Shown one piece after another: positions 1 through 64,000 of a stretch of DNA of 64,000 nucleotides. The position numbers and the translations under genes are program-made. Every line of letters begins with the position of its first letter. Positions within the stretch are counted from its first letter, which is position 1. The notes under the pieces are model-generated. The model ran no database searches. It had not been told where the DNA came from and saw only the letters and a list, made by a program, of their open reading frames with translations. This DNA is from an uncultured Bacteroidota bacterium (GTDB taxonomy: Bacteria > Bacteroidota > Bacteroidia > Flavobacteriales > Flavobacteriaceae), in assembly GCA_902622575.1 (NCBI GenBank), contig CACNQJ010000001.1:10896-74895 (forward strand). The letters run 5' to 3'.

Positions 1-734
1 ATTTGAAAATAAGCAATTTCGCTCCAACATTTACTTATATTAGGAATTAAGTTACCCTCCTGAATTTGTTGATGATATATGTCAAAAAGAATCTTGCATG
101 ATGGTGAGTCGACTGATTTACATATTTCGAAAGCTTGTGGACTTTCGGTAAGAAATAGTCCAGGATGATTCAAAAAATTTAAGGGTTCTAAAACCATAAC
201 CAGCCCATGTGGTTCAAGTATTTCACTTGCATATTTTAATGAGTCAACAACATTTACTGTCTGATAAGATAAATCCAATCGTAAATCTTTATATCCGGGG
301 ACAACGGTCATCCATTTCGCATTAATTCTTTTTGCAACTTCAACAGATTCTTTTATTTCATTTAAAAATTCTTCTCTTTTTTTTGAATCACCGCTTGCAA
401 GATTTGGTTCCTTCCAATGAATAGTGTGAGCAACAAAAACACCCATCTCAATTCCTCTTTTTTGCATAGTCTTAGACATTTTATTTTGTACATCAATCGT
501 CCTTTTTTTTAAATTGTTGTCTTCAAAAGCTGTAAAACCCTCATCAGCAATATAATTTAATTGATCAATTAGGTCACTTCCAGCTAAATTTTTGAACATA
601 CCAAAATGTGGAGCATATTTCAAATTGAATTTATTTCTTGGTTGAAAATTGTCAATTAGATTAGAACCTAAATTCGGAATAAATAAAGCTGATGAGCCTA
701 AACCTAAATTGTTTAAAAAATCTCTTCTTAACAC
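1..734 (-). CDS. Sugar phosphate isomerase/epimerase (xylose-isomerase-like TIM barrel) with Tat signal; its 3' end runs off the window
   Basis: Absent from the ORF track because it has no stop in the window. My reverse-strand translation from GTG at 734-732 gives VLRRDFLNNLGLGSSALF (twin-Arg leader), then KYAPHFGMFKNLAG, IADEGFTAFEDN, AKWMTVVPG, MVLEPLN and ILFDIYHQQIQEGN. These are typical of the hydroxypyruvate-isomerase-like TIM-barrel family. Confidence 0.7.
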   Translation of the reverse strand, partial: MLRRDFLNNLGLGSSALFIPNLGSNLIDNFQPRNKFNLKYAPHFGMFKNLAGSDLIDQLNYIADEGFTAFEDNNLKKRTIDVQNKMSKTMQKRGIEMGVFVAHTIHWKEPNLASGDSKKREEFLNEIKESVEVAKRINAKWMTVVPGYKDLRLDLSYQTVNVVDSLKYASEILEPHGLVMVLEPLNFLNHPGLFLTESPQAFEICKSVDSPSCKILFDIYHQQIQEGNLIPNISKCWSEIAYFQ

Positions 735-753
735 AACATTAAATTAAGAATAA

Positions 754-1719
754 TTATTTAATCCAATATTTGTTTTGTTCCTCTATTGAGGGTGTTTTAA
801 ATGGTCTTACTACCCTGAAACCTAGGAACTGCGCATCTGTGTGCCACCATAGGCTTCTAGGAATTTGAGGATCTTGCTTTTTCCACTTTTTGTTCGAAGC
901 AAGTCTTGCAGAGCTGCGTAATCTATAGGATCTGTCCATAAATGAACCACCTCTTGCAACCCTTGGATACAACTTTATTGCAGTTTCCAAAGGGTTTTTC
1001 ACAACAGAATCTAACCTATTGTAAGCGGTAGGATTGTACTGATCTAATGTCCATTCTGAGACATTGCCATGCATATCATGTAATCCCCACTGATTTGGTT
1101 TTTTTTGTCCAACTTTTTGATATTTACCATTACTGTTTTCATCGTACCATGCATATTCAGATATTAGATTCTCGTCTTCAAAACTAAATGGTGTATCAGA
1201 CCCTGCTCTGCAAGCATATTCCCATTCAGCTTCAGTAGGTAGCCTATAATAATTTCCAGTCATCGCAGAAAGCCATTCACAAAACTTAGATGCTGCTAAT
1301 TGAGTCATTGAAATAGCAGGATATCCATCTGTTCCCATACCAAAACTCATTTCGACATAAGGAGTTGTTGCACTACTAACTGCGTCAACTTGCATATTTA
1401 TTTCATTGCTCTCATTGTAGCCTACTTGATCTTCATCAATTTCTCTACCCATAAATAAATGATATAAATCCCATGTAATTTCAAATTTACCTATCCAAAA
1501 AGAATCAACTTTAACAGTATTAACTGGACCTTCATCAGCCATTCTGTTTGCTTCATGATTTGGACTACCCATATTAAAAACACCACCATTTATTGAAACC
1601 ATTTCCAAACCATAGTCTATGCCTGCAATTTTTTGATTGTAATTGGTAAAATCTTTTTCTTGAGAAAAGTTAAAACAGCTTAAAAATAAAAACAAAGCAA
1701 TTATAATGTGCAACCTCAT
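754..1719 (-). CDS. FGE-fold (SUMF1/EgtB/PvdO-family) lipoprotein lacking the FGE catalytic cysteines
   Basis: 321-aa ORF with a lipoprotein-like leader (LFLFLSCFNF). FGE-sulfatase domain motifs are RLPTEAEWEYACRAG, HDMHGNVSEWT and RGGSF. After RGGSF it reads MDRSYRLRSSAR with no Cys, unlike the paralog at 8947. Confidence 0.8.
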   Translation of the reverse strand: MRLHIIIALFLFLSCFNFSQEKDFTNYNQKIAGIDYGLEMVSINGGVFNMGSPNHEANRMADEGPVNTVKVDSFWIGKFEITWDLYHLFMGREIDEDQVGYNESNEINMQVDAVSSATTPYVEMSFGMGTDGYPAISMTQLAASKFCEWLSAMTGNYYRLPTEAEWEYACRAGSDTPFSFEDENLISEYAWYDENSNGKYQKVGQKKPNQWGLHDMHGNVSEWTLDQYNPTAYNRLDSVVKNPLETAIKLYPRVARGGSFMDRSYRLRSSARLASNKKWKKQDPQIPRSLWWHTDAQFLGFRVVRPFKTPSIEEQNKYWIK

Positions 1720-1734
1720 AGTGATTTTAAAATT

Positions 1735-3204
1735 TTAGGCTAAAAGATCATGCTTAATGTCTCCATGAACATCAGTTAGCCTAAATCTTCTACCTTGATA
1801 TTTATATGTCATTTTTTCATGATTAATACCAAATAGATGAAGAATCGTAGCTTGTAGGTCATGAACGTGGACTGGATCCTTAACAATGTTATATCCAAGA
1901 TCATCAGTTTCACCATATGAAAATCCTGGCTTAACCCCACCACCTGCCATAAATATTGTGAAGCATCTTGGATGGTGGTCTCTTCCGTAAGTATTATTTT
2001 TTAATGCAGCTTGTGATCCCTGGCTGTACGATGTTCGACCAAATTCACCTCCCCACACAACAAGTGTATCTTCTAATAATCCCCTTTGTTTTAGATCCAT
2101 AATCAAGGCGGCAGTTGGTTGGTCAATATCACTAGCTTGTCCTCTAATTTGAGTTGGTAAATTTTCATGTTGATCCCAACCCATGTGATAAAGCTGAACA
2201 AACCTTACGTCTTTCTCAATTAATTTTCTTGCCAGAATACAATTTGCTGCATATGTCCCAGGTTTTTTAGAATTTGGACCATACATCTTTAGAATGTTAT
2301 CAGGTTCATCAGAGATATCCATTGTTTCAGGTACAGATGTTTGCATTCTGTATGCCATCTCATACTGTGATATTCTACTTTCTATTTCTTTATCTCCAAA
2401 CATATTTAACTGTTCTTCATTTAGCTCCGACAGATAATCAAGCATTTTTCTTCTCTCTTGCCTGGTCAGATTTTCAGGGTCTTTTAAAAACAAAACAGGG
2501 TCTTTTGCAGATCTAAATTGAACACCTTGATGTAATGAACTCAAAAACCCGTTACCCCAAAGTCTTGAATAGAGAGGTTGACCTTTGGGCCTTCCAGTAC
2601 CTCTAGACAACAATACAACAAATGATGGTAAGTTTTTATTTAGACTACCTAACCCATAACTTAACCAAGAACCCATGCTTGGTCGTCCAGGTTGTTGAGA
2701 TCCTGTTTGAAAAAATGTAACAGCAGGGTCATGATTTATTGCCTCAGTATTCATCGACTTTACAAAGCACAGCTCATCAACAACTTTACTTAAATATGGT
2801 AATAGGTCACTTACCCAAGCTCTTGATTCACCATATTGTTTAAAATTCGTTACGCCACCAACCAAAGAAAACTTATCTTGACCTGACGTCATTCCAGTAA
2901 GTCTTTGCCCCATTCTAACAGATTCAGGTAAATCAATTCCCCTCATTTCCATTAGTTTTGGTTTATAGTCAAAAAGATCTTGTTGTGCTGGTCCACCACT
3001 TTGGAATAGATAGATAATTCTCTTTGCTTTAGGTGCAAAATGAGGAAGATTCAATTGGTTTTTGATTACTGAAAATGGATCTTCTTTTGAGTTATCAAAA
3101 GGATTAACAATTGATCCTAAAGCTAAACCGCCAATACAAAGGCCAGTTTTTTTCAGAAAATTTCGCCTGTTGTTATTAATAAAATGTTTATGTATCTCTT
3201 CCAT
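1735..3204 (-). CDS. DUF1501 family protein (sulfatase/alkaline-phosphatase-like fold), Tat-exported
   Basis: 489 aa with twin-Arg leader NNNRRNFLKKTGLCIGGLALG. DUF1501 hallmarks are LFQSGGPAQQDLFDYKP, WGGEFGRT and GRDHHP. Its ATG shares one nt with the upstream stop (TGATG at 3206-3202). Confidence 0.85.
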   Translation of the reverse strand: MEEIHKHFINNNRRNFLKKTGLCIGGLALGSIVNPFDNSKEDPFSVIKNQLNLPHFAPKAKRIIYLFQSGGPAQQDLFDYKPKLMEMRGIDLPESVRMGQRLTGMTSGQDKFSLVGGVTNFKQYGESRAWVSDLLPYLSKVVDELCFVKSMNTEAINHDPAVTFFQTGSQQPGRPSMGSWLSYGLGSLNKNLPSFVVLLSRGTGRPKGQPLYSRLWGNGFLSSLHQGVQFRSAKDPVLFLKDPENLTRQERRKMLDYLSELNEEQLNMFGDKEIESRISQYEMAYRMQTSVPETMDISDEPDNILKMYGPNSKKPGTYAANCILARKLIEKDVRFVQLYHMGWDQHENLPTQIRGQASDIDQPTAALIMDLKQRGLLEDTLVVWGGEFGRTSYSQGSQAALKNNTYGRDHHPRCFTIFMAGGGVKPGFSYGETDDLGYNIVKDPVHVHDLQATILHLFGINHEKMTYKYQGRRFRLTDVHGDIKHDLLA

Positions 3205-5480
3205 CAGCTTTTTTGACTAGTCTCATCTAAGTTATAAATTAACATACAAAGTTTATCAAATGCCACAGATTCTTCATTTAATGAATTTTCATCATCAAAA
3301 TAATTTTTAAGCATCTTAATCTCATTTTTGTTCGGAACCCGTCCAGTAATTGTTCTGTATAGCAGATTTATTTTTTCATTTAGTGATAATTTCTTTGTAA
3401 AAATATTTCGAGATAAGCTCAATGCAGCTTTTTGAAATTCTGGATTATTCATAAGCGTTAATGATTGTAAAGGAGTACTAGTGTTTTGCCTCTTAACCTC
3501 ACAATTATCCCTAGATGCTGCATCGAAAATCATCATTGTTGGGGGTGGAACAGTTCTTTTCCAAAAAGTATATAAACTCCTTCTATACAAATTTTCTCCA
3601 CTGCTCATAACATATTTTGCTAAACTTCCCCCGCCACCACCTGTTACTTCATCCCAGAGGCCATCCGGTTGCAATGGCTTTACACTAGGACCACCTAATT
3701 TATTGACCAGTAATCCACTTGTCTTAAGTATATTATCCCTTATCATTTCTGCTGATAATTTTTGTCTGGGATACCTTGATAAAAAAACATTTTCTGGATC
3801 AATATTGTAATTTAAATCACTAGTGATACTGGATTGTCTATATGTAGAGGACATAACGATTCTTTTGATTAGTTTTTTAGTATCCCATTTATCATCTTTT
3901 TGATAGGTTACTGCTAACCAATCCAGTAAGTCAGGATTTATTGGTCGGTTTCCCTGACTACCAAAATCATCAGGTGTAGCTACTATTCCAACCCCAAAAA
4001 ATTGTTGCCAAATTCTGTTAACTACTACTCTTGATGTTAAGGGATTTTCGTCAGAAAAGAACCAGTTAGCCAAATCTAATCTATTGCCATTTTCTTTGTC
4101 CAATGGCAGAACTGCAGATGGAGTCATTGGTTTAACTTCATTCATTTGCAAATTATAGAGACCTCTATTCAAAACGTAGGTTTTTCGTAAGTTTTCAGTC
4201 TCTTTCATAACCATGAAAGTAACTTTATCAATGCTGTCTGGAAGTTTTATAAAATCTAGCCCTTCATTTAATTCATTTTTAGAAACCGTAATTTTTGGTT
4301 CAGGTGCGAAGTCACCATAAGCAATCAAACCTTTTTCATTCACATTATTAAAGAAACTATAAAAACCATAAAATTCATCATGAGTAATATTATCATATTT
4401 GTGACTATGACATCGGGCGCATTCCATAGTTAGTCCCATCATTAATTTTGAAGTTGTTATTGCTCTATCAGCAACATACTCAACTCTGTATTCTTCTGGG
4501 ATAACTCCACCCTCTTGAGTTATTTTATGATTTCTATTAAACCCAGTTGCGATTATTTGTTCTTTAGTTGCATTAGGAATTAAATCTCCAGCCAATTGCC
4601 AAGTAATAAACTCATCATAGGGAATATTTTTATTATATGCATGTATTACCCAATCTCTCCACGGCCACATAGTTCTTTCTGTATCATCTTGATAACCATG
4701 ACTATCACCATACCTCGCAATATCCATCCATATTGATGCCATCCTCTCACCATAGTTTTTGGAAGCAAGAAGTTCATCAACAACTTTCTCATATGCATTC
4801 TTTGATTTATCATTTATAAATTTATCAATTTCATCAACTGAGGGAGGTAATCCTACAATATCAAAATACAATCTTCTAAGTAGAATTTCTTTTGATTCCA
4901 TTTTTGAAAATTCTAATTTTTGATTTTCAATATTTTTAGCGATAAAAAAATCTATTTCATTTTTGATCCATTCAATGTTTTCAATTTTTGGTGTTTCTGG
5001 TTTTACTGGCTTTATGAAAGACCAGTGTTTTTTCCACTCTGCACCTTGCAATATCCAATTTTTTAGAATATTCTTTTCATAGTCAGATAAACTCAAATTA
5101 GATTCGGGGGGTGGCATCACGATAGATTTATTTTCATGAAAAATTCTTCTAATCATTTCACTTTCCTCTAAATTATCAACATCTATAACTCTTTTAATGA
5201 GATCCTCAGTCATTTGATAAAGCCCCTCTTTTGTATCGAGTCTTAAATTAGCTTTTCTTTGTTTGTCATCGGGACCATGGCAGGTAAAACATTTATCAGA
5301 AAGGATTGGGTTAACATGAAAATTAAAATCAATCTTTTCAGGCACATTAGATATATTGATAACTTCAAAATCTGCATTTGAATTTTCAATATACTCATCA
5401 CTGAAATTGTCAGAACTATAATATTTTAATAGAAGTATTAAAATAAATGGAACTAAAAAGAAAGCTGCATTTTTTTTCAT
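3204..5480 (-). CDS. Planctomycete-type cytochrome c domain / DUF1549 / DUF1553 protein
   Basis: 758 aa with an N-terminal signal/anchor and the haem-binding CxxCH motif in CFTCHGPDDKQRKANLRLD. DUF1549-like (RRLYFDIVGLPPSVDEID) and DUF1553-like (CARCHSHKYD, RVVVNRIWQQFFG) segments follow. This is the classic partner of DUF1501. Confidence 0.85.
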   Translation of the reverse strand: MKKNAAFFLVPFILILLLKYYSSDNFSDEYIENSNADFEVINISNVPEKIDFNFHVNPILSDKCFTCHGPDDKQRKANLRLDTKEGLYQMTEDLIKRVIDVDNLEESEMIRRIFHENKSIVMPPPESNLSLSDYEKNILKNWILQGAEWKKHWSFIKPVKPETPKIENIEWIKNEIDFFIAKNIENQKLEFSKMESKEILLRRLYFDIVGLPPSVDEIDKFINDKSKNAYEKVVDELLASKNYGERMASIWMDIARYGDSHGYQDDTERTMWPWRDWVIHAYNKNIPYDEFITWQLAGDLIPNATKEQIIATGFNRNHKITQEGGVIPEEYRVEYVADRAITTSKLMMGLTMECARCHSHKYDNITHDEFYGFYSFFNNVNEKGLIAYGDFAPEPKITVSKNELNEGLDFIKLPDSIDKVTFMVMKETENLRKTYVLNRGLYNLQMNEVKPMTPSAVLPLDKENGNRLDLANWFFSDENPLTSRVVVNRIWQQFFGVGIVATPDDFGSQGNRPINPDLLDWLAVTYQKDDKWDTKKLIKRIVMSSTYRQSSITSDLNYNIDPENVFLSRYPRQKLSAEMIRDNILKTSGLLVNKLGGPSVKPLQPDGLWDEVTGGGGGSLAKYVMSSGENLYRRSLYTFWKRTVPPPTMMIFDAASRDNCEVKRQNTSTPLQSLTLMNNPEFQKAALSLSRNIFTKKLSLNEKINLLYRTITGRVPNKNEIKMLKNYFDDENSLNEESVAFDKLCMLIYNLDETSQKS

Positions 5481-5507
5481 ATTACACCATAACTAATTTA
5501 AAAAAAA

Positions 5508-6233
5508 TTAGCTATTTGTGTCTAGAAGAGGTAAGATGACTGACTCCATTACCTTATATCCATCTTTATTTGGATGAACTAAATCATCTTCTGTGGTGTG
5601 TTCCGGAACTTTTAGACCTCCGTTGCCATCATCCATCTTAGCATGATAATCGACATATTGGATATTATTCTTTAAACAGTAATCCTGCAATAAAGAATTT
5701 AGCTTAATAACTTTCTCAGCAACATTTTTAATTGAAGGTGACCAGGGAAATGCTTTGGCAGGTAAAACAGAACAAATAAATACATCAATATTATTTGCTT
5801 TAGCTATTTCACTCATTGAAAATATATTTTCAGCAATATTTTTAATTTTCATTGGACCAGTATTTCCCGCAATATCATTTATACCAGCTAGAATTACAAC
5901 AGACTTAGGCTTGAGGTTTACAACATCTGGCTTGAATCTAATTAGCATTTGAGGCGTGGTTTGGCCACTAATTCCTCTGTTTATAAAGGGATTATTGATA
6001 AAAAAATCTGGATCAAAGTTTGACCATCCCTCAGTTATTGAGTTACCCATAAAAACAACCCTACTTTTATCAACTTCTTTCATCAATTTTTCATTTGATT
6101 CTGCAAATTTAGATATGTTAGCCCAATCATCAAGTGTGCCTCCTCCTTGGATAAAAACTTGGTTACTCATATTTTCTGTTTTACATCCTAAAAAATTAAA
6201 AGATATAATTAATAGTATTAAATATTTATTCAT
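5508..6233 (-). CDS. SGNH/GDSL-family hydrolase (acetylesterase-like) lipoprotein
   Basis: 241 aa with leader ...FNFLGC. The SGNH blocks are VVFMGNSITEGW (I), GISGQTT (II), LAGINDI (III) and DLVHPN (V). Confidence 0.8.
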   Translation of the reverse strand: MNKYLILLIISFNFLGCKTENMSNQVFIQGGGTLDDWANISKFAESNEKLMKEVDKSRVVFMGNSITEGWSNFDPDFFINNPFINRGISGQTTPQMLIRFKPDVVNLKPKSVVILAGINDIAGNTGPMKIKNIAENIFSMSEIAKANNIDVFICSVLPAKAFPWSPSIKNVAEKVIKLNSLLQDYCLKNNIQYVDYHAKMDDGNGGLKVPEHTTEDDLVHPNKDGYKVMESVILPLLDTNS

Positions 6234-6990
6234 TTGTCTTAGTTTTTGAGTGAATCCATTCTAAAAAATCCTTTTCAGCAAAAGCGTTATCCCAACTATT
6301 ATGACCAATATTTTCATATATAGTAATTTTTGGGTTCCCACCAGCATCTAGGATGGCATTGGCCATTTTTAGAGACTGTTTGGCAAGAACAACTTGATCT
6401 GCAGAACCATGAAAAATCCATATAGCTACCTTATTTGCAAAGTTCTTAACTGAACCTGGATCTCCATCTCCGCAAATTGGGGTAGCAGCTGCAAACATAT
6501 TTGGTCTTGCATTTAATATAGAGAATGTTCCAAGCCCACCCATAGATAATCCACTAACATAAACTCTATTTTGATCGACATCTTTCCTTTGAATAAATTC
6601 ATCCATGAATTTGATTACCAGTTCTAGTGATTTGGATCTTTTAACATTGTAATCATACTTGTATGGGTCATAGTAGCCACCCCACCAATCGTTTTTTGGT
6701 GATTGAGGAAATATAACCCATGATTTATATTTATTTCTATTAATACTGTCTAGAAATAAGTTAGATCCGTGAATAAGTTGTAATTCATTATCATTTCCTC
6801 TTTCACCGGCACCATGTAAAAAAAGATGAACAGGATATTTTTCATTTTCATTATAATTGAGGGGTGCTAGTATTCTGTATTTTAGTGTATCATTTTCAAT
6901 TATAAATTTTTCTTTTTCAAACAGGCTTGTTTGAGCACTAATTAAAAGTGGAATTAAGAGTAAAAGTAATCTGCTATAAATCATCATCAC
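6226..6990 (-). CDS. Secreted alpha/beta-hydrolase esterase (phospholipase/carboxylesterase-like)
   Basis: 254 aa with a signal peptide. It has [13 protein letters not shown], the nucleophile elbow [15 protein letters not shown] and a terminal GHNSW. It overlaps its neighbours by 8 and 17 nt. Confidence 0.7.
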
Positions 6991-8650
6991 TTGGTAATCT
7001 TATATTTTCAACAAGTTGAACAATTTTTTTGGGTGGTGGTGGTGTGAAATTTGACACTGTAATCGAAACAATTAAATTAATGACCATTGCAATAGTTCCA
7101 AATCCCTCTGGTGAAACACCAAACCACCAATCATCAGGACCTCCTCCTCCAAACCATCCAAATTTGAACTTCGTCATATAAAAAAGCATTGATAAAATCC
7201 CTATGAGCATACCTGAAATAGCACCTTCTTTATTCATTTTCTTATAAAAAATTCCTAATACAATTGCAGGAAAAAATGAAGCTGCTGCAAGACCAAAAGC
7301 TAATGCTACAGTAGCCGCGACAAAGTCAGGGGGATTAATTCCAAAGTATCCAGCTAGTATGACAGCAAAGAATGCTGATACCCGAGCAGCAATCAATTCT
7401 CCTTTATCTGTAATTTCAGGATTGATAATTCTTTTAATTAGGTCGTGAGAAATTGATGAGGATATCACTAGTAAAAGTCCTGCCGCGGTGGATAATGCAG
7501 CTGCTATGGCTCCTGCAGCTAAAAGTGCAATAACCCAGTTAGGTAATTGAGCAATTTCAGGATTTGCCAAAACCATAATATCCTTATCAATTGTTAATTC
7601 GTTTAATTGTTCATCACCAAGATATTGAATTATGTTGTCCTGATTTTTATCATCAAACTCTAAAAGGCCAGTGTCTTCCCATTTTTTAAACCAGTAAGGC
7701 ATTGTTGAGTAGTCTTTTTCAGATACTGTCTCTATTAAATTTGTTCTTGCAAAAACTGCAATAGCTGGAGCTGTAGTATAAAGTATAGCTATAAATAGCA
7801 GAGCCCAGCCAGCAGATTTTCTTGCATCGCTAACTTTTTTTACAGTAAAAAATCTGACTATTACATGTGGAAGCCCTGCTGTTCCAATCATTAATGCGGC
7901 TGTAATTAGAAAAACATCTAGAGTAGATTTAGATCCTGAGGTGTATTCACTGAAACCTAACTCATCGTGAAGACCATTTAATTTATCTAATAAATAAACT
8001 CCATCCGCTGACTCAGAACCAAAACCAAGTTGTGGAATTGGATTGCCAGTCATTTGTATTGAAATAAAAATTGCAGGAACCATAAATGCAAAAATCAATA
8101 CGCAGTACTGAGCAACTTGTGTATAAGTAATGCCTTTCATTCCACCAAGAATTGCGTAAAAAAGAACTATTCCCATCCCAATAAAAACACCTGAATTTAT
8201 ATCAACTTCTAAGTATCTTGAAAATACAATTCCTACGCCTCTCATTTGTCCAGCGATATAAGTAAAAGATACAATAAGGGCACAAAAAACTGCAACGGTT
8301 CTTGCAACATTTGAGTAGTAGCGATCACCAATAAAATCAGGGACTGTAAATTTTCCGAATTTTCTTAAGTATGGAGCTAATAGTAGAGCCAATAAAACAT
8401 ATCCACCTGTCCAACCCATTAAATAAACTGAACCATCGTATCCAATAAAGGATATGATTCCTGCCATAGAGATGAATGATGCGGCACTCATCCAGTCCGC
8501 AGCGGTAGCCATACCATTTGCTATTGGATTAACACCCTTTCCGGCTATGTAAAATTCATTAGTAGAACCTGCCTTTGACCAAATTGCGATTCCTATATAT
8601 AATGCAAAAGTCAAACCTACAATTATCCAAATCCAAATTTGTAATGACAT
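6974..8650 (-). CDS. Sodium:solute symporter, ActP-like subfamily that pairs with DUF4212
   Basis: 558 aa and polytopic, with SSS-family segments ([42 protein letters not shown]). It lies directly downstream of a DUF4212 small subunit. Confidence 0.85.
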
Positions 8651-8655
8651 TATGA

Positions 8656-8910
8656 TTAATTTTTAGACCTATAAAATTTATCAAGCCTGTTCATCAAAAA
8701 AATGTAAACAAAAATTAAAATAACAAAGATGTAAATAGAACCTTGTTGAGCAAACCAAAATCCAAGTTTAAAACCAAAGAATTGGATTTCATTTAACTGC
8801 TCAGCTAATATTATTCCAAAACCAAATGAAACTAAAAACCAAATTGATAAAAGGATGGTTAAGTATCTAAGATTTTTTTTCCAGTAAATTTGAGCTTTAT
8901 TGTTTTTCAT
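8656..8910 (-). CDS. DUF4212 small membrane subunit of the solute:sodium symporter
   Basis: 84 aa with two TM helices, including [22 protein letters not shown]. It sits 5 nt upstream of the symporter. Confidence 0.8.
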
Positions 8911-8946
8911 GCTTGATGTGTGTAATTTAGTGATTATTTATTTTAA

Positions 8947-9987
8947 TTGAAAGTGAATATATCCAATTGCACATTACAATTTTTTTTAGTTTTTTTCTCA
9001 TTGCTTGTCATTGGATGTGATAGTGTTACCAACATAAAAAAATCAAATAACATTGTGAAAGATGGTATGGTTTTTATTGAGGGTGGCAAATTTATGATGG
9101 GAGGAGATAATGATGAAGCTAGGAGTGATGAGTTTCCAAAACATAGCGTAGAGGTAAGTTCTTTTTGGATGGATGAAAGCGAAGTTACCAATGCTCAATT
9201 TAAAAAATTTGTTGATGAAACAGGTTATGTTACAACCGCTGAAAGAAAAATTAATTGGGATGAAATTAAATCAGTATTACCACCTGGTACACCAAAACCT
9301 AATGATACTTTACTTGAACCCGCATCTTTAGTTTTTAAAGAAATCGAAACTAAAAATCTTGACAACTATTCCAAATGGTGGTCTTTAGTCAGAAATGCAA
9401 ATTGGAGACAACCATTTGGACCCGACAGTGATATTATTGGAAAAGACGATTATCCTGTAGTTCACGTTAGCTGGGAAGACGCAGTTGCGTATTGTGATTG
9501 GTCAGGTAAAAGATTACCCACTGAGGCTGAGTTTGAATATGCATCAAGAGGCGGTAAACTTAATAATATATACAGCTGGGGAAATGAAAAAATTGATGAA
9601 GTTGAATATAAAGCTAACAGTTGGAATGGAAACTTTCCGAGCACGAATACAGTTTTAGATAAATTCTATTACTCTTCACCTGTTAAATCATTCTCACCAA
9701 ATGGCTATGGGCTATTTGATATTGGTGGTAATGTTTGGGAGTGGTGTTCTGACTGGTACCACTCGGAATATTATTCAATGTTACCAAAAAAAGGATCTTT
9801 AAATCCACAGGGACCAAAAACAAGCTATGACCCAATGGAACCATACAGTGAAAAAAAAGTGATTAGGGGAGGCAGTTTTTTATGTAACGATTCATATTGC
9901 AGCGGATACAGGAATGCAGCAAGAATGAAAACAACTCCAGACTCAAGCTCATTACACACAGGATTTCGCACAGTCTATTCAGATTAA
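8947..9987 (+). CDS. Formylglycine-generating enzyme (sulfatase maturase), lipoprotein
   Basis: 346 aa with leader ...LLVIGCDS. Motifs are RLPTEAEFEYASRGG and GNVWEWCSDWY. RGGSFLCNDSYCSGYR retains both catalytic Cys codons (tgt 9883-9885, tgc 9898-9900). The start is non-ATG (TTG 8947 or GTG 8953). Confidence 0.85.
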   Translation: MKVNISNCTLQFFLVFFSLLVIGCDSVTNIKKSNNIVKDGMVFIEGGKFMMGGDNDEARSDEFPKHSVEVSSFWMDESEVTNAQFKKFVDETGYVTTAERKINWDEIKSVLPPGTPKPNDTLLEPASLVFKEIETKNLDNYSKWWSLVRNANWRQPFGPDSDIIGKDDYPVVHVSWEDAVAYCDWSGKRLPTEAEFEYASRGGKLNNIYSWGNEKIDEVEYKANSWNGNFPSTNTVLDKFYYSSPVKSFSPNGYGLFDIGGNVWEWCSDWYHSEYYSMLPKKGSLNPQGPKTSYDPMEPYSEKKVIRGGSFLCNDSYCSGYRNAARMKTTPDSSSLHTGFRTVYSD

Positions 9988-9992
9988 AAACT

Positions 9993-10027
9993 AAATGCCC
10001 AAATCTTTTGAGATGATTTGGGCATTT
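9993..10027. terminator. Bidirectional hairpin terminator between convergent genes
   Basis: aaatgcccaaatc (9993-10005), a 9-nt loop, then gatttgggcattt (10015-10027), flanked by A/T runs. Confidence 0.6.
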
Positions 10028-10100
10028 AAAAACAACAACTAACCAAAAAATATTATGTATTCTTTTTTGTATAAAACATTAACCATGCCAAACTTTATAA

Positions 10101-11012
10101 TTAGCTATTTTTTAATATGTCTTTCAATGAAAAAACTGTTCTGTAGCCCTTTTTTTGAAAATATTCTTTAGAATTATTAGGGCCAGCTGCCAATACAAAA
10201 TCACCTCCCCATGCACCTAAACTTTTAATCTCACCTTTGTAATCATTAAATAAAATAGTTTTTATCATTTTTCTTTTCAGTTCAGTTGACAGGATTTTTT
10301 CATGTTCAACAATTAAATTTTGAAAACTATTAAGATTCTTACATTCAACTATTTTTTCAGTTATTGATGATATTAATTTTATCGTTTTTTCACTGACCTT
10401 TATATTAGTGTTAAAATAGTCGACTTCATCCTCACTTTTTTGTTTCTTGTTCATGTAAATAAAAAATAAGTTATCATGAAATATTGGATCAAATATAATT
10501 TCATGATACTTAGGTTCATCATTTATTAATTCATAAATAATTGGACCATTTGCTATTGCAGATGCAATGTCATATCCACTTCCGTTTGATACCATAGTGT
10601 GAAGTTTAAATGGGTTTATGTTTGCCCATTTTGAAATATTACTTATTAAAGTAGATGATGATCCAAGCCCCCAACTTCTTTTGAAATTCATTCTCGAAAC
10701 AACTTTAAATCCTGAGTTGGTTTTTAAAAAATTTGGATTGATTTTTTTAGTGCTACAAAGTAATTTCTTTAAAAATAATGTTTCTTTATTTTTCGTGCTT
10801 AAAATTTTTAGATTACTCAAATCAAAAGTTGCTTCAATCCATGGATCATTATTTTTATCATAGCTGACCCAGATCAATTTACTCTCTTTTATGCCCTCAA
10901 TTTTTAGGGTTTGATAAAATTTGGTTGGAATACTCAGAGATTTAGCACCTTTTAAGACAAAATACTCTCCAGTAATTAAAAGTTTTCCATGACTTTTAAA
11001 AATCGAGTTCAT
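10101..11012 (-). CDS. GYDIA-family GHMP kinase (candidate mevalonate-pathway kinase)
   Basis: 303 aa with KLLITGEYFVLKG, GLGSSSTL and the family-naming GSGYDIASAI motif. It overlaps the HMG-CoA reductase stop by 17 nt. Confidence 0.8.
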   Translation of the reverse strand: MNSIFKSHGKLLITGEYFVLKGAKSLSIPTKFYQTLKIEGIKESKLIWVSYDKNNDPWIEATFDLSNLKILSTKNKETLFLKKLLCSTKKINPNFLKTNSGFKVVSRMNFKRSWGLGSSSTLISNISKWANINPFKLHTMVSNGSGYDIASAIANGPIIYELINDEPKYHEIIFDPIFHDNLFFIYMNKKQKSEDEVDYFNTNIKVSEKTIKLISSITEKIVECKNLNSFQNLIVEHEKILSTELKRKMIKTILFNDYKGEIKSLGAWGGDFVLAAGPNNSKEYFQKKGYRTVFSLKDILKNS

Positions 11013-12315
11013 TTTTTTTCAATTTATTTAATGCATCTTCAACATCTCTAAAACTAACTTTATGTTTTTTAAAATATTCAATCAAAATTTTTTTTTCACT
11101 CTCATTAGCACTTAATGAGTTTAATATATTAATTAGGTGCATTTTCATGTGTCCAAGTTGAATACCCGAGGTTATTAAAGACCTAATTGCAGCAAAATTT
11201 TGTGCCAGACCTGCAACTGAAATAATTTTCATTAATTCAGATCCTGATGGATTTTTTAATAATTTCAGACACCATTTAACTAATGGATGAAGGTTTGTAA
11301 TACCTCCTACACTTCCAATAGCTAAAGGAATTTCTATCCAGTAAACAAATTCATCATTTTCAATAGCTGCATGTGTGAGGCTTGAGTATACCCCGTCCTT
11401 TGAGGCATATGCATGGGTGCATGCCTCAACTGCTCTAAAATCATTTCCTGTAGCAATAACGACTGAATCAATTCCATTCATAATTCCTTTGTTATGAGTA
11501 ACTGCTCTATTGATATCTTTTTTGGCAATTTCAATTGCATCAACAAATCTTTGAGCAAATTTTAAAGGATCAACAATATCATCACTTTTTAATTCATCAA
11601 CTTTACACCTTACTTGAGATTTAACTATACATTCAGGAACATAATTAGATAAAATACTCATTAATATTTCAATACCATCATTTTTTTCAAAATAGTCTGA
11701 TTCATTAAATTCAGTTTCAAATGTTTTTGCATATTGTTCTAAACAAGAATTAATAAAATTTGCACCCATTGAGTCTGCAGTATTAAACTCAGAGTTCAGC
11801 TGATAGTAATTTTTTATTGAACTTGTCTTGTCAATTAATTCAATATTTAAAATACCACCACCTCTTTTTTCCATATTTTTTGTGAGGCCTGAACATTCAG
11901 ATATTAATTTAATCTTAATACTTTCAAAAAACTTGAAAAGTTTTTCTTTAGATCCATTGTATTTGAAGTGAACTTGTCCAGTTTTAATTGTGTCTATAAT
12001 TTCAGTTCTAAAACCACCTCTTTTGGACCAGTATTTAGCAGCTTTACAAGCTGCAGCAACTACTGAGCTTTCCTCAGTTGCCATTGGAATAGTATAATTT
12101 TTATTATCAATTATAAAATTAGGAGCAATACCAAGAGGAAGAAAAAAATTAGAAATTGTATTTTCAGAAAATTCATCATGAATTTTCTGGAGTTCCTCGT
12201 CATTAGACCAGTATTTTTTAAGAATATCAGAATCTATTTTTGATGAATTAAAAAAATTGTCAATTACCCAATCAATTTTTTCACTCTTATTTAGTTTTGA
12301 AAAACCTTCTTTCAT
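10996..12315 (-). CDS. mvaA: Hydroxymethylglutaryl-CoA reductase, class II
   Basis: Class II HMGR-like segments are PMATEESSVVAAA, DSMGANFIN, THNKGIMNGIDSVVIATGNDFRA and LAQNFAAIRSL. I prefer the ATG at 12315 (MKEGFSKL) because the track's TTG at 12327 lies inside a promoter box. Confidence 0.9.
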   Translation of the reverse strand: MKEGFSKLNKSEKIDWVIDNFFNSSKIDSDILKKYWSNDEELQKIHDEFSENTISNFFLPLGIAPNFIIDNKNYTIPMATEESSVVAAACKAAKYWSKRGGFRTEIIDTIKTGQVHFKYNGSKEKLFKFFESIKIKLISECSGLTKNMEKRGGGILNIELIDKTSSIKNYYQLNSEFNTADSMGANFINSCLEQYAKTFETEFNESDYFEKNDGIEILMSILSNYVPECIVKSQVRCKVDELKSDDIVDPLKFAQRFVDAIEIAKKDINRAVTHNKGIMNGIDSVVIATGNDFRAVEACTHAYASKDGVYSSLTHAAIENDEFVYWIEIPLAIGSVGGITNLHPLVKWCLKLLKNPSGSELMKIISVAGLAQNFAAIRSLITSGIQLGHMKMHLINILNSLSANESEKKILIEYFKKHKVSFRDVEDALNKLKKNELDF

Positions 12316-12324
12316 AGAATTAAA

Positions 12325-12332
12325 CAAAGATA
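12325..12332 (-). promoter_or_regulatory. Bacteroidota -7 promoter box TAnnTTTG (TATCTTTG) for HMG-CoA reductase
   Basis: Exact consensus match on the minus strand, 9 nt upstream of the ATG at 12315. Confidence 0.5.
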
Positions 12333-12390
12333 ACTATTGTAATATTCTTTTAATAAACATATATTTAAAAGGAAATCCTCAGCATAATTT

Positions 12391-13932
12391 ATGACCAAAA
12401 TCATACATCAGAGATTTTTTTTTAATCTTCTAGTTCTATCGATTTTTTATTTTACTGCCTGTGATACTAAAGTTCAAAAAGAGGACAAGCCTAATGTAAT
12501 TTATATCTTAGCAGATGATCTTGGTTATGGTGAATTGGGTGTGTATGGTCAAAAAATCATTGAAACTCCTAATATAGATGCCTTAGCAAATAATGGGTTA
12601 TTATTTACTAATCATTATACTGGCTCACCGGTTTGCGCACCTGCAAGAAGTGTACTAATGACAGGTCAACATTCAGGTCATACCCACATAAGAAATAATG
12701 GTGAGTGGTCGGAGAGAGGTGATGTTTGGAGTTTTGAAGCAATGTTTAAAGATCCCTCGCTAGAGGGTCAACGACCTCTTCCTGACTCTACTATAACAGT
12801 AGCAAAAGTTTTCAAAGACAATGGTTATAAAACTGGGATGGTAGGAAAATGGGGTTTAGGTGCTCCCCACACTAACAGCATACCAAATTTGATGGGTTTT
12901 GATTTTTTCTATGGATATAATTGTCAAAGACAAGCTCACACATTTTACCCTACACATTTATGGAAAAATACTGAAAAGGATATTTTAAATAATTATATAG
13001 TTACCAAACAAGAAGGTCTTGAAGATGGAGCTGATATAAATTCTGAGGACAGCTATAATAAATATAATCAAGCTGATTATTCAGCTACATTAATGCAAAA
13101 GGAAGCTCTAAATTTTATTGAAGAGAATAAAGATTCAAATTTTTTTCTTTATTATGCTTCACCGATTCCACACTTACCTTTGCAAGCCCCAAAAGAATGG
13201 GTTGATTATTACAGAGAAAAAATCGGACCTGAAAAACCTTATGTTGGCAGATCCTATTATCCCAATCAATTTCCTAAAGCGACATATGCTGCGATGATTT
13301 CTTACTTAGATAAACAAGTTGGAGAAATCGTTGAGAAGCTTAAAGAAATTGGAAAATATAATAACACTTTAATAATTTTTACTAGCGATAATGGACCAAC
13401 ACATGTTAAACAAGTCGATATAGATTATTTTAACAGCGCAGGTATATTAAATGGTGATAGAAATAGAGTTAAAGGAAGAGTTTATGAGGGTGGAATCAGA
13501 GTTCCAATGATAGCGCACTGGCCGAATAAAATAAAAAGTGAGAGAGTAACTAATCATGTTTCTGCATTCCAAGATTTTTATGCGACCGTTGTTGATATTT
13601 TAGAATTAAATAAACCTAGTTATATTGACGGATTGAGTTTTCTTCCTTTGTTAAATAATAAAAACCAAGAAAAACATGATTATCTGTACTGGGAGTTTTC
13701 TACACAAAGTGGTCAACAAGCAGTAAGATATGGAAAATGGAAGGGAATTAAAACTAATTTACAAAAGGGACCACAAACTTTACAATTATATAATCTTGAA
13801 GATGATATTCGTGAATTAAAAAATGTATCTAATGAAAATCCTGAAATAGTTAAAAAAATAGAATCAATTATTTTAAATGCAAGAACGACACCTTCTCTTG
13901 AAAAATTTAAAATCAAAGCTTTAGATAATTAA
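12391..13932 (+). CDS. Cys-type sulfatase (arylsulfatase / N-acetyl-hexosamine sulfatase-like), lipoprotein
   Basis: 513 aa with leader ...FYFTACDT and ADDLGYGELG. The FGly target motif is C-A-P-A-R in SPVCAPARSVLMTGQ (12634-12648), followed by FTSDNGP. Confidence 0.9.
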   Translation: MTKIIHQRFFFNLLVLSIFYFTACDTKVQKEDKPNVIYILADDLGYGELGVYGQKIIETPNIDALANNGLLFTNHYTGSPVCAPARSVLMTGQHSGHTHIRNNGEWSERGDVWSFEAMFKDPSLEGQRPLPDSTITVAKVFKDNGYKTGMVGKWGLGAPHTNSIPNLMGFDFFYGYNCQRQAHTFYPTHLWKNTEKDILNNYIVTKQEGLEDGADINSEDSYNKYNQADYSATLMQKEALNFIEENKDSNFFLYYASPIPHLPLQAPKEWVDYYREKIGPEKPYVGRSYYPNQFPKATYAAMISYLDKQVGEIVEKLKEIGKYNNTLIIFTSDNGPTHVKQVDIDYFNSAGILNGDRNRVKGRVYEGGIRVPMIAHWPNKIKSERVTNHVSAFQDFYATVVDILELNKPSYIDGLSFLPLLNNKNQEKHDYLYWEFSTQSGQQAVRYGKWKGIKTNLQKGPQTLQLYNLEDDIRELKNVSNENPEIVKKIESIILNARTTPSLEKFKIKALDN

Positions 13933-13933
13933 A

Positions 13934-14767
13934 ATGACAAACACTATAGTAGTATTAGCAGCTGGAATGTCTTCCAGAATGAAAAAATCTGTTGATTTAA
14001 AAATCGATAATAAAAAAGCGGATGAGGCAAACAATAAGAGCAAATCACTAATTACTTTCAACAACAAACCATTCATATATTTTCTTCTAAAAAACATAAT
14101 AGATGCAGGTTTTGAAAACGTAATTATGGTTGTTGGAAAAGATTTTGATGACTTTAAAAAACAAATTGATTTTTTACAATTATCATCTAAATTAAATGTT
14201 AAATATGCTGTACAAAAAATTCCTAGTGATAGAGTAAAGCCATTTGGAACAGCTGATGCCGTTTACCAAACAATGGAACAGATTGATGAATTACAGACAA
14301 CAAGTTTTTGTATTTGTAATAGTGATAATTTATATTCTACATCATCACTAAAAATTATAAGGGAAAATAACTATGAAAACGCAGTTTTAGCATATGATAG
14401 GGATTCGCTTGATTTTCCTAAGGACAGGGTGTCTTCATTCTCCATTCTGATGATGGACCAAGAGTTTAATTTGGTTAATTTCATTGAAAAACCAACACCT
14501 GAACAAGTAGCTAAAAACTTAGATGAAAATGGTAAAATCAGAGTCAGTATGAATATTTTTAAATTTAATGGAGAACAGGCATTTGATTTTATTAAAAATT
14601 GTCCAATAAATCCAATAAGGATTGAAAAAGAATTACCATCTGCTATTGTAAACATGATTTCAAATGAATCATTATATATGAGAGGAATTCCAATTGCGGA
14701 ACACGTACCAGATTTAACATCTAAATCAGACATCGTTACAATTCAAAAATTAATTGATTCTAATTAA
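13934..14767 (+). CDS. Sugar-phosphate nucleotidyltransferase family protein
   Basis: 277 aa. It has the N-terminal VVLAAGMSSRMK signature of NTP-transferase folds and FGTADAV. It starts 1 nt after the sulfatase stop. Confidence 0.7.
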   Translation: MTNTIVVLAAGMSSRMKKSVDLKIDNKKADEANNKSKSLITFNNKPFIYFLLKNIIDAGFENVIMVVGKDFDDFKKQIDFLQLSSKLNVKYAVQKIPSDRVKPFGTADAVYQTMEQIDELQTTSFCICNSDNLYSTSSLKIIRENNYENAVLAYDRDSLDFPKDRVSSFSILMMDQEFNLVNFIEKPTPEQVAKNLDENGKIRVSMNIFKFNGEQAFDFIKNCPINPIRIEKELPSAIVNMISNESLYMRGIPIAEHVPDLTSKSDIVTIQKLIDSN

Positions 14768-14799
14768 TTAGTGGTAAAATTATTTTCTAAATTTAAAGA

Positions 14800-16584
14800 G
14801 TGATAGAGTTAAGCTTAATAGATAAAATTATTATACTGTTCTTTTTTGTTTTAGTATTAACTATTGGTTTTGCTGTTTCAAAAAAATCATCTAAAAATAC
14901 AACTGAGTATTTTCTTTCTGGCCGAACCTTACCTTGGTGGCTTTTAGGATTATCAATGGTGGCTACAACCTTTTCAACTGATACTCCAAATTTAGTTACT
15001 GATATTGTGAGAACAAATGGTGTTTCAGGAAATTGGGTTTGGTGGGTATTTCTTTTAACAGGCCTTTTAACGGTCTTTGTTTATGCAAAATTGTGGAGAA
15101 GATCTGATGTGTCTACTGACATGGAGTTTTATGAGCTAAGATACAGTGGAAAAGCCGGTAGATTTTTAAGAGGTTTTAGATCGGTTTATTTGGGTATAAT
15201 TTTTAATGTTTTAGCGATGGCTGGAGTAACGTTAGCAGCTATTAAAATTGGTGCTATAATGCTTGATTTGTCAGCTGTAGAAACTGTTCTCTATGCTGGA
15301 GGAGTAACACTTGTGTTTAGTACTGTGGGAGGATTTAGGGGAGTAGTATATACCGATTTTATTTTATTTTTTACTGCTATGGCTGGATCAATTGGTGCTG
15401 CAGTTTATCTTGTAAATCTTCCGGAAGTCGGAGGTATTGATGCCGTTATAAATAACGAAAGTATAGCTGATAAAATATCTATGTTTCCCGATTTATCAGA
15501 TAAAGAGACTCTTTGGACATTATTGATAATTCCATTTGCTGTTCAATGGTGGAGCTCATGGTATCCCGGCGCTGAGCCAGGTGGTGGTGGTTATATAGCT
15601 CAAAGAATGCTGGCAGCAAAAAATGAGAATCATGCTTTAGGTGCCACTCTGTTTTTTAATGTTATGCACTATGCTTTAAGACCTTGGCCATGGATTATTG
15701 TTGCACTTGCATCATTAGTGGTATTTCCTGACATTGATTCAATTAGCCAAGCATTTCCCAATATTGCTAAAGATAAATTGGGGCAAGATTTAGCCTATCC
15801 TGCAATGCTTACTAAGCTACCTAAAGGTCTTCTTGGATTGGTGCTTGCATCACTCGTATCAGCTTACATGTCTACAATTTCAACTCATTTAAACTGGGGA
15901 TCGTCCTATGTGGTTAATGATTTTTATTTACAATTAATAAACAAAGATGCTTCTCAAAAAGAGTTGGTCAATGTCGGAAGGATTTCAGTAATCATCTTAA
16001 TGATTTTGAGTTCTTTAATTGCAATTTCTCTTAATAATGCACTGCAATTATTTGATATTATCTTGATGTTTGGAGCTGGAACTGGATCTATATTTATTTT
16101 AAGATGGTTCTGGTGGAGAATCAATGCTTGGAGTGAAATTGCTGCCATGTTAAGCTCAGGAATAATTTCTTATTTATTAACTAAAGAATGTATTTTTAAT
16201 TTAATTTTTAATGAAGATGGATTACCTGTTTATATGAAGTTTCCATTCATTGTTGTTGTAACGACTTTGATATGGTTGCTCGTAACATTTATTACTCCAG
16301 CTGATGACAATGAAACACTAGTTAAGTTTTACAATAAGACAAAACCAGGTGGGCCAGGTTGGAGTCATGTTGTTGATAATAATAATATTGATGTGAATAA
16401 GGCAGAGTGGGTTATCCCTCAAGGCATTCTTTGTATGATTATAGGCTGTTTAGCTATTTATTCTGCTCTATTTTCAACTGGCTACTTTATTTACGGTGAA
16501 TACGATTCAGCATTCTTATTTTTAGCTACAACAATAATTTCATCGATTTTATTATTCAAAAATGCAAAAAAAATTATGTTTTAA
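14800..16584 (+). CDS. Sodium:solute symporter family transporter
   Basis: 594 aa and polytopic, with GTG start. SSS-like segments are YFLSGRTLPWWLLGLSMVATTFSTDTP and GGFRGVVYTDF. Confidence 0.85.
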   Translation: MIELSLIDKIIILFFFVLVLTIGFAVSKKSSKNTTEYFLSGRTLPWWLLGLSMVATTFSTDTPNLVTDIVRTNGVSGNWVWWVFLLTGLLTVFVYAKLWRRSDVSTDMEFYELRYSGKAGRFLRGFRSVYLGIIFNVLAMAGVTLAAIKIGAIMLDLSAVETVLYAGGVTLVFSTVGGFRGVVYTDFILFFTAMAGSIGAAVYLVNLPEVGGIDAVINNESIADKISMFPDLSDKETLWTLLIIPFAVQWWSSWYPGAEPGGGGYIAQRMLAAKNENHALGATLFFNVMHYALRPWPWIIVALASLVVFPDIDSISQAFPNIAKDKLGQDLAYPAMLTKLPKGLLGLVLASLVSAYMSTISTHLNWGSSYVVNDFYLQLINKDASQKELVNVGRISVIILMILSSLIAISLNNALQLFDIILMFGAGTGSIFILRWFWWRINAWSEIAAMLSSGIISYLLTKECIFNLIFNEDGLPVYMKFPFIVVVTTLIWLLVTFITPADDNETLVKFYNKTKPGGPGWSHVVDNNNIDVNKAEWVIPQGILCMIIGCLAIYSALFSTGYFIYGEYDSAFLFLATTIISSILLFKNAKKIMF

Positions 16585-16586
16585 TA

Positions 16587-18494
16587 ATGAGTAGTAAAAT
16601 CAAATACAAAAATCCAGGATCTTCCTCAATAACTCGCTTTGAAAGAATACACACTGTAATTTTCAATCATAAAGAAAATGCAGAAATATTAGTAGCTGAG
16701 GAAATCAAAAATCTAATTGAAAAAAATAATAAAAAAGGTAAAAAGACTGTTTTGGGTCTAGCAACTGGTTCGTCACCATTAGGTGTATATAAAAAATTGA
16801 TTGATTTACATAAAAAAGAACGATTTACCTTCAAAAATGTAATCACATTTAACTTAGATGAATACTATGGGTTGAAAAAAGACCATAAGGAAAGTTACCA
16901 TCATTTTATGGATGAAAAACTTTTCAAACATATCGATATTAATAGAAATAATATTCATATACCTGACGGTGAGTTGGATAAAAAGAGTATTGATAAATTT
17001 TGTAAAGATTATGAAAAAAAGATTAAATCATGTGGTGGAATTGATATACAAATTTTAGGAATTGGAGCTAATGGACATGTAGGATTTAATGAGCCAGGTT
17101 CAAATTTAAATTCAGTTACAAGATTGGTTAAGCTAGATTATAAAACAAGAAAAGATGCTAGGCTAAATTTTAATGGTATCAAAAATGTTCCATCCTCAGC
17201 AATCACAACTGGAATAAAAACAATTTTAAGTTCCAAAAGGATAATTTTAATTGCTTGGGGGCAAGCTAAGGCAGAGGCTATAAAAAATGCAGTTGAATCA
17301 CGCCAAAATGTAAAAGTACCAGCCAGTCTTTTACAATTACATGAAAATGTAACATTTGTTTTAGATAAGTCTTCTTCCTCACTACTTACACGAATATCTC
17401 AACCGTGGCAAGTTGGTCAACAAGATTTTGATAATGAAATGATAACAAGAGCTATACATTGGCTTTCAATAAAAACTAAAAAACCAATTCTGAGATTAAC
17501 TGAAAAAGATTATAACCAGAATAATTTATCAGACCTTTTGGTTGATAAGTCTCACTATGATCTGAATTTAGATATTTTTAATAAACTGCAAAGAACAATC
17601 ACGGGTTGGCCTGGTGGAAAACCTAATGCTGATGATACTCATCGACCAGAGAGGAAGAATCCAGCAAAAAAGAGAGTAATAATCTTCAGTCCACATCCCG
17701 ATGATGATGTTGTCTCAATGGGTGGCACATTTGATAGATTAGTAAATCAAGGTCATGAGGTTCATGTTGCATATCAAACATCAGGTAACATTGCTGTATC
17801 AAATGAGGAAGTTTTAAAATTTGTAGAATTATATGAGGATTTTTTTGGTAGGTCTTCAAAACTTACAGATGATATAAAATCATTACTTTTTGATGAAAAA
17901 AAGATAATCAAAGACTCGAGAATTAGAAAAATTGCCTCACTAATTAGAGAAAAAGAATCTTTAGCAGCTACGAGATTCATTGGTTTAAGTGATTCTAACG
18001 TACATTTTTTAAGCCTACCTTTTTATGAAACTGGAAAAATAAAGAAGAATAAGCCAACATTTGCAGATTTAAATATTATGTGTGATTTAATTAAATCAAT
18101 AAAACCTCATCAAATTTTTGCTGCTGGCGACCTAGCTGACCCTCATGGAACTCATAAAGTTTGTATAAATCTATTATTTGATTGCTTAAATAAATTAAAA
18201 AAACTTGATTTTATGAAAGAGTGCTGGGTTTGGCTGTATCGTGGTGCTTGGCATGAGTGGGAATCACATGAGATAGATATGGCAGTTCCACTTAGTCCCG
18301 AACAAGTTTTGAGAAAAAGAAGAGCCATTTTCTATCATCAATCCCAAAATAATAATGTTATGTTCCAGGGCGATGATGAAAGAGAATTTTGGCAAAGAGT
18401 AGAGGACAGAAATAGAGAAATTGCAATTATATATAATGAACTGGGAATGGCGGATTACCAAGCAATGGAAACTTTTAGAAGATATCATTTCTAA
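16587..18494 (+). CDS. nagB: Glucosamine-6-phosphate deaminase fused to an LmbE/PIG-L-like deacetylase domain
   Basis: 635 aa. The N-terminal half is NagB-like (GLATGSSPLGVYK, FNLDEYYGL, LGIGANGHVGFNEPGS). The C-terminal half has LmbE-type motifs (IFSPHPDDDVVSMGG, DPHGTHKVC). Confidence 0.85.
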   Translation: MSSKIKYKNPGSSSITRFERIHTVIFNHKENAEILVAEEIKNLIEKNNKKGKKTVLGLATGSSPLGVYKKLIDLHKKERFTFKNVITFNLDEYYGLKKDHKESYHHFMDEKLFKHIDINRNNIHIPDGELDKKSIDKFCKDYEKKIKSCGGIDIQILGIGANGHVGFNEPGSNLNSVTRLVKLDYKTRKDARLNFNGIKNVPSSAITTGIKTILSSKRIILIAWGQAKAEAIKNAVESRQNVKVPASLLQLHENVTFVLDKSSSSLLTRISQPWQVGQQDFDNEMITRAIHWLSIKTKKPILRLTEKDYNQNNLSDLLVDKSHYDLNLDIFNKLQRTITGWPGGKPNADDTHRPERKNPAKKRVIIFSPHPDDDVVSMGGTFDRLVNQGHEVHVAYQTSGNIAVSNEEVLKFVELYEDFFGRSSKLTDDIKSLLFDEKKIIKDSRIRKIASLIREKESLAATRFIGLSDSNVHFLSLPFYETGKIKKNKPTFADLNIMCDLIKSIKPHQIFAAGDLADPHGTHKVCINLLFDCLNKLKKLDFMKECWVWLYRGAWHEWESHEIDMAVPLSPEQVLRKRRAIFYHQSQNNNVMFQGDDEREFWQRVEDRNREIAIIYNELGMADYQAMETFRRYHF

Positions 18495-18500
18495 ATTTTT

Positions 18501-19127
18501 ATGGATTTCATAAAAGAGGCCTGCGTTGATACTGTTAAAGATGCTGTTAATGCATTTAGCTCAGGTGCAGACCGTATTGAGTTTTGTTCAAACCTAGATC
18601 AAGATGGTCTTAGCCCAAAAACAGATGATTTAATATTAATAAAAAAACTAGTATCTATTCCTATTAGAGTTATGATACGACCACACTCGAAATCATTTGT
18701 TTATAATGAAATGGATATTGAAACAATGAAGAATAAAATAGATTTATGTAAGCAACACGATTTTGATGGTGTGGTTTTTGGATGTTTAAATAAAGACAAT
18801 GAGCTTAATATGAATTTGATAAAAGATTTAGCAAATTATGCGAAACCACTCAATGTTATAATTCACAAGGCAATAGACATTACCCTATCTCCCATTGAAT
18901 CTCTGAAAAAATTAATAAAATTAAAAACTATTAATGGTGTTTTGAGTTCAGGTGGTGCCGCAAACGCTGAGATGGGCTCAAATACTTTAAAACAAATGGT
19001 TGAACTTTCACCTAAAAATTTTGAAATTATTGTTGCAGGCAAGGTTACTAAAGTGAATCTTGAATTAATACATAAAAAAATAGGCTCCTCTTTTTATCAT
19101 GGCAGAAAAATCGTTGGAGAATTATAA
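18501..19127 (+). CDS. cutC: CutC-family protein
   Basis: 208 aa. It begins KEACVDTV, with GADRIEFCSNLDQDGLSP, IRVMIRP, HKAID and LSSGG, as in CutC. Confidence 0.8.
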   Translation: MDFIKEACVDTVKDAVNAFSSGADRIEFCSNLDQDGLSPKTDDLILIKKLVSIPIRVMIRPHSKSFVYNEMDIETMKNKIDLCKQHDFDGVVFGCLNKDNELNMNLIKDLANYAKPLNVIIHKAIDITLSPIESLKKLIKLKTINGVLSSGGAANAEMGSNTLKQMVELSPKNFEIIVAGKVTKVNLELIHKKIGSSFYHGRKIVGEL

Positions 19128-19156
19128 TTAAATAAATACATTTAAAAAAAATTAAG

Positions 19157-20881
19157 ATGGCAGTAGCACAATTTAACGGATCAGAACTCAACCAAAAAAC
19201 AATTTTTGACCACCCAACGGGGCTATTTGTTTTGTTCTTCACAGAAATGTGGGAGCGATTCAGTTATTACGGTATGCGAGCAATTCTTGTACTTTTCCTA
19301 ACATCATCTATCATGAATGAAGGATGGGGATGGGAGAGAGAGGATGCATTAATTTTATATGGTTGGTATACAGGATTGGTTTATTTTACTCCACTGATTG
19401 GCGGAATATTGGCAGATAAATTTTTAGGTTATAGAAATGCCACTGTAATGGGAGCTTTTATAATGGCTTTAGGCCATGGTTCTATGGCTCTTGAATACTA
19501 TGCTGATGCTTTCTTCTTTCTTGGAATAGGTCTATTGATAATCGGAAACGGTTTATTTAAACCCAATATTTCTTCTATAGTTGGCCAATTATATAAGGAT
19601 GATGATATCAGAAAAGATGGAGCCTATACAATTTTTTATATGGGAATTAATGCTGGAGCTTTTCTAGGTATTTTACTATGTGGCTATCTAGGTGAAAAAG
19701 AAGGATGGCATTGGGGATTTGGATTAGCAGGAATTTTCATGTTCTTTGGTATGCTACAGTTTTATTTTGCCCAGAGTATATTTGGGTCAATAGGTTTAAA
19801 ACCTGATGTAAAGAAAGAAAGTTTTTCTGTTCTTGAATTTTTAATTGGTATTTGGAATTCTTTAAAATATGGTTTATCAAATATACCAAGAGTAGTATCT
19901 TTAATCTTGTCCTTGGTACTGATTGTAATTAGTATTACTTTCTTTGAATACATTGATACCATATTAATTTTTGCCTTAGTTTTTCTAGCTGTATTGGTCT
20001 TTGGCATTTCTTTTAAGAGAAATTTAACAGCGATTGAATGGGATAGAATAGTTGTAATTTTAGTTTTTTCTGCTGCTACCATATTCTTTTGGTGGGCATT
20101 TGAACAGGCAGGCGGATCAATGACAATTTTTGCTAATGATTACACTGAAAGAAATTTGACAGGTGATTCAGCAACTATTTTTAAAACCGTTAATACTATA
20201 ATAACAATTATTCCAATGGCTGTGATAACTTATGTTTTGTTTAAGTTGTTTCAAAATATTTTTCAAAAGTATTTTATTTCCAATTTTTTCCTTGGTTTGA
20301 GTTTCGTAATTATTTGGGGAATTGTTATATGGATGATTGACAATGAATTTAGTGAGGAAGCAACTGAAATTCCTGCATCTTGGTTTTCGGTTCTAAATTC
20401 TTTATTTATTATAATTTTTGCACCTGTTTTTTCCAAAATTTGGGCTTCAAAATATAATCCCTCTGGACCAGTTAAATTTTCAATTGGATTAATTCTTCTT
20501 GGTCTTGGTTTTGGGTTTTTAGCTTATGGTTCTATGTCCATACCTTATGGAGCTCAGACAGCAAGTGTAAGTATTTTTTGGTTAGTATTTGCTTATTTAT
20601 TTCATACCCTTGGTGAGCTCTGTGTGTCCCCAGTAGGTTTATCATATGTAAGTAAACTTGCACCTGTGAGGCTGGTTGGCTTAATGTTTGGTTTTTGGTT
20701 ACTTTCAAGTTTCTTTGCGAATTTATTTGGAGGTCTTACTGGAAGCTACATTGATGTTATTTCTGAACAAGCTGGTTTATCAGGTTTCTTTTTAATATTT
20801 GCAATTATACCTGTTGGAGCTGGAATTGTTATGTTTTTATTGAACGGAATTCTTAAGAGAAAAATGCATGGATTTAATTAG
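19157..20881 (+). CDS. Proton-dependent oligopeptide (POT/PTR2) transporter
   Basis: 574 aa with the POT signatures FFTEMWERFSYYGMRAIL and GGILADKFLGYR. Confidence 0.9.
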   Translation: MAVAQFNGSELNQKTIFDHPTGLFVLFFTEMWERFSYYGMRAILVLFLTSSIMNEGWGWEREDALILYGWYTGLVYFTPLIGGILADKFLGYRNATVMGAFIMALGHGSMALEYYADAFFFLGIGLLIIGNGLFKPNISSIVGQLYKDDDIRKDGAYTIFYMGINAGAFLGILLCGYLGEKEGWHWGFGLAGIFMFFGMLQFYFAQSIFGSIGLKPDVKKESFSVLEFLIGIWNSLKYGLSNIPRVVSLILSLVLIVISITFFEYIDTILIFALVFLAVLVFGISFKRNLTAIEWDRIVVILVFSAATIFFWWAFEQAGGSMTIFANDYTERNLTGDSATIFKTVNTIITIIPMAVITYVLFKLFQNIFQKYFISNFFLGLSFVIIWGIVIWMIDNEFSEEATEIPASWFSVLNSLFIIIFAPVFSKIWASKYNPSGPVKFSIGLILLGLGFGFLAYGSMSIPYGAQTASVSIFWLVFAYLFHTLGELCVSPVGLSYVSKLAPVRLVGLMFGFWLLSSFFANLFGGLTGSYIDVISEQAGLSGFFLIFAIIPVGAGIVMFLLNGILKRKMHGFN

Positions 20882-21407
20882 ATTATTATTCATCTTATTC
20901 TTTTTTGAGTTTTCCAATGCACAAGATGTAAATTGGATGACGATTGAAAAAGCACAAGAGCTGCAAAAAACCAATCCTAAAAATATTATCATGGATGTTT
21001 ATACAGATTGGTGTGGCCCATGTAAGTTGATGGATAAAAATACATTTCAAAATGAAGATGTAGCTAATTATTTAAATGAAAATTATTATGCTGTAAAGTT
21101 TAATGCCGAAGGAAATTCAATTATTAATTTTCAGGGTAAGGTTTATGAAAACCCAGGCTATAGAGAAACAAAATCTGCAAGGAATACCTCTCACAATTTT
21201 ACAAGATATTTAGGTGTGTATGGCTACCCAACAATAGTATTTTTTGATAAAAATGCTAATCCAATTGCACCTATAACTGGATATTTGACACCGAAACAAA
21301 TTGAAATTTATTTGAATTTATTCAAAGAGGAAGAATACTTAAAAATAAAATCTCAGGAGGATTTTAAAAGATTCTTGGATGATTTTGAAAGTAAATTTGA
21401 AGGATAA
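20868..21407 (+). CDS. Secreted thioredoxin-fold protein
   Basis: 179 aa with a signal peptide and a WCGPC active-site motif in MDVYTDWCGPCKLMD. Confidence 0.75.
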   Translation: MDLIRLLFILFFFEFSNAQDVNWMTIEKAQELQKTNPKNIIMDVYTDWCGPCKLMDKNTFQNEDVANYLNENYYAVKFNAEGNSIINFQGKVYENPGYRETKSARNTSHNFTRYLGVYGYPTIVFFDKNANPIAPITGYLTPKQIEIYLNLFKEEEYLKIKSQEDFKRFLDDFESKFEG

Positions 21408-22154
21408 TTATTTTTTATTTGCCTTTTCAATGTAAAGATATAAAGCTCTTGACATTGAAGGTATCTTATTAAGAGGAGCTTCAATATCAATTCTTAGATT
21501 AGCATTTTTGGCAGCATTTGCTGTGTTCTTTCCAAAAACAGCAATTCTTGTATCATTTTGTTTAAAGTCAGGAAAGTTGGACAACAATGACTCAATTCCT
21601 GAGGGACTGAAGAACACTAGGATATCATAATAAACATTTTTTAAATCTGATAAATCACTTACAACAGTTTTATAAAAAATGCCTTTGGTCCATTTAACTT
21701 CTAATTCATTAAGTTTACTTTCAATTCGTGGTGATAAAACATCTGAACCAGGTAGTAAATAATTTTCTTCATTATATTTTAATATAATTTCTGATAATTC
21801 ATCAAAGGTTCTTCCTCCAACATATATTTTTCTTTTTCTGTAAACAACATATTTTTGAAGATAAAATGCAACAGCTTCTGAGAGGCAGAAATATTTTAAT
21901 GCATTTGGAATTGGGTATCTCATTTCCTCTGCAATCCTAAAAAAATGATCAACAGAATTCCTACTTGTTAAAATAATAGCAGAATATTTAGATAAATCTA
22001 TTTTTTGTTGTCTAACTTCCCTGCTAGTTTTTCCTTCAATATGTATAAATGGCCTGAAATCTACTTTAAGTTTAAACTTTTTTATAAGCTCAACATATGG
22101 TGAGTTTTTAATTTCTGGCTTGGGTTGTGAAATTAGAATTGATTTTACTTTCAT
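21408..22154 (-). CDS. hemD: Uroporphyrinogen-III synthase
   Basis: HemD-like N-terminus MKVKSILISQPKP, plus IILTSRNSVDHFF and VFFSPSGIESL. I chose the ATG at 22154 because the track's TTG at 22181 lies inside a promoter box. Confidence 0.75.
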   Translation of the reverse strand: MKVKSILISQPKPEIKNSPYVELIKKFKLKVDFRPFIHIEGKTSREVRQQKIDLSKYSAIILTSRNSVDHFFRIAEEMRYPIPNALKYFCLSEAVAFYLQKYVVYRKRKIYVGGRTFDELSEIILKYNEENYLLPGSDVLSPRIESKLNELEVKWTKGIFYKTVVSDLSDLKNVYYDILVFFSPSGIESLLSNFPDFKQNDTRIAVFGKNTANAAKNANLRIDIEAPLNKIPSMSRALYLYIEKANKK

Positions 22155-22178
22155 ATCCAAAAAAAAGATTTGGGTCTG

Positions 22179-22186
22179 CAAAAATA
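22179..22186 (-). promoter_or_regulatory. TAnnTTTG -7 box (TATTTTTG) for hemD
   Basis: Exact consensus match on the minus strand, 24 nt upstream of the ATG at 22154. Confidence 0.45.
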
Positions 22187-22251
22187 CAAATTCATTTAAA
22201 ACCTAACCCATTAAAGTTCAATAGATTTATTTAGCTAATAAAAATTATGTC

Positions 22252-22259
22252 TAATTTTG
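22252..22259 (+). promoter_or_regulatory. TAnnTTTG -7 box (TAATTTTG) for the GT2 gene
   Basis: Exact match with only 4 nt before the GTG at 22264, which predicts a leaderless or near-leaderless transcript. Confidence 0.4.
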
Positions 22260-22263
22260 CTTC

Positions 22264-23001
22264 GTGTTTGAAAGAAATTCACTTGTAATTATCCCTACCT
22301 ACAATGAGTCAGAAAATATTATCGATATTATTGATGAAATTTTTTTACTAGATGATAATTTTAATATCCTAGTTGTTGATGACAATTCTCCCGATAAAAC
22401 TGCTAATCTTGTTAAAGAGAAAATTAAATCAAATAAAGAAAGACTTTTTATTATTGAAAGGGAAAAAAAAATGGGTATAGGTCCTGCGTATATTGATGGA
22501 TTTGAATGGGCATTAAAAAATAATTACGAAAACATTTATGAAATGGATGCTGATTTTTCTCACAACCCTTTAGATTTATCGAGGATGAAGGTTTTTTTAA
22601 TAAAAGATGGTGTTGATGTTGTTATAGGATCAAGGTATAAGACAGGTGTGAATGTTGTCAATTGGCCAATTCAGCGTGTATTAATTTCATATTTTGCTTC
22701 ATGGTATGCACGGATTATTACAGGAACACCAATTATGGATTTAACATCAGGATTTGTGGGATATAAATCTGATGTAGTAAGAGATATTTTAAAAGAGGGT
22801 ATAAAATTTAAGGGTTATGCATTTCAGATTGAGATGAAGTTTAAGGCTCACAATATGAATTATCATTTATATGAAATCCCAATTATTTTTACAGATAGGG
22901 TGAGGGGAGATTCAAAACTCAATTTATCCATTATATCTGAAGCTATATTTGGTTTAATTTCTATGAAATTGAAACATTTTTTTTTAAAAATTTTTAGATG
23001 A
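22264..23001 (+). CDS. GT2 polyprenol-phosphate mannosyltransferase-like glycosyltransferase
   Basis: 245 aa with LVIIPTYNESENI, VVDDNSPD, EMDADFSH and GSRY, typical of the Dpm1-like GT2 family. Confidence 0.85.
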   Translation: MFERNSLVIIPTYNESENIIDIIDEIFLLDDNFNILVVDDNSPDKTANLVKEKIKSNKERLFIIEREKKMGIGPAYIDGFEWALKNNYENIYEMDADFSHNPLDLSRMKVFLIKDGVDVVIGSRYKTGVNVVNWPIQRVLISYFASWYARIITGTPIMDLTSGFVGYKSDVVRDILKEGIKFKGYAFQIEMKFKAHNMNYHLYEIPIIFTDRVRGDSKLNLSIISEAIFGLISMKLKHFFLKIFR

Positions 23002-24332
23002 AAACATTAATTAAAAATGCAAATATTGTTAACGAAGGAAAAATCTTTAAAAGTGATCTAGTAATTTGTGATGATATAATTGAAGAAATTTCTGAAGATA
23101 TAAATCCCAATAACTTTGAACATGTAATAGATGTTTCTGGATGTTTTTTAATTCCAGGCCTAATTGATGATCAAGTTCATTTCCGAGAACCTGGCTTAAC
23201 TCACAAGGGAACAATTTATTCTGAATCAAAAGCTGCTGTTGCAGGTGGTGTTACGTCGTATTTTGAGATGCCCAATACGATTCCTCAAACTACTACGATA
23301 AAAGAACTCAATAATAAATTTGATATAGCAAGTAAGAACTCTTTTTCAAATTATTCTTTCATGTTTGGAGGTACCAATAAAAATTTAGAAGAGATAAAGA
23401 AATTAGACTTTTCTGAGATTCCAGCAATAAAATTATTCCTAGGTTCATCAACAGGAAACATGTTAGTAGATGATTATGATGTAATTGAGGAGATATTTAA
23501 ATACGCTAAAGTACCCGTAGTTGTTCACAGTGAGGATGAAGAAATTATTCAAAATAATTTAAAAGAATATAAAAAAAGGTATGGTGATGACATTCCATTT
23601 GAATATCATTCAAAAATAAGGTCCGAGGAATCATGTCTAAAATCAACAAAAAGAATTATAGATTTAGCAAAAAAAACAAATTCTAGATTACATGTTTTTC
23701 ATCTATCAACAAAGGTTGAGTCAGAACTTTTTCAAAATGATCAACCGCTTGATAAAAAAAATATTACAAGCGAAGTTTGTATTCACCACTTGTCTTTTGA
23801 CGAGAGTGATTATCAGATGAAAAAAGGATTTATAAAGTGGAACCCCTCTGTAAAAACTAAAATGGATAAAAATGGTTTGTGGAAGTCTTTAAATGATGAC
23901 AGAATTGATGTAATAGCAACGGATCATGCACCACACACTTTTGATGAAAAAAATAATAATTATATAAAATGCCCATCAGGTGGACCCATGGTACAACATT
24001 CACTAAATGCAATGTTCGAGCACTACCTAAGTAACAGGATTTCTCTTGAAAAAGTTGTACAAAAAATGTGTCATAATCCTGCTAAACTTTTTAATGTAAA
24101 AAATAGAGGATTTATAAGAAAAAATTATTGTGCAGATTTAGTTGTATTAGATCCAAACCAAAATTATACGGTAGATAAAAATAATATACTATATAAGTGC
24201 GGGTGGTCTCCATTTGAGGGAACAACTTTCAACTCAGTTATTACCCATACCTTTGTCAATGGAAATTTGGTTTATCACAATGGTAAGATTGATGAATCTG
24301 CAAGGGGTGTTAAAATAGTTTTCAATAAATGA
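22998..24332 (+). CDS. pyrC: Dihydroorotase (amidohydrolase, long type)
   Basis: 444 aa with PGLIDDQVHFREPG, KAAVAGGVTS and IATDHAPH. Confidence 0.85.
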   Translation: MKTLIKNANIVNEGKIFKSDLVICDDIIEEISEDINPNNFEHVIDVSGCFLIPGLIDDQVHFREPGLTHKGTIYSESKAAVAGGVTSYFEMPNTIPQTTTIKELNNKFDIASKNSFSNYSFMFGGTNKNLEEIKKLDFSEIPAIKLFLGSSTGNMLVDDYDVIEEIFKYAKVPVVVHSEDEEIIQNNLKEYKKRYGDDIPFEYHSKIRSEESCLKSTKRIIDLAKKTNSRLHVFHLSTKVESELFQNDQPLDKKNITSEVCIHHLSFDESDYQMKKGFIKWNPSVKTKMDKNGLWKSLNDDRIDVIATDHAPHTFDEKNNNYIKCPSGGPMVQHSLNAMFEHYLSNRISLEKVVQKMCHNPAKLFNVKNRGFIRKNYCADLVVLDPNQNYTVDKNNILYKCGWSPFEGTTFNSVITHTFVNGNLVYHNGKIDESARGVKIVFNK

Positions 24333-24661
24333 AATATTTTTTTATAATTATTATAATTCTAGTTTCATGTGGGAGTAGCGAAAAACCACCTGAAAATATA
24401 ATGACAAAAGATCAAATGATAGAGTTTTTATTTGATGTTAATCTCATAAATTCTAGCAGAGGGTTTGTAAGTAAATCAGACAACAATTACTTCATGGTTA
24501 GAGATACAATGTTATTTAGAAAACATACTATTGATTGTTTAAAATTTGTAAGAAGTAATAATTTCTATACTAAAAATCCAAAGTTATACATGGAAATCTA
24601 TGAAGGAATTGATAAAAAAATTAAAGCCATTAAAGATTCCTTAAATAATGTTAAGAACTAA
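24329..24661 (+). CDS. DUF4296-like lipoprotein
   Basis: 110 aa with leader ...ILVSCGS followed by KPPENIMTKDQMIEFLFDVNLINS. The ATGA overlaps the pyrC stop. Confidence 0.6.
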   Translation: MKYFFIIIIILVSCGSSEKPPENIMTKDQMIEFLFDVNLINSSRGFVSKSDNNYFMVRDTMLFRKHTIDCLKFVRSNNFYTKNPKLYMEIYEGIDKKIKAIKDSLNNVKN

Positions 24662-24666
24662 TTAGA

Positions 24667-24674
24667 TATCTTTG
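24667..24674 (+). promoter_or_regulatory. TAnnTTTG -7 box (TATCTTTG) for tyrS
   Basis: Exact match with 5 nt before the ATG at 24680, which predicts a leaderless tyrS mRNA. Confidence 0.45.
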
Positions 24675-24679
24675 TAATA

Positions 24680-25978
24680 ATGCCAAAAAATTTTAAAAAA
24701 GAATTAGAGTGGAGAGGATTAATTCAAGATGTAACTAATGGATTTGAGGACGAAATAAGTAAAAAATCTGTATCTGCATATATTGGATTTGATCCAACGT
24801 CTGATTCATTACACATTGGTAGTCTTGTACAATTAATTATTTTGAGACATTTTCAATTGTGTGGTCATAAACCTATAGTTTTGATTGGTGGTGCTACTGG
24901 CATGATAGGTGATCCATCCGGTAAATCAAAGGAGAGAAACTTGCTCAGTGCTGAAGTTATTGAAAAAAATATTTTATCCCTCAAAACTCAATTCTCAAAG
25001 TTTTTAGATTTTGATGAAAAAAAACCTAATGCAGCAGTTTTGGTTAATAATTATGATTGGAATAGTAAGTTAAATATTATAGACTTTTTCAGAGATTTTG
25101 GTAAACTTTTAACTGTTAATTATATGATGTCTAAAGATTCAGTTAAAAAAAGACTTTCCTCAACTGATGCTAGTGATGGAATGTCATTTACAGAATTTAC
25201 ATATCAGTTATTTCAGTCCTATGATTTTTATTACTTGAAGGAAAATTATAATTGTTCCATTCAAATGGGTGGAAGTGATCAGTGGGGTAATATAACATCT
25301 GGTATAGAACTTATTCGGAAGAAAAACGGCAAAAAAGCATATGCCCTTACTTGTCCATTAATTACAAAATCAGATGGTTCAAAATTTGGAAAAACGGAAG
25401 AGGGCAATGTTTGGTTGGACAGAAACAAGACATCACCATATAAGTTTTACCAGTATTGGATGAATTCGTCTGATGAAGACTCAAATAAGTATATTAAAGT
25501 TTTCACTTTTGCAGAAAAAGAGTTTATAGAAAAAATTACAGACGATCATAAAAAGGAACCTCATTTAAGGAAACTTCAAAAATATATAGCTGAAGAGATC
25601 ACAAAGATGGTTCACTCAGAACAAGATCTGAATAATGTTAAAAATGCGTCCTCTATTTTATTTGGAAAAAACACAAAAGAAGATTTATCCAATATTGATG
25701 AAAATACTTTTTTGGATATTTTTAACGGAGTTCCAAACAAAAAATTAAAAAAATTTGATCTTGATGAATGCGAACTGGTTGAAGATTTATTAATGAAAAC
25801 AAACTTCTTTAAATCCAATTCCGAAATAAGAAGGTTAATTAATCAAAACTCTATTTCCGTTAATAAGAATAAGATTGATTCGGTATCAAAAATCACCAAC
25901 ATCAATCTAATTAACGATAAGTATATTCTTATTCAAAAGGGAAAGAAGAACTATTATTTAATTAGTATAATCAGTTAG
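24680..25978 (+). CDS. tyrS: Tyrosine--tRNA ligase
   Basis: 432 aa with the class I motifs HIGS (SLHIGSL) and KFGKT (KMSKS equivalent), GGSDQWGNI, and a C-terminal S4-like domain. Confidence 0.95.
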   Translation: MPKNFKKELEWRGLIQDVTNGFEDEISKKSVSAYIGFDPTSDSLHIGSLVQLIILRHFQLCGHKPIVLIGGATGMIGDPSGKSKERNLLSAEVIEKNILSLKTQFSKFLDFDEKKPNAAVLVNNYDWNSKLNIIDFFRDFGKLLTVNYMMSKDSVKKRLSSTDASDGMSFTEFTYQLFQSYDFYYLKENYNCSIQMGGSDQWGNITSGIELIRKKNGKKAYALTCPLITKSDGSKFGKTEEGNVWLDRNKTSPYKFYQYWMNSSDEDSNKYIKVFTFAEKEFIEKITDDHKKEPHLRKLQKYIAEEITKMVHSEQDLNNVKNASSILFGKNTKEDLSNIDENTFLDIFNGVPNKKLKKFDLDECELVEDLLMKTNFFKSNSEIRRLINQNSISVNKNKIDSVSKITNINLINDKYILIQKGKKNYYLISIIS

Positions 25979-26929
25979 CATCAAGTTGCATCCTCTTAAA
26001 TCTGATTCAGATCCTCTCCCTAATATTTTAAAATCACCATTTTCAAATACCTCACCAAAGTCCTCAGTTGAAATGAACGGGCATGAGTATTTATTTGCTA
26101 AGTCAATTATGTTCAAAAATCCCCTTCCTGATCTGTGAACTTTAAATGGATCATTAAAATCTCTAATTAAAACTTTTTTCCATGGTGGTGGGCTAAAAAC
26201 TTGGTTTTTTATAGAATAACTCTGCGATAATAATTCAGTCATTGCATATTCTGAATGAACATTTGGAGTGTTAAATCCATCTGAAATAATTTTATGTAAC
26301 GCTTCCTTTTCTATTTCATCTCTCAAACCTTTCATACCTCCAGTTTCTATAATTATTGATTTTCTGAGATTATAATTTTTTTCCTCCAGCAAATCAAGAA
26401 TTGCATAAGATAGTCCATAAATAATGTATCTTCTATTTTGTTTTTCAAGTTCAAGTGTTAATTTGTCAAATTCATTAATATCTCTCAAAAATTGACTTTC
26501 TTTTTTATTTGATTTTTTAATTAATTCATTAATCATATATATTAGTGACGAACCAGTTTTTGAATTATAATGAGGTGTTACACCAATTATCACAAAATTT
26601 GAAATTCTACCATAAATTCTTTCGAAACATTTCTCTATACTTTTATTATAAATTTCAAGACTGTGTATAAAGTGACTACTCTTTGCCCCACCTGTTCCAC
26701 TGCTTTTGAATATTTTTTGGTGTGAAATTTTATTAATACAAATTTTATTTTTTTTAAAAAAAACAATGGGAATAAATGGAATTTTATTAATGCAGTCAAT
26801 ATTAGTTCTATTTACATTTGTCGAACTGCAAAATTTTCGATAATTTTTATTTTGATCATAATGAAAATTGAATAATTTTAAAGAATACTCTTTAAATGAT
26901 TTTTCTGTTTTTACTTTTAAAAAATCCAT
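25958..26929 (-). CDS. LuxE/PaaK-like acyl-protein synthetase / adenylate-forming enzyme
   Basis: 323 aa with the SSGTGGAKS adenylation-type motif, ETGGMKG and the C-terminal LGRGSESDLRGCNLM. It is a family conserved in flavobacteria. Confidence 0.65.
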   Translation of the reverse strand: MDFLKVKTEKSFKEYSLKLFNFHYDQNKNYRKFCSSTNVNRTNIDCINKIPFIPIVFFKKNKICINKISHQKIFKSSGTGGAKSSHFIHSLEIYNKSIEKCFERIYGRISNFVIIGVTPHYNSKTGSSLIYMINELIKKSNKKESQFLRDINEFDKLTLELEKQNRRYIIYGLSYAILDLLEEKNYNLRKSIIIETGGMKGLRDEIEKEALHKIISDGFNTPNVHSEYAMTELLSQSYSIKNQVFSPPPWKKVLIRDFNDPFKVHRSGRGFLNIIDLANKYSCPFISTEDFGEVFENGDFKILGRGSESDLRGCNLMLTDYTN

Positions 26930-27021
26930 CTTTAATTAAACTAAACTTAAATTGTAGACAATAAATGTAATATCGTAAATTATAATGAAAAATTCAGCTA
27001 CTGTTGAAAAATCAAAATAGT

Positions 27022-27029
27022 TATTTTTG
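27022..27029 (+). promoter_or_regulatory. TAnnTTTG -7 box (TATTTTTG) for trmB
   Basis: Exact match that overlaps the track's TTG at 27027 and lies 15 nt upstream of the TTG at 27045. Confidence 0.45.
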
Positions 27030-27044
27030 TTTAAAACATTTTTT

Positions 27045-27713
27045 TTGGGAAGTAAAAACAAACTTAAAAGATTCAAGGAAAATTTAAATTTTAAAAATTT
27101 ATTTCAACCTAGTCGAGGAAATCTAATTGAAAATCATTTTGAGTTAAAGGGTAAATGGAACTCTTTTTTTAAAAATGATAATCCAATTGTATTAGAACTT
27201 GGTTGTGGAAAGGGTGAATACACAACTGAATTAGCAAAATCTAACCCCAAAAATAATTATATAGGTATTGACATTAAAGGAGCTAGAATATGGAAGGGAG
27301 CAAAAGAATCCAACCTTTTCGGTTTAGATAACGTTGCATTCGTAAGAACCCAAATTGAACTAATTGATAAAATTTTTTTTGAAAATGAAGTTTCGGAAAT
27401 ATGGATTACATTTCCTGATCCTCAAATAAAAATTCAAAGAAAAAAACACAGGTTGATAAATTCTTCATTTTTGTCACTATATAAAAAAATTTTAAAAAAA
27501 GGAGGACTAATTAACTTAAAAACAGACAGTGAGTATTTGCATGGCTACACATTAGGCTTAATTGAGGCTATGGGTATAGAACCAATTTTCTCAAACCATG
27601 ATATATATTCAAACAATAATGCCCCTAGCGAAGTATTGGAAATAAAGACTTTTTATGAAAAAAAGTTTATTGACTCAAAAAAAATAACTTTTTTGAAATT
27701 TAAATTTGACTAA
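27045..27713 (+). CDS. trmB: tRNA (guanine46-N7)-methyltransferase
   Basis: Motifs are LELGCGKGEYT, WITFPDPQ and KTDS. I prefer the TTG at 27045 (GSKNKLKRF, a typical TrmB N-terminus) over the TTG at 27027, which lies in the promoter box. Confidence 0.8.
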   Translation: MGSKNKLKRFKENLNFKNLFQPSRGNLIENHFELKGKWNSFFKNDNPIVLELGCGKGEYTTELAKSNPKNNYIGIDIKGARIWKGAKESNLFGLDNVAFVRTQIELIDKIFFENEVSEIWITFPDPQIKIQRKKHRLINSSFLSLYKKILKKGGLINLKTDSEYLHGYTLGLIEAMGIEPIFSNHDIYSNNNAPSEVLEIKTFYEKKFIDSKKITFLKFKFD

Positions 27714-28038
27714 TATGTCTACTAATTTTTTTGGTCAAGTATATGAAGTTGTAAAAAAAATACCCTTTGGAAAGGTAACCACTTATGGTGCAATTGCAAC
27801 CTACCTTGGTTCGGGAGCAAGTGCCAGAACTGTTGGTTGGGCAATGAACAATTCACATCAGTATAGTAATATACCTGCACACAGAGTAGTAAATAGAAAT
27901 GGTCTTTTGACCGGTAAGCACCATTTTTCTGGCACTAATTTAATGCAACAATTACTAGAAAGCGAAGGTCTCAAAATTGAAGATGATAAAATTATCAATT
28001 TTGAAAAACATCTTTGGGATCCCAATAAAACTACATAA
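27706..28038 (+). CDS. Alkyltransferase-like (ATL) protein: MGMT DNA-binding domain with the active-site Cys replaced by Ala
   Basis: 110 aa with VPFGKVTTYGAIA. The motif IPAHRVV occupies the place of PCHRV (Ala codon gca at 27877-27879). Confidence 0.8.
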   Translation: MTNMSTNFFGQVYEVVKKIPFGKVTTYGAIATYLGSGASARTVGWAMNNSHQYSNIPAHRVVNRNGLLTGKHHFSGTNLMQQLLESEGLKIEDDKIINFEKHLWDPNKTT

Positions 28039-28053
28039 ATACATACTTAATCA

Positions 28054-28061
28054 TATATTTG
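28054..28061 (+). promoter_or_regulatory. TAnnTTTG -7 box (TATATTTG) for the Mrp/NifU/FNR operon
   Basis: Exact match 14 nt upstream of the GTG at 28076. Confidence 0.45.
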
Positions 28062-28075
28062 CATTTTAAATAAAA

Positions 28076-29173
28076 GTGGATAATTCAGTGTTCAATAAAG
28101 AAAAAATTTTAAATATTTTGAAGGGTATTTTAGAAGATGATCAGATTGTTAATATAAATAATTTCTCTCAAGAGATTCTAATTGACATAATACCACCCAA
28201 TCCAACTCACAAAGCAAAAACAGAATTATCCAATAAAATAATTGAATTATTGAGGTCAGGGTATAGCTCTGATTTTAACTATAAAATTGATTTTAAGCCA
28301 ATACCAAAAAATATTGAATCTGATCAATTAAAAAATCTATCAAATATTAAAAATATAATTGCAATTTCATCTGCTAAAGGAGGTGTTGGCAAGTCAACGA
28401 TTACCTCTAACATAGCAGTTACACTTTGTAATATGGGCTTCAAGGTAGGAATTTTGGATGCGGATATTTACGGCCCCTCTATGCACATTATGTTTGATCT
28501 TGTTGGTAGAAAACCTCTAGCAGTTGATGTTAATGGAAAATCAAAAATGAAGCCTCTGGAAAGCTTTGGTATTAAAGTTCTGTCAATCGGGTTTTTTACC
28601 AAAATGGATCAAGCTGTAATATGGAGAGGTCCAATGGCCACAAAGGCCCTAAATCAATTAATATTTGATGCTGAGTGGGGAGATCTAGATTTTATGCTAA
28701 TTGACTTACCACCAGGAACAGGAGATATTCATTTGAGTATAATGCAAAAAATCTCAGTCAATGGAGCCGTAGTCGTTAGCACACCACAGATTGTTGCTTT
28801 AGCTGATGCACGTAAGGGAGTTTCAATGTATAGACAAGAAAATATTAATATTCCAATTCTTGGAATAGTAGAAAATATGTCATATTACATACCAGATTCG
28901 AAAACTCAAGAAAAACATTATATATTTGGGAAAGACGGAGCTAAAAATATGGCTTTGGATTTTGATATACCTTTTCTTGGTGAAGTACCTATTTTGCAGG
29001 GACTTAGAGAAGCTGGTGATGTTGGAAGGCCAGGCGCTTTACAGGAAGATGATAATGTTAGACAAATTTTCTCTGAGATGACAAAAAAGTTGGTTCAGTT
29101 CTTGCTAGAAAGGAATAAAAATCTGCCACCAACTGAGATTTTAAAAATAAAAACTATGGCAGGTTGCTCTTAA
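28076..29173 (+). CDS. Mrp/NBP35/ApbC-family Fe-S cluster carrier ATPase
   Basis: 365 aa with the deviant Walker A SAKGGVGKST, IDLPPGTGD and GIVENMSY. Confidence 0.9.
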   Translation: MDNSVFNKEKILNILKGILEDDQIVNINNFSQEILIDIIPPNPTHKAKTELSNKIIELLRSGYSSDFNYKIDFKPIPKNIESDQLKNLSNIKNIIAISSAKGGVGKSTITSNIAVTLCNMGFKVGILDADIYGPSMHIMFDLVGRKPLAVDVNGKSKMKPLESFGIKVLSIGFFTKMDQAVIWRGPMATKALNQLIFDAEWGDLDFMLIDLPPGTGDIHLSIMQKISVNGAVVVSTPQIVALADARKGVSMYRQENINIPILGIVENMSYYIPDSKTQEKHYIFGKDGAKNMALDFDIPFLGEVPILQGLREAGDVGRPGALQEDDNVRQIFSEMTKKLVQFLLERNKNLPPTEILKIKTMAGCS

Positions 29174-29175
29174 TT

Positions 29176-29409
29176 ATGGAAACTAAAATAATAAATAACA
29201 TAGAAAAAGCTTTAGATGAAATTAGACCCTTTCTACAGTCGGATGGTGGAAATATTGAATTAGTAAATTACGAAAATGACATTGTTAGGGTTAGACTTTT
29301 GGGTAATTGCATTGATTGCAGTGTCAATCAAATGACCCTAAAAAATGGTGTTGAGATGACAATAAAAAAACATGTTCCATCAATTAAAAAAGTCGTTAGC
29401 GTAGAATGA
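29176..29409 (+). CDS. NifU/Nfu-like Fe-S scaffold domain protein
   Basis: It has IRPFLQSDGGNIELV and the CxxC pair in GNCIDCSVNQMTLKNGVE. I prefer the ATG at 29176, just after the mrp stop, over the TTG at 29164. Confidence 0.8.
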   Translation: METKIINNIEKALDEIRPFLQSDGGNIELVNYENDIVRVRLLGNCIDCSVNQMTLKNGVEMTIKKHVPSIKKVVSVE

Positions 29410-30455
29410 TTAAAACAGATATTGTTGTAATTGGTGCTGGACCGACTGGCCTATTTACTGTTTTTGAAGCTGGTCTCCTTGGAATGAGATGTCATTTAAT
29501 TGATTCTCTAACTAAACCAGGTGGGCAGTGCTCTGAAATTTATCCAAATAAACCCATCTATGACATTCCTGCTTATCCAGAAATATTAGCAGGTGATTTG
29601 GTTGAAAAACTATTGGAACAAATTAAACCTTTTAGTCCAGGATATACTTTAGGGGAGACAGCAGAAAAACTTTCCAAGTCGGGGGATGATTTTGTAATTA
29701 CCACAGACAAAGGCACTAAAGTAAGCGCAAAGGTTGTTGCAATAGCTGGAGGTTTAGGAAATTTTGAACCGAGAAAACCAAACATTGAGGATTTGAACGT
29801 GTATGAAGAAAATGGTATTAATTACAGCATTGTAGACCCTAATAAATATAAAGGGAAAAACGTAGTAATTTCCGGAGGTGGAGACTCTGCACTTGACTGG
29901 ACACTTGTTCTTTCAAAAATTGCAAAAAAAGTTACATTGATCCATAGAAGAAATCAATTTAGGGGTGCTGTTGATTCGGTAAATAAAATTCAAAAATTAA
30001 AGGATCAAAATGTCCTAGATATAATAACACCAGCCATCCTAAAAAAGTTAAATGGTCAGAAACAACTTGAAAGTATTGATATCTCTGTAGAAAATGAAAT
30101 AGTTAATATACCAACTGATTATCTAATTCCACTGTATGGATTGGTGCCAAAAATGGATGTTTTTAAGAGCTGGGGATTAGAAATTGAGAAAAATGCTTTG
30201 AAAGTTAATAACGCATTAGATTATCAAACCAATAAAGAGGGTATATTCGCAATTGGTGATATTAATTATTACCCTGGAAAATTAAAATTAATTCTTTCAG
30301 GCTTTCACGAAGCTGCGATAATGTGTCACAGTGCTTTTAAAATTGTAAATCCAGGAAAGAAAAATTTCTTAAAATACACAACTGTTTCTGGAATCTCTGG
30401 ATTTGATGGAACAAAAAAAGAACCCAAAAAATCTCAAGTTAATTCATTCAAATAA
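29406..30455 (+). CDS. Thioredoxin-reductase-type ferredoxin--NADP+ reductase
   Basis: 349 aa with VIGAGPTGLF, ISGGGDSALDW, GDINYYPGK and SGFHEA. Confidence 0.85.
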   Translation: MIKTDIVVIGAGPTGLFTVFEAGLLGMRCHLIDSLTKPGGQCSEIYPNKPIYDIPAYPEILAGDLVEKLLEQIKPFSPGYTLGETAEKLSKSGDDFVITTDKGTKVSAKVVAIAGGLGNFEPRKPNIEDLNVYEENGINYSIVDPNKYKGKNVVISGGGDSALDWTLVLSKIAKKVTLIHRRNQFRGAVDSVNKIQKLKDQNVLDIITPAILKKLNGQKQLESIDISVENEIVNIPTDYLIPLYGLVPKMDVFKSWGLEIEKNALKVNNALDYQTNKEGIFAIGDINYYPGKLKLILSGFHEAAIMCHSAFKIVNPGKKNFLKYTTVSGISGFDGTKKEPKKSQVNSFK

Positions 30456-31510
30456 TGTTTAGTTCATCATCCATAGAAGTGTTTGATAAAAATCAATTGT
30501 CGGGCACCACGACATGGCTATCACCATCGAACATTGCATTAATCAAATATTGGGGAAAAAAAAATTTACAGGTACCAATTAATCCCTCCTTGAGTTTTAC
30601 ATTAAAAGAATGTTTGACCGAGACAACAGTTTCATACAAACCTTCTTTGGAAGGATTTAAATATGAGTTTTATTTTGAAAATAAATTAAAACCTAGTTTT
30701 AACAATAAATTGGATGTTTTTTTTAAAAGAATCATTCAATATTTACCTTTTCTAAATCAAGTATCATTAAAGATTAGCTCTAATAATACATTTCCACACA
30801 GTAGTGGAATTGCATCCTCTGCATCTGCTTTTAGCGCTCTTTCTTTATGCTTGGTTGATATTGAAAAATCTTTAGTTGAAAATACAGATTTTTACAAAAA
30901 ATCCTCATTTATCGCAAGACTTGGTTCCGGTAGTGCATGTAGAAGTATTTATGGATCCGCCTCTTTTTGGGGAAAATCAACTCTTGTTGATAATAGTAAA
31001 GACGATTATGCAATAGCATTTGATTTACCGAAATTTTTTAACGACTATAATGACACAATATTAATTATAGATGAAAAATCAAAATCAATTTCTAGTTCGG
31101 TTGGACATAATTTGGTTAAAGACCACCATTTTAAATCAAGTCGTATAAATCAAGCCAATAAAAATTTAGAAAATTTATTACATGCTATTCAAAACCAAAA
31201 TTCAAATGAGTTCATAAGTGTCGTTGAGAATGAGGCTTTAACACTTCACGCGATGATGTTATCTTCTAATCCTTCTTTTATTTTATTAAAACCAAATACT
31301 ATAAATATTATTAATAAAATTTGGACGTTTAGAAAAGAAAATAATACAAGCTTGTGTTTTACTTTAGATGCAGGTGCGAATATCCATCTATTATATCACC
31401 AAAATGATTTTGTTAGTGTACAAAAATTTGTCAAAAGTGAACTCGTAGATTATTGCTCTAACGGAAAATACATAAATGACAAAGTCGGTCCAGGTCCAAT
31501 AAAAAAATAA
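30455..31510 (+). CDS. mvaD: Diphosphomevalonate decarboxylase
   Basis: 351 aa with PSNIALIKYWGK, SNNTFPHSSGIASSASAF, ARLGSGSACRS and FTLDAGANIH. Confidence 0.9.
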   Translation: MFSSSSIEVFDKNQLSGTTTWLSPSNIALIKYWGKKNLQVPINPSLSFTLKECLTETTVSYKPSLEGFKYEFYFENKLKPSFNNKLDVFFKRIIQYLPFLNQVSLKISSNNTFPHSSGIASSASAFSALSLCLVDIEKSLVENTDFYKKSSFIARLGSGSACRSIYGSASFWGKSTLVDNSKDDYAIAFDLPKFFNDYNDTILIIDEKSKSISSSVGHNLVKDHHFKSSRINQANKNLENLLHAIQNQNSNEFISVVENEALTLHAMMLSSNPSFILLKPNTINIINKIWTFRKENNTSLCFTLDAGANIHLLYHQNDFVSVQKFVKSELVDYCSNGKYINDKVGPGPIKK

Positions 31511-31518
31511 TCAACCAA

Positions 31519-32445
31519 ATGTCTCCCAAGAAATTTTTTTCAAAACTTTTATTATTTGGTGAATATGGTATACTAAAAAATTCGAAAGCAATCACAATTC
31601 CTTACAAATCATTCTTTGGAAGTTTGAAAATTGGTGATCTGGTCGATAATAATAAAAAACAATCCAATGAGTCTATTAAAGACCTGTACAATTATTTAAT
31701 CAAATCTTATCAAAGAAAAAATTTCGATTATAATCGATTTTTTGAAGATATTGAAAATGGATTATTTTTTGAAAGTTCAATACCTATCGGCTATGGTATT
31801 GGAAGTAGCGGAGCATTGGTTGCTGCAGTTTATGAAAAATATTTTTTGCATGAGACTTCTAATCTGCTGACAGCTAATTCAGACAAGCTTGTAGATTTAA
31901 AAAAAGAACTTTCTGAAATTGAGTCCTTTTATCATGGAAAGTCATCAGGTCTTGACCCATTGAATTGTATGGTTGGAGCTCCTTTATTTGTTGATTCTGA
32001 TGGTACGATAAAAATAATTTCACTTCCAAAACAAAATTTAAATAGCAATAGAGGAATTTTCATAATTGATAGTGGTAAATCATCAAAAACTGATGATTTA
32101 ATAAAAATATTTCACGAGAATTTAAAAGACGGTAATTTTAATCAAATTTTTCACTCTGAATTTATATCTTCAACAAACTATTGTGCAGATTCAATAGTGA
32201 ATTACGAATTTGATTCATTCAAAAAAAATTTTAGAACACTTTCTAAATTTGTTTATCACAAACTAACTCCAATGATTTCCAAAAATTCTCTCCATCTCTG
32301 GAAAAGAGGTCTTGATTCTAATCTTTATTTTTTAAAATTATGTGGATCTGGAGGTGGAGGTTTTCTAATCGGTTTTTCAGATGATTTAAAAAAGGCTAAG
32401 AAAGAATTGATAAATCATGAATTTGAGACATTAATAAAATTTTAG
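31519..32445 (+). CDS. GHMP kinase, mevalonate kinase-like
   Basis: 308 aa with KLLLFGEYGIL, the GHMP motif PIGYGIGSSGALVAAV, and LCGSGGGGF. Confidence 0.8.
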   Translation: MSPKKFFSKLLLFGEYGILKNSKAITIPYKSFFGSLKIGDLVDNNKKQSNESIKDLYNYLIKSYQRKNFDYNRFFEDIENGLFFESSIPIGYGIGSSGALVAAVYEKYFLHETSNLLTANSDKLVDLKKELSEIESFYHGKSSGLDPLNCMVGAPLFVDSDGTIKIISLPKQNLNSNRGIFIIDSGKSSKTDDLIKIFHENLKDGNFNQIFHSEFISSTNYCADSIVNYEFDSFKKNFRTLSKFVYHKLTPMISKNSLHLWKRGLDSNLYFLKLCGSGGGGFLIGFSDDLKKAKKELINHEFETLIKF

Positions 32446-32446
32446 T

Positions 32447-33160
32447 TTATCTAGCAGCCCAAGCAAAACCCCTAGTAAGTAGCTTCCACCCATTATCATA
32501 AATCATAAACTCATCTGGGTTGTGACCTATTGATATGAAAAAAACCTTGCCTTTGCCATACATTTTTTTCCAAGCTACTGGCATAACTACATCCTTTATC
32601 CATGGGTAAACCTTTCCACCAAATTTTGCTTCCGCAATTATTTTAACATTTGGATCATAGTGCATATAGTATTGTTCACTAACAATTTCAAAATCACTAA
32701 GTCCCTGAGTTAATTCATCATCTAACATTATTACTTTGTGCTCAATCATACCACCTGGGTGTGCAACAAACTGTCCACCTATCATAAATTGATAATTGGT
32801 GTTTTTTCTAAAAGAATCTACAAGACCACCATGAGCACCAGCAATTCCAACACCGTTTAGTACCGCTTTCACCAAATTTTCCTCTTGCTTTTTACTGATT
32901 TCGCCCATGGTTACAGATTGAATAATTAAATCGTATTTAATTAATTCATCATAATCATCATAGGCTTCAAGACCATTAGATATTTTGTAATCAGCTTTTT
33001 GTGATATAAGCCAATTTTCAACATGACTTGCAAATAATTTAGGTTTATGACCTTCCCAACCACCCCAGACTACAAGTACTTTTTTATTATTAAGGTTTTG
33101 TGATATTGAAATGTTTGAAAATATGAGGAACAGTAAAAAATAAATTATGCTTTTTTTCAT
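32447..33160 (-). CDS. ThuA-domain protein, secreted
   Basis: 237 aa with a signal peptide. It has VLVVWGGWEGHKP, GIAGAHGG and the final SIGH, as in the ThuA (trehalose-utilisation) family. Confidence 0.75.
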   Translation of the reverse strand: MKKSIIYFLLFLIFSNISISQNLNNKKVLVVWGGWEGHKPKLFASHVENWLISQKADYKISNGLEAYDDYDELIKYDLIIQSVTMGEISKKQEENLVKAVLNGVGIAGAHGGLVDSFRKNTNYQFMIGGQFVAHPGGMIEHKVIMLDDELTQGLSDFEIVSEQYYMHYDPNVKIIAEAKFGGKVYPWIKDVVMPVAWKKMYGKGKVFFISIGHNPDEFMIYDNGWKLLTRGFAWAAR

Positions 33161-33208
33161 TTTAATTTTTTAAATTTATGAAATCAGAATTTAATCTCAG
33201 AATCAACT

Positions 33209-34672
33209 ATGAAAAATAAAAGAAGGAGTTTTTTAAAAAAATCAGCAATAGCAGGTACAGGTTTTTTTATTGTACCAAGAAACGTACTAGGTGGTAATGG
33301 ATATATTTCACCAAGTGATCAATTAAATCTAGCTGCAATTGGTGCAGGCGGTAAGGGTAATGATATAACCCATGATTGGGCAAGTAGTGAGAGAGTTATT
33401 GCATTGTGTGATGTTCATCCCGACGGATCCCATGGTGTTACAGATTCCAGAAAAACATTTCCAAATGCTAATTTTTATGTTGATTACAGAGAAATGCTGG
33501 ATAATGAGAAAGATCTTGATGCCGTAACTATTAGCACACCTGATCACACTCACGCAGTAATTGCTAGTAATGCAATGAATAGAGGTCTTCATGTGTATGT
33601 TCAGAAACCGCTAACTCATAATATTGAGGAGGCTAGAGCTTTAACTCAAATTGCTGCAAAAAATAAAGTTGTTACCCAAATGGGGAATCAGGGTGGATCA
33701 AGCGCTGGTGTTGTTAAGATTCAAGAATGGGTTGACAAGAAAATGATCGGAAAAATACATAAAATATATGCCTGGACTAACAGACCGGTTTGGCCTCAGG
33801 GATTTGATATGAAGAACAATGATGAGGTAAAACCTGCAAACCTTAATTGGGACTTGTGGTTAGGACCTGCTGCTTCAACTAAATACACATCACAGCTACA
33901 TCCTTTCAACTGGAGAGGCTGGTGGGATTATGGTACAGGAGCACTTGGTGATATGGGCTGTCACATATTGGATGCTCCCTACAAAACCCTTGGTTTACAC
34001 TATCCAACAGATGTTGAGTGTAGTGTTAGTCAAGTTTTTGAACAAGCATGGAGCCAAAACTATGTACCTAAAGGATGCCCTGCTTCGTCCATTGTTACAT
34101 TGAATTTTGATAAAACAGCTAAAAATGATTCAAAAATCGAATTAGTTTGGATGGACGGTGGTTTAAGACCTAGTCATCCTGAGTTTATACCTGCTGATGA
34201 TTTCCTAGGTGAACAAAACAGCACCAATGGAGTTTTAATGATTGGTGAAACAGGTGTAATTTCGTGTGGAGTTTATGCATTGGGTCCAAAACTTTACAGA
34301 AAGGGCCATGAAACTATCGAATTTTCTACTGATGATTATTGGAAAACATTGGATCATACTCATCACATGGAGTGGATTAATGGAATAAAGGCTGGATATG
34401 GTAGTGATGAATATAAAAAAATAACAGCTCCATTTGAATACGCTGGACCATTTACTGAAACTGTTTTAATGGGAAATCTAGCTATTCGCTCATACATGAG
34501 CATGGGTAAAGACAAGCCTAAGTTTTCACCAAATAGATATCACACATCTGAGTACAGTAAATTTGTTGGTAGAAAAAAATTATTGTGGGATGGCGAAAAT
34601 ATGAAAATAACAAATTTTGATGAAGCAAATAAATTTGTTGGAAGAACTCGTAGACCAGGTTGGAATATATAA
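33209..34672 (+). CDS. Gfo/Idh/MocA-family oxidoreductase with Tat signal
   Basis: 487 aa with twin-Arg leader KRRSFLKKSAIAGTGFF. The Rossmann segment is LNLAAIGAGGKG, followed by TPDHTHA and YVQKPL. Confidence 0.85.
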   Translation: MKNKRRSFLKKSAIAGTGFFIVPRNVLGGNGYISPSDQLNLAAIGAGGKGNDITHDWASSERVIALCDVHPDGSHGVTDSRKTFPNANFYVDYREMLDNEKDLDAVTISTPDHTHAVIASNAMNRGLHVYVQKPLTHNIEEARALTQIAAKNKVVTQMGNQGGSSAGVVKIQEWVDKKMIGKIHKIYAWTNRPVWPQGFDMKNNDEVKPANLNWDLWLGPAASTKYTSQLHPFNWRGWWDYGTGALGDMGCHILDAPYKTLGLHYPTDVECSVSQVFEQAWSQNYVPKGCPASSIVTLNFDKTAKNDSKIELVWMDGGLRPSHPEFIPADDFLGEQNSTNGVLMIGETGVISCGVYALGPKLYRKGHETIEFSTDDYWKTLDHTHHMEWINGIKAGYGSDEYKKITAPFEYAGPFTETVLMGNLAIRSYMSMGKDKPKFSPNRYHTSEYSKFVGRKKLLWDGENMKITNFDEANKFVGRTRRPGWNI

Positions 34673-34675
34673 TTT

Positions 34676-35422
34676 ATGAAAAAACTCAATTATATATTTG
34701 TCCTATTTTTTCTTCTCATATCTTGTAAAGACAGTCAAGATTGGAAATTGTTATTAACTGAAAATAGTCTTGATGGATGGCACTATTTTAATGATAATGG
34801 TAATAAGTTAGGATGGAATGTTTCGGATGGTATTTTATCTTTTGATCCGTCAGTTGGAAAGTATCAACGTGACTCCCAAGGTAATATTCTAACTCATGAT
34901 AATGGAAGTCTAAAAAAGGAGAATAATGATTTGGTTTCCGATTTGGATTACACCAATTTCAAATTATATTTTGAGTGGAAAGTTGATACTTTAACTAATA
35001 GTGGGTTCATGTGGGGAGTAAAGGAAGGCGAAAAATATGAATTTCCGTTTGTCACAGGTCCAGAAATTCAAATAATGGATAATAATTATCCAGATCCAGT
35101 CAAAGCTGGTAGTTTATATGGTATGGTATCTCCCTCAGTCGATATGACTAAACCTGTAGGTGAATGGAATTCTTATCTAATAACAATCAATCATAAATCT
35201 AATTATGGAAACGTTATTTTTAATGGAGTCGAAGTTATCAATTTTCCTCTGAGTGGAGAAGCTTGGGACTCAATGGTGGCTGGCACAAAATTTGCAAGAT
35301 GTGATGAGAAACCGTGGGATAACTGTGAGTTTGGAAAATTTAAGACTGGAAAAATTTGTTTTCAAGACCATGGAGCTAGAGTCTATTTCAGAAATATAAA
35401 AATAAGGGAACTAGAATTATAA
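34676..35422 (+). CDS. DUF1080 (3-keto-disaccharide hydrolase family) lipoprotein
   Basis: 248 aa with leader ...LLISCKD. It has GWHYFND, NFKLYFEWK, NSG, GPEIQIMDN and the terminal KICFQDHGARVYFRNIKIREL. Confidence 0.85.
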   Translation: MKKLNYIFVLFFLLISCKDSQDWKLLLTENSLDGWHYFNDNGNKLGWNVSDGILSFDPSVGKYQRDSQGNILTHDNGSLKKENNDLVSDLDYTNFKLYFEWKVDTLTNSGFMWGVKEGEKYEFPFVTGPEIQIMDNNYPDPVKAGSLYGMVSPSVDMTKPVGEWNSYLITINHKSNYGNVIFNGVEVINFPLSGEAWDSMVAGTKFARCDEKPWDNCEFGKFKTGKICFQDHGARVYFRNIKIRELEL

Positions 35423-35426
35423 TTTT

Positions 35427-37148
35427 ATGCAAATTAAAAATACAGCGAAAGAATACGACGTAGTAATTGTCGGTTCTGGAGCTGGAGGTGGCATGGCCAC
35501 AAAAATCCTTTCCGAGGCAGGTCTTTCAGTTGCTGTTGTTGAAGCTGGTCCCTATTATGATCCTGCTAATCCACAACAAATGACTCAATTAAAGTGGGCT
35601 TGGCAGTCACCCAGAAGGGGTGCTGGAACAACCCGATTTTTTGGTGATTATGATCAAGCTTACGGTGGATGGGAAATAGATGGCGAGCCATATGGTCAAA
35701 TCGGTGATACAGATTTTAAATGGTTCCGCTCCCGAATGCTTGGAGGAAGAACAAACCACTGGGGTAGAATTTCCTTGAGGTTTGGACCAAATGACTTCAA
35801 AAGAAAAAGTATTGATGGCTTGGGTGAAAATTGGCCAATCTCATATGATGACATCAAACCTTACTATGACAGAGTTGACAAATTAATTGGCGTTTTTGGC
35901 ACTAAAGAAAACATGTATAATGAACCTGATGGTTTTTTCCTACCTCCCCCAAAACCAAGATTACACGAATTATTCTACATAAAAGGAGCTCGTAAAAGTA
36001 ATGTAAAGGTTATTCCATCAAGATTATCAGTCTTAACTAAGAGGATAAATAATGAAAGGGGTATTTGTTTTTACTGCAATGGCTGTGCGAGAAGTTGTAA
36101 TGTATATGGAGATTTTTCATCTGGCTCCTGTCTAATATTTCCAGCTCAAAAATCTGGAGGTCAAATTGATTTATATGTTAATTCGATGGTTAGAACCGTC
36201 ACCACTAATAAAGAAGGCAAAGCCACTGGTGTGTCCTTTATAGATAAAGAAGAAAATAAAGAATACAAACTAAAAGGTAAAGTAGTCGTGCTAGCCGCTT
36301 CTGCATGTAGCTCGGCAAGAATTTTACTTAACTCCAAGTCTAAACAACATCCAAATGGTTTAGGTAATAGCAGTGATTTGATAGGAAAATATTTACATGA
36401 CTCAACTGGTGGAGATATGATGGCTTTTCTACCACAATTAATTGATAGAAAAACTTACAATGAGGATGGAGTCGGAGGCATGCACGTATATTCGCCTTGG
36501 TGGCTAGATAATAAGAAACTCGATTTTCCTCGGGGCTACCACATTGAAGTATGGGGTGGAATGGGTGCGCCCACATATGGTACTGGTTTTAATGTAAACA
36601 GTTTTAATAAATTTTTTGGAATTAATAAGGCAGGAGGATATGGAGATGTTTTAAGAGCAGATATGAAAAAATATTATGGATCAACGATTGGAATTTCAGG
36701 CAGAGGTGAGTCGGTGGCACAAAAGACAAATTATTGCGAGATTGATCCAAATTCAGTTGATAAGTATGGGGTACCAACATTAAGATTCAATTACAATTGG
36801 ACAGATAACGAAATAAAGCAGGCTAAACACATGCAAGATACTTTTGAGGAAATTATACATAACATGGGTGGAATTCCGCTCTGGGGAAAACCTGGTAAAG
36901 ATGCTAATTATGGTTTAAACAAGCCAGGCTGGATTATTCATGAGGTTGGAACGACAAGAATGGGTAATGATCCTAAAAAATCTGTAACCAATCAATTTGA
37001 AAGGCTTCATGATGTATCAAACGTTTACGTGGTGGATGCCGGACCATTTGTATCACAAGCAGATAAAAACCCTACATGGACAATTCTTGCATTGGCGATG
37101 CGTTCATCTGAACATATTGTAGATGAATTTAAAAAACAAAATTTTTAG
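35427..37148 (+). CDS. GMC-family FAD oxidoreductase (large subunit, gluconate-2-dehydrogenase-like)
   Basis: 573 aa with the FAD motif YDVVIVGSGAGGG, and HEVGTTRMG near the C-terminus. It has no signal peptide of its own. Confidence 0.9.
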   Translation: MQIKNTAKEYDVVIVGSGAGGGMATKILSEAGLSVAVVEAGPYYDPANPQQMTQLKWAWQSPRRGAGTTRFFGDYDQAYGGWEIDGEPYGQIGDTDFKWFRSRMLGGRTNHWGRISLRFGPNDFKRKSIDGLGENWPISYDDIKPYYDRVDKLIGVFGTKENMYNEPDGFFLPPPKPRLHELFYIKGARKSNVKVIPSRLSVLTKRINNERGICFYCNGCARSCNVYGDFSSGSCLIFPAQKSGGQIDLYVNSMVRTVTTNKEGKATGVSFIDKEENKEYKLKGKVVVLAASACSSARILLNSKSKQHPNGLGNSSDLIGKYLHDSTGGDMMAFLPQLIDRKTYNEDGVGGMHVYSPWWLDNKKLDFPRGYHIEVWGGMGAPTYGTGFNVNSFNKFFGINKAGGYGDVLRADMKKYYGSTIGISGRGESVAQKTNYCEIDPNSVDKYGVPTLRFNYNWTDNEIKQAKHMQDTFEEIIHNMGGIPLWGKPGKDANYGLNKPGWIIHEVGTTRMGNDPKKSVTNQFERLHDVSNVYVVDAGPFVSQADKNPTWTILALAMRSSEHIVDEFKKQNF

Positions 37149-37149
37149 G

Positions 37150-37854
37150 ATGAAAAGAAGAGATTCCATAAAAACTATAGCATTAGCGTCTTTTGGAGCA
37201 AGTATTTTCCTGGAATCTTGTTATGGTGTTAGCCGTGAAAAAATCACCCGATCACTAACTAGGTATGAGTATGGAAGAACACCTGAAGAAACTCTATATG
37301 ATGATAAATTATTTGCTCAAAAGTTCTTTACTAATGATGAATTACTTACTCTTGATAAACTTTGTAATCTAATTCTACCTCCTAATGAATTTGGATCTAT
37401 TCGTGATGCTGAGGTTGTACAACTTATTGAATTCATGGCTAAGGATATACCATCATATCAAGAGCCTCTAAGAAATGGATTACTGTGGATTGACAATGAA
37501 AGTCAAACCAGATTCGACAACATATTCATTGATTTGGATGAGCCTAATCAAAAAGAGATACTAGATGAAATAGCATATTACGATCCAAACGACAATATGA
37601 ATGATTTACCTGAACCAGTACAATGGTTTAACTTGGTCAGAAATCTAACTATGACCGGATATTTTACAGCTGAAGTCGGGATAAAAGAGTTAGGTTATAA
37701 AGGAAATTTCCCAAATGTTTGGGATGGTGTTCCACAGGATGTGTTAGATCAATATGGGTTAGAATATGATAAGGAATGGTTAGACAAATTTGTTGATCAA
37801 TCTAAAAGGAATATCACTGCAGAATGGGATGATGATGGGAATCTATTAACATAA
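37150..37854 (+). CDS. Gluconate 2-dehydrogenase subunit 3-family protein (Tat-signal small subunit)
   Basis: The ATG at 37150 gives MKRRDSIKTIALASFGASIFLESC (twin-Arg plus lipobox-like Cys). It starts 1 nt after the GMC stop. The track's upstream extension from 37123 overlaps the GMC gene. Confidence 0.8.
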   Translation: MKRRDSIKTIALASFGASIFLESCYGVSREKITRSLTRYEYGRTPEETLYDDKLFAQKFFTNDELLTLDKLCNLILPPNEFGSIRDAEVVQLIEFMAKDIPSYQEPLRNGLLWIDNESQTRFDNIFIDLDEPNQKEILDEIAYYDPNDNMNDLPEPVQWFNLVRNLTMTGYFTAEVGIKELGYKGNFPNVWDGVPQDVLDQYGLEYDKEWLDKFVDQSKRNITAEWDDDGNLLT

Positions 37855-37885
37855 AAAAAGCCGCTTTTAAGCGGCTTTTTTATTA
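37855..37885. terminator. Bidirectional rho-independent terminator
   Basis: aaaaagccgcttttaagcggcttttttatt is a perfect GC-containing palindrome flanked by A-run and T-run, between convergent genes. Confidence 0.75.
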
Positions 37886-37898
37886 ACTATTTACAATT

Positions 37899-38525
37899 TT
37901 ATTTTTTTGCTTGGTAATCGTAATAACCCTCTACAGGAATCATTAAATGATCATATCCTGTTCCTTTGAACATAACATATGGTCCACCAGAATTAAAATC
38001 AGTAGTAAAACCATCTAGGGTCGAAGGGTCCTTTGGAAATAACATGATATGTGCTCCAGACTCTATCCACTGTCCTTCAGCAGCATCTTCCTTGTTTAGA
38101 ACAAAATGTTTTGTATTATCCTCACCCATATCTCCGTGTAGCATGTAAGAGTATCCATCGTGATCTAATTCAGGTGTTTTACCAGACATATATGCCATCG
38201 CCCACTTCATTGATTGAGCATCGCCAACCATTGGCATTGCCTCATGTGGGTCTTTCCAGCCGTTTTCAGGGTCAGCAGGACCTCTTGGATTTGCAGCCAT
38301 AGCTGTCCAACCGTTTGTACCTTCTCTTAGAACAGTTCCATCTACGTCAACAACAGTGCACTCGTCTGCAATAAATGAAGGAGCTGCAGTACTGTATGCC
38401 CAAATTTTCCATTCAGCTGAAGTATGAGGGCCCTGAGGTTCACCATTATTATCAACTTTTTCAACAACAGCTGTTTGGCATGAAATCAAAAAAATTGTGA
38501 CAAAAAATAATATAACTTTTTTCAT
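37899..38525 (-). CDS. Hypothetical lipoprotein (no family recognised)
   Basis: The ATG at 38525 gives MKKVILFFVTIFLISCQT (lipobox). The track's longer ORF to 38612 would run through the tRNA-Phe gene. This stretch is locally GC-richer than most of the window. Confidence 0.65.
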   Translation of the reverse strand: MKKVILFFVTIFLISCQTAVVEKVDNNGEPQGPHTSAEWKIWAYSTAAPSFIADECTVVDVDGTVLREGTNGWTAMAANPRGPADPENGWKDPHEAMPMVGDAQSMKWAMAYMSGKTPELDHDGYSYMLHGDMGEDNTKHFVLNKEDAAEGQWIESGAHIMLFPKDPSTLDGFTTDFNSGGPYVMFKGTGYDHLMIPVEGYYDYQAKK

Positions 38526-38547
38526 ATTGATTAATTTTTCATAAATA

Positions 38548-38579
38548 TATAAAAAAACCTCCTGAGTTAGGAGGTTTTT
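38548..38579 (-). terminator. Rho-independent terminator downstream of tRNA-Phe
   Basis: On the minus strand it reads AAACCTCC, a 7-nt loop, GGAGGTTT, then a T-run. It lies immediately 3' of the tRNA. Confidence 0.7.
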
Positions 38580-38580
38580 G

Positions 38581-38653
38581 TGGTACCTCGCAGAATCGAA
38601 CTGCGGACACAAGGATTTTCAGTCCTTTGCTCTACCAACTGAGCTAAGGTACC
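38581..38653 (-). tRNA. tRNA-Phe (anticodon GAA)
   Basis: The reverse complement is GGTACCTTAGCTCAGTTGGTAGAGCAAAGGACTGAAAATCCTTGTGTCCGCAGTTCGATTCTGCGAGGTACCA. It folds as a 73-nt cloverleaf with anticodon loop CTGAAAA, and no CCA is encoded. Confidence 0.95.
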
Positions 38654-38670
38654 TTTGAAAATTGCAAAAG

Positions 38671-38678
38671 CAAATATA
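38671..38678 (-). promoter_or_regulatory. TAnnTTTG -7 box (TATATTTG) for tRNA-Phe
   Basis: Exact match on the minus strand, 17 nt upstream of the mature tRNA 5' end. Confidence 0.5.
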
Positions 38679-38735
38679 AACGTTTTAAGTATAAATTTAA
38701 AGTTTGAAAAAAACTTGTTTACATTTACAGCTCAA

Positions 38736-39458
38736 ATGATTAATCTTCTCATAGATATAGGTAACAGCTCAACCAAAGTAGCTTTAACCAAAGAAAATAA
38801 AATTATTGAGGACTTTAAATTTTTTGAGCTTCATGCAGATGAAGTAATTAAAATTTTAAATAAAAATAAAATAAACAATTCAGCCTTATCAAATGTAGCT
38901 AGACCAGCACCGGAAATAGAAAAATTATTAATGGACAGAACATCTTTGTATTCAATAACAAAGAGTAGTATTCCTATTAAAGTTCCATATAGTATTGAAT
39001 CTGTTGGTCAAGATAGACTTGCATTAATGATTGCTGCTTATGTTGATTATCCAAAAGATAATGTTTTAGTAATTGATATTGGAACTTGTATAACATATGA
39101 TATTAAAAAAGGTAACAATGAATATTTGGCTGGAGGTATATCACCAGGCTTGCATATGAGAGTGGAGTCAATATCTAAAGGTGCCTTCAACTTAAGTGAT
39201 ATTTCACCTAGTTATCCAAATAGTTTGATTGCCAGTGATACGAAATCATCTTTAGATATTGGTATAGTTAAGGGAATACAATATGAAATTGAGGGTTTTA
39301 TTCAAAAATATAGCTCTGATTATTCTGATTTAAAAGTCATTATAACAGGTGGTGGATCAAAAATTTTGTCAGGGAAGATAAAAAACACCATATTTACAAA
39401 TTCAAATTATGTTTTTAAAGGACTAGATTTTCTAATTGAATATAATCAGAATGCATAA
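38736..39458 (+). CDS. coaX: Type III pantothenate kinase
   Basis: The ATG at 38736 gives MINLLIDIGNSSTKVAL, the typical CoaX N-terminus, with a later VIDIGTCITYD. The track's TTG at 38655 abuts the tRNA and is spurious. Confidence 0.85.
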   Translation: MINLLIDIGNSSTKVALTKENKIIEDFKFFELHADEVIKILNKNKINNSALSNVARPAPEIEKLLMDRTSLYSITKSSIPIKVPYSIESVGQDRLALMIAAYVDYPKDNVLVIDIGTCITYDIKKGNNEYLAGGISPGLHMRVESISKGAFNLSDISPSYPNSLIASDTKSSLDIGIVKGIQYEIEGFIQKYSSDYSDLKVIITGGGSKILSGKIKNTIFTNSNYVFKGLDFLIEYNQNA

Positions 39459-40701
39459 AATTTCAATCTTTTTTATATTAATATCCATTTTTGGTTATTC
39501 TCAGAGATCTAGTTACTCTCCTTACTCATATTTCGGTGTGGGAGAAACAAATTTTAGTGCCACTGTAGAAAATCAAATGATGGGAGGTAATACCGCATAT
39601 TATGACAGTGTCCATCAAAATATGAATAATGCTGCTTCACTATCAAAGCTAAAACTCGTCAATTATTCTGTTGGAGTTGATCTAAAAAGTACAAGCTATG
39701 TTACAAATGAAAGTACTGAAAAATCAACTGCTGCTGCTATAAATTATATTTCTGTAGCCATTCCAACAAAACTTCTATCATTTTCATTTGGAATTAAGCC
39801 CAAAACCTCTGTTGGATATTTGCTTGAAAGTAATGAGACATCACTTACTCCACCTGAATTGAACAGATTTACCGGTAGTGGAGGCTTAAGCAATGCTTTT
39901 GTCTCAGTTGGGATTGAATTTTTTAAAAATTGGGGAATTGGTATCTCGAGCTCCTATGCTTTCGGAAACCTTAACCACTACCACACAAAAATATTAGAAG
40001 ACGTAGAGTTATATACAAGGGTTTCAAGCGAATCATCTATTAGTGGCCTAGATTATAATTTTTCCTCGGTTTATCAAAAGACTTTCAATGAAAAAATAAC
40101 ATTATATACTAGTATAGTTTATCACCCTGAGGTTAGCTATAAATCTAAAAATAATCAAACCATTCAAACAATCAATCCAAGTGGAAATTTTGGGGGAGAC
40201 TTTGAGCAAATTGACTTAGAAGCTAAAGGATTGAAAAATACAAATATCAAAATACCAAGTAGTTTGAGTTTTGGGCTAGGCTTAGGCCAGGATAAAAAGT
40301 GGTTCTTAGGATTAAATTACTTAAGAACTGATGAAGGTGGATTTAAAAATCAATTAATGGGATTAGATAATGTTGAGTTTAAATCTTCACAAACTTACTC
40401 TATTGGCGGATTTTTCTTACCCAAGTACGATTCTTTCACAGATTATTTTAGAACATTAACTTACCGTGTTGGCTTAAGATTCAAAAATGGTGGACTGTTT
40501 GTAAATAATCAACAAATAAACGAAATAGGTTTAAATTTCGGATTTGGCATACCTCTTGCTGGTGTTTCAAGTGCAAACCTGGGTTTTGAAATTGGACAAA
40601 GAGGAACTAAAAAATCCAGCCTCATTAAGGAAAAATTTTTTAGTATCCGACTGGGTGTATCCTTGAATGATCTTTGGTTTGTCAGAAGTATGTATAATTA
40701 A
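39451..40701 (+). CDS. Putative outer-membrane beta-barrel protein (porin-like), function unknown
   Basis: The ATG at 39451 gives the signal peptide MHKISIFFILISIFGYSQ. The sequence has alternating beta-strand-like character rich in G/S/Y/F, and a C-terminal aromatic residue (...VRSMYN). Confidence 0.55.
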   Translation: MHKISIFFILISIFGYSQRSSYSPYSYFGVGETNFSATVENQMMGGNTAYYDSVHQNMNNAASLSKLKLVNYSVGVDLKSTSYVTNESTEKSTAAAINYISVAIPTKLLSFSFGIKPKTSVGYLLESNETSLTPPELNRFTGSGGLSNAFVSVGIEFFKNWGIGISSSYAFGNLNHYHTKILEDVELYTRVSSESSISGLDYNFSSVYQKTFNEKITLYTSIVYHPEVSYKSKNNQTIQTINPSGNFGGDFEQIDLEAKGLKNTNIKIPSSLSFGLGLGQDKKWFLGLNYLRTDEGGFKNQLMGLDNVEFKSSQTYSIGGFFLPKYDSFTDYFRTLTYRVGLRFKNGGLFVNNQQINEIGLNFGFGIPLAGVSSANLGFEIGQRGTKKSSLIKEKFFSIRLGVSLNDLWFVRSMYN

Positions 40702-40710
40702 ACTTAATTT

Positions 40711-42102
40711 ATGAAAAAGCTTTTAGTTATAGTAATCATTTTATGCTCGATAAATGTATATCCTCAATCAAACGATGATTGCCTTTCAAACTTATCAATA
40801 TTTGCAGAGTATTATAAGGTAAAAAATTACGAATCTGCTTATGAACCATGGATGCAAGTAAGAAGAGAGTGCCCTAAACTGAACGTTGCGATTTACACTT
40901 ACGGAAAGAGAATGCTTGAGAGTTTTATCAAACAAAGTAACTCGAAAGGCCCAGATGGTGCAGCTGAAGCAGAAAAATATAAAAATGATCTTTTACAACT
41001 TTACGATGAATGGTTAATCAATTTTCCAACATATAAGGGCAGAAAAATTGTAGGAGAAATTATTTCTAACAAGGCTCAGGTTATGGTTGATTACAAATTG
41101 GCTTCCAATCAAGAGATTTATAATGTTTTTGATAAAGCTTACAATGAAGACCGAGCTAGTTTTGACGATCCAAAGCCATTATACAATTATTTTAAAGTAT
41201 ATTTTCAACTTTACAAGGATGGAGGGGTAAGCATGGAAAATATTTTTGACAAATACGAAGAAATTTCTGAAAGGTTTGAAGAGGTAATTGATGGCTACTC
41301 AAAACAATTAGACAGAATAATTAAAAAGGAGGAGTCTGGTGAAGCACTCACATCACGTGAAAAGTCAAATAAAAGAGCATTCGGGATAAATTCAACTGCA
41401 TCTTCCACTTACTTAAAGAACCTTAATGCAATTATTGCCAAAGAGTCAACATGTGAAAATCTAATACCCTTGTATAGAAAAAATCTTAATGAAAATAAAT
41501 CCAATGCAGTATGGCTAAACAGAGCTGCTAGCAGAATGGATAGTAAAGATTGTTCTGATGACCCTCTTTTTGTCGAGCTTGTAGAGTTACTACATAATCT
41601 TAATCCGTCTGCTAATTCTGCATATTATCTTGGGCTTTTGAATGATAAAAAAGGAAATAATTCTGAGGCACTAAGATTTTATAATGAATCTATTGAATTA
41701 GAGACTGATAATATTAAAAAGGCTAGAATTTCTTATAAAATTGCTTCAAAGTTTAAAAGCACAAAGCAATATTCGAAATCTAGACAATATGCAAGATCTG
41801 CCTTGAACTTTCAACCTTCAATGGGTAGAGCTTATTTACTAATTTCAAATTTATATGCAGCTAGTGCAAATAATTGTGCCACCAGCCAATTTGATAAAAG
41901 AGCTGTGTATTGGTTAGCTGCAAAAGAAGCTAGAAAGGCTGCATCTGTAGACCCTACAATCAGAAGAACTGCAATAAAAACAGCAGAGAGTTATGAAGGT
42001 AGGGCGCCAACTAAAACTGATATTTTTACCGAGGGTAATGCTGGAAAGGTTATTTCATTTAAATGTTGGATTGGACTTTCTGTCACTGTTCCTGCTTTGT
42101 AA
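40711..42102 (+). CDS. Secreted TPR-like repeat protein
   Basis: 463 aa with a signal peptide. It is helical-repeat rich with A/Y/L/N patterns (e.g. AYYLGLLNDKKGNNSEALRFYNESIEL). Confidence 0.6.
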   Translation: MKKLLVIVIILCSINVYPQSNDDCLSNLSIFAEYYKVKNYESAYEPWMQVRRECPKLNVAIYTYGKRMLESFIKQSNSKGPDGAAEAEKYKNDLLQLYDEWLINFPTYKGRKIVGEIISNKAQVMVDYKLASNQEIYNVFDKAYNEDRASFDDPKPLYNYFKVYFQLYKDGGVSMENIFDKYEEISERFEEVIDGYSKQLDRIIKKEESGEALTSREKSNKRAFGINSTASSTYLKNLNAIIAKESTCENLIPLYRKNLNENKSNAVWLNRAASRMDSKDCSDDPLFVELVELLHNLNPSANSAYYLGLLNDKKGNNSEALRFYNESIELETDNIKKARISYKIASKFKSTKQYSKSRQYARSALNFQPSMGRAYLLISNLYAASANNCATSQFDKRAVYWLAAKEARKAASVDPTIRRTAIKTAESYEGRAPTKTDIFTEGNAGKVISFKCWIGLSVTVPAL

Positions 42103-42106
42103 TATT

Positions 42107-42640
42107 TTGAAAACTTATTATCAAATTATTTTTATTATAATCCTCTTTTCTTGTGAAAGCAACTTTGATGATATAAAGCAAATAAATAAACAAATAATAA
42201 TTCCAGTTGGTGTTACTGACAATTTTACATTGAGATACACAGATTCTGCAAATGTTAAGGCTATATTAGAATCTCCAAAAAATATAGATTTTACAAATCA
42301 AAACTTCCCATACTCTGAATTTCCTGATGGTCTTAAAATAGAATTTTTTGATCCTATTGAAGGTTCAACGATTGTAAGCTCAGATTACGGGATAGTATAT
42401 TACGAAACTAAAATTGTCAGCTTAGTTGGTAATGTTAAAATATTGTCAGCTGATGGATCATCAATTCAAGCTCCACAGATATATTGGGATCCTGATGAAG
42501 AATGGTTATTTACTGAAAAAAATATTGTATTTTCAGGAGATGACTACAATATTAAGGCAAATAAACTGGATGCAGATAGATCGTTTAAGCAATTGAAGAC
42601 AGGTCAGTTAAATGGAAATTTTTTATTTGAAGACAATTAA
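42107..42640 (+). CDS. lptC: LPS export protein LptC-like
   Basis: The TTG at 42107 gives (M)KTYYQIIFIIILFSCES as an anchor, followed by an LptC-like beta-jellyroll segment (NFTLRYTDSANVKAIL, GNVKI). The track's ATG at 41993 lies inside the TPR gene in another frame. Confidence 0.65.
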   Translation: MKTYYQIIFIIILFSCESNFDDIKQINKQIIIPVGVTDNFTLRYTDSANVKAILESPKNIDFTNQNFPYSEFPDGLKIEFFDPIEGSTIVSSDYGIVYYETKIVSLVGNVKILSADGSSIQAPQIYWDPDEEWLFTEKNIVFSGDDYNIKANKLDADRSFKQLKTGQLNGNFLFEDN

Positions 42641-42642
42641 AG

Positions 42643-42831
42643 ATGAAATACTATAAAATATCTGAATATTTGTATCTGGTCATTGGATTAGTCATCCTAC
42701 TAGACTTGCTTTTTTTTGAAGAATCATTTTTCGATAATTTGCCGCTTCTTATTTTTTGTTTCCTCTCTTTTGGTATGTATTTTTTTAGAAGATACTACAG
42801 AACAAAATTTAATAACAGAGGTAAAGATTAA
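42643..42831 (+). CDS. Small two-TM membrane protein, hypothetical
   Basis: 62 aa with two hydrophobic helices and a basic tail. It starts 2 nt after the lptC stop. Confidence 0.4.
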   Translation: MKYYKISEYLYLVIGLVILLDLLFFEESFFDNLPLLIFCFLSFGMYFFRRYYRTKFNNRGKD

Positions 42832-42857
42832 TAATATTTAAATGTTATTTCTTTAAC

Positions 42858-42865
42858 TAAATTTG
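42858..42865 (+). promoter_or_regulatory. TAnnTTTG -7 box (TAAATTTG) for the ppiD-like gene
   Basis: Exact match 25 nt upstream of the ATG at 42891. Confidence 0.45.
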
Positions 42866-42890
42866 TATTTTCGTTACCCAATTTTAAGTT

Positions 42891-44999
42891 ATGGCTATTT
42901 TAGGAAATCTTAGAAAAAATTCTTTTGTTTTAATTGCAGTTATTGGTATGGCATTATTTGCATTTGTTATTGCTGGTGTATTTGATGGTAGCGGATTCCA
43001 ATCACCCGACCCAATTGGTGATGTTAATGGTGAGGAGTTATCTATTAATGATTTTAGAGATCAAATGGATGTATTAAAAAAAGCATATAACTTCAACGAT
43101 TTACAAGCTTTAACAACAGCTTGGGATGAGTCAATAAGGGCAAAATTACTTAAGCTGCAAATAGATGAACTAGGTATTGGATCATCAACTGATCACCTTG
43201 AATATTTTTTATCACAAAGCCCAAGTTTTAACTCAGATCAACGCTTTGTAAACGATGCTGGGATATTTGACATTAATAAATTTTCAAATTTTATTGCAGA
43301 GCTTAAGGAACTAAATCCCGAATCGTATAGCCAGTGGAGTAACCAAGAAAGCCAATTCAATCAACAAATTAAAACAAACATTTATTTTAATTTAATATCA
43401 AGTGGCTTGAACTCCACTTTTTTTGAAGGCAAAAATCAATACCAAAGATCAAGTTCTACAGCTAACATTTCATATGTAAAAATTCCTTACTCAAGTGTTA
43501 GCGACTCTTTAATTACTGTAAAAAACTCTGAAATCTCTAAGTATGTAAAAGAGAACCCTGAGGATTACGAACAAAAAGAAACCAGAGGCATTAGTTATGT
43601 AATTTTTCCTGAATCACCTTCAAAAAAGGATGAAACTGATCTACGAAATAGAATGAACAACTTACTAAATGAAAGAAATGAGTATAATCAGGTTTCAAAG
43701 CTAAATGAAACTTTACCTGGATTTTTATCCACGTCTGATTTAGAGTTTTTTTTAAGTGAAAACTCAGATATCCCTTATGATTCTTTATTCAGACCGAAAG
43801 GTTTCTACAGCTCTGAGCATGCTCAGATGATTTTTAATTTAGAAAATAACAATACTTACGGACCATATGTTGATGGAGATTTTTTGAAAATATCCAAGAT
43901 GCTCAATAAGAAATCTGATGGCAATGTAAGAGCTAGCCATATTTTAATCTCTTATGATGGTGCTCAGGGAGCATCTCCTGAAATAACTAGAACAAAAAAT
44001 GAAGCACTTATTGAGGCAAATAGAATTTTAAGATTGGTAAAATCTAATCCAGATAATTTTTCAACCTATGCACTTGATTTTTCAGATGGACCCTCAAAAA
44101 CAAATGGGGGAGATTTAGGTTTTTTTCAAGAAGGTAATATGGTCAAGCCTTTTAATGATTATGTTTTTTCAAATCGAGTTGGTAGTATCGGTTTAGTTCA
44201 GACAGATTTTGGTTTTCATGTTATTAAAGTTGTTGCTAAGGAGGATGTTGTTTTGGTTGGAACCCTAGCTTTAAAAAATATCCCATCTGATAGAACAAGT
44301 GATTCGATCTTTAATATAGCTTCTAAGTTTGAAATTGGTTTAGGTAAAACTCCTGATATTGATAAAATTGCTAAAGATTTAGGTTTTGAAGTAAAAACAT
44401 TAACAAGTATTGGTGAGCTTGATCATGATTTACCAAATATGGAAAATCAAAGAAGGTTAGTTCAATGGTTATTTGAGGAAGAAACTGATGTGGAAGATTA
44501 TAAAAGATTTGATTTGGCCGGAGGTGGCTATGTAATTGTACAGCTTACAGATAAAAATGAAGAGGGTTTAATGTCTCCAGGTCTGGCATCATTAACTGTG
44601 CTCCCAATTTTAAAAAATAAAAAGAAAGCCAAAATTATTATTGACAGTAATAAAAATTATACAACATTGGAGGAAATAGCATCTAATAATGGTTTAGAAA
44701 TTCAAAATGTATCTGCTTTAAACCAGTCGACTCCGATAGTTGCTCAGGCAGGTTTTGAACCAAAGATAATTGGATCTGCATTTGGACTTGAAGTGGGCGG
44801 AATATCATCGCTTTTTGCAGGTGAGACAGGTGTTTATATGGTCAAATTAAATAGTTTTAAAGATTCTGATGAAATTGACTCTTATACCCCCTTTGAAAAT
44901 CAGTTAACAAATAGACTTAGATCAAATATTGATTTTAATGTTATTCAAAGTTTAAAAAAATCGGCTAAAATAACTGATAACAGAAGTGATTACTACTAA
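42891..44999 (+). CDS. PpiD/SurA-like periplasmic chaperone with a parvulin PPIase domain
   Basis: 702 aa with an N-terminal anchor. The parvulin motifs are VRASHILISY, GGDLGFF and DFGFHVIKV. Confidence 0.85.
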   Translation: MAILGNLRKNSFVLIAVIGMALFAFVIAGVFDGSGFQSPDPIGDVNGEELSINDFRDQMDVLKKAYNFNDLQALTTAWDESIRAKLLKLQIDELGIGSSTDHLEYFLSQSPSFNSDQRFVNDAGIFDINKFSNFIAELKELNPESYSQWSNQESQFNQQIKTNIYFNLISSGLNSTFFEGKNQYQRSSSTANISYVKIPYSSVSDSLITVKNSEISKYVKENPEDYEQKETRGISYVIFPESPSKKDETDLRNRMNNLLNERNEYNQVSKLNETLPGFLSTSDLEFFLSENSDIPYDSLFRPKGFYSSEHAQMIFNLENNNTYGPYVDGDFLKISKMLNKKSDGNVRASHILISYDGAQGASPEITRTKNEALIEANRILRLVKSNPDNFSTYALDFSDGPSKTNGGDLGFFQEGNMVKPFNDYVFSNRVGSIGLVQTDFGFHVIKVVAKEDVVLVGTLALKNIPSDRTSDSIFNIASKFEIGLGKTPDIDKIAKDLGFEVKTLTSIGELDHDLPNMENQRRLVQWLFEEETDVEDYKRFDLAGGGYVIVQLTDKNEEGLMSPGLASLTVLPILKNKKKAKIIIDSNKNYTTLEEIASNNGLEIQNVSALNQSTPIVAQAGFEPKIIGSAFGLEVGGISSLFAGETGVYMVKLNSFKDSDEIDSYTPFENQLTNRLRSNIDFNVIQSLKKSAKITDNRSDYY

Positions 45000-45496
45000 A
45001 TAAAATTTTCTTTATAGGTCCAAAATATATTTAAGTAGAAAAATAAATATATCAAGGAGAGACAAAATTTTATTCCAGACCCAATTAAAATTCCTATTAG
45101 AGAGCCTAGTGCGGGTTTTAATGATTCTTTAAAGTTTCTTTTATTTATCATTTCACCTGTGATTGCTCCTATGAAGGGTCCTACAAATACTCCAATTGGA
45201 CCAATGATAAATAAACCAATAATTAAACCAATTGCAGCACCGAATAAACCTCCTTTAGACCCCCCTAATTTTTTAACACCTACAATAGGAATTACATAAT
45301 CCATAGCTGAAATTGCAATAGCAATTATTAATGTAATAAGCATAAATTGAAGGTTAAAATCAACAGCTTTTGTGATGTTTAATAAAAGCAGACCAAACCA
45401 AGATGTTATTGGCCCAGGGATTACAGGAATGAAGCTACCCACAATTCCAATTAAGCACAATATAATTCCAAAAATAAATAGAAATATGTCAAACAT
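44996..45496 (-). CDS. DUF456-family membrane protein
   Basis: 166 aa with four Gly-rich TM helices (GSFIPVIPGPITSWFG, GPIGVFVGPFIGAITGE). Confidence 0.7.
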   Translation of the reverse strand: MFDIFLFIFGIILCLIGIVGSFIPVIPGPITSWFGLLLLNITKAVDFNLQFMLITLIIAIAISAMDYVIPIVGVKKLGGSKGGLFGAAIGLIIGLFIIGPIGVFVGPFIGAITGEMINKRNFKESLKPALGSLIGILIGSGIKFCLSLIYLFFYLNIFWTYKENFI

Positions 45497-45529
45497 ATAA
45501 TTTATACAATTTTTGTAAATTCATAACAA

Positions 45530-46000
45530 GTGAATATTACAAAAATAATATTAATAGCCTTATTAGTTATTAGTTCTTGTCAAAGTAATTTAAATAAGGT
45601 GGAATCAGATAATAATATAGAAAGAATCACCTGGACTAGTAATGATGAATTTCCGTCGGTAGAACTATGTAATGAACTTGCTGAGCCCAGACTGGTAAAT
45701 GATTGTTTTAAAAATTTTTTGTCGAGTGAAATTTTAAAAAATCTCAATTTATCTAAAATAACTATTGAAAAACCATTAAATGATACCGTCAATATTGAAC
45801 TTTTGATTGATAATAAAGGAAAAATCACTATGGCGGATAAAGTAATTTCCAAAAATATAATTCAAAGGATATCAAATTTTGAAATTATTTTGGATAATGC
45901 AATTGACTCATTACCTATTGTTTTGCCGGCTACTAAAACAACCCTTGGTGTCTCTGTTAATTCAAAATTTCGATTAGCAATAATATTAAAATCAAAATAG
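45530..46000 (+). CDS. Hypothetical lipoprotein, possibly TonB-C-terminal-like
   Basis: 156 aa with GTG start and leader ...LLVISSCQS. The pattern EFPSVELCNELAEPRLVNDCFKNFLS resembles flavobacterial TonB-C-like lipoproteins, but the assignment is weak. Confidence 0.45.
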   Translation: MNITKIILIALLVISSCQSNLNKVESDNNIERITWTSNDEFPSVELCNELAEPRLVNDCFKNFLSSEILKNLNLSKITIEKPLNDTVNIELLIDNKGKITMADKVISKNIIQRISNFEIILDNAIDSLPIVLPATKTTLGVSVNSKFRLAIILKSK

Positions 46001-46001
46001 T

Positions 46002-46553
46002 TTGAGACCGTCAAGAATTATATTAGGAATTGATCCAGGAACAACAATCATGGGATTTGGACTTATAGAAATAACGAATAAGAAAATGAATTTACTTCAA
46101 CTTAATGAGCTAAAACTGACTAAAATTTCTGATCACTATTTAAGACTTAAGTTAATATTTGAAAGGACAATCGATTTGATTGACATGTACAGTCCAGATG
46201 AAATAGCAATTGAAGCACCTTTTTTCGGAAAAAATGTACAATCGATGTTAAAATTAGGCAGAGCTCAAGGAGTTGCTATGTCTGCTGGTCTATCTAGACA
46301 AATTCCTGTGACCGAATATTCTCCAAAAAAAATAAAAATGGCAATAACTGGGAATGGAAATGCATCTAAAGAACAGGTCGCAAAAATGTTACAAAATTTA
46401 TTGAGTATTAAAGATCTTCCAAAGAATTTAGATTCAACTGATGGTTTAGCAGCTGCAGTGTGTCATTTTTATAATTCAGGAAATATAAAATCAAATAATA
46501 AATATTCCAGTTGGAGCTCATACATAAAAAATAATCCAGAAAAAATTGATTAA
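46002..46553 (+). CDS. ruvC: Crossover junction endodeoxyribonuclease RuvC
   Basis: 183 aa with RIILGIDPGT, IAIEAPFFGKNVQS and YSPKKIKMAITGNGNASKEQV. The TTG start is forced because the conserved GIDPG lies upstream of the first ATG. Confidence 0.9.
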   Translation: MRPSRIILGIDPGTTIMGFGLIEITNKKMNLLQLNELKLTKISDHYLRLKLIFERTIDLIDMYSPDEIAIEAPFFGKNVQSMLKLGRAQGVAMSAGLSRQIPVTEYSPKKIKMAITGNGNASKEQVAKMLQNLLSIKDLPKNLDSTDGLAAAVCHFYNSGNIKSNNKYSSWSSYIKNNPEKID

Positions 46554-46556
46554 ATT

Positions 46557-47687
46557 TTGGCGGGGATTTATGTACATATACCTTTTTGTAAACAATCTTG
46601 TTACTATTGTAATTTTCATTTTTCAACATCAGATAAGAAAAGAGGTGAAGTTTTAAATGCTATTGAACGTGAAATAGCTCAAAAGGCTAGACTTTCAGAT
46701 GAGAAGATATCCACAATTTATTTTGGCGGTGGCACACCTTCAATTTTAGATGTAAAACAAATAAATTCAATTATTAATAAAATTTATCAGGAATTTAAAG
46801 TTGAAGAAAATGTAGAAATCACTCTTGAGGCAAACCCCGATGATTTAAAATCAAGTAAAGTTATTGATTTATCAAAAACAAAAATTAATAGGTTAAGTAT
46901 AGGAGTGCAATCATTTATAGATAGAGAGCTAAAGGCTATGAATAGAGCGCATGATTCAAAAAAAGCCATGAAATCACTTGAATTATCTAAGAAATACTTT
47001 GACAATATTTCTATTGATTTAATTTATGGTGTACCTGACTCTAATTTAGAAACTTGGGCTTATAATTTGGAGGTAACTATGGGGTTCGATGTTAATCATG
47101 TTTCAACGTACGCCTTAACAATTGAGCCTAAAACTGCTTTGGAATCATTTGTTAGAAAATTAATAGTGGACATGCCTAAAGAAGGCTTAATCTATAAACA
47201 ATACAATTTAATTAATGAAAAGTTAGAGCCCAGAGGATTTATAAATTATGAGGTTTGCAGTTTCGCTAAAGAAAATTTCTTCTCGAAAAATAATTCAGCA
47301 TACTGGTTGAGAAAAAAATATATTGGTATTGGTCCTTCAGCACATAGTTTTGATGGTAAAAGTAGAAGCTGGAATATTTCAAATAACAAAAAATATGTTG
47401 AGCATATAAATGATGGCAGAAGCTATCACAAGATAGAGGAACTTACAACTATTGATCAATATAATGAATATGTTATGACTGGGTTTAGAACAATATGGGG
47501 AGTATCAACAGAATTCTTAGAAACTAATTTTAATTTAAAATTCAAACATTATTTCATAGAAAAAATTCAAAAACACATTGACCAAAAAAATATTGTTCTT
47601 AATGATAATGTATACACAACAACCAATAAGGGTAGATTTTTAGCTGATGGAATCGCCTCTGATTTATTCCTCTTAAATCTAAAATGA
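46557..47687 (+). CDS. hemW: Radical SAM haem chaperone HemW (HemN-like, oxygen-independent coproporphyrinogen oxidase family)
   Basis: 376 aa with GIYVHIPFCKQSCYYCNF (CxxxCxxC) and NRLSIGVQS. The start is TTG. Confidence 0.9.
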   Translation: MAGIYVHIPFCKQSCYYCNFHFSTSDKKRGEVLNAIEREIAQKARLSDEKISTIYFGGGTPSILDVKQINSIINKIYQEFKVEENVEITLEANPDDLKSSKVIDLSKTKINRLSIGVQSFIDRELKAMNRAHDSKKAMKSLELSKKYFDNISIDLIYGVPDSNLETWAYNLEVTMGFDVNHVSTYALTIEPKTALESFVRKLIVDMPKEGLIYKQYNLINEKLEPRGFINYEVCSFAKENFFSKNNSAYWLRKKYIGIGPSAHSFDGKSRSWNISNNKKYVEHINDGRSYHKIEELTTIDQYNEYVMTGFRTIWGVSTEFLETNFNLKFKHYFIEKIQKHIDQKNIVLNDNVYTTTNKGRFLADGIASDLFLLNLK

Positions 47688-47694
47688 AAATCTA

Positions 47695-49068
47695 TTATTT
47701 ATAAAATTTATAAAAATTTGTTATTGTTTCAATCCCATTGAAAAAATTGGATAATCCAAAGTGTTCATTTGGAGAGTGGATGGCATCACTATCTAGTCCA
47801 AAACCCATTAAAATAGTTTTAACTCCCAATTCTTTTTCAAATTGTGCAATTATTGGAATAGATCCACCATCTTTTACGGCGAATGGTTCTTTTCCAAAAA
47901 CTTCAAAGTAGGCTTTACTCGCTGCTGTATATGCTTTTGAATCTGTAGAGGTTAAGTATGGTTGACCTCCATGATGCTCATTAATTTTTATTTCCATACC
48001 ATTGGGTGTAATTTTTTTCATATGATCTGAAAAAAGAGAGCTTATATTTTTCCAGTCCTGGTTGCTAACAAGCCGCATTGAAATTTTAGCATATGCTTTG
48101 CTAGGTATAACCGTTTTGGAACCCTCTTCTGTGTAACCACCCCAGATTCCATTCACATCTAAACAAGGTCTTATAGATCTACGTTCTACAGTGGTGTAAT
48201 CTTTTTCTCCTAGTACATCTTTTATGTGTAAAGAGTCTTTAAATTCATCAATGTCAAATGGGATTTCACCATCTTTTTTTCTTTGCTCATTAGTGTATTC
48301 AATTACATTATCGTAAAAACCAGGAATAGTAACTTTATGATTTTCATCATGTAAAGATGCGATCATCTTAGCTAGACTATTAATTGGATTTGCAACACTT
48401 CCCCCATAGTGACCTGAATGCAAATCTCTATTTGGTCCGGTCAATTCAACTTCAAGGTAAGCTAATCCACGTAGTCCAACAGTAATTGAAGGAGTAGTTT
48501 TATTTATCATTCCTGTGTCAGAAACAATTATTATATCACAATCTAATTTGTCCTTATTCTCTTTAACAAAAGTTTCGAGATTATCGCTCCCAATCTCCTC
48601 CTCACCTTCAATCATAAATTTCATATTGCATGTTAATCCACCATTATTATTAAGAACCTCAACCGCTTTTAAGTGCATAAACATTTGCCCTTTGTCATCA
48701 CACGAACCTCGAGCAAAAATTGCCCCTTCAGGATGAATGTCAGTTTTTTTTATTGTTGGTTCAAATGGTTCAGTATCCCATAATTCAATTGGGTCTACAG
48801 GTTGAACATCATAATGACCGTAAACTAGTACTGTGGGTAGCTTTTTATCTATAATTTTTTCAGCATACACAATTGGATGACCTTTGGTTTCACAAATCTC
48901 ACAATTATCCATTCCCAGGCTTTTAAATTGATTAAATAGGAATTTTGCTGCATTTCTAGTGTCATTATTATGCTCTGAAACAGCACTTACTGACGGAATT
49001 CTGATAAGGTCAAATAATTCGTTTAAGAACCTTTCCTTATTACTGTCAATATATTCTTTAAAACTCAT
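47695..49068 (-). CDS. M20-family dipeptidase / deacylase
   Basis: 457 aa with VLVYGHYDVQP, ARGSCDDKGQ, IEGEEEIGS and IHSPNEH. Confidence 0.85.
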   Translation of the reverse strand: MSFKEYIDSNKERFLNELFDLIRIPSVSAVSEHNNDTRNAAKFLFNQFKSLGMDNCEICETKGHPIVYAEKIIDKKLPTVLVYGHYDVQPVDPIELWDTEPFEPTIKKTDIHPEGAIFARGSCDDKGQMFMHLKAVEVLNNNGGLTCNMKFMIEGEEEIGSDNLETFVKENKDKLDCDIIIVSDTGMINKTTPSITVGLRGLAYLEVELTGPNRDLHSGHYGGSVANPINSLAKMIASLHDENHKVTIPGFYDNVIEYTNEQRKKDGEIPFDIDEFKDSLHIKDVLGEKDYTTVERRSIRPCLDVNGIWGGYTEEGSKTVIPSKAYAKISMRLVSNQDWKNISSLFSDHMKKITPNGMEIKINEHHGGQPYLTSTDSKAYTAASKAYFEVFGKEPFAVKDGGSIPIIAQFEKELGVKTILMGFGLDSDAIHSPNEHFGLSNFFNGIETITNFYKFYK

Positions 49069-49145
49069 AATAATTACAATGTAAATTTACTTAATTTCAA
49101 TTTTTATACACAGTTAAATGATACCTTTATTTTAATAATCTTGCT

Positions 49146-49153
49146 TATATTTG
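49146..49153 (+). promoter_or_regulatory. TAnnTTTG -7 box (TATATTTG) for tRNA-Leu
   Basis: Exact match 9 nt upstream of the mature tRNA 5' end. Confidence 0.5.
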
Positions 49154-49162
49154 AATCCTTTT

Positions 49163-49244
49163 GCGGGTGTGGTGAAATTGGTAGACACGCTAGACTTAGG
49201 ATCTAGTGCTTAACGGCGTGGGGGTTCGAGTCCCTTCACCCGCA
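49163..49244 (+). tRNA. tRNA-Leu (anticodon TAG), class II with long variable arm
   Basis: The acceptor stem is GCGGGTG/CACCCGC and the D-arm is GTGAAATTGGTAGACAC. The anticodon stem-loop is CTAGA-CTTAGGA-TCTAG and the T-loop is TTCGAGT. Confidence 0.9.
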
Positions 49245-49249
49245 CTTTT

Positions 49250-49280
49250 AAACCCCGACATCTGTTGGGGTTTATTATTT
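49250..49280. terminator. Hairpin terminator after tRNA-Leu, shared with the convergent gene end
   Basis: AAACCCCGAC, a short loop, then GTTGGGGTTT followed by TTATTATTTT. It overlaps the stop of the minus-strand gene at 49275. Confidence 0.6.
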
Positions 49281-49988
49281 TCTTTTCACCCAAATCTCGT
49301 GAAGTGGATCCCCTTTACTGCTAAAGCCTTTATGGTTCCATTCACCATCCATTATTTCAAAATCAAACTGTAATTTTAGCCCTGCCTTTGAATCGTCTCT
49401 AGAAAAAAATTCAATGTTTTCCGAGTAAACTCCATCTTTTGTGGTGTAGGTTCCGCCTCCAGTTCCCATGAACTGTTTCGTCTCAGTATTATACGCTATC
49501 CATTGAAATCTTTTCCCAGAAAGTAATTTCATTGTTTTTCTTGGTCGATCTATACTTCTTGTTTGTTTTTTTCCATTTCTATATCTTCCAGACATAAGCC
49601 AAGCACCTTCCAGTTTACCTGGTTTTCCATTATCTATTCTTTTCCATGTCCTGCTCATATCAGGAACTGTAATGGAGTTCTTTTTTAAGATTATTTTGAA
49701 GGTGACCTCAGATCCAACCCTTTCAGGATTTTCTGTATCAAACTCAACTTTTTCTGTTAAATCATCACCATTTAGTTCCCAAGTTCCACCATTAGAATAA
49801 ATAAATTCACCAGTTTCAGCATTGAAAATACTAATAGATTGAAAACCATTTGAACTAAATATTACTATTTGCTTCTCTTTTACACCCGATTCATTCTCTT
49901 GAATAAGTTCCCAAGATCCAATTAAGCTTTGTGATTTTATGCTTGTTGTAAAAAGAACTAGCAGGATTATGGTGATAATATTTTTCAT
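49275..49988 (-). CDS. Secreted protein with two lipocalin-like repeats, function unknown
   Basis: 237 aa with a signal peptide and an internal duplication (GSWEL...NAETGEFIYSNGGTWELNGDDLTEKVEF versus GAWLM...NTETKQFMGTGGGTYTTKDGVYSENIEF). ATGA overlaps the waaA stop. Confidence 0.6.
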   Translation of the reverse strand: MKNIITIILLVLFTTSIKSQSLIGSWELIQENESGVKEKQIVIFSSNGFQSISIFNAETGEFIYSNGGTWELNGDDLTEKVEFDTENPERVGSEVTFKIILKKNSITVPDMSRTWKRIDNGKPGKLEGAWLMSGRYRNGKKQTRSIDRPRKTMKLLSGKRFQWIAYNTETKQFMGTGGGTYTTKDGVYSENIEFFSRDDSKAGLKLQFDFEIMDGEWNHKGFSSKGDPLHEIWVKRK

Positions 49989-51217
49989 AATGATAAATTT
50001 TTAATTATTGAATTTGTGGCAATTGTTTGTTTGTTAAAATATTTTCTCATGTTATTAATTTTCTCTGTTCTATATTTTTGGTTGGTAATTAGCTTATTAA
50101 TCTCATTGTCAAACTCATTTTGATTTTTCACAGATATTAAACCATTTAATTTTACTAATTCAACAGACTCATTAAACTTTTTATAATTTTTTCCAACTAC
50201 AACAGGAATTTCAAAGACACAAGCCTCCAAAATATTATGTAGTCCTGTATTTCCCATTCCTCCACCGACGTAACTTAGGTCAGCGTATTTATAAATATTT
50301 TTTAAATGACCGATAGTGTTTAAAATAAGTATATTACCATGTACATTATCTTTATTAATATCAGAGTAAATTAAATGATTTGAATGTATATTTTTTTTAA
50401 TTCTTTTTATATTATTTTTTGACACATCATGTGGTGCTATAATCCATTTTATATTAGTTTTAAAATTGTTAATGTAATCAAAAATCATCTTTTCATCCTC
50501 CTTCCATGTGCTTCCACAAACAATGCAAAAGTCACTACCCTTAAACTTCTCAATAATTTGATTATTGTAGCTTTCTTTTGCTAGAGTTAATGCCCTTTCA
50601 ACTTTTAAACTACCCGATATTATAATATTTTTTACACCTACTTTATCCAGCAAATGCTTTGATTTCCTATCTACCGTAAATATTTTAGAAAACATCTTTA
50701 ATTTACTTATATATAAATATTTTAAAGGAAATGATAAGTATTTGTCATTCTCTCTAAATATTGATTCTACCAAATATGTTTTTATTTTTCTTGTTTTTAA
50801 TTCTCTAAGAAAATTCGGCCATATTTCTAACTTAATAAATATTGCCATTTTAGGTTTTATAATAGTTATAAAATTCTTTGCGTTTTCTGTTGTATCCAAG
50901 GGTAAATAAAATGTATAATCAATTTCTTTTATTCTATTTTTTACTTGAAAACCAGACTCTGAAAAAAATGTTAGTATTATTGTAGATGAATATTTTTCTT
51001 TAATTTTTTTTATTAAAGGTACAGCTATCTCATATTCACCTAATGATGCCGCGTGAAACCACACCTCATTTCCTTTAACTTTTATTTCATTTTCAATTGT
51101 ATTAATTAATGAAACCCTATTACTTTTAAAACGTTTAATCTTGTCACTAAATATCCCTAATAATGGCAGTACAATTTTGTCGATAAGTTTAAAGAATATG
51201 TTGTATAAATGATTCAC
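49985..51217 (-). CDS. waaA: 3-deoxy-D-manno-octulosonic acid (Kdo) transferase
   Basis: 410 aa with GTG start. It has WFHAASLGEYE, KLEIWPNF and GGGMGNTGLHNILEA. Confidence 0.85.
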   Translation of the reverse strand: MNHLYNIFFKLIDKIVLPLLGIFSDKIKRFKSNRVSLINTIENEIKVKGNEVWFHAASLGEYEIAVPLIKKIKEKYSSTIILTFFSESGFQVKNRIKEIDYTFYLPLDTTENAKNFITIIKPKMAIFIKLEIWPNFLRELKTRKIKTYLVESIFRENDKYLSFPLKYLYISKLKMFSKIFTVDRKSKHLLDKVGVKNIIISGSLKVERALTLAKESYNNQIIEKFKGSDFCIVCGSTWKEDEKMIFDYINNFKTNIKWIIAPHDVSKNNIKRIKKNIHSNHLIYSDINKDNVHGNILILNTIGHLKNIYKYADLSYVGGGMGNTGLHNILEACVFEIPVVVGKNYKKFNESVELVKLNGLISVKNQNEFDNEINKLITNQKYRTEKINNMRKYFNKQTIATNSIIKNLSL

Positions 51218-51270
51218 AATTACTAAAGTAATACATTTAGAAATAGTATTTTTACAGCAAATTTTATTTG

Positions 51271-52404
51271 ATGAATAAAATACACATGGTTGACCTCAAG
51301 GGTCAATACAATGAAATCAAATCAGAAATTGATAAAGCCGTAATCAATGTCATAGAAAGTGGCCAATATATTAACGGCCCAGCTGTTCAAGAGTTCACAT
51401 CAAATTTAGAGAAATACCTTTCTGTTAGCCATGTTATTCCTTGTGCAAATGGAACTGATGCGCTTCAAGTTGCCCTGATGGCTTTAGATCTAAGACCAGG
51501 CGATGAAGTTATAACCACAGATTTTACTTTTGCTTCTAGCGTTGAGGTAATTGCCTTACTAGGATTGAAACCTGTATTGGTTGACGTTGAAGTCGATACA
51601 TTTAATATTGATATTGAAAAAATATCTAGTGCTATAACCAAAAAAACAAAAGCAATAATACCTGTTCATCTTTTCGGACAAACTGCGGAAATGGATGAAA
51701 TTATGCGTATTGCAGACGAAAATAATTTATACGTAATAGAGGATAATGCTCAAGCCATTGGTTCTGTATATACTAATTCAAAAAATCAAAAAATCAAAGC
51801 AGGAACAATAGGACATATAGGCACAACTTCTTTCTTTCCATCAAAAAATCTAGGTTGCTATGGAGATGGAGGTGCGATTTTCACCAATGATGATGACTTG
51901 GCAAAAAAAATGAGAGGTTTAGTAAATCATGGGATGTATAAGAGATATCATCATGATCTAGTTGGTATTAATTCGAGATTAGATTCTGTTCAAGCAGCTA
52001 TATTAGATATTAAATTAAAAAATATTGATAAATACAATGAATCGAGAAGAAAGTCAGCTACGATATACAGTGATTTAATAAATTCTAATGATATTATTAA
52101 GCCAATGATAAAATACAGTGAAGACTCCCATGTTTTTCATCAATATACTCTAAGATTAACCAATGGAAAGAGAGATGAAATGGTTAATTTTTTGAATGAG
52201 AATAATGTTCCTTGTGGCATATATTATCCAATCCCCCTTCATAGTCAAAATGCTTATAAAAGAGATGATTACAATGAGTCAGACTTTAATGTGACCAATA
52301 AAATTAGTAAGGAAGTTTTTTCTCTTCCAATGCATTCTGAACTAGATATGGATCAACAAAAATTTATAAGTAATTTGGTAAATGAGTTTACCTCAAAAAG
52401 CTGA
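51271..52404 (+). CDS. DegT/DnrJ/EryC1/StrS-family sugar aminotransferase
   Basis: It has MVDLKGQY, NGTDALQ, SFFPSKNLGCYGDGG (PLP lysine) and HQY. I prefer the ATG at 51271 over the TTG at 51268. Confidence 0.85.
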   Translation: MNKIHMVDLKGQYNEIKSEIDKAVINVIESGQYINGPAVQEFTSNLEKYLSVSHVIPCANGTDALQVALMALDLRPGDEVITTDFTFASSVEVIALLGLKPVLVDVEVDTFNIDIEKISSAITKKTKAIIPVHLFGQTAEMDEIMRIADENNLYVIEDNAQAIGSVYTNSKNQKIKAGTIGHIGTTSFFPSKNLGCYGDGGAIFTNDDDLAKKMRGLVNHGMYKRYHHDLVGINSRLDSVQAAILDIKLKNIDKYNESRRKSATIYSDLINSNDIIKPMIKYSEDSHVFHQYTLRLTNGKRDEMVNFLNENNVPCGIYYPIPLHSQNAYKRDDYNESDFNVTNKISKEVFSLPMHSELDMDQQKFISNLVNEFTSKS

Positions 52405-53271
52405 TTGTACTTTTACTTCCCTATCAACTTTTTTTATTAAACCACACAACACTTTACCTGGACCAAATTCCGTAAAACTATTTGCACCATCATTTAACAT
52501 ATTTTCTACAGATTGTGTCCATTTAACTGGAGATGTTAATTGATTAATTAAATTAATTTTAATTTTTCTAATCTCAGATTCAGGTTTTCCATTTACATTT
52601 TGATAAATAGGGCAGGTAGGATTTTGAAAATTTATGTTGTTAATTGCCTCGCTTAACTCATCTTGAGCATCTTTCATAAGTTGAGAGTGAAATGCTCCAC
52701 TTACTGGTAATATTAGACTTCTTCTTGCACCAAGTTCATTGAATTTTTCACAAATAGATTTTACATCATTAAAGTTTCCTGAAATAACGACTTGTCCAGG
52801 ACAATTAAAATTTGCAGCAACTACATAACCTTGAAAACTTTCACAAGTTTCCTCAATTATTTTATCATCCAAACCGAGAATTGCAGCCATCCCTCCTTTA
52901 TTATTTTCACACGCTTTTTGCATAGCCAGTGCTCGAATTGATACAAGTTTTAAACCGTCACTAAAGCTCATAGATTTGTTGGCTACTAATGCAGAAAATT
53001 CACCGAGAGAATGCCCAGCCACCAGACTTGGATTAACATCATTTTCATTTAGGTACAACTCAGCAATCGAATGTAAAAATATAGCTGGTTGTGTGACCTT
53101 GGTCTGTTTTAGTTCCTCTTCAGAACCATGAAACATTATTTTTGAAAGGTCAAATCCAAGTATATCATCGGCTTCTTCAAAAAGCTGTTTGATTTTTTTT
53201 GAGCTGTTGTAGGCATCAAGTCCCATCCCTGGGAATTGAGCACCTTGACCTGGAAATACAAATGCATTCAT
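52393..53271 (-). CDS. fabD: Malonyl-CoA:ACP transacylase
   Basis: 292 aa with FVFPGQGAQ, GHSLGEFSAL and VSGAFHS. Confidence 0.9.
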   Translation of the reverse strand: MNAFVFPGQGAQFPGMGLDAYNSSKKIKQLFEEADDILGFDLSKIMFHGSEEELKQTKVTQPAIFLHSIAELYLNENDVNPSLVAGHSLGEFSALVANKSMSFSDGLKLVSIRALAMQKACENNKGGMAAILGLDDKIIEETCESFQGYVVAANFNCPGQVVISGNFNDVKSICEKFNELGARRSLILPVSGAFHSQLMKDAQDELSEAINNINFQNPTCPIYQNVNGKPESEIRKIKINLINQLTSPVKWTQSVENMLNDGANSFTEFGPGKVLCGLIKKVDREVKVQSAF

Positions 53272-54161
53272 TATTTTATTTTATTATATGTAATAAACGT
53301 AAAGTCATAATTATGGTTATCATCTTTTTTATTTGTAATTTTTTTTGTTTCTGCCCATTTACTTTTATCAATATTAGGAAATGAAGTGTCTCCTTCAAAA
53401 TGATGATGAACTCTGGTTAATTCAATTCTATCGCTAATATCCATTGCTATTTTATATATTTCACCCCCTCCAATTATAAACGGTTGGGGATCTTCAGAAG
53501 CTATCGATAGAGCTCCTTCTAATGAATTAGTTACAATTGCATTTTCAGCTATATAATCTTTTTTTCTTGTAATAATAACATTAGTTCTATTAGGTAAAGC
53601 TCTTGGCATTGATTCAAATGTTTTTCTTCCCATTATAACATGATGACCTTTTGTTAATTCTTTAAATCTCCTCAGATCATTACTCAAATGCCAAATCAGT
53701 TTGTTCTTATTTCCAATAATATTATTTTCAGATGCAGCAACAATAATTGTAACCAATTGCGATTTTTTATTATAAAACTCCACTTCTGCTTTTATTTTTG
53801 ATTCTAATTGCATTTTTTCTTTGATACTTTCAATTTCTTTTTGCTGAATATTTATCAATTTATTTTTTTGATTTTTTATCCATCTGCTATTGATAAACCT
53901 GTCTGTCACATAAACTTTAAAAACATGAAAAATAAGTATGAAAAACCAACAAAAAACAATCCAAAATGACCACGAATAGTCGAGAAGAGTAATGTCAGAC
54001 CCAACATTAAAAATATAATCGAGAGATGAGCTAATTGCGCAACCAAAAATGAAAAACACAAAGTGAGAATAAAGAAATTTTTTTTGCCTTATTCTCTTTT
54101 GAGCATATTCAAGTTGTTCAATTTGTTCATTATCAATATCTGAATTACTTTTAACTTTCAT
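53271..54161 (-). CDS. folA: 2TM-domain membrane segment fused in frame to dihydrofolate reductase
   Basis: The N-terminal ~100 aa are 2TM-like (KRIRQKKFLYSHFVFFIFG, WSFWIVFCWFFILIFHVF), followed by a K/E-rich linker. DHFR starts about nt 53756 (VTIIVAASENNIIGNKNKLIWHLSNDLRRFKELTKGHHVIMGRKTFES). I chose the ATG at 54161. An internal ATG at 53813 is an alternative DHFR start. Confidence 0.7.
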   Translation of the reverse strand: MKVKSNSDIDNEQIEQLEYAQKRIRQKKFLYSHFVFFIFGCAISSSLDYIFNVGSDITLLDYSWSFWIVFCWFFILIFHVFKVYVTDRFINSRWIKNQKNKLINIQQKEIESIKEKMQLESKIKAEVEFYNKKSQLVTIIVAASENNIIGNKNKLIWHLSNDLRRFKELTKGHHVIMGRKTFESMPRALPNRTNVIITRKKDYIAENAIVTNSLEGALSIASEDPQPFIIGGGEIYKIAMDISDRIELTRVHHHFEGDTSFPNIDKSKWAETKKITNKKDDNHNYDFTFITYNKIK

Positions 54162-54167
54162 AGAGTG

Positions 54168-54175
54168 CAAAATTA
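54168..54175 (-). promoter_or_regulatory. TAnnTTTG -7 box (TAATTTTG) for the 2TM-DHFR gene
   Basis: Exact match on the minus strand with 6 nt before the ATG at 54161, so the transcript would be near-leaderless. Confidence 0.45.
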
Positions 54176-54204
54176 ATAGAATTAATTGTTTAATCTATTC
54201 GAAT

Positions 54205-55248
54205 TTGGTGAGATTTTATAAAGATTCAAATAAAGTATATCTAGATAGTGCCAAGGCTAGTCCTTACTACTATGAATTATTGGATTGGAGAAATAATTAT
54301 GAAAAAAAATCATTAATTAAAAAAAGTGAAATAAGAGTAAATCATAAAAAAATTGTTGAAAATGTAAAAAATGAGTTAGCAGATTTTTTTGAATTAAAAA
54401 ACGGAGATGTTTTTATAACTAATTCTTTTTCTCAGGGTTTCCAATCCTTAGTAAATCAAATAAAAGGTAAGCCAAAGTTTATAGTTCTTGAAGATGATTA
54501 TCCCTCAATATCCAATGCTATAAAAAAAAATAATTTTGAATTAATATTTGTAAAAAATGATTCTAACATAGAAAATAACATAAAAATTGCTGTTGATAAA
54601 TTCAATCCTGATTTCCTAGCTATTTCCGTAGTACAATGGATTGATGGAATATTAATTGATGAAAATTTTTTGAAAAAATTAAAGTCAAAATATAAAAATC
54701 TTACAATTATTGCAGATGGAACACAGTTTTGTGGGACGTGTAATTTTAATTTTGAGAAATCACCATATGATGTATTAATTTCAAGTGGTTATAAGTGGAT
54801 GTTCGCAGGCTATGGAGTTGCATTCCTATTGATAAAAAATCATTTTTACAAAAATATATTTTTAAAATCAGACAAATTACAAATGGAAAATGCTATTGAA
54901 ATAGGTCACTATGATATGTTAGCTATTGGTAGCTTATCCTTTTCACTAAAAAAGCTTTCAAAATCAATTAATGCAATAGAAAAAAAATTGAAAGAATTGT
55001 CTATAATCGTAATGTTTGAATTAAAAAATCTTAATCTACTTAATGATAAAGTTAAAATTAGAACCAAACACTCAACAATTTTCAATATTAAAGATCCAGA
55101 GGGAGCTCTGTATGATTGGTTATCTAATAATAATTTTATTTGCTCAAAAAGAGGTAATGGTGTTAGAATTAGCTTTAATTTTTTTAACAATAAAACAGAA
55201 ATAAAAAAACTAATTAAGACAATAAAAAAATTTAACTCGTTACTTTAA
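54205..55248 (+). CDS. Class V aminotransferase-fold PLP enzyme (cysteine desulfurase/kynureninase-like)
   Basis: 347 aa with TTG start. It has VYLDSA, a candidate PLP lysine in SSGYKWMFAGYG, and RISFNFFN. Confidence 0.65.
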   Translation: MVRFYKDSNKVYLDSAKASPYYYELLDWRNNYEKKSLIKKSEIRVNHKKIVENVKNELADFFELKNGDVFITNSFSQGFQSLVNQIKGKPKFIVLEDDYPSISNAIKKNNFELIFVKNDSNIENNIKIAVDKFNPDFLAISVVQWIDGILIDENFLKKLKSKYKNLTIIADGTQFCGTCNFNFEKSPYDVLISSGYKWMFAGYGVAFLLIKNHFYKNIFLKSDKLQMENAIEIGHYDMLAIGSLSFSLKKLSKSINAIEKKLKELSIIVMFELKNLNLLNDKVKIRTKHSTIFNIKDPEGALYDWLSNNNFICSKRGNGVRISFNFFNNKTEIKKLIKTIKKFNSLL

Positions 55249-55921
55249 ACTTAGATACACCTGAATCAGAGTTGCTTCCTGAATTATCTTTACTAATCAC
55301 TTTCCAGAAGTAGGTTCCTGGCGTCGTCATATCATGATTAATTGAGCTGGAGGTCTGATTAGATTTAACTTTTGTGGTTGGAGGATTAGATGTGTCTATA
55401 TATATATCGTATGTTAGAGTATCACCTGAGTCAGCATCACTTCCCGACCATTCAAATTTTACTGAACCTGCAGTTACGGTAGCTTCTGATTTTGGACTAA
55501 TTAAATCTGCCGGAAATGGAGAATAATTATTTACTGGATCGCCTTTTAAATAAAACTTCCATTTTTCACTTTCAGCGGTTTCTGTTGTGCTGTTTGATTT
55601 AGAAATAATATACCAAGAGTATGGTTGTCCCTTTGTAAGTTTTATCGTCGTACTTGTGGAACTTGTAGTTTGATTTAAGGGAACTTGTGTCAATAAATTT
55701 TTTACTATTATTTCATAACTATCTGTATTTTCAGATGCTGTCCATTTAAATTCAACATTTTCTCCATCTAAACACTCAGAGTTTTTAGTGGGAGCGTTCA
55801 GTGTTACTGCAGTTGGGGCAGGCACAGGAGGTGGAGTTGATCCACCACCGTCACCATCATCTTTTTTACAAGATGATAAGATGGTTAATACTACAAATAG
55901 TAAATACTTTAATTTATTCAT
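55232..55921 (-). CDS. Lipoprotein with two FN3/Ig-like repeats
   Basis: 229 aa with lipobox LSSCKKDD and a Gly/Pro linker. Two ~90-aa repeats each contain V(E/K)F(K/E)W...D(S/T)...Y(E/D)I. ATGA overlaps the stop of the upstream giant gene. Confidence 0.65.
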   Translation of the reverse strand: MNKLKYLLFVVLTILSSCKKDDGDGGGSTPPPVPAPTAVTLNAPTKNSECLDGENVEFKWTASENTDSYEIIVKNLLTQVPLNQTTSSTSTTIKLTKGQPYSWYIISKSNSTTETAESEKWKFYLKGDPVNNYSPFPADLISPKSEATVTAGSVKFEWSGSDADSGDTLTYDIYIDTSNPPTTKVKSNQTSSSINHDMTTPGTYFWKVISKDNSGSNSDSGVSKFKVTS

Positions 55922-58900
55922 TCTTTTATAAGTTTAGCAGTTTTTTTAACAGTTTCTGATTCGACTTTTACGTAGTAAAGGCCTGGTTTTAAATTAGAAA
56001 CTTGTATATCAATAGATCTTGAACTAGGGACATTATTTTCATTTGTCCACAGCAATCTACCAGCATTATCGAACATACTCATATTTACATTCTTATCATT
56101 ACCACCTATCCAAAGTTTTGATGATGATCTGGCTGGGTTTGGACTTAATAAAATATTTTCCGAGTTAAATATTGTTTCTTCGTATACTCCTTGACATTCT
56201 TTTTCGCCATAAACTTTTATTACGTTCAGTCCTTTTTTAAGTTCTAAGGCAAATTCAGATTTGTCTGTTTGAATTGGATTATTATTATGAATGATGGTAT
56301 ACGTTTTACTTCCACTCATATTTAGATCAATAGTATTGGACCCTTTAGCTCTTGCAGCTAAAACTGAAATATCTTGAGGTTCAGTTATAATGACATTAAA
56401 GCATTGTTCAAAATTTGTAATAGAGTTTGTAGTTAGACAAACAGTGTAGGTAGCAGCTTGCAGATTTTCTAATACCCAACTGTCTGAATCTAAAATTTCA
56501 GGTGTGTGGGTGAACCCTGACGGACCACCTTTGATAGCCAATGTGAATTTAATACCACTGTCATCTAAAACACCTTGTGTTTTAATATCCAATTGCATTC
56601 TACCATCGTTAGAATTTCTACATGTTTCGTTTGAAGATTGTAAACTGAATGTATCATTTGGAAGTGGATTAGAATCACATACATCTCCAATATTGTCTCC
56701 ATCTAAATCTTGTTGATTTGGATTGTAGGTTTCGGGACAATTATCAACATCGTTCTTGACACCATCTTTATCATTATCATCAGAAATTACATTAAGAGTT
56801 ATTGCTAGCTCTCTAGATTTGCTTGTCGATACAGCTTTAAATTTTAAATCATACTGACCTAATTCAGTATCTTCACCGACTTCAAGTTCAATTGTTAGTT
56901 TACCGTCCTGATTAACAGTAAATTTTTTGGCAGGACTATAATTAGCTTCAACACCTTCAGGTAAACCTTCAATTGTGAAAATTATTTCTTCGTTAAAGTC
57001 ATTATAAACTCTGTAATCAACATCAAAACTTTTTGTATCACCAGCTAGAATTTCAATTGATTGGGTGGTGCTGCTGATTGTAAATGTGGGTTCTGAATTT
57101 TGAAAATGGCCAGAAAATATTCCAAGTCCATACGTAGAAATAAAAACCTTATTATCACCTTTTCTCATATCCATATCAGTCACCCTTAAATCTTTCATAC
57201 CTGCATTGGCTTGAGCCCATTTAGGATCATCAGAGCTAAAATTATTGGTAAACCAAACACCAAGTTCAGTACCAATAATTACTTCATCAGAATCTAAAGG
57301 GCTTTGAAGTATATTATAGACAGGTATATCTGGTAAGTTACCTTCTTTACTAGCCCAATTTTGACCTCCGTCACTTGAATAAAAAATACTTTTTACCCCA
57401 TAGTTGTAAAACGTAACAAAAATCTCATTTTCATCCTTTCCAAATTCAATATCTGAAACACTACCAATAAATTCATTACCGCTAATTATTTCTTTGGTTT
57501 GATTCGATGTGTTTTCAGCATTTGAAACCTTCCACAGATAACCATTTTCTGTTCCAACGTATAGAGTAGATGTTTGATTTTGAAATTGTGCAACATTAAG
57601 TGCAGTTGCTGTTGCTCCTAAGCCACTTATCACGTAATTATCTTTGATAGAGTTTGCATTAGAAAAATCATCCCAGTTGTAATAGGCTCTTACATTCCCG
57701 TTACCTGCATTAGCATATATTATTCCTAAATTGGAGTCAAGCGTGGCTCTATTTATAAAATCCCCCTCATCATCCTCATTATTTGAAATACGGTAACGAC
57801 CAGCTCTATCGTTTGATTGCCCAGGGTTTAAATTTAAAACTCTCACACTATTATTATAAACATAATTGTAAACTACATATCTGTTGTTATTATTTTGTGA
57901 AAACATAGTAGCTGCACCATCTCCACTTCCAAAGTCATTTGCAAGGGAAAATCCATCATCATTATCAGCTTGAATTGATGTTCCATTGTCTTGCATTCCA
58001 CCAGAGAAGACATCATCATGTCCTTCAATTGTAGTAAACATTTTGTATACAAAGCTACCAGCTCCGCCACTTGCATCTGGATCCCAAGACCCTTGTTCGG
58101 GATCATATCCATATACAACTGTTTTACCGTTTTTGAACATATTAAACGGTGCCACCGCTACAGTGTAATATTGTGCGGTGTGGAAGTTTTTACTACGAGT
58201 TTCTAGTGAACCGCCACTTGAGGAAAAAGCAACTCCTCCATCGCTTCCCACAAGCATTCTTAGAGGATTATTTTTATTAAAAATCACAGAATGTTGGTCT
58301 GCATGTACATATTGTGCATATCGTCCTCTCGAATGCGTCAGTTGTCCCCATGAATTTCCACCAGAATTTGAGCTAAATAGATTGATTCCACCCGCATATA
58401 ATTTGTCTTTGTTTGTTGGATGAGCTTCCAAAGAAACGCTGTAATAGCCCTGACCTCTTGCAAAATCATATTGATTTATTCCATCATCTTGATCTACAGG
58501 TGGATCCAATTCGGTTTGATTCCCTGAAATCCATTCTTCAATAGTTCCTTTGTAAAGCCTAGGTGGCAGTCTGCAGTATCCATCTTCACACTTTACAGCA
58601 ATACATAATACAACAAGTTCATTGTCAGCTGTAAATGCCATTTCAGTCCTTCTTCCATCATATGTAGTATTGCCTCGCTGTGTTTTAATTTCTTGAATTA
58701 AAGTCGCAGAATCACCATCGTCGTTTAACCTGTATATTTTTCCACCACCTTTGGGAGGATTGTCACCCCACTGATCACCAACAAGTTGATACTGAGGGCT
58801 AATTGTAGATGATGCCCATAATCTATTATCGTTATCTAACTCTAAATCCATAGGAACGACTGCAAGGTTATGTATTTTATTCTCTTCATTAATAGGATAA

Positions 58901-60264
58901 AAAAGCTCAATTTTTGTCCAGTTTGAGCCCCCATCGACAGACTTGTAAATTGCATCATGTCCAGAACCAAGAATTGTATTGGTTTTTTCTTTATCCCAAA
59001 TTCTTGAACCTGCAGCTACATAAATTTCAGAATTACCATCATTATTCCTCACTACAACGTCATTTATAAAAAACATTCCGGGTACTATTCTAGCCCCTGA
59101 ATATGCATAATTGGTTTGCTTTCTTATTTTGATAGTTGTTTCTTTTTCTTCAATTTGATTTTTAATATTGTTTCCATCTGACGCTCTGACATAAATTGAA
59201 GGAATTTTGACTGCTGTTGGGTCTCCATTCACAATATCCATTGTTTTTAAATCGTCTGTCCAATTTGCAGATCCATTATCCTTATTATAAACTACTACAG
59301 CGACAGCACCAGCATTTTGTCCTTCAATAATTTTTTTGAAATAACTACAACTATCACCACTAAGAGCGCCGTCTTCAATTAAGACTATTTTTCCATCGAT
59401 TTCAGATGCATTTGAAAGAGTTGAACAACCATCGACAGGGTTTGCTATTATGATTTGTTTTTCAAGATATTTTTGAGGGGGGCCGGGAAGGTTGGGGCCA
59501 AAAGAAGCTTGTAAAAAATTAATCGGGCTTGAATCAGTTGATGTAATATCAACTTCGTTTATCTGGCTTGTAAAAGTTTGTTCGGAAGATGAACTTCCTC
59601 CAAAAATATTAGTCCAGCTTGCACCACCATCTGTTGATTTCCAGAGACCATTGCCAAGAGCATCTCCGCCAGTGTAAATTTCACCTGTGCCAGCATAAAA
59701 AATATTAGTATTGTTAGGATCATATGTTAGCACAGATACTGGGAGATTCCTTGGAACACCTTTAATCATTTTCCATTCAGAATCCTTATCATCAATATTA
59801 TCATTAACAAAAATTCCACCACTAACACCACCTGCAAATACTCTCTTATTCGAGCTGTCATTCGGATCGAACATAATACCATTTGTTCTGCCGGCAATGT
59901 TCGATGGACCTCTCGGGACCCAAGCCATGTCTGGGTTTTCTCCGGGCACACCAGGTATCTTATTCATAGATTGTTCGTATAGATCATCTTGAATTTTATA
60001 AAGATTCTCTGTTAGTGGACGGCCTAGAATTGGATCCATTGTTAATTCCCAAATTCTATCATTATAAGGATTTGGAGGCAGCTGTAAATTTTTCCTTTCA
60101 GCTTTGGAGAGTTTTTTGGTATTCTTGAATGGACTATTTTTTAGATTTTCAATGTGCATTTCTCTTATAGATTCAATATCTAAACTATCCTCAGAATTAT
60201 AATTTATTACGAAGCCACATATTGCAGCGAAAACTAATAAAAAAAGAAACCTATTTTTTCTCAT
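55918..60264 (-). CDS. Giant T9SS-secreted surface protein: BNR/VPS10-like propeller with inserted PA domain, TSP3 repeat, Ig-like domains, T9SS C-terminal sorting domain
   Basis: The ATG at 60264 gives the signal peptide MRKNRFLFLLVFAAICGF. Asp-box motifs are KSTDGGASW, KSVDGGSNW and SSDGGQNW. The PA-like segment is GCSTLSNASEIDGKIVLIEDG...AGAVAVVVYN and the TSP3 repeat is DNCPETYNPNQQDLDGDNIGDVCD. The T9SS CTD tail is LSPNPARSSSKLWI...GLYYVKVESETVKKTAKLIKE. Confidence 0.85.
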   Translation of the reverse strand: MRKNRFLFLLVFAAICGFVINYNSEDSLDIESIREMHIENLKNSPFKNTKKLSKAERKNLQLPPNPYNDRIWELTMDPILGRPLTENLYKIQDDLYEQSMNKIPGVPGENPDMAWVPRGPSNIAGRTNGIMFDPNDSSNKRVFAGGVSGGIFVNDNIDDKDSEWKMIKGVPRNLPVSVLTYDPNNTNIFYAGTGEIYTGGDALGNGLWKSTDGGASWTNIFGGSSSSEQTFTSQINEVDITSTDSSPINFLQASFGPNLPGPPQKYLEKQIIIANPVDGCSTLSNASEIDGKIVLIEDGALSGDSCSYFKKIIEGQNAGAVAVVVYNKDNGSANWTDDLKTMDIVNGDPTAVKIPSIYVRASDGNNIKNQIEEKETTIKIRKQTNYAYSGARIVPGMFFINDVVVRNNDGNSEIYVAAGSRIWDKEKTNTILGSGHDAIYKSVDGGSNWTKIELFYPINEENKIHNLAVVPMDLELDNDNRLWASSTISPQYQLVGDQWGDNPPKGGGKIYRLNDDGDSATLIQEIKTQRGNTTYDGRRTEMAFTADNELVVLCIAVKCEDGYCRLPPRLYKGTIEEWISGNQTELDPPVDQDDGINQYDFARGQGYYSVSLEAHPTNKDKLYAGGINLFSSNSGGNSWGQLTHSRGRYAQYVHADQHSVIFNKNNPLRMLVGSDGGVAFSSSGGSLETRSKNFHTAQYYTVAVAPFNMFKNGKTVVYGYDPEQGSWDPDASGGAGSFVYKMFTTIEGHDDVFSGGMQDNGTSIQADNDDGFSLANDFGSGDGAATMFSQNNNNRYVVYNYVYNNSVRVLNLNPGQSNDRAGRYRISNNEDDEGDFINRATLDSNLGIIYANAGNGNVRAYYNWDDFSNANSIKDNYVISGLGATATALNVAQFQNQTSTLYVGTENGYLWKVSNAENTSNQTKEIISGNEFIGSVSDIEFGKDENEIFVTFYNYGVKSIFYSSDGGQNWASKEGNLPDIPVYNILQSPLDSDEVIIGTELGVWFTNNFSSDDPKWAQANAGMKDLRVTDMDMRKGDNKVFISTYGLGIFSGHFQNSEPTFTISSTTQSIEILAGDTKSFDVDYRVYNDFNEEIIFTIEGLPEGVEANYSPAKKFTVNQDGKLTIELEVGEDTELGQYDLKFKAVSTSKSRELAITLNVISDDNDKDGVKNDVDNCPETYNPNQQDLDGDNIGDVCDSNPLPNDTFSLQSSNETCRNSNDGRMQLDIKTQGVLDDSGIKFTLAIKGGPSGFTHTPEILDSDSWVLENLQAATYTVCLTTNSITNFEQCFNVIITEPQDISVLAARAKGSNTIDLNMSGSKTYTIIHNNNPIQTDKSEFALELKKGLNVIKVYGEKECQGVYEETIFNSENILLSPNPARSSSKLWIGGNDKNVNMSMFDNAGRLLWTNENNVPSSRSIDIQVSNLKPGLYYVKVESETVKKTAKLIKE
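55920..56760 (-). repeat. Copy 1 of an exact ~841-bp direct repeat (3' coding module of the T9SS paralogs)
   Basis: It matches 60292-61132 at a constant offset of 4372. I spot-checked this over five separate lines. The protein tails and the shadow ORFs 56504-56716 and 60876-61088 are also identical. Confidence 0.9.
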
Positions 60265-60289
60265 GTATTTTTGCAATTTACTTTAAAAA

Positions 60290-63200
60290 TTATTCTTTTA
60301 TAAGTTTAGCAGTTTTTTTAACAGTTTCTGATTCGACTTTTACGTAGTAAAGGCCTGGTTTTAAATTAGAAACTTGTATATCAATAGATCTTGAACTAGG
60401 GACATTATTTTCATTTGTCCACAGCAATCTACCAGCATTATCGAACATACTCATATTTACATTCTTATCATTACCACCTATCCAAAGTTTTGATGATGAT
60501 CTGGCTGGGTTTGGACTTAATAAAATATTTTCCGAGTTAAATATTGTTTCTTCGTATACTCCTTGACATTCTTTTTCGCCATAAACTTTTATTACGTTCA
60601 GTCCTTTTTTAAGTTCTAAGGCAAATTCAGATTTGTCTGTTTGAATTGGATTATTATTATGAATGATGGTATACGTTTTACTTCCACTCATATTTAGATC
60701 AATAGTATTGGACCCTTTAGCTCTTGCAGCTAAAACTGAAATATCTTGAGGTTCAGTTATAATGACATTAAAGCATTGTTCAAAATTTGTAATAGAGTTT
60801 GTAGTTAGACAAACAGTGTAGGTAGCAGCTTGCAGATTTTCTAATACCCAACTGTCTGAATCTAAAATTTCAGGTGTGTGGGTGAACCCTGACGGACCAC
60901 CTTTGATAGCCAATGTGAATTTAATACCACTGTCATCTAAAACACCTTGTGTTTTAATATCCAATTGCATTCTACCATCGTTAGAATTTCTACATGTTTC
61001 GTTTGAAGATTGTAAACTGAATGTATCATTTGGAAGTGGATTAGAATCACATACATCTCCAATATTGTCTCCATCTAAATCTTGTTGATTTGGATTGTAG
61101 GTTTCGGGACAATTATCAACATCGTTCTTGACGCCATCTTCATCAACATCATCAGACGTAACTTCCAATAATATTCCCAAAGTTTTTGATTGAGTATTAG
61201 AGGTTGCGTTGATAGTAAGAGGATAACTCTTTACTTCAGCATTTTCACTTATTGTTAAATCAATTTTTAAACTATCGTCTTGATTGACAATAATATTATT
61301 ATCTGGATCGTAGCTTTCTATAGTATTTTCAGGAAGTCCATCAATACTAAATTGAACATTTTCATTAAAGTCATTAAGTGATCTAATGTTAATATTAAAT
61401 GATCCTGTCTCTCCTTTGAATATTGTGATGTCATCTACATCAGTTGAGATTCTAAATGTTGGCTCACCACCAGTCTCTGTGAATATAGAAGAGTAAACAC
61501 CTAATCCGTATGTAGAGGCAAATACTTTGTAGTCATCTCTCATATCAAGATCTGTTATCCTAACATCTTTCATTCCAGCATTGGCACGTGACCATGATGG
61601 ATTTTCGGTATCGAAGTTTTTTGTAAACCAAACACCAAGTTCGGTACCAACAATTACTTCGTTTTCTAAAAGAGGATTTTGTAAAATACATCTTACAGGT
61701 ATATCAGGCAGATTACCCTCCTTTTTTTGCCATGTTTCACCACCATCTTCGGTGTAAAATATGTTTTCAACTCCATAATTATGAAACGTAACAAAAATAT
61801 GATTTTCGTCCTTGCCGAGTTCAATATCAGAAACACTACCAACAAATTGTTGGTCTGTTAGACTGGTAAATTTAGCATCAGATTGTCCTGTCGTTGAATT
61901 TGGAACAGAATTAGCATTTTCAACTTTAACAACTTGTCCAGCCTCTGTACCAAAGTAAAGTGTAGATGAAATTTTTGTATATGGTGAAACGGTTAATGCA
62001 GAAACATTTGATGTCAAAAAGGTTGAGTTGGAGAGGATAAAGTTAGGAGCATTCACTCCTCTGTCCTCAGTTTTGAAATCATCCCATCCATAAATAACTA
62101 TTATTCTATTTTGTCCATAATTTGAAAAAACAACACCTTGATTTGAGTCAAGAGCTTGTGTAGTTATGAAGTCTCCATTGCTTCCATTTTCATCTAGTAA
62201 CTGAAAAATAACAGAGCCATCACCATTCAAATTAACAGCATCAACTGCGTTGTTGTATACATAATTTTGAATGAAATATTTTTTATCTGGATTTTGTGAA
62301 AACATTGTCGCCGCACCATCACCACCACCAGATCTTGTTGCTATTGTAGTGCCATTGCTTCTATCAACAGAAAATTGTGTACCATTATCTTGCAATCCGC
62401 CTGCGAAAACATCTTGCTTTCCGTCCGAGCTTGCAGATACTAATTTGCTTGAAGAATTTGAGTACCTTGAATCCCTGCCATACACTCTAACTTGATGGTC
62501 TGAGAACATGGTTGAGGGTGCAACTGCAATGGTGTAATATTGAGATGTGTGGAAATTATCGTTTCTAGTTTGAATATTATCTCCACCATCTGTTGATAAG
62601 AAAATTCCACCATCATTAACAAACAAAATTTTATTTGAATCTGACTCTAAAATAGATGCTCCATGTTGATCAGCATGGACATACTGTAGATTATTACCTC
62701 CATACCACTGGCTTAATTGTGCCCAAGGATTTGTAGTTCCTGAAGCTCCACCATTAGAAGTTCTATGTAGATTAATTCCACCAACAAAAACCTTACTCGG
62801 ATTGAGGGGATCTGCTTCTAACATCTGATCGTACCAATGCTGACTTCTAGTAAACTCACCGTTTATGTCAACTGCATCAGGTAGTGTAACTTCTGTCGGA
62901 AGAACATTTAAACCATTTACACCTTTAAATAATTTTACTGGATCACCTTCCGAATCTCTAGTTGAGGAAAATATCCACACAGAGTTATTTGTCGTTACTT
63001 CAATTTCAGTTCTTCCAGGGTCAAATTCCTCATCAACTTGATATTTTTTTGTAAAGTTGTCACCAGAACTATCTGATTGCCAAATTCCACCACCACCATT
63101 TCCAGAAACATCACGTGTTGATGAAACCCAGACTGTATTATCAACAGGACTAAGTTCCAAATCAATTGGATGAATGGGATTGTTTGTGTTTTCGATAAAA

Positions 63201-64000
63201 ACATTAATTTTTTTCCAGTTTTGTCCCCCATCAGTTGATTTGTACAAACCATAATCTTCAGCACCAAATAACGTTCTTGGTGCATCCCTGTATCCCGAAT
63301 AACCCACCGCTACATAGACTTCAGAAGCTCCTTCATTGTTTCTAACAACAACATCATTAATATAAAATGAGCCAGGAACTATGGTGTAACCAGAAGCAAC
63401 AGTTACTGTTTTTTGAATTGATAAGGTTACGTTATCATTATTCTTCATCAAATTTCTCAAAGTATTACCATCAGCTCTAGAGATCATTATGGTTGGAATA
63501 TTTATTGAACTCAAATCTACAGATCCATCTGTTGGGGCACTCATACCTACTGGTGGACCATCTACATTGTTGATGATTATTAAAAGTTTAGCTCCAGCGG
63601 CTTGCGCATTGACTGTTTTTGTCGCGAAATAACATGCTCCTCTGTCAACAACAGCAATCTTGCCACTTATAGATCCAGAATTAGAAAGAGATGAACAACC
63701 ATCCTGTGCAGTTCCATTACTGTCAGTCCCATCTCCAGAAGCATCAGTTCCGGCAATAGCATCCAGGACTATGGGTGAATCTGTTGGTACACCAGGCCCA
63801 AAGGAAGCTTCAACATACCTGAAAGTTCTATTGGAATTAGGGTTATTTATTTTAACTACGTTGTAACCACTCTCATAACTAGATTCTGTATCGCCTCCCA
63901 TTACTTTATTCCAAGATTCCCCACCATCAATTGATTTCCATAGTCCATTTCCAAGGGCGTCACCACCTGTGTATGATTCTCCTGTGCCAACATAAAATAT
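60290..64000 (-). CDS. Paralogous giant T9SS-secreted surface protein (5' end beyond the window)
   Basis: It has the same architecture. My translation of 63902-64000 continues the frame (IFYVGTGESYTGGDALGNGLWKSIDGGESWNKV) and matches the paralog's residues ~192-225, so the true start lies outside the window. Confidence 0.85.
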   Translation of the reverse strand: MFYVGTGESYTGGDALGNGLWKSIDGGESWNKVMGGDTESSYESGYNVVKINNPNSNRTFRYVEASFGPGVPTDSPIVLDAIAGTDASGDGTDSNGTAQDGCSSLSNSGSISGKIAVVDRGACYFATKTVNAQAAGAKLLIIINNVDGPPVGMSAPTDGSVDLSSINIPTIMISRADGNTLRNLMKNNDNVTLSIQKTVTVASGYTIVPGSFYINDVVVRNNEGASEVYVAVGYSGYRDAPRTLFGAEDYGLYKSTDGGQNWKKINVFIENTNNPIHPIDLELSPVDNTVWVSSTRDVSGNGGGGIWQSDSSGDNFTKKYQVDEEFDPGRTEIEVTTNNSVWIFSSTRDSEGDPVKLFKGVNGLNVLPTEVTLPDAVDINGEFTRSQHWYDQMLEADPLNPSKVFVGGINLHRTSNGGASGTTNPWAQLSQWYGGNNLQYVHADQHGASILESDSNKILFVNDGGIFLSTDGGDNIQTRNDNFHTSQYYTIAVAPSTMFSDHQVRVYGRDSRYSNSSSKLVSASSDGKQDVFAGGLQDNGTQFSVDRSNGTTIATRSGGGDGAATMFSQNPDKKYFIQNYVYNNAVDAVNLNGDGSVIFQLLDENGSNGDFITTQALDSNQGVVFSNYGQNRIIVIYGWDDFKTEDRGVNAPNFILSNSTFLTSNVSALTVSPYTKISSTLYFGTEAGQVVKVENANSVPNSTTGQSDAKFTSLTDQQFVGSVSDIELGKDENHIFVTFHNYGVENIFYTEDGGETWQKKEGNLPDIPVRCILQNPLLENEVIVGTELGVWFTKNFDTENPSWSRANAGMKDVRITDLDMRDDYKVFASTYGLGVYSSIFTETGGEPTFRISTDVDDITIFKGETGSFNINIRSLNDFNENVQFSIDGLPENTIESYDPDNNIIVNQDDSLKIDLTISENAEVKSYPLTINATSNTQSKTLGILLEVTSDDVDEDGVKNDVDNCPETYNPNQQDLDGDNIGDVCDSNPLPNDTFSLQSSNETCRNSNDGRMQLDIKTQGVLDDSGIKFTLAIKGGPSGFTHTPEILDSDSWVLENLQAATYTVCLTTNSITNFEQCFNVIITEPQDISVLAARAKGSNTIDLNMSGSKTYTIIHNNNPIQTDKSEFALELKKGLNVIKVYGEKECQGVYEETIFNSENILLSPNPARSSSKLWIGGNDKNVNMSMFDNAGRLLWTNENNVPSSRSIDIQVSNLKPGLYYVKVESETVKKTAKLIKE
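60292..61132 (-). repeat. Copy 2 of the exact ~841-bp direct repeat
   Basis: See copy 1. The first mismatch is 61133 g versus 56761 a, a synonymous GGC/GGT Gly codon. The stop codons just outside the repeat differ (TAA versus TGA). Confidence 0.9.

Follow-up and report, generated by a model that had tools for sequence, protein, structure and literature searches.

A cysteine-less FGE-fold protein, constant companion of a Tat Gfo/Idh/MocA dehydrogenase and candidate flavin carrier, in a flavobacterial gene string

Described systems related to the locus

The pairing of a DUF1501 protein with a PSCyt1/PSCyt2/PSD1 protein is described as a module of Planctomycetes, Verrucomicrobia and Lentisphaerae (Kamneva et al. 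2012, PMC3542564; He et al. 2017, PMC5615132), and no FGE-fold neighbour is described for it in the available parts of these papers. The 3-keto-glycoside pathway BT2156-BT2160 of Bacteroides thetaiotaomicron (Liu et al. 2021, PMC8121099) is periplasmic, and the products named in the available text are a lolE-like epimerase, a DUF1080 protein, two MviM-like dehydrogenases and a SusR-family regulator, with no FGE-like protein among them. According to the same text, its dehydrogenases are Tat-exported and presumed to hold bound NAD(P), its TIM barrel is sugar-isomerase-like, reduction of another sugar is proposed, and the electron acceptor of the Tat dehydrogenase BT2158 is left unidentified. As cited there, ThuAB and LacABC are cytochrome c-dependent 3-ketoglycoside dehydrogenases, in which a periplasmic sugar is oxidised and the electrons pass to cytochrome c.

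Two further systems are related to the FGE-like protein itself. In the available text of PMC6206403, the periplasmic protein PvdO (PDB 5hha) is needed for dihydropyoverdine oxidation, a reaction for which the path of the electrons is not given, and was purified without a detectable cofactor. Extracytosolic carriers flavinylated by ApbE comprise the FMN_bind domains of NqrC, RnfG, NosR and PplA as well as DUF2271 and DUF3570 proteins (Meheust et al. 2021, PMC8238504; Fan and Fraaije 2025, PMC12052999), and the motif given in the available text of PMC12052999 is D-x-x-[S/T]-G-A-[S/T]. The FGE/SUMF1 fold was not found named as an ApbE substrate in the main texts of PMC8238504, PMC12052999 and a 2024 preprint (10.1101/2024.03.13.584918), from which the terms FGE, sulfatase, Gfo and formylglycine are absent.

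The window, i.e. the whole stretch of 64,000 nucleotides that was analysed (assembly GCA_902622575.1, contig CACNQJ010000001.1), encodes a PSCyt1-PSCyt2-PSD1 protein that immediately adjoins a Tat-signal DUF1501 protein, the same architecture as in the module of Planctomycetes, Verrucomicrobia and Lentisphaerae, but this pair has an FGE-fold neighbour and lies in a streamlined 1.27-Mb flavobacterial assembly. A Tat Gfo/Idh/MocA dehydrogenase and a TIM barrel are shared with the periplasmic BT2156-BT2160 pathway, whereas the FGE-like protein is not, and a flavin/haem outlet to respiration is proposed here in place of the reduction of another sugar. Relatives of the module adjoin genes for a DUF1080 3-keto-disaccharide hydrolase (beside relatives at L057 and G236), ThuA, a GMC oxidoreductase and a rhamnosidase, the ThuA and GMC-type genes being a likeness to ThuAB and LacABC; no DUF1080 (PF06439) match was present among the scanned genes of the window's string. 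Unlike the window's module, ThuAB and LacABC have accessories of the ThuA fold and an FAD-GMC enzyme with a small Tat subunit, and we know of no FGE-fold component in them.

PvdO is the best match of the FGE-like protein in sequence (E 1.6e-19) and in fold (E 1.4e-19, TM 0.79 on the target), and both lack the FGE cysteines. In contrast to PvdO, the FGE-like protein has no pyoverdine context, and its subfamily has its own loop motif and a specific C-terminal insertion (WKxQDPQIPKSxWWxTDA). Like the ApbE-flavinylated carriers, the FGE-like protein is likely exported, has a short loop that starts with Asp and ends with Thr or Ser, has relatives with ApbE in the operon or fused, and is associated with cytochromes and a periplasmic redox enzyme; unlike them, it has the FGE/SUMF1 fold, its motif is often [ST]-x-P-[ST] rather than [ST]-G-A-[ST], and its flavin is putative. 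No paper was found that describes an FGE-fold/dehydrogenase module.

Gene layout and the FGE-like protein

The ORF list and Pfam showed three tightly spaced minus-strand ORFs, which belong to a string of about twelve closely packed genes with a sugar-type context (a GH109-like gene, esterases and a symporter; Table 1). The 1-nt TGATG overlap between the DUF1553 and DUF1501 genes and the 15-nt gap from DUF1501 to the FGE-like gene, both given in an earlier note on this DNA, are present, and a further 19 nt separate the FGE-like gene from the GTG start of the TIM-barrel gene. The DUF1553 protein matched PSCyt1 (1.1e-12), PSCyt2/DUF1549 (4e-84) and PSD1/DUF1553 (9e-93) and carries the haem motif CFTCH at residue 64, as the note had stated; a second CxxCH motif, CARCH at residue 354, was absent from that note. 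Twin arginines are likewise present in the DUF1501 protein (NNNRRNFLKK) and in the TIM-barrel protein (MLRRDFL). The TIM-barrel gene runs past the window edge (full gene 304 aa, G000:C1:10715-11629), and its NCBIfam scores were far under the cut-offs. The dehydrogenase GFO1 combines an RRFFLK signal with GFO_IDH_MocA domains. Within the genus, the order DUF1553, DUF1501, FGE-like is kept in 15 of the 24 genomes with an FGE-like gene and is therefore not an assembly accident. The region is fairly probably made up of two modules in one string, the DUF1553/DUF1501 pair on the one hand and the FGE-like gene, the TIM barrel and GFO1 on the other, as part of the overall explanation given below.

Table 1. 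Features of the gene string, in window positions unless a contig is named
Feature	Position	Strand	Remarks
PSCyt1 / DUF1549 (PSCyt2) / DUF1553 (PSD1) protein	3204..5480	-	758 aa; signal peptide; Pfam
Tat-signal DUF1501 protein	1735..3204	-	489 aa; Pfam 4.6e-154
Exported (likely) Cys-less FGE-fold protein	754..1719	-	321 aa; Pfam FGE-sulfatase 9e-44
Codons of loop D112-A-V-S-S-A-T118, candidate ApbE flavinylation site (Thr118)	1366..1386	-	
Tat-signal xylose-isomerase-like TIM-barrel gene, 5' part (244 codons)	3..734	-	Pfam 8.2e-23
GDSL/SGNH esterase	5508..6233	-	Pfam; 27 nt from DUF1553 start; upstream, same gene string
Alpha/beta esterase (S9 / PHB-depolymerase-like)	6226..6990	-	Pfam and NCBIfam; same gene string
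Sodium:solute symporter (SSF)	6974..8650	-	Pfam; with DUF4212 subunit, the string's first genes
Small DUF4212 subunit of symporter	8656..8910	-	Pfam
Genuine FGE, Cys pair present (RGGSFLCNDSYCSGYR)	8947..9987	+	Pfam 1.2e-78; divergent from operon; comparison sequence
GFO1, Tat-exported Gfo/Idh/MocA dehydrogenase	G000:C1:9389-10702		Just past window start; two genes downstream of FGE-like gene

The FGE fold of the third protein was supported by Pfam (PF03781), by an AF2 model with a pLDDT of 91.5 and by Foldseek matches to human and bacterial FGEs (E about 1e-15), PvdO 5hha ranking first, the Treponema variable protein 2y3c second and the FGEs after them. The motifs RLPTEAEWEY, GNVSEWT and RGGSF, which had been noted before, are all present. 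Alignment with the true FGE of the window showed that both catalytic Cys columns, which follow the RGGS motif, are deleted and not shifted, and the only cysteines of the protein are at positions 15, 147 and 170. Since both cysteines are lost in every aligned subfamily member, the protein cannot act as a copper/Cys FGE, and the loss of the Cys pair and the small likelihood of formylglycine formation that the note had proposed are borne out. An N-terminal hydrophobic signal sequence was recognised by eye in the protein and its relatives, while a Cys anywhere in residues 9-24 occurred in only 24 of 117 close relatives of 310-330 aa, and a lipobox-like pattern in 14; export by the signal peptide is therefore likely, but the lipoprotein nature that the note had proposed is doubtful. 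Two named identities were rejected, GldK or GldJ by NCBIfam scores of 102 bits against a cut-off of 350 and 44.5 against 458, respectively, and PvdO by a score of 95.8 bits against 500 and by a string without pyoverdine genes. Separate FGE-fold genes of 472 and 550 aa are present elsewhere in the genome.

Neighbours of the FGE-like gene and of the DUF1553/DUF1501 cassette

A homologue of GFO1 adjoined the FGE-like gene in all 24 genus genomes that carry the latter, whereas DUF1501 was adjacent in the 15 mentioned above, which belong to one clade, and was not found in the other nine (completeness 57-87%), which keep the FGE-like gene and GFO1. A sample of 400 Bacteroidota genomes yielded 45 FGE-like matches in 43 genomes. 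A GFO1 homologue lay on the same strand at a distance of at most 400 nt for 39 of the 45, and GFO1 was present in 43/43 genomes with the FGE-like gene versus 11/357 without it; DUF1501, taken as the best three candidates per genome so that cases may be missed, lay within 10 kb of two matches and directly beside none (0/45). When 40 subfamily loci from different phyla were compared with 40 control FGE-fold loci, the dehydrogenase was found within 5 kb in 26/40 versus 0/40, and DUF1501 within 5 kb in one subfamily locus; kin among the counted loci and genomes are not independent, and the counts therefore overstate the number of separate events. By these counts it is a Tat Gfo/Idh/MocA dehydrogenase, and not the DUF1553/DUF1501 pair, that constantly accompanies the FGE-like protein. 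TIM-barrel homologues stood beside the FGE-like/dehydrogenase pair in six of the 40 loci. The note's suggestion that the downstream Tat TIM barrel would be a functional clue is borne out.

The surveys bear directly on the earlier proposal that DUF1553, DUF1501 and an FGE-fold lipoprotein without catalytic activity form a fixed complex in the periplasm, the lipoprotein having a structural or binding role. The tight spacing, the order kept in the 15 genus genomes and the existence of the non-catalytic FGE-fold lipoproteins GldJ and GldK in the genome speak for such a complex, but the neighbourhood counts largely refute it, the lipobox is not conserved and the GldK/GldJ scores are far below the cut-offs, so that it is very unlikely.

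Could the FGE-like protein instead mature DUF1501, as FGE matures sulfatases? The DUF1501 gene is its upstream neighbour, and the AF2 model of DUF1501 (pLDDT 75.1) had sulfatases, LtaS, phosphonate monoester hydrolase and alkaline phosphatase as best Foldseek matches (TM 0.3-0.37), DUF1501 being a distant member of the sulfatase/alkaline-phosphatase fold without the sulfatase signature. The invariant DUF1501 residues in the alignment are D79, K81, H158, W343-D344-x-H346, G386-E-F-G-R390 and G407-R-D-H410, with no Cys or Ser among them, and the gene is absent from the 16 sulfatase-domain (PF00884) matches of the genome, two of which lie within one 671-aa frame. DUF1501 was accordingly rejected as a sulfatase, having only a distant fold similarity and neither a PF00884 match nor an invariant Cys/Ser nucleophile. 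With the FGE cysteines missing as well, no DUF1501 gene nearby in 39/40 subfamily loci and none found in the nine genus genomes, maturation of DUF1501 is extremely unlikely.

As a cassette of its own, the DUF1553/DUF1501 pair is joined to the FGE-like module in only a few flavobacterial lineages. The window copy is the only strong DUF1501 match of its genome (514 bits), a second, weaker match reaching 80 bits. In the sister clade of the genus the string consists of SSF, FGE-like, GFO1, esterase and GH109 genes, with the cassette missing and no cytochrome present; in G217, a clade-B relative, the FGE-like gene comes directly after the SSF gene, with no GDSL/SGNH esterase gene between the two. 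In two other flavobacterial genera the cassette joins an FGE-like/YceI/ApbE operon in a different gene order, that of G200 being FGE-like, YceI, ApbE, DUF1553, DUF1501 and a PSCyt1 protein with gaps of 3-84 nt, and that of G229 being similar. Because this is a second joining of the cassette with an FGE-like operon, in another order and in two genera, the adjacency of the cassette to the FGE-like gene in the window is not wholly accidental, even though the triad is not a fixed one, and a redox link between the modules may therefore exist.

Haem fusions, loop motif and proposed electron path

In other phyla a haem domain is fused to the FGE-like domain. An N-terminal PSCyt1 domain was found in 11 of 34 full-length representatives; among the loci, PSCyt1 was fused at L018, L020, L021, L023 and L029, and the membrane tetrahaem domain NapC/NirT at six (L041, L045, L046, L048, L049 and L055). 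ApbE was encoded within 5 kb in 13/40 subfamily loci versus 0/40 control loci, including L028 and L036, both without the dehydrogenase; it lies inside the G200 operon and is fused to the FGE-like domain in one representative, P0191. The subfamily loop is conserved as D-[AG]-[IV]-[ST]-x-[AP]-[TS], and the loose pattern D[AGIV][IVLM][STAV]x[AP][ST] matched 32/40 subfamily loci versus 0/40 other FGE-fold loci. Among the 117 close relatives the loop ends in S-G-A-T in 54, S-A-A-T in 43 and S-S-A-T in 19, with none in one. The dehydrogenase's own 'ASGAT' is not conserved. The c-type cytochrome fusions, the ApbE linkage and the ApbE-type motif in a conserved loop together point to a redox role for the FGE-like protein and make the structural or binding role that had been suggested for it unlikely.

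The explanation that we hold with moderate confidence is that the FGE-like protein carries electrons for a periplasmic dehydrogenase by means of a covalent flavin, the cassette being separable. As judged from the sequences, the protein probably has a flavin bound to it covalently, through which dehydrogenase electrons pass to haem, with Thr118 as the candidate flavinylation site. GFO1 would be exported folded with NAD(P) bound, as published for Zymomonas Gfo, and would oxidise a periplasmic sugar or glycoside. Of the genome's two ApbE enzymes, whose genes lie in the nqr and Trx/DUF3570 clusters, one would attach FMN to Thr118 in the DAVSSAT loop; the flavin would re-oxidise the NAD(P)H of the dehydrogenase and hand its electrons to a c-type haem and on to the respiratory chain, and the TIM barrel would then act on the keto-sugar product. 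Several observations count against this explanation: the window loop has Ser where the published motif has Gly, Pro replaces the motif Ala in most members from outside the flavobacterial clade (e.g. DAVTRPT), the strict motif D..[ST]GA[ST] matched only 1/40 cross-phylum loci, neither ApbE gene of the genome is adjacent and ApbE is missing within 5 kb in 27/40 loci, the window's FGE-like protein is not fused to a haem domain, and the sister-clade string is without a cytochrome.

The same departures of most subfamily loops from the canonical motif speak for an alternative in which the FGE-like protein, in a role like that of PvdO in an oxidation step, acts on the substrate or keto-product of the dehydrogenase. 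It would do so as an enzyme that has no cofactor or depends on a metal, or as a subunit that confers specificity, and its loop would bind substrate or partner and no flavin. PvdO, its best match and closest solved relative, is needed for oxidation and was purified without a detectable cofactor according to the available text of PMC6206403, which also weighs against the flavin. However, a cofactor-less protein would leave unexplained both the adjacency and fusion of ApbE and the repeated fusions with c-type cytochromes of two unrelated kinds, and this alternative is considered unlikely.

A covalent flavin would also allow the two modules to cooperate: electrons would pass between the FGE-like protein and the PSCyt1 haem on the DUF1553 protein, and the pair would be a redox-driven enzyme that the periplasmic dehydrogenase either feeds or drains. 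Elsewhere, no other domain is fused to the FGE-like domain as often as PSCyt1, which here belongs to the DUF1553 protein of the same string. The cassette and an FGE-like operon have come together at least two times in different orders (DUF1553, DUF1501, FGE-like, TIM, GFO1 here, and the G200/G229 type), and the DUF1501 copies in the latter operons are not the closest kin of the window copy, being 62% identical to it versus 66-67% for other copies of the same genomes. A DUF1501 gene lies 1.7 kb upstream in locus L018, and at the genome level DUF1501 was found in 28/43 sampled genomes with the FGE-like gene versus 13/357 without it, a co-occurrence that may only mirror shared lifestyle and descent. 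Set against cooperation are the scarcity of DUF1501 near the FGE-like gene in both the Bacteroidota sample and the cross-phylum loci, the nine genus genomes in which the FGE-like gene and GFO1 occur and DUF1501 was not found, and locus L028, a G200-type operon without the cassette. Cooperation is thus possible but rather unlikely.

Because Flavobacteriaceae show the modules joined in two gene orders and PVC bacteria have fusions of the same two domains, a flavin-bearing FGE-like protein might, as a tentative suggestion, be the redox partner of the PSCyt1 haem, and the DUF1553/DUF1501 pair a redox-driven periplasmic enzyme wired to sugar oxidation. If true, this would give a first functional handle on the PSCyt/DUF1553 and DUF1501 proteins, a family of unknown function that ranks among the largest such families in Planctomycetes and Verrucomicrobia.

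The gene string

The FGE-like gene, which encodes an exported Cys-less FGE-fold protein, belongs to a string of about 12 genes that are spaced by at most 136 nt or overlap slightly. The earlier note had described three of them as a tightly spaced set, and this was confirmed by the open frames, the Pfam matches, the TGATG overlap that joins the DUF1553 gene to the DUF1501 gene, and the 15-nt gap between the latter and the FGE-like gene. A further 19 nt separate the FGE-like gene from the GTG start of the gene for a xylose-isomerase-like barrel (TIM), whose nearest characterised relatives were weak NCBIfam matches. The next gene, GFO1, encodes a dehydrogenase and is followed by genes for a PHB-depolymerase-like esterase, a Tat GH109-like protein and an endonuclease/exonuclease/phosphatase-family protein. 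Upstream of the three genes lie a GDSL esterase, a second esterase and a sodium:solute symporter with its DUF4212 subunit (Pfam). The source assembly (G000) is 1.27 Mb in size and 82% complete, and the window corresponds to G000:C1:10896-74895.

Features of the string and of the FGE and sulfatase genes nearby (window positions unless contig C1 is named)
Feature	Position	Strand	Basis
PSCyt1 + PSCyt2/DUF1549 + PSD1/DUF1553 protein, 758 aa	3204-5480	-	open frame, Pfam
DUF1501 protein, 489 aa, twin-arginine signal	1735-3204	-	open frame, Pfam
FGE-sulfatase domain protein (FGE-like), 321 aa	754-1719	-	open frame, Pfam
TIM, xylose-isomerase-like TIM barrel, twin-arginine signal, full protein 304 aa	leaves window at its start	-	Pfam
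GFO1, Tat Gfo/Idh/MocA oxidoreductase, 437 aa	C1:9389-10702, next after TIM, outside window		
True FGE	8947-9987	+	
Sulfatase	12391-13932	+	

A scan of positions 1-9300 found no minus-strand terminator, and 40 promoter-like sigma-70 sites were counted there versus 42.4 expected, with a scan that does not cover Bacteroidota promoters; this is neutral as to operon limits. Within positions 1-6300, contigs from four marine metatranscriptome runs, all belonging to one study, matched pieces of all four genes with at least 95% identity. The DUF1553/DUF1501 junction was spanned by two of them (X3 record 13 and X6 record 30), such contigs not being proof of transcription, and none among the matches listed spanned the DUF1501/FGE-like junction.

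Partner of the FGE-like gene

The neighbourhood of the FGE-like gene was surveyed in 61 genomes, 29 of which (G000 included) belonged to the window's own genus, marine flavobacteria whose streamlined genomes measure about 1.5 Mb. Of these 29, 24 carried the gene, and a GFO1 homologue adjoined it in all 24, at a distance either of about 950 nt with the TIM gene between or of 29 nt. DUF1501 lay directly upstream in 15/24 carriers, those with an FGE-like protein at least 70% identical, and gave no match at E ≤ 1e-30 for the remaining nine (completeness 57-87%). In one of these nine, G217, the order was true FGE (opposite strand), SSF, FGE-like, GFO1, esterase and GH109, which is the window's string minus the second esterase, the GDSL esterase, DUF1553, DUF1501 and TIM.

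An order-level sample of 200 other genomes held the FGE-like gene in two, too sparse for a neighbourhood count. A phylum sample of 400 other Bacteroidota genomes gave 45 FGE-like matches spread over 43 genomes, and a same-strand GFO1 homologue was located at most 400 nt away in 39 of the 45. When DUF1501 was scored for the best three candidates per genome, it lay within 10 kb of the FGE-like gene in 2/45 (G200 and G229) and directly adjacent in 0/45. These counts do not support the fixed triad that the earlier note had proposed.

The comparison was extended across phyla to 80 FGE-fold loci by tblastn and motif counts, the 40 loci nearest to the query being set against the 40 remaining (split L057/L058, by similarity rank and fixed before counting). 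A GFO homologue was present within 5 kb in 26/40 nearest loci versus 0/40 of the remainder, ApbE in 13/40 versus 0/40, and TIM in 6/40 versus 0/40; the corresponding counts were 1/40 versus 2/40 for DUF1501 and 0/40 versus 2/40 for DUF1553. Three of the nearest loci (L040, L047 and L051) have almost no downstream sequence, and in GC-rich loci ORFs were taken from the same strand only, with opposite-strand genes judged by tblastn alone. The module also occurred in loci from Planctomycetota, Verrucomicrobiota, Acidobacteriota, Gemmatimonadota and others. A predicted complex of GFO1 (residues 34-437) with the FGE-like protein (16-321) scored 0.21 against a mark of 0.32, which is neutral as to binding. 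We conclude with high confidence that the FGE-like protein is the partner of a periplasmic dehydrogenase.

In locus L118 (G236:C5:96000-108000, 2018-8434), FGE-like, GFO1 and TIM come immediately after genes for a GMC oxidoreductase, a gluconate-2-dehydrogenase subunit-3-like protein and a DUF1080 hydrolase (a 3-keto-disaccharide hydrolase); this cluster therefore holds two kinds of periplasmic sugar dehydrogenase.

The FGE-like protein as a candidate flavin carrier

The window protein was aligned with the true FGE and 22 subfamily members. The alignment bore out the loss of both FGE cysteines seen earlier: both catalytic Cys columns were missing from the window protein and from all aligned subfamily members, as a result of short deletions (RGGSF--MDR-SY versus RGGSFLCNDSYCSGY). 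The subfamily is marked by a C-terminal insertion of 16 residues (WKxQDPQIPKSxWWxTDA) and by a loop with the consensus DAVSxPTxPYxDMSFGMG. The protein had also been called a lipoprotein, a reading that is doubtful, as Cys15 of the supposed lipobox is unconserved and a Cys occurs within residues 9-24 in 24/117 close relatives. The AF2 model (pLDDT 91.5) had as structural neighbours, in order, PvdO (5hha), a Treponema variable protein (2y3c) and FGEs, and a sequence search against solved structures gave the same ranking.

The true FGE is the single one in the 1.27 Mb assembled and stands beside 16 sulfatase-domain matches genome-wide, two of which sit in one 671-aa frame; for so streamlined a cell, this is a large commitment to sulfated glycans.

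From a search of a 50%-identity library, 34 near-full-length matches (in one or two stretches, 45-58% identical to the query) were picked. Eleven of these 34 relatives carried an N-terminal PSCyt1 haem domain; the set also included one ApbE fusion, three proteins that matched FG-GAP weakly and one with an F5/8-type-C domain. Among the loci, PSCyt1 was fused to the FGE-like domain in L018, L020, L021, L023 and L029, and a NapC/NirT membrane tetrahaem domain in L041, L045, L046, L048, L049 and L055. ApbE was encoded in the same operon in L027, L028, L029, L030, L031, L036, L043 and L052, and just upstream, divided between two frames, in L055.

ApbE is described as flavinylating the motif D-x-x-[S/T]-G-A-[S/T], with FMN attached at its final residue (PMC12052999; Meheust et al. 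2021, PMC8238504). At the candidate site the subfamily loop has the consensus D-[AG]-[IV]-[ST]-x-[AP]-[TS]; the window's own loop is DAVSSAT, that of L041 is DGITGAT, and 117 close relatives show S-G-A-T (54), S-A-A-T (43) or S-S-A-T (19). Pro replaces the motif Ala in most PVC, Acidobacteriota and Chitinophagia members (e.g. DAVTRPT). The Pro-type loop was found in 13/13 ApbE-adjacent loci, and none of the Ala-type members encountered (in the window's genus, L022, L041 and L045) had an adjoining ApbE. G000 contains two ApbE genes, one behind nqrB-F and one in a thioredoxin/ApbE/DUF3570 cluster. GFO1 contains an ASGAT stretch of its own, which was rejected as a flavinylation site for lack of conservation.

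On the combined evidence, the FGE-like domain is a candidate covalent-flavin carrier that would link a periplasmic dehydrogenase loaded with NAD(P) to haem, and with moderate confidence the protein is predicted to carry flavin. The structural role suggested in the earlier note is not supported; a flavin-carrying dehydrogenase partner is the best-supported reading. In L028 (9923-17414), FGE-like, YceI and ApbE are followed by an SDR, a FAA hydrolase, a [2Fe-2S] protein and a molybdopterin hydroxylase large subunit, and given this string the carrier may serve enzymes besides Gfo/Idh/MocA dehydrogenases.

The nearest described systems are ApbE-dependent extracytosolic flavoproteins, PvdO (review PMC6206403) and the BT2156-BT2160 3-keto-glycoside pathway, in the account of which the electron acceptor of the Tat dehydrogenase BT2158 is left open (Liu et al. 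2021, PMC8121099). None of the terms FGE, sulfatase, Gfo and formylglycine occurs in the main texts of PMC8238504, PMC12052999 and 10.1101/2024.03.13.584918, whose supplements may list further candidate substrate families. No published description of the FGE-like/dehydrogenase module was found in the literature searched, and ApbE was absent among the matches listed for literature on ApbE/PvdO/SUMF1/FGE-like.

The DUF1553/DUF1501 pair

The haem motif previously noted in the DUF1553 protein, CFTCH, is present at residue 64; a second CxxCH, CARCH at residue 354 in the DUF1549/PSCyt2 part, had gone unnamed, so that the protein, judged by its motifs, may bind two haems. The pair corresponds to the module described by Kamneva et al. 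2012 (PMC3542564). The window DUF1501 is the sole strong family match of the genome (514 bits). Eighteen aligned DUF1501 sequences share invariant D79, K81, H158, WDxH (343-346), GEFGR (386-390) and GRDH (407-410), with no invariant Cys or Ser. The AF2 model (pLDDT 75.1) distantly matches sulfatases, LtaS, phosphonate monoester hydrolase and alkaline phosphatase (E 4e-6 to 2e-4, TM 0.3-0.37). At G000:C4:101445-102215 (+) (L002), a 549-aa frame matches the DUF1501 family at 80 bits and possibly encodes a further DUF1501-like protein that has diverged.

In G200, a complete genome from another genus of the same family, a plus-strand string (L120 = G200:C1:2226000-2242000, 5198-13150) starts with FGE-like, YceI, ApbE, PSCyt1-DUF1549-DUF1553 and DUF1501 and continues with a PSCyt1 protein of 476 aa, an SDR and a FAA hydrolase, with gaps of 3-84 nt. 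Its FGE-like protein has the lipobox QSC and the loop DAITRPS. In G229 the order is FGE-like, YceI, M20 peptidase, DUF1553, DUF1501 and PSCyt1 protein. L028, in contrast, has the G200-type string of FGE-like, YceI, ApbE, SDR and FAA hydrolase without the DUF1553, DUF1501 and PSCyt1 genes. There is thus a second gene order in which the cassette and an FGE-like operon are combined. YceI-like proteins are known as isoprenoid/quinone binders, and YceI in the G200-type string may hint at a quinone link. A CotH-kinase-family gene edges the FGE-like string in both G000 (C1:4030-5958 (+), L100) and G200 (L120, 3509-4480 (-)), which may be coincidence.

The DUF1501 copies in the joined strings are not the nearest kin of the window copy: they are 62% identical to it, compared to 66-67% for other copies in the same genomes. 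DUF1501 was found in 28/43 sampled genomes with the FGE-like gene versus 13/357 without, a skew that can result from common ancestry and lifestyle. A functional link between the FGE-like/dehydrogenase module and the pair appears rather unlikely, and their adjacency in the window is not clearly meaningless. The pair is a neighbouring cassette, separable and possibly linked.

Tat-exported NAD(P)-loaded periplasmic sugar dehydrogenases are currently thought to depend on another sugar as the oxidant (Liu et al. 2021). If the FGE-like protein bears an ApbE-attached flavin, it would be a new fold among covalent-flavin electron carriers and would supply the missing electron outlet for these enzymes. 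The module is common, occurring in 43/400 sampled Bacteroidota genomes and several further phyla, and is kept in a streamlined marine genus. The window shows one of only two architectures seen that join it to the DUF1553/DUF1501 pair, and a redox link to the pair is therefore testable.

Follow-up and report, generated by a model that had tools for sequence, protein, structure and literature searches.

Concerted evolution of a 3′ gene segment has been described for babA/babB and homA/homB of H. pylori (Pride & Blaser 2002, via PMC2795765). The bab and hom genes are surface/outer-membrane paralogs in which the 3′ segments of one strain cluster by intragenomic gene conversion and the function-specific 5′ and middle segments diverge, the same tree pattern as at the locus reported here. 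The genes studied here lie in tandem, whereas bab and hom occupy scattered chromosomal positions. Their homogenized part is the membrane-anchoring C-terminus of an autotransporter-like outer-membrane protein, whereas here it is a stalk together with a T9SS sorting domain. Conversion in H. pylori also moves the variable part (antigenic/adhesin switching), whereas the N-terminal parts of the present genes are stably orthologous (98.9% identical between strains).

The rgpA, kgp and hagA genes of P. gingivalis share identity strong enough to defeat automated assembly and undergo modular domain exchange (PMC5266723). Like the genes described here, they encode T9SS-secreted Bacteroidota surface proteins with identical sequence C-terminal to the functional domain. 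However, their shared parts are haemagglutinin/cleaved-adhesin domains (CADs, DUF2436), which are multicopy within and between unlinked genes, and P. gingivalis strains differ by domain rearrangement. Here, one contiguous tail that includes the C-terminal sorting domain (CTD) is shared by adjacent genes, and its boundary is conserved across species.

The duplicated genes tufA and tufB are kept identical by gene conversion. Similar to the tail described here, tufA/tufB and the rRNA operons are within-genome duplicates that are homogenized by non-reciprocal recombination while diverging between genomes; there, whole genes or operons are homogenized, whereas here only the 3′ module of synonymously saturated paralogs is affected, which gives a single ORF a chimeric evolutionary history. 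In Neisseria pilE/pilS, Borrelia vlsE and Anaplasma msp2, silent truncated donor cassettes alter the variable part of one expressed gene. These systems also involve gene conversion between related surface-protein sequences, but in the present case both are full-length genes in which conversion acts on the conserved part and leaves the variable parts stable. We therefore rejected cassette-type antigenic variation as a description of this locus: both genes are full-length in two related loci (L001 and L002), and their N-terminal parts are orthologous across species. Bacterial gene conversion and concerted evolution have been treated in general terms (Santoyo & Romero 2005) and for rRNA operons (PMC6002687). 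Concerted evolution by gene conversion is a known process; the case described here is unusually clean and lineage-wide and reveals no new mechanism. With it, a pattern known from outer-membrane proteins of H. pylori and gingipains of P. gingivalis is found also in Flavobacteriaceae that are free-living and genome-streamlined, and it reaches the T9SS sorting domain itself.

Results and Discussion

Tandem cargo genes

Flavobacteriaceae generally possess a T9SS. The window (the whole stretch of DNA analysed, 64 kb) carries two paralogous genes, A and B, in tandem on the minus strand. Gene B (55918-60264; ORF as called, 55918-60276) is a complete T9SS cargo gene of 1448 aa, as judged from its ORF and translation. 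The predicted protein starts with a putative signal peptide and a BNR/Vps10-like beta-propeller region into which a PA domain is inserted; these are followed by an Ig-like domain, a TSP3 repeat, a pair of beta-sandwich domains and, at the C-terminus, a T9SS sorting domain of type A. The signal peptide was read by eye from the N-terminus, MRKNRFLFLLVFAAICGF, in which a basic stretch is followed by a hydrophobic one. The exact gene B sequence had no match in the assembly index, and a 99% identical ortholog from an independent assembly (P0001) was used instead. Gene A, the upstream paralog, is partial (60290-64000, minus strand), its frame still being open at base 64000, where the window ends; its orthologs measure 1425 aa (L001) and 1428 aa (L002). 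By tblastn, gene B and the gene A region are 53.8% identical, shared tail included.

Pfam matches in gene B comprised PA, TSP_3 and Por_Secre_tail, with TSP_3 (PF02412) scoring 22.3 bits in B, just under the cut-off of 25, and 26.3 bits in A. The TSP3 calcium-binding repeat of gene B lies at 56713-56781 (minus strand; TSP_3 match at residues 1166-1188), and its gene A counterpart at 61085-61153. Residues 1161-1198 of gene B also match thrombospondin-2 (E = 4.7e-11) and COMP in the PDB, so the element is identifiable as a thrombospondin type 3 repeat by profile or solved-structure match. The sorting domain (55927-56142 in gene B, minus strand; 60299-60514 in gene A) was identified by PF18962, with 38.3 bits in B and 38.6 bits in A against a cut-off of 27, and in gene B also by TIGR04183 (40.9 bits; cut-off 23). 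An AlphaFold model of the tail places two beta-sandwich domains between the TSP3 repeat and the sorting domain. Foldseek comparison of this model with the PDB returned generic multi-Ig/FN3 chains only, which confirms the beads as beta-sandwiches and nothing further.

The spacer between A and B (60265-60289, minus strand) is 25 nt long if gene B starts with the ATG at 60264 and 13 nt long if it starts with a TTG at 60276, and with this spacing the two genes probably form a single operon. Downstream of gene B lies a lipoprotein gene of 229 aa (55232-55921, minus strand) with an LSSC lipobox and two Ig/PKD-like domains, which is syntenic in all related loci. The gene B stop and the lipoprotein start overlap in a 4-nt ATGA (55918-55921, minus strand; TCAT on the plus strand), in which T and G are shared. 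The same overlap recurs in L001 (9143/9146) and L002 (11588/11591), and in L003 the lipoprotein starts at 15099 and gene B ends at 15102 by tblastn. Such an arrangement suggests translational coupling of gene B to the lipoprotein gene. It also marks the 3′ limit of A/B homology, and it explains why the downstream gene ends in TGA and the upstream gene in TAA, a difference in stop codons that had been noted before: the TGA of B overlaps the ATG of the next gene.

An exact 841-nt repeat

An earlier sequence-only reading of the window had proposed that A and B share a nucleotide-identical 3′ module of about 841 bp that ends sharply at 56761/61133. Base-by-base comparison at an offset of 4372 bore this out: positions 55920-56760 in gene B and 60292-61132 in gene A (both minus strand) match over 841 nt with zero mismatches. 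The repeat takes in the final 280 codons and ends one base into the stop codon, and no third copy exists within the 64-kb window. The domain content assigned to it earlier (TSP3, Ig-like domains and sorting domain) agrees with the TSP_3 and Por_Secre_tail matches and with the modelled beta-sandwiches between them. Identity ends abruptly. Ungapped 100-nt windows just upstream of the tract are ∼50-60% identical, compared with 100% inside, and third-position identity in a codon alignment falls from 1.00 within the tract to 0.3-0.5 outside, the abrupt shift in synonymous divergence that defines a discrete conversion tract. On the alignment, chance cannot be the source of this contrast. Upstream of the tract, A and B share only 43.5% amino acid identity over 897 aligned residues (dN 0.54, dS 1.77), lower than the 50-70% previously estimated by eye; individual 40-codon blocks lie between 19% and 72%. 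No exact A/B match in this part is longer than 20 nt.

The paralog-specific Ig-like domain is followed by a D-x-D|G-V motif, and it is there, within the TSP3 repeat, that the 5′ boundary (56760/56761) falls. In an AF2 model of the tail, the Ig-like domain ends at model residue 132 and the tract begins at residue 141. The boundary occupies the identical codon, at the Ig-like/TSP3 junction, in six genomes (the window, L001, L002, L003, L004 and L019), and the residues just upstream of it, SDDVD(E/N)DG in A as opposed to SDDNDKDG in B, are paralog-specific and conserved in four genomes.

The pattern recurs in relatives

Many NS4-type MAGs and SAGs of uncultured marine Flavobacteriaceae retain the tandem A/B pair, and at least six genomes carry a ∼845-nt tail pair that is identical or near-identical inside the genome. 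The shared tail measures 849 nt in L001, an independent metagenome assembly of a 99% related strain; 847 nt in L002, a TARA scaffold; and 842 nt in L004, a PacBio HiFi MAG. Among single-cell assemblies (L003, L005, L006 and L019), L019 has a tail of 844 nt with one internal SNP between the copies, and L003 has the same boundary with a 1-nt indel between its tail copies. Orthologous loci in relatives had been named as a test of the conversion reading, and these five share the pattern rather than a uniform divergence. The metagenome scan for related loci yielded four loci only. When the 280-aa tail by itself served as a protein query, the hits were confined to short ORFs and to fragments truncated by contig ends; the search gave no evidence of further gene architectures with the module and was uninformative on the rest of this genome.

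Neighbor-joining trees separated the two parts of the protein. With the N-terminal 900 aa, sequences grouped by paralog type, the A clade, the B clade and that of a third paralog, C, standing apart across genomes; with the last 280 aa or the last 130 aa, they grouped by genome. Within-genome paralogs are thus closer than orthologs over the tract, as expected of gene conversion, and the flanks keep their orthology, which excludes repeated fresh duplication. Pairwise identities tell the same story. Tails are 99.8-100% identical within a genome and 97.2% or 76-78% identical between genomes, whereas upstream parts are 98.9% or 73-75% identical between orthologs and only ∼57% between paralogs. Specifically, the tail of the window is 97.2% identical to that of L001, against 98.9% for the upstream orthologous parts, and 77.7% identical to that of L002 (dS 1.64), against 73-75% upstream. 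Between genomes, then, the tail has changed about as much as the remainder of the gene.

These comparisons also bear on two simpler accounts of the repeat. Nucleotide-level purifying selection, acting for instance on an embedded RNA or regulatory element, could explain identity at synonymous sites without recombination, and that identity is its sole support; since the tail is free to change between genomes to the extent seen with L002, we find this account scarcely credible. The other account invokes a single recent event limited to this genome, which could have been a conversion, the duplication of part of a gene, or a swap of domains. Taking the window by itself, one event would be enough to yield an exact 841-nt repeat, but the tail pairs of the other genomes are separated by up to saturated dS, and each of the 23 sites at which the tail of the window differs from that of L001 is present in both copies of its genome. 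Because both copies carry all 23 differences, homogenization postdates the split of these ∼99% identical strains. A single event would need to have happened separately in each lineage and always with the same boundary, which amounts to recurrent conversion, and we regard it as very unlikely. The earlier proposal that gene conversion or concerted evolution acts on the C-terminal module alone is supported by the grouping of tails by genome and N-terminal parts by paralog, but its description of the conversion as recent is too narrow: by the sequence pattern, conversion is long-running and recurrent across species-level divergence.

Between the window and L001, the tail has diverged slightly faster than the rest of the gene (23/846 versus 48/3501 sites; Fisher p = 0.009), mostly because of one 52-nt patch (56332-56383, minus strand; copy in A at 60704-60755) that holds 15 of the 23 differences. 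Both copies carry the same version of this patch, 415-466 nt from the 3′ end, within each genome. GC-biased conversion was considered and rejected, as GC3 showed no consistent difference between tail and upstream parts in four genomes.

Assembly of the locus

Exact repeats invite the concern that a collapsed or re-used repeat node created one of the tails, or its exact identity, and the sequence-only reading had named such an artefact as a route to its own refutation. Assemblers do break or loop at the A/B tail repeat. Gene B stands alone on a contig of 3.4-3.9 kb in several SAGs (L008, L035 and L036), L030 is a self-overlapping loop contig, and bubble-popping by short-read assemblers can erase a few differences between copies, so whether the identity in the window is exact or merely near depends on its assembly. 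However, the same structure was recovered in L001, L002, L003, L019 and L004, and the HiFi reads of L004 (∼9.6 kb) span the 4.4-kb repeat spacing. L019 retains its SNP, and assemblers therefore preserve copy differences there; L005 has the same tandem layout with diverged tails, and the layout is therefore independent of the repeat. Moreover, near-identity beside 43% identity would need conversion even if a few differences had been erased. With the pattern present in a PacBio HiFi MAG and in single-cell assemblies, we consider an artefact very unlikely.

A search for contig overlaps within the same SAG or MAG, meant to reconstruct the repeat, gave two informative pairs (L007/L028 and L029/L030), most others yielding nothing. 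Contig ends appeared enriched in the last quarter of the gene (25/30, binomial p = 1.6e-11), but loci had been retrieved by peptide patterns located around residues 145 and 996, a choice that skews the possible end points of truncated contigs; we set this statistic aside and used the clustering only qualitatively.

Probable conversion, proposed erosion and escape

We conclude that recurrent intrachromosomal gene conversion very probably homogenizes the 3′ ends of the ancient tandem paralogs A and B. We infer the recombination mechanism from the sequence pattern. Non-reciprocal homologous recombination, presumably conversion of the RecA type, would repeatedly copy one tail (TSP3 repeat, two beta-sandwich domains and T9SS sorting domain) over the other, so that the tail would evolve in concert within a genome and diverge between genomes. 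Such a process would be self-perpetuating, with identity permitting conversion and conversion restoring identity. On the 3′ side it would be limited by the end of homology at the stop codon, with the ATG of the next gene, which overlaps the TGA of B, additionally holding that TGA in place; on the 5′ side it would be limited by the start of the paralog-specific Ig-like domain and propeller, where exact matches do not exceed 20 nt and paralog-specific residues are conserved.

Shorter tracts also occur. A ∼409-nt tract links the third paralog C to A/B in L004, L022 and L058, and tracts of 384 nt and ∼283 nt occur in L006 and L079, respectively. In L005, L025 and L081 the pair has escaped, and in L005 and L025 identity becomes lower the farther one moves from the 3′ end. 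In one MAG, the A-type gene (L073) and an unlinked B copy (L009) have unrelated tails. Together, the shorter tracts and escaped pairs suggest tract erosion, in which mutations accumulating at the edge would shrink the tract from ∼845 through ∼409/384 to ∼283 nt and finally allow escape, the direction being our reading of the series. We also considered whether tract boundaries are simply domain boundaries. This is true of the ∼845-nt boundary and fails for the ∼409/384-nt boundary, which lies within a beta-sandwich domain, after its first strand.

A model of neutral conversion limited purely by homology predicts that the boundary should creep inward. Its position at the same codon in six genomes at saturated dS implies that selection may also be acting, and a role for selection in holding the boundary in place is something we infer. 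In its stronger form, this idea takes conversion as the mechanism and holds that tract and boundary persist since a matched stalk and sorting module in A and B benefits the cell; the benefit could be equal recognition by the T9SS/anchoring machinery, or a common surface structure. Consistent with it, the conserved boundary coincides with a domain junction, the residues directly upstream stay paralog-specific across four genomes, A and B lie 13-25 nt apart and are probably co-transcribed, and small related genomes (FRAM18_bin219, 1.84 Mb) retain two to three copies of a 4.3-kb gene. Against it, the tract is shortened or lost with both genes intact in L005, L006, L025, L079 and L081, the ∼409/384-nt boundary is not at a domain junction, and a comparison of close strains shows dN/dS in the tail not to be reduced relative to the upstream part (0.20 versus 0.07-0.15). 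In addition, T9SS cargo proteins in one genome normally have divergent CTDs, so secretion does not need identity. On balance, we consider selection for identity unlikely.

We regard as equally unlikely the broader view that tail homogenization in streamlined marine Flavobacteriaceae is no neutral by-product but has been selected for in co-expressed T9SS cargo, with selection holding the boundary at the Ig-like/TSP3 junction. If it were true, conversion would maintain a match among the secretion/anchoring ends of functionally distinct paralogs, and between these ends and the T9SS machinery, and a corollary is that the direct repeats would be a built-in switch for gain or loss of a whole paralog in populations. 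Under recurrent conversion, with or without such selection, the locus illustrates partial-gene concerted evolution, one ORF with two histories, with a tract conserved to the codon across synonymously saturated species. As related lineages capture tract shrinkage and escape, it should lend itself to estimates of the rate of conversion and of how tracts change over time in uncultured marine bacteria.

It is plausible, as the sequence-only reading had suggested, that recombination between two such direct repeats could drive deletion or amplification of a paralog. In L018, gene A is joined to the downstream lipoprotein gene via a B-type ATGA junction, the layout expected if gene B had been deleted by repeat recombination. 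We did not accept it as such, for assemblers that skip a loop yield the same layout (L021 with L008, and L024 with L035). In practical terms, short-read and single-cell assemblies break or loop at the repeat, hence copies are missing from MAGs, and phylogenies based on the C-terminal region of such proteins will mislead.

Tandem T9SS cargo genes share an exact 3' tract

A base-by-base comparison of positions 55920–56760 with positions 60292–61132 (offset 4372) matched at 841 of 841 positions, bearing out the ~841-bp identical 3' module noticed in the sequence-only reading, and tblastn and blastn searches found no third copy in the 64-kb window. The two copies form the 3' ends of two minus-strand genes, gene B (55918–60264; 1448 aa from its ATG) and gene A (60290 to beyond 64000). 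Because its frame is still open at position 64000, gene A is cut by the window edge rather than shortened in the genome. When the two genes were aligned by codon, the last 280 codons were 100% identical, third positions included, and just upstream of this tract third-position identity was 0.3–0.5. Amino-acid identity upstream ranged from 19 to 72% per 40-codon block and was 43.5% over the whole upstream parts, with a dN of 0.54 and a saturated dS of 1.77; the 50–70% estimated by eye was somewhat too high.

In both proteins there is a PA domain, a thrombospondin type 3 (TSP3) repeat and a T9SS sorting domain of type A that scores above curated cut-offs. BNR/Asp-box signals were also found, some homologs are annotated as Sortilin-Vps10, and a signal peptide at the start of gene B is plausible. 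Modelled with AlphaFold2 (mean pLDDT 84.8), the 420 C-terminal residues of B comprise an Ig-like domain (model residues 31–132), an unstructured TSP3 stretch (133–177), two beta-sandwich domains (178–265 and 272–339) and the sorting domain (343–419); the tract starts at model residue 141, shortly past the Ig-like domain. Foldseek matched the tail model to generic Ig/FN3 chains only, and the large N-terminal propeller/PA region had no match to solved structures or named families.

The shared tails evolve in concert

Orthologous loci in five relatives did not show uniform divergence along the gene pair. Counted past the stop-codon mismatch where present, the identical A/B 3' stretch measured 849 nt in L001 (from an independent metagenome; its B and the window's are 99% identical), 847 nt in L002 (a TARA scaffold; B 79% identical), 842 nt in L004 (a PacBio HiFi MAG) and 844 nt, with one internal SNP, in L019 (a single-cell assembly). 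In L003, also a single-cell assembly, the tract has the same start point, and the ungapped comparison goes out of register at a 1-nt indel in A. Between genomes, tails diverge about as much as the remainder of the gene: window and L001 are 97.2% identical in the tail and 98.9% upstream (orthologs), and window and L002 are 77.7% and 73–75% identical, respectively, with a tail dS of 1.64.

Neighbour-joining of the N-terminal 900 residues gave clades for paralogs A, B and C (a third paralog present in some relatives), each spanning many genomes, and the last 280 or 130 residues grouped strictly by genome. This discordance is the defining signature of concerted evolution, and it supports the gene conversion or concerted evolution proposed for the C-terminal module. 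At all 23 tail positions that differ between the window and L001, both copies have the same state in each genome (23 of 23), so homogenisation has continued until very recently. The earlier description as recent conversion holds in this respect, but it was too narrow for what is long-term concerted evolution.

Fifteen of these 23 differences fall within one 52-nt patch (56332–56383; copy in A, 60704–60755), which changes EPQDISVLAAR to QPLDITVLSNR and adjoins the about-409-nt tract boundary of other genomes. The patch looks like a mosaic segment imported from another paralog or strain and then spread to both copies. Separately, the indel in L003 splits gene A (6417–10726) into two ORFs (6417–10017 and 9856–10726), reflecting either a SAG consensus error or recent pseudogenisation.

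We considered whether the repeat in the window could be, wholesale, an artefact of assembly. Short-read assemblers do struggle here: several single-cell assemblies leave gene B alone on a 3.4–3.9 kb contig, and the Megahit contig L030, which overlaps itself as if ‘circular’, contains B, tail and spacer. However, the tandem and its shared tail recur in independent assemblies, including single-cell assemblies, in which a population mixture is impossible, and in the metaFlye assembly L004, whose HiFi reads average about 9.6 kb and exceed the 4.4-kb repeat spacing. In addition, a SNP between the copies is retained in L019, and in L005 the tandem layout is the same although the tails have diverged. 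A wholesale artefact is therefore very unlikely; at most, assembly could have erased a few true differences between the window copies.

The Megahit contig (k141) carries the same 141 nt at both ends (1–141 and 4436–4576) and holds both halves of B, C-terminal and N-terminal, with the tail and the spacer between them. It is an assembly-graph repeat loop output as a pseudo-circular contig, which could be taken for a small circular element or for a B–B tandem. In two assemblies whose contig names suggest a long-read assembler, the cargo gene lies in two ORFs (L060, 10000–14245; L076, 9967–14249); these breaks are probably homopolymer frameshift errors and not real pseudogenes.

Tract boundaries coincide in six genomes and differ in others

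On the 3' side, A/B identity stops inside the stop codon, which is TGA in B and TAA in A, as had been read from the sequence. The TGA of B overlaps the ATG of a 229-aa lipoprotein gene by 4 nt as ATGA (55918–55921), and only a short spacer separates the TAA of A from gene B; the overlap and the TAA/TGA pairing are also found in L001, L002 and L003. The stop codons differ because homology ends there and the G of the B stop is constrained as part of a start codon. On the 5' side, the limit lies at the same codon in the window, L001, L002, L003, L004 and L019, within the D-x-D↓G-(V/I) motif of the TSP3 repeat. Before it, four genomes conserve paralog-specific residues (A, SDDVD(E/N)DG; B, SDDNDKDG), and the longest exact A/B match upstream of the tract is 20 nt. 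A private C/T difference in the window copy of A has moved the boundary 8 nt relative to L001.

Shorter tracts were found in L006 (384 nt) and L079 (about 283 nt), and in L004, L022 and L058 the stretch that paralog C has in common with A, and with any B present, is about 409 nt long, its boundary sitting inside a domain. The identical tract is absent in L005, L025 and L081; in L005 and L025, identity falls from 74–83% in the last 300 nt to about 40% further from the 3' end.

An unlinked B-type gene (L009, 9991–14371) and an A-type gene (L073, 9943–14233) binned in the same MAG, FRAM_WSC20 bin_54_1, have completely different tails. The B-type gene lies outside the conserved thyA–DHFR neighbourhood, and its C-terminal region is unrelated and longer, with additional TSP3 repeats. 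Mis-binning is a caveat, but as a natural control the pair suggests that only adjacent copies are homogenised.

Probable recurrent recombination between adjacent tails

Recurrent, homology-dependent, non-reciprocal recombination between the adjacent paralog tails is, with high probability, the best explanation for these data. Tail identity would permit conversion, which in turn would renew identity. Tracts would be blocked on the 3' side by non-homologous sequence and on the 5' side by the diverged, probably function-specific region, and mutations piling up at the edge would shrink the tract toward the 3' end until it is finally lost; the graded identity in the escaped pairs fits such a stepwise retreat. 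Across six genomes, the A and B copies (about 845 nt each) differ by at most one substitution and one indel. So few differences suggest, as a rough estimate from a simple two-copy model and with the caveat that bubble-popping could have erased differences, that conversion per site outpaces mutation by orders of magnitude. There was no sign of GC-biased conversion. The direct repeats may also, as proposed in the sequence-only reading, allow a whole paralog to be deleted or amplified, which would alter copy number.

A neutral model does not fully explain why the about-845-nt boundary is constant across saturated divergence. Selection may contribute, either by opposing conversion of the paralog-specific domain or by favouring a stalk and sorting module common to both proteins. 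That function strictly requires identity, however, is difficult to reconcile with the several lineages without identical tails and with the position of the about-409-nt boundary.

Relation to known systems

Literature searches that combined gene conversion or concerted evolution with T9SS turned up no account of the locus or of its family. The closest analogues are babA/babB and homA/homB of H. pylori, in which paralogous genes for outer-membrane proteins have 3' segments that group by strain through intragenomic conversion (PMC2795765), and rgpA/kgp/hagA of P. gingivalis, T9SS cargo genes with identical adhesin-domain sequence and modular rearrangements (PMC5266723). In contrast to both, A and B are in tandem, their homogenised part takes in the T9SS sorting domain, their variable parts are stably orthologous, and the same tract is kept across many free-living marine species. 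Cassette-type antigenic variation is ruled out because both genes are full-length and their variable parts show no turnover. The locus presents no new mechanism; it is a very clean, lineage-wide example of partial-gene concerted evolution, with practical bearing on MAG assembly and phylogeny.

Genomic neighbourhood and carriers

Marine metagenomes are rich in homologs of the cargo genes. The genomes that carry them are MAGs and single-cell genomes of uncultured Flavobacteriaceae, among them FRAM18_bin219 (L004), a 1.84-Mb MAG classified in the NS4 marine group; the cultured genera Tenacibaculum, Olleya and Formosa have one distant copy (34–40% identity). The conserved gene order begins with nupC and thyA, continues with C (optional, and with a lipoprotein gene of its own), A, B (also optional) and the lipoprotein gene, and is followed by an aminotransferase, the 2TM-DHFR gene and an acyltransferase. 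The window's lipoprotein gene (55232–55921, minus strand) has an LSSC lipobox and weak PKD/SusE-like matches. In genomes with C, a diverged copy also follows C (copies at 4957–5436 and 14512–14994 in L004, and at 10948–11430 and 16006–16488 in L022), and the duplicated unit was therefore cargo gene plus lipoprotein gene, an arrangement that hints at a functional partnership. The 2TM-DHFR gene (53271–54170, minus strand; Pfam 2TM and DHFR_1) encodes a dihydrofolate reductase fused to an N-terminal 2TM membrane domain. Together with thyA, seen upstream in L001 and L002, it flanks the cargo array, which thus interrupts a folate-related neighbourhood. In the MAG MOX_bin70, two contigs (L040 and L041) are 92% identical across 4.5 kb that take in the same cargo gene, which means that the bin either mixes strains or holds one more, diverged duplicate.
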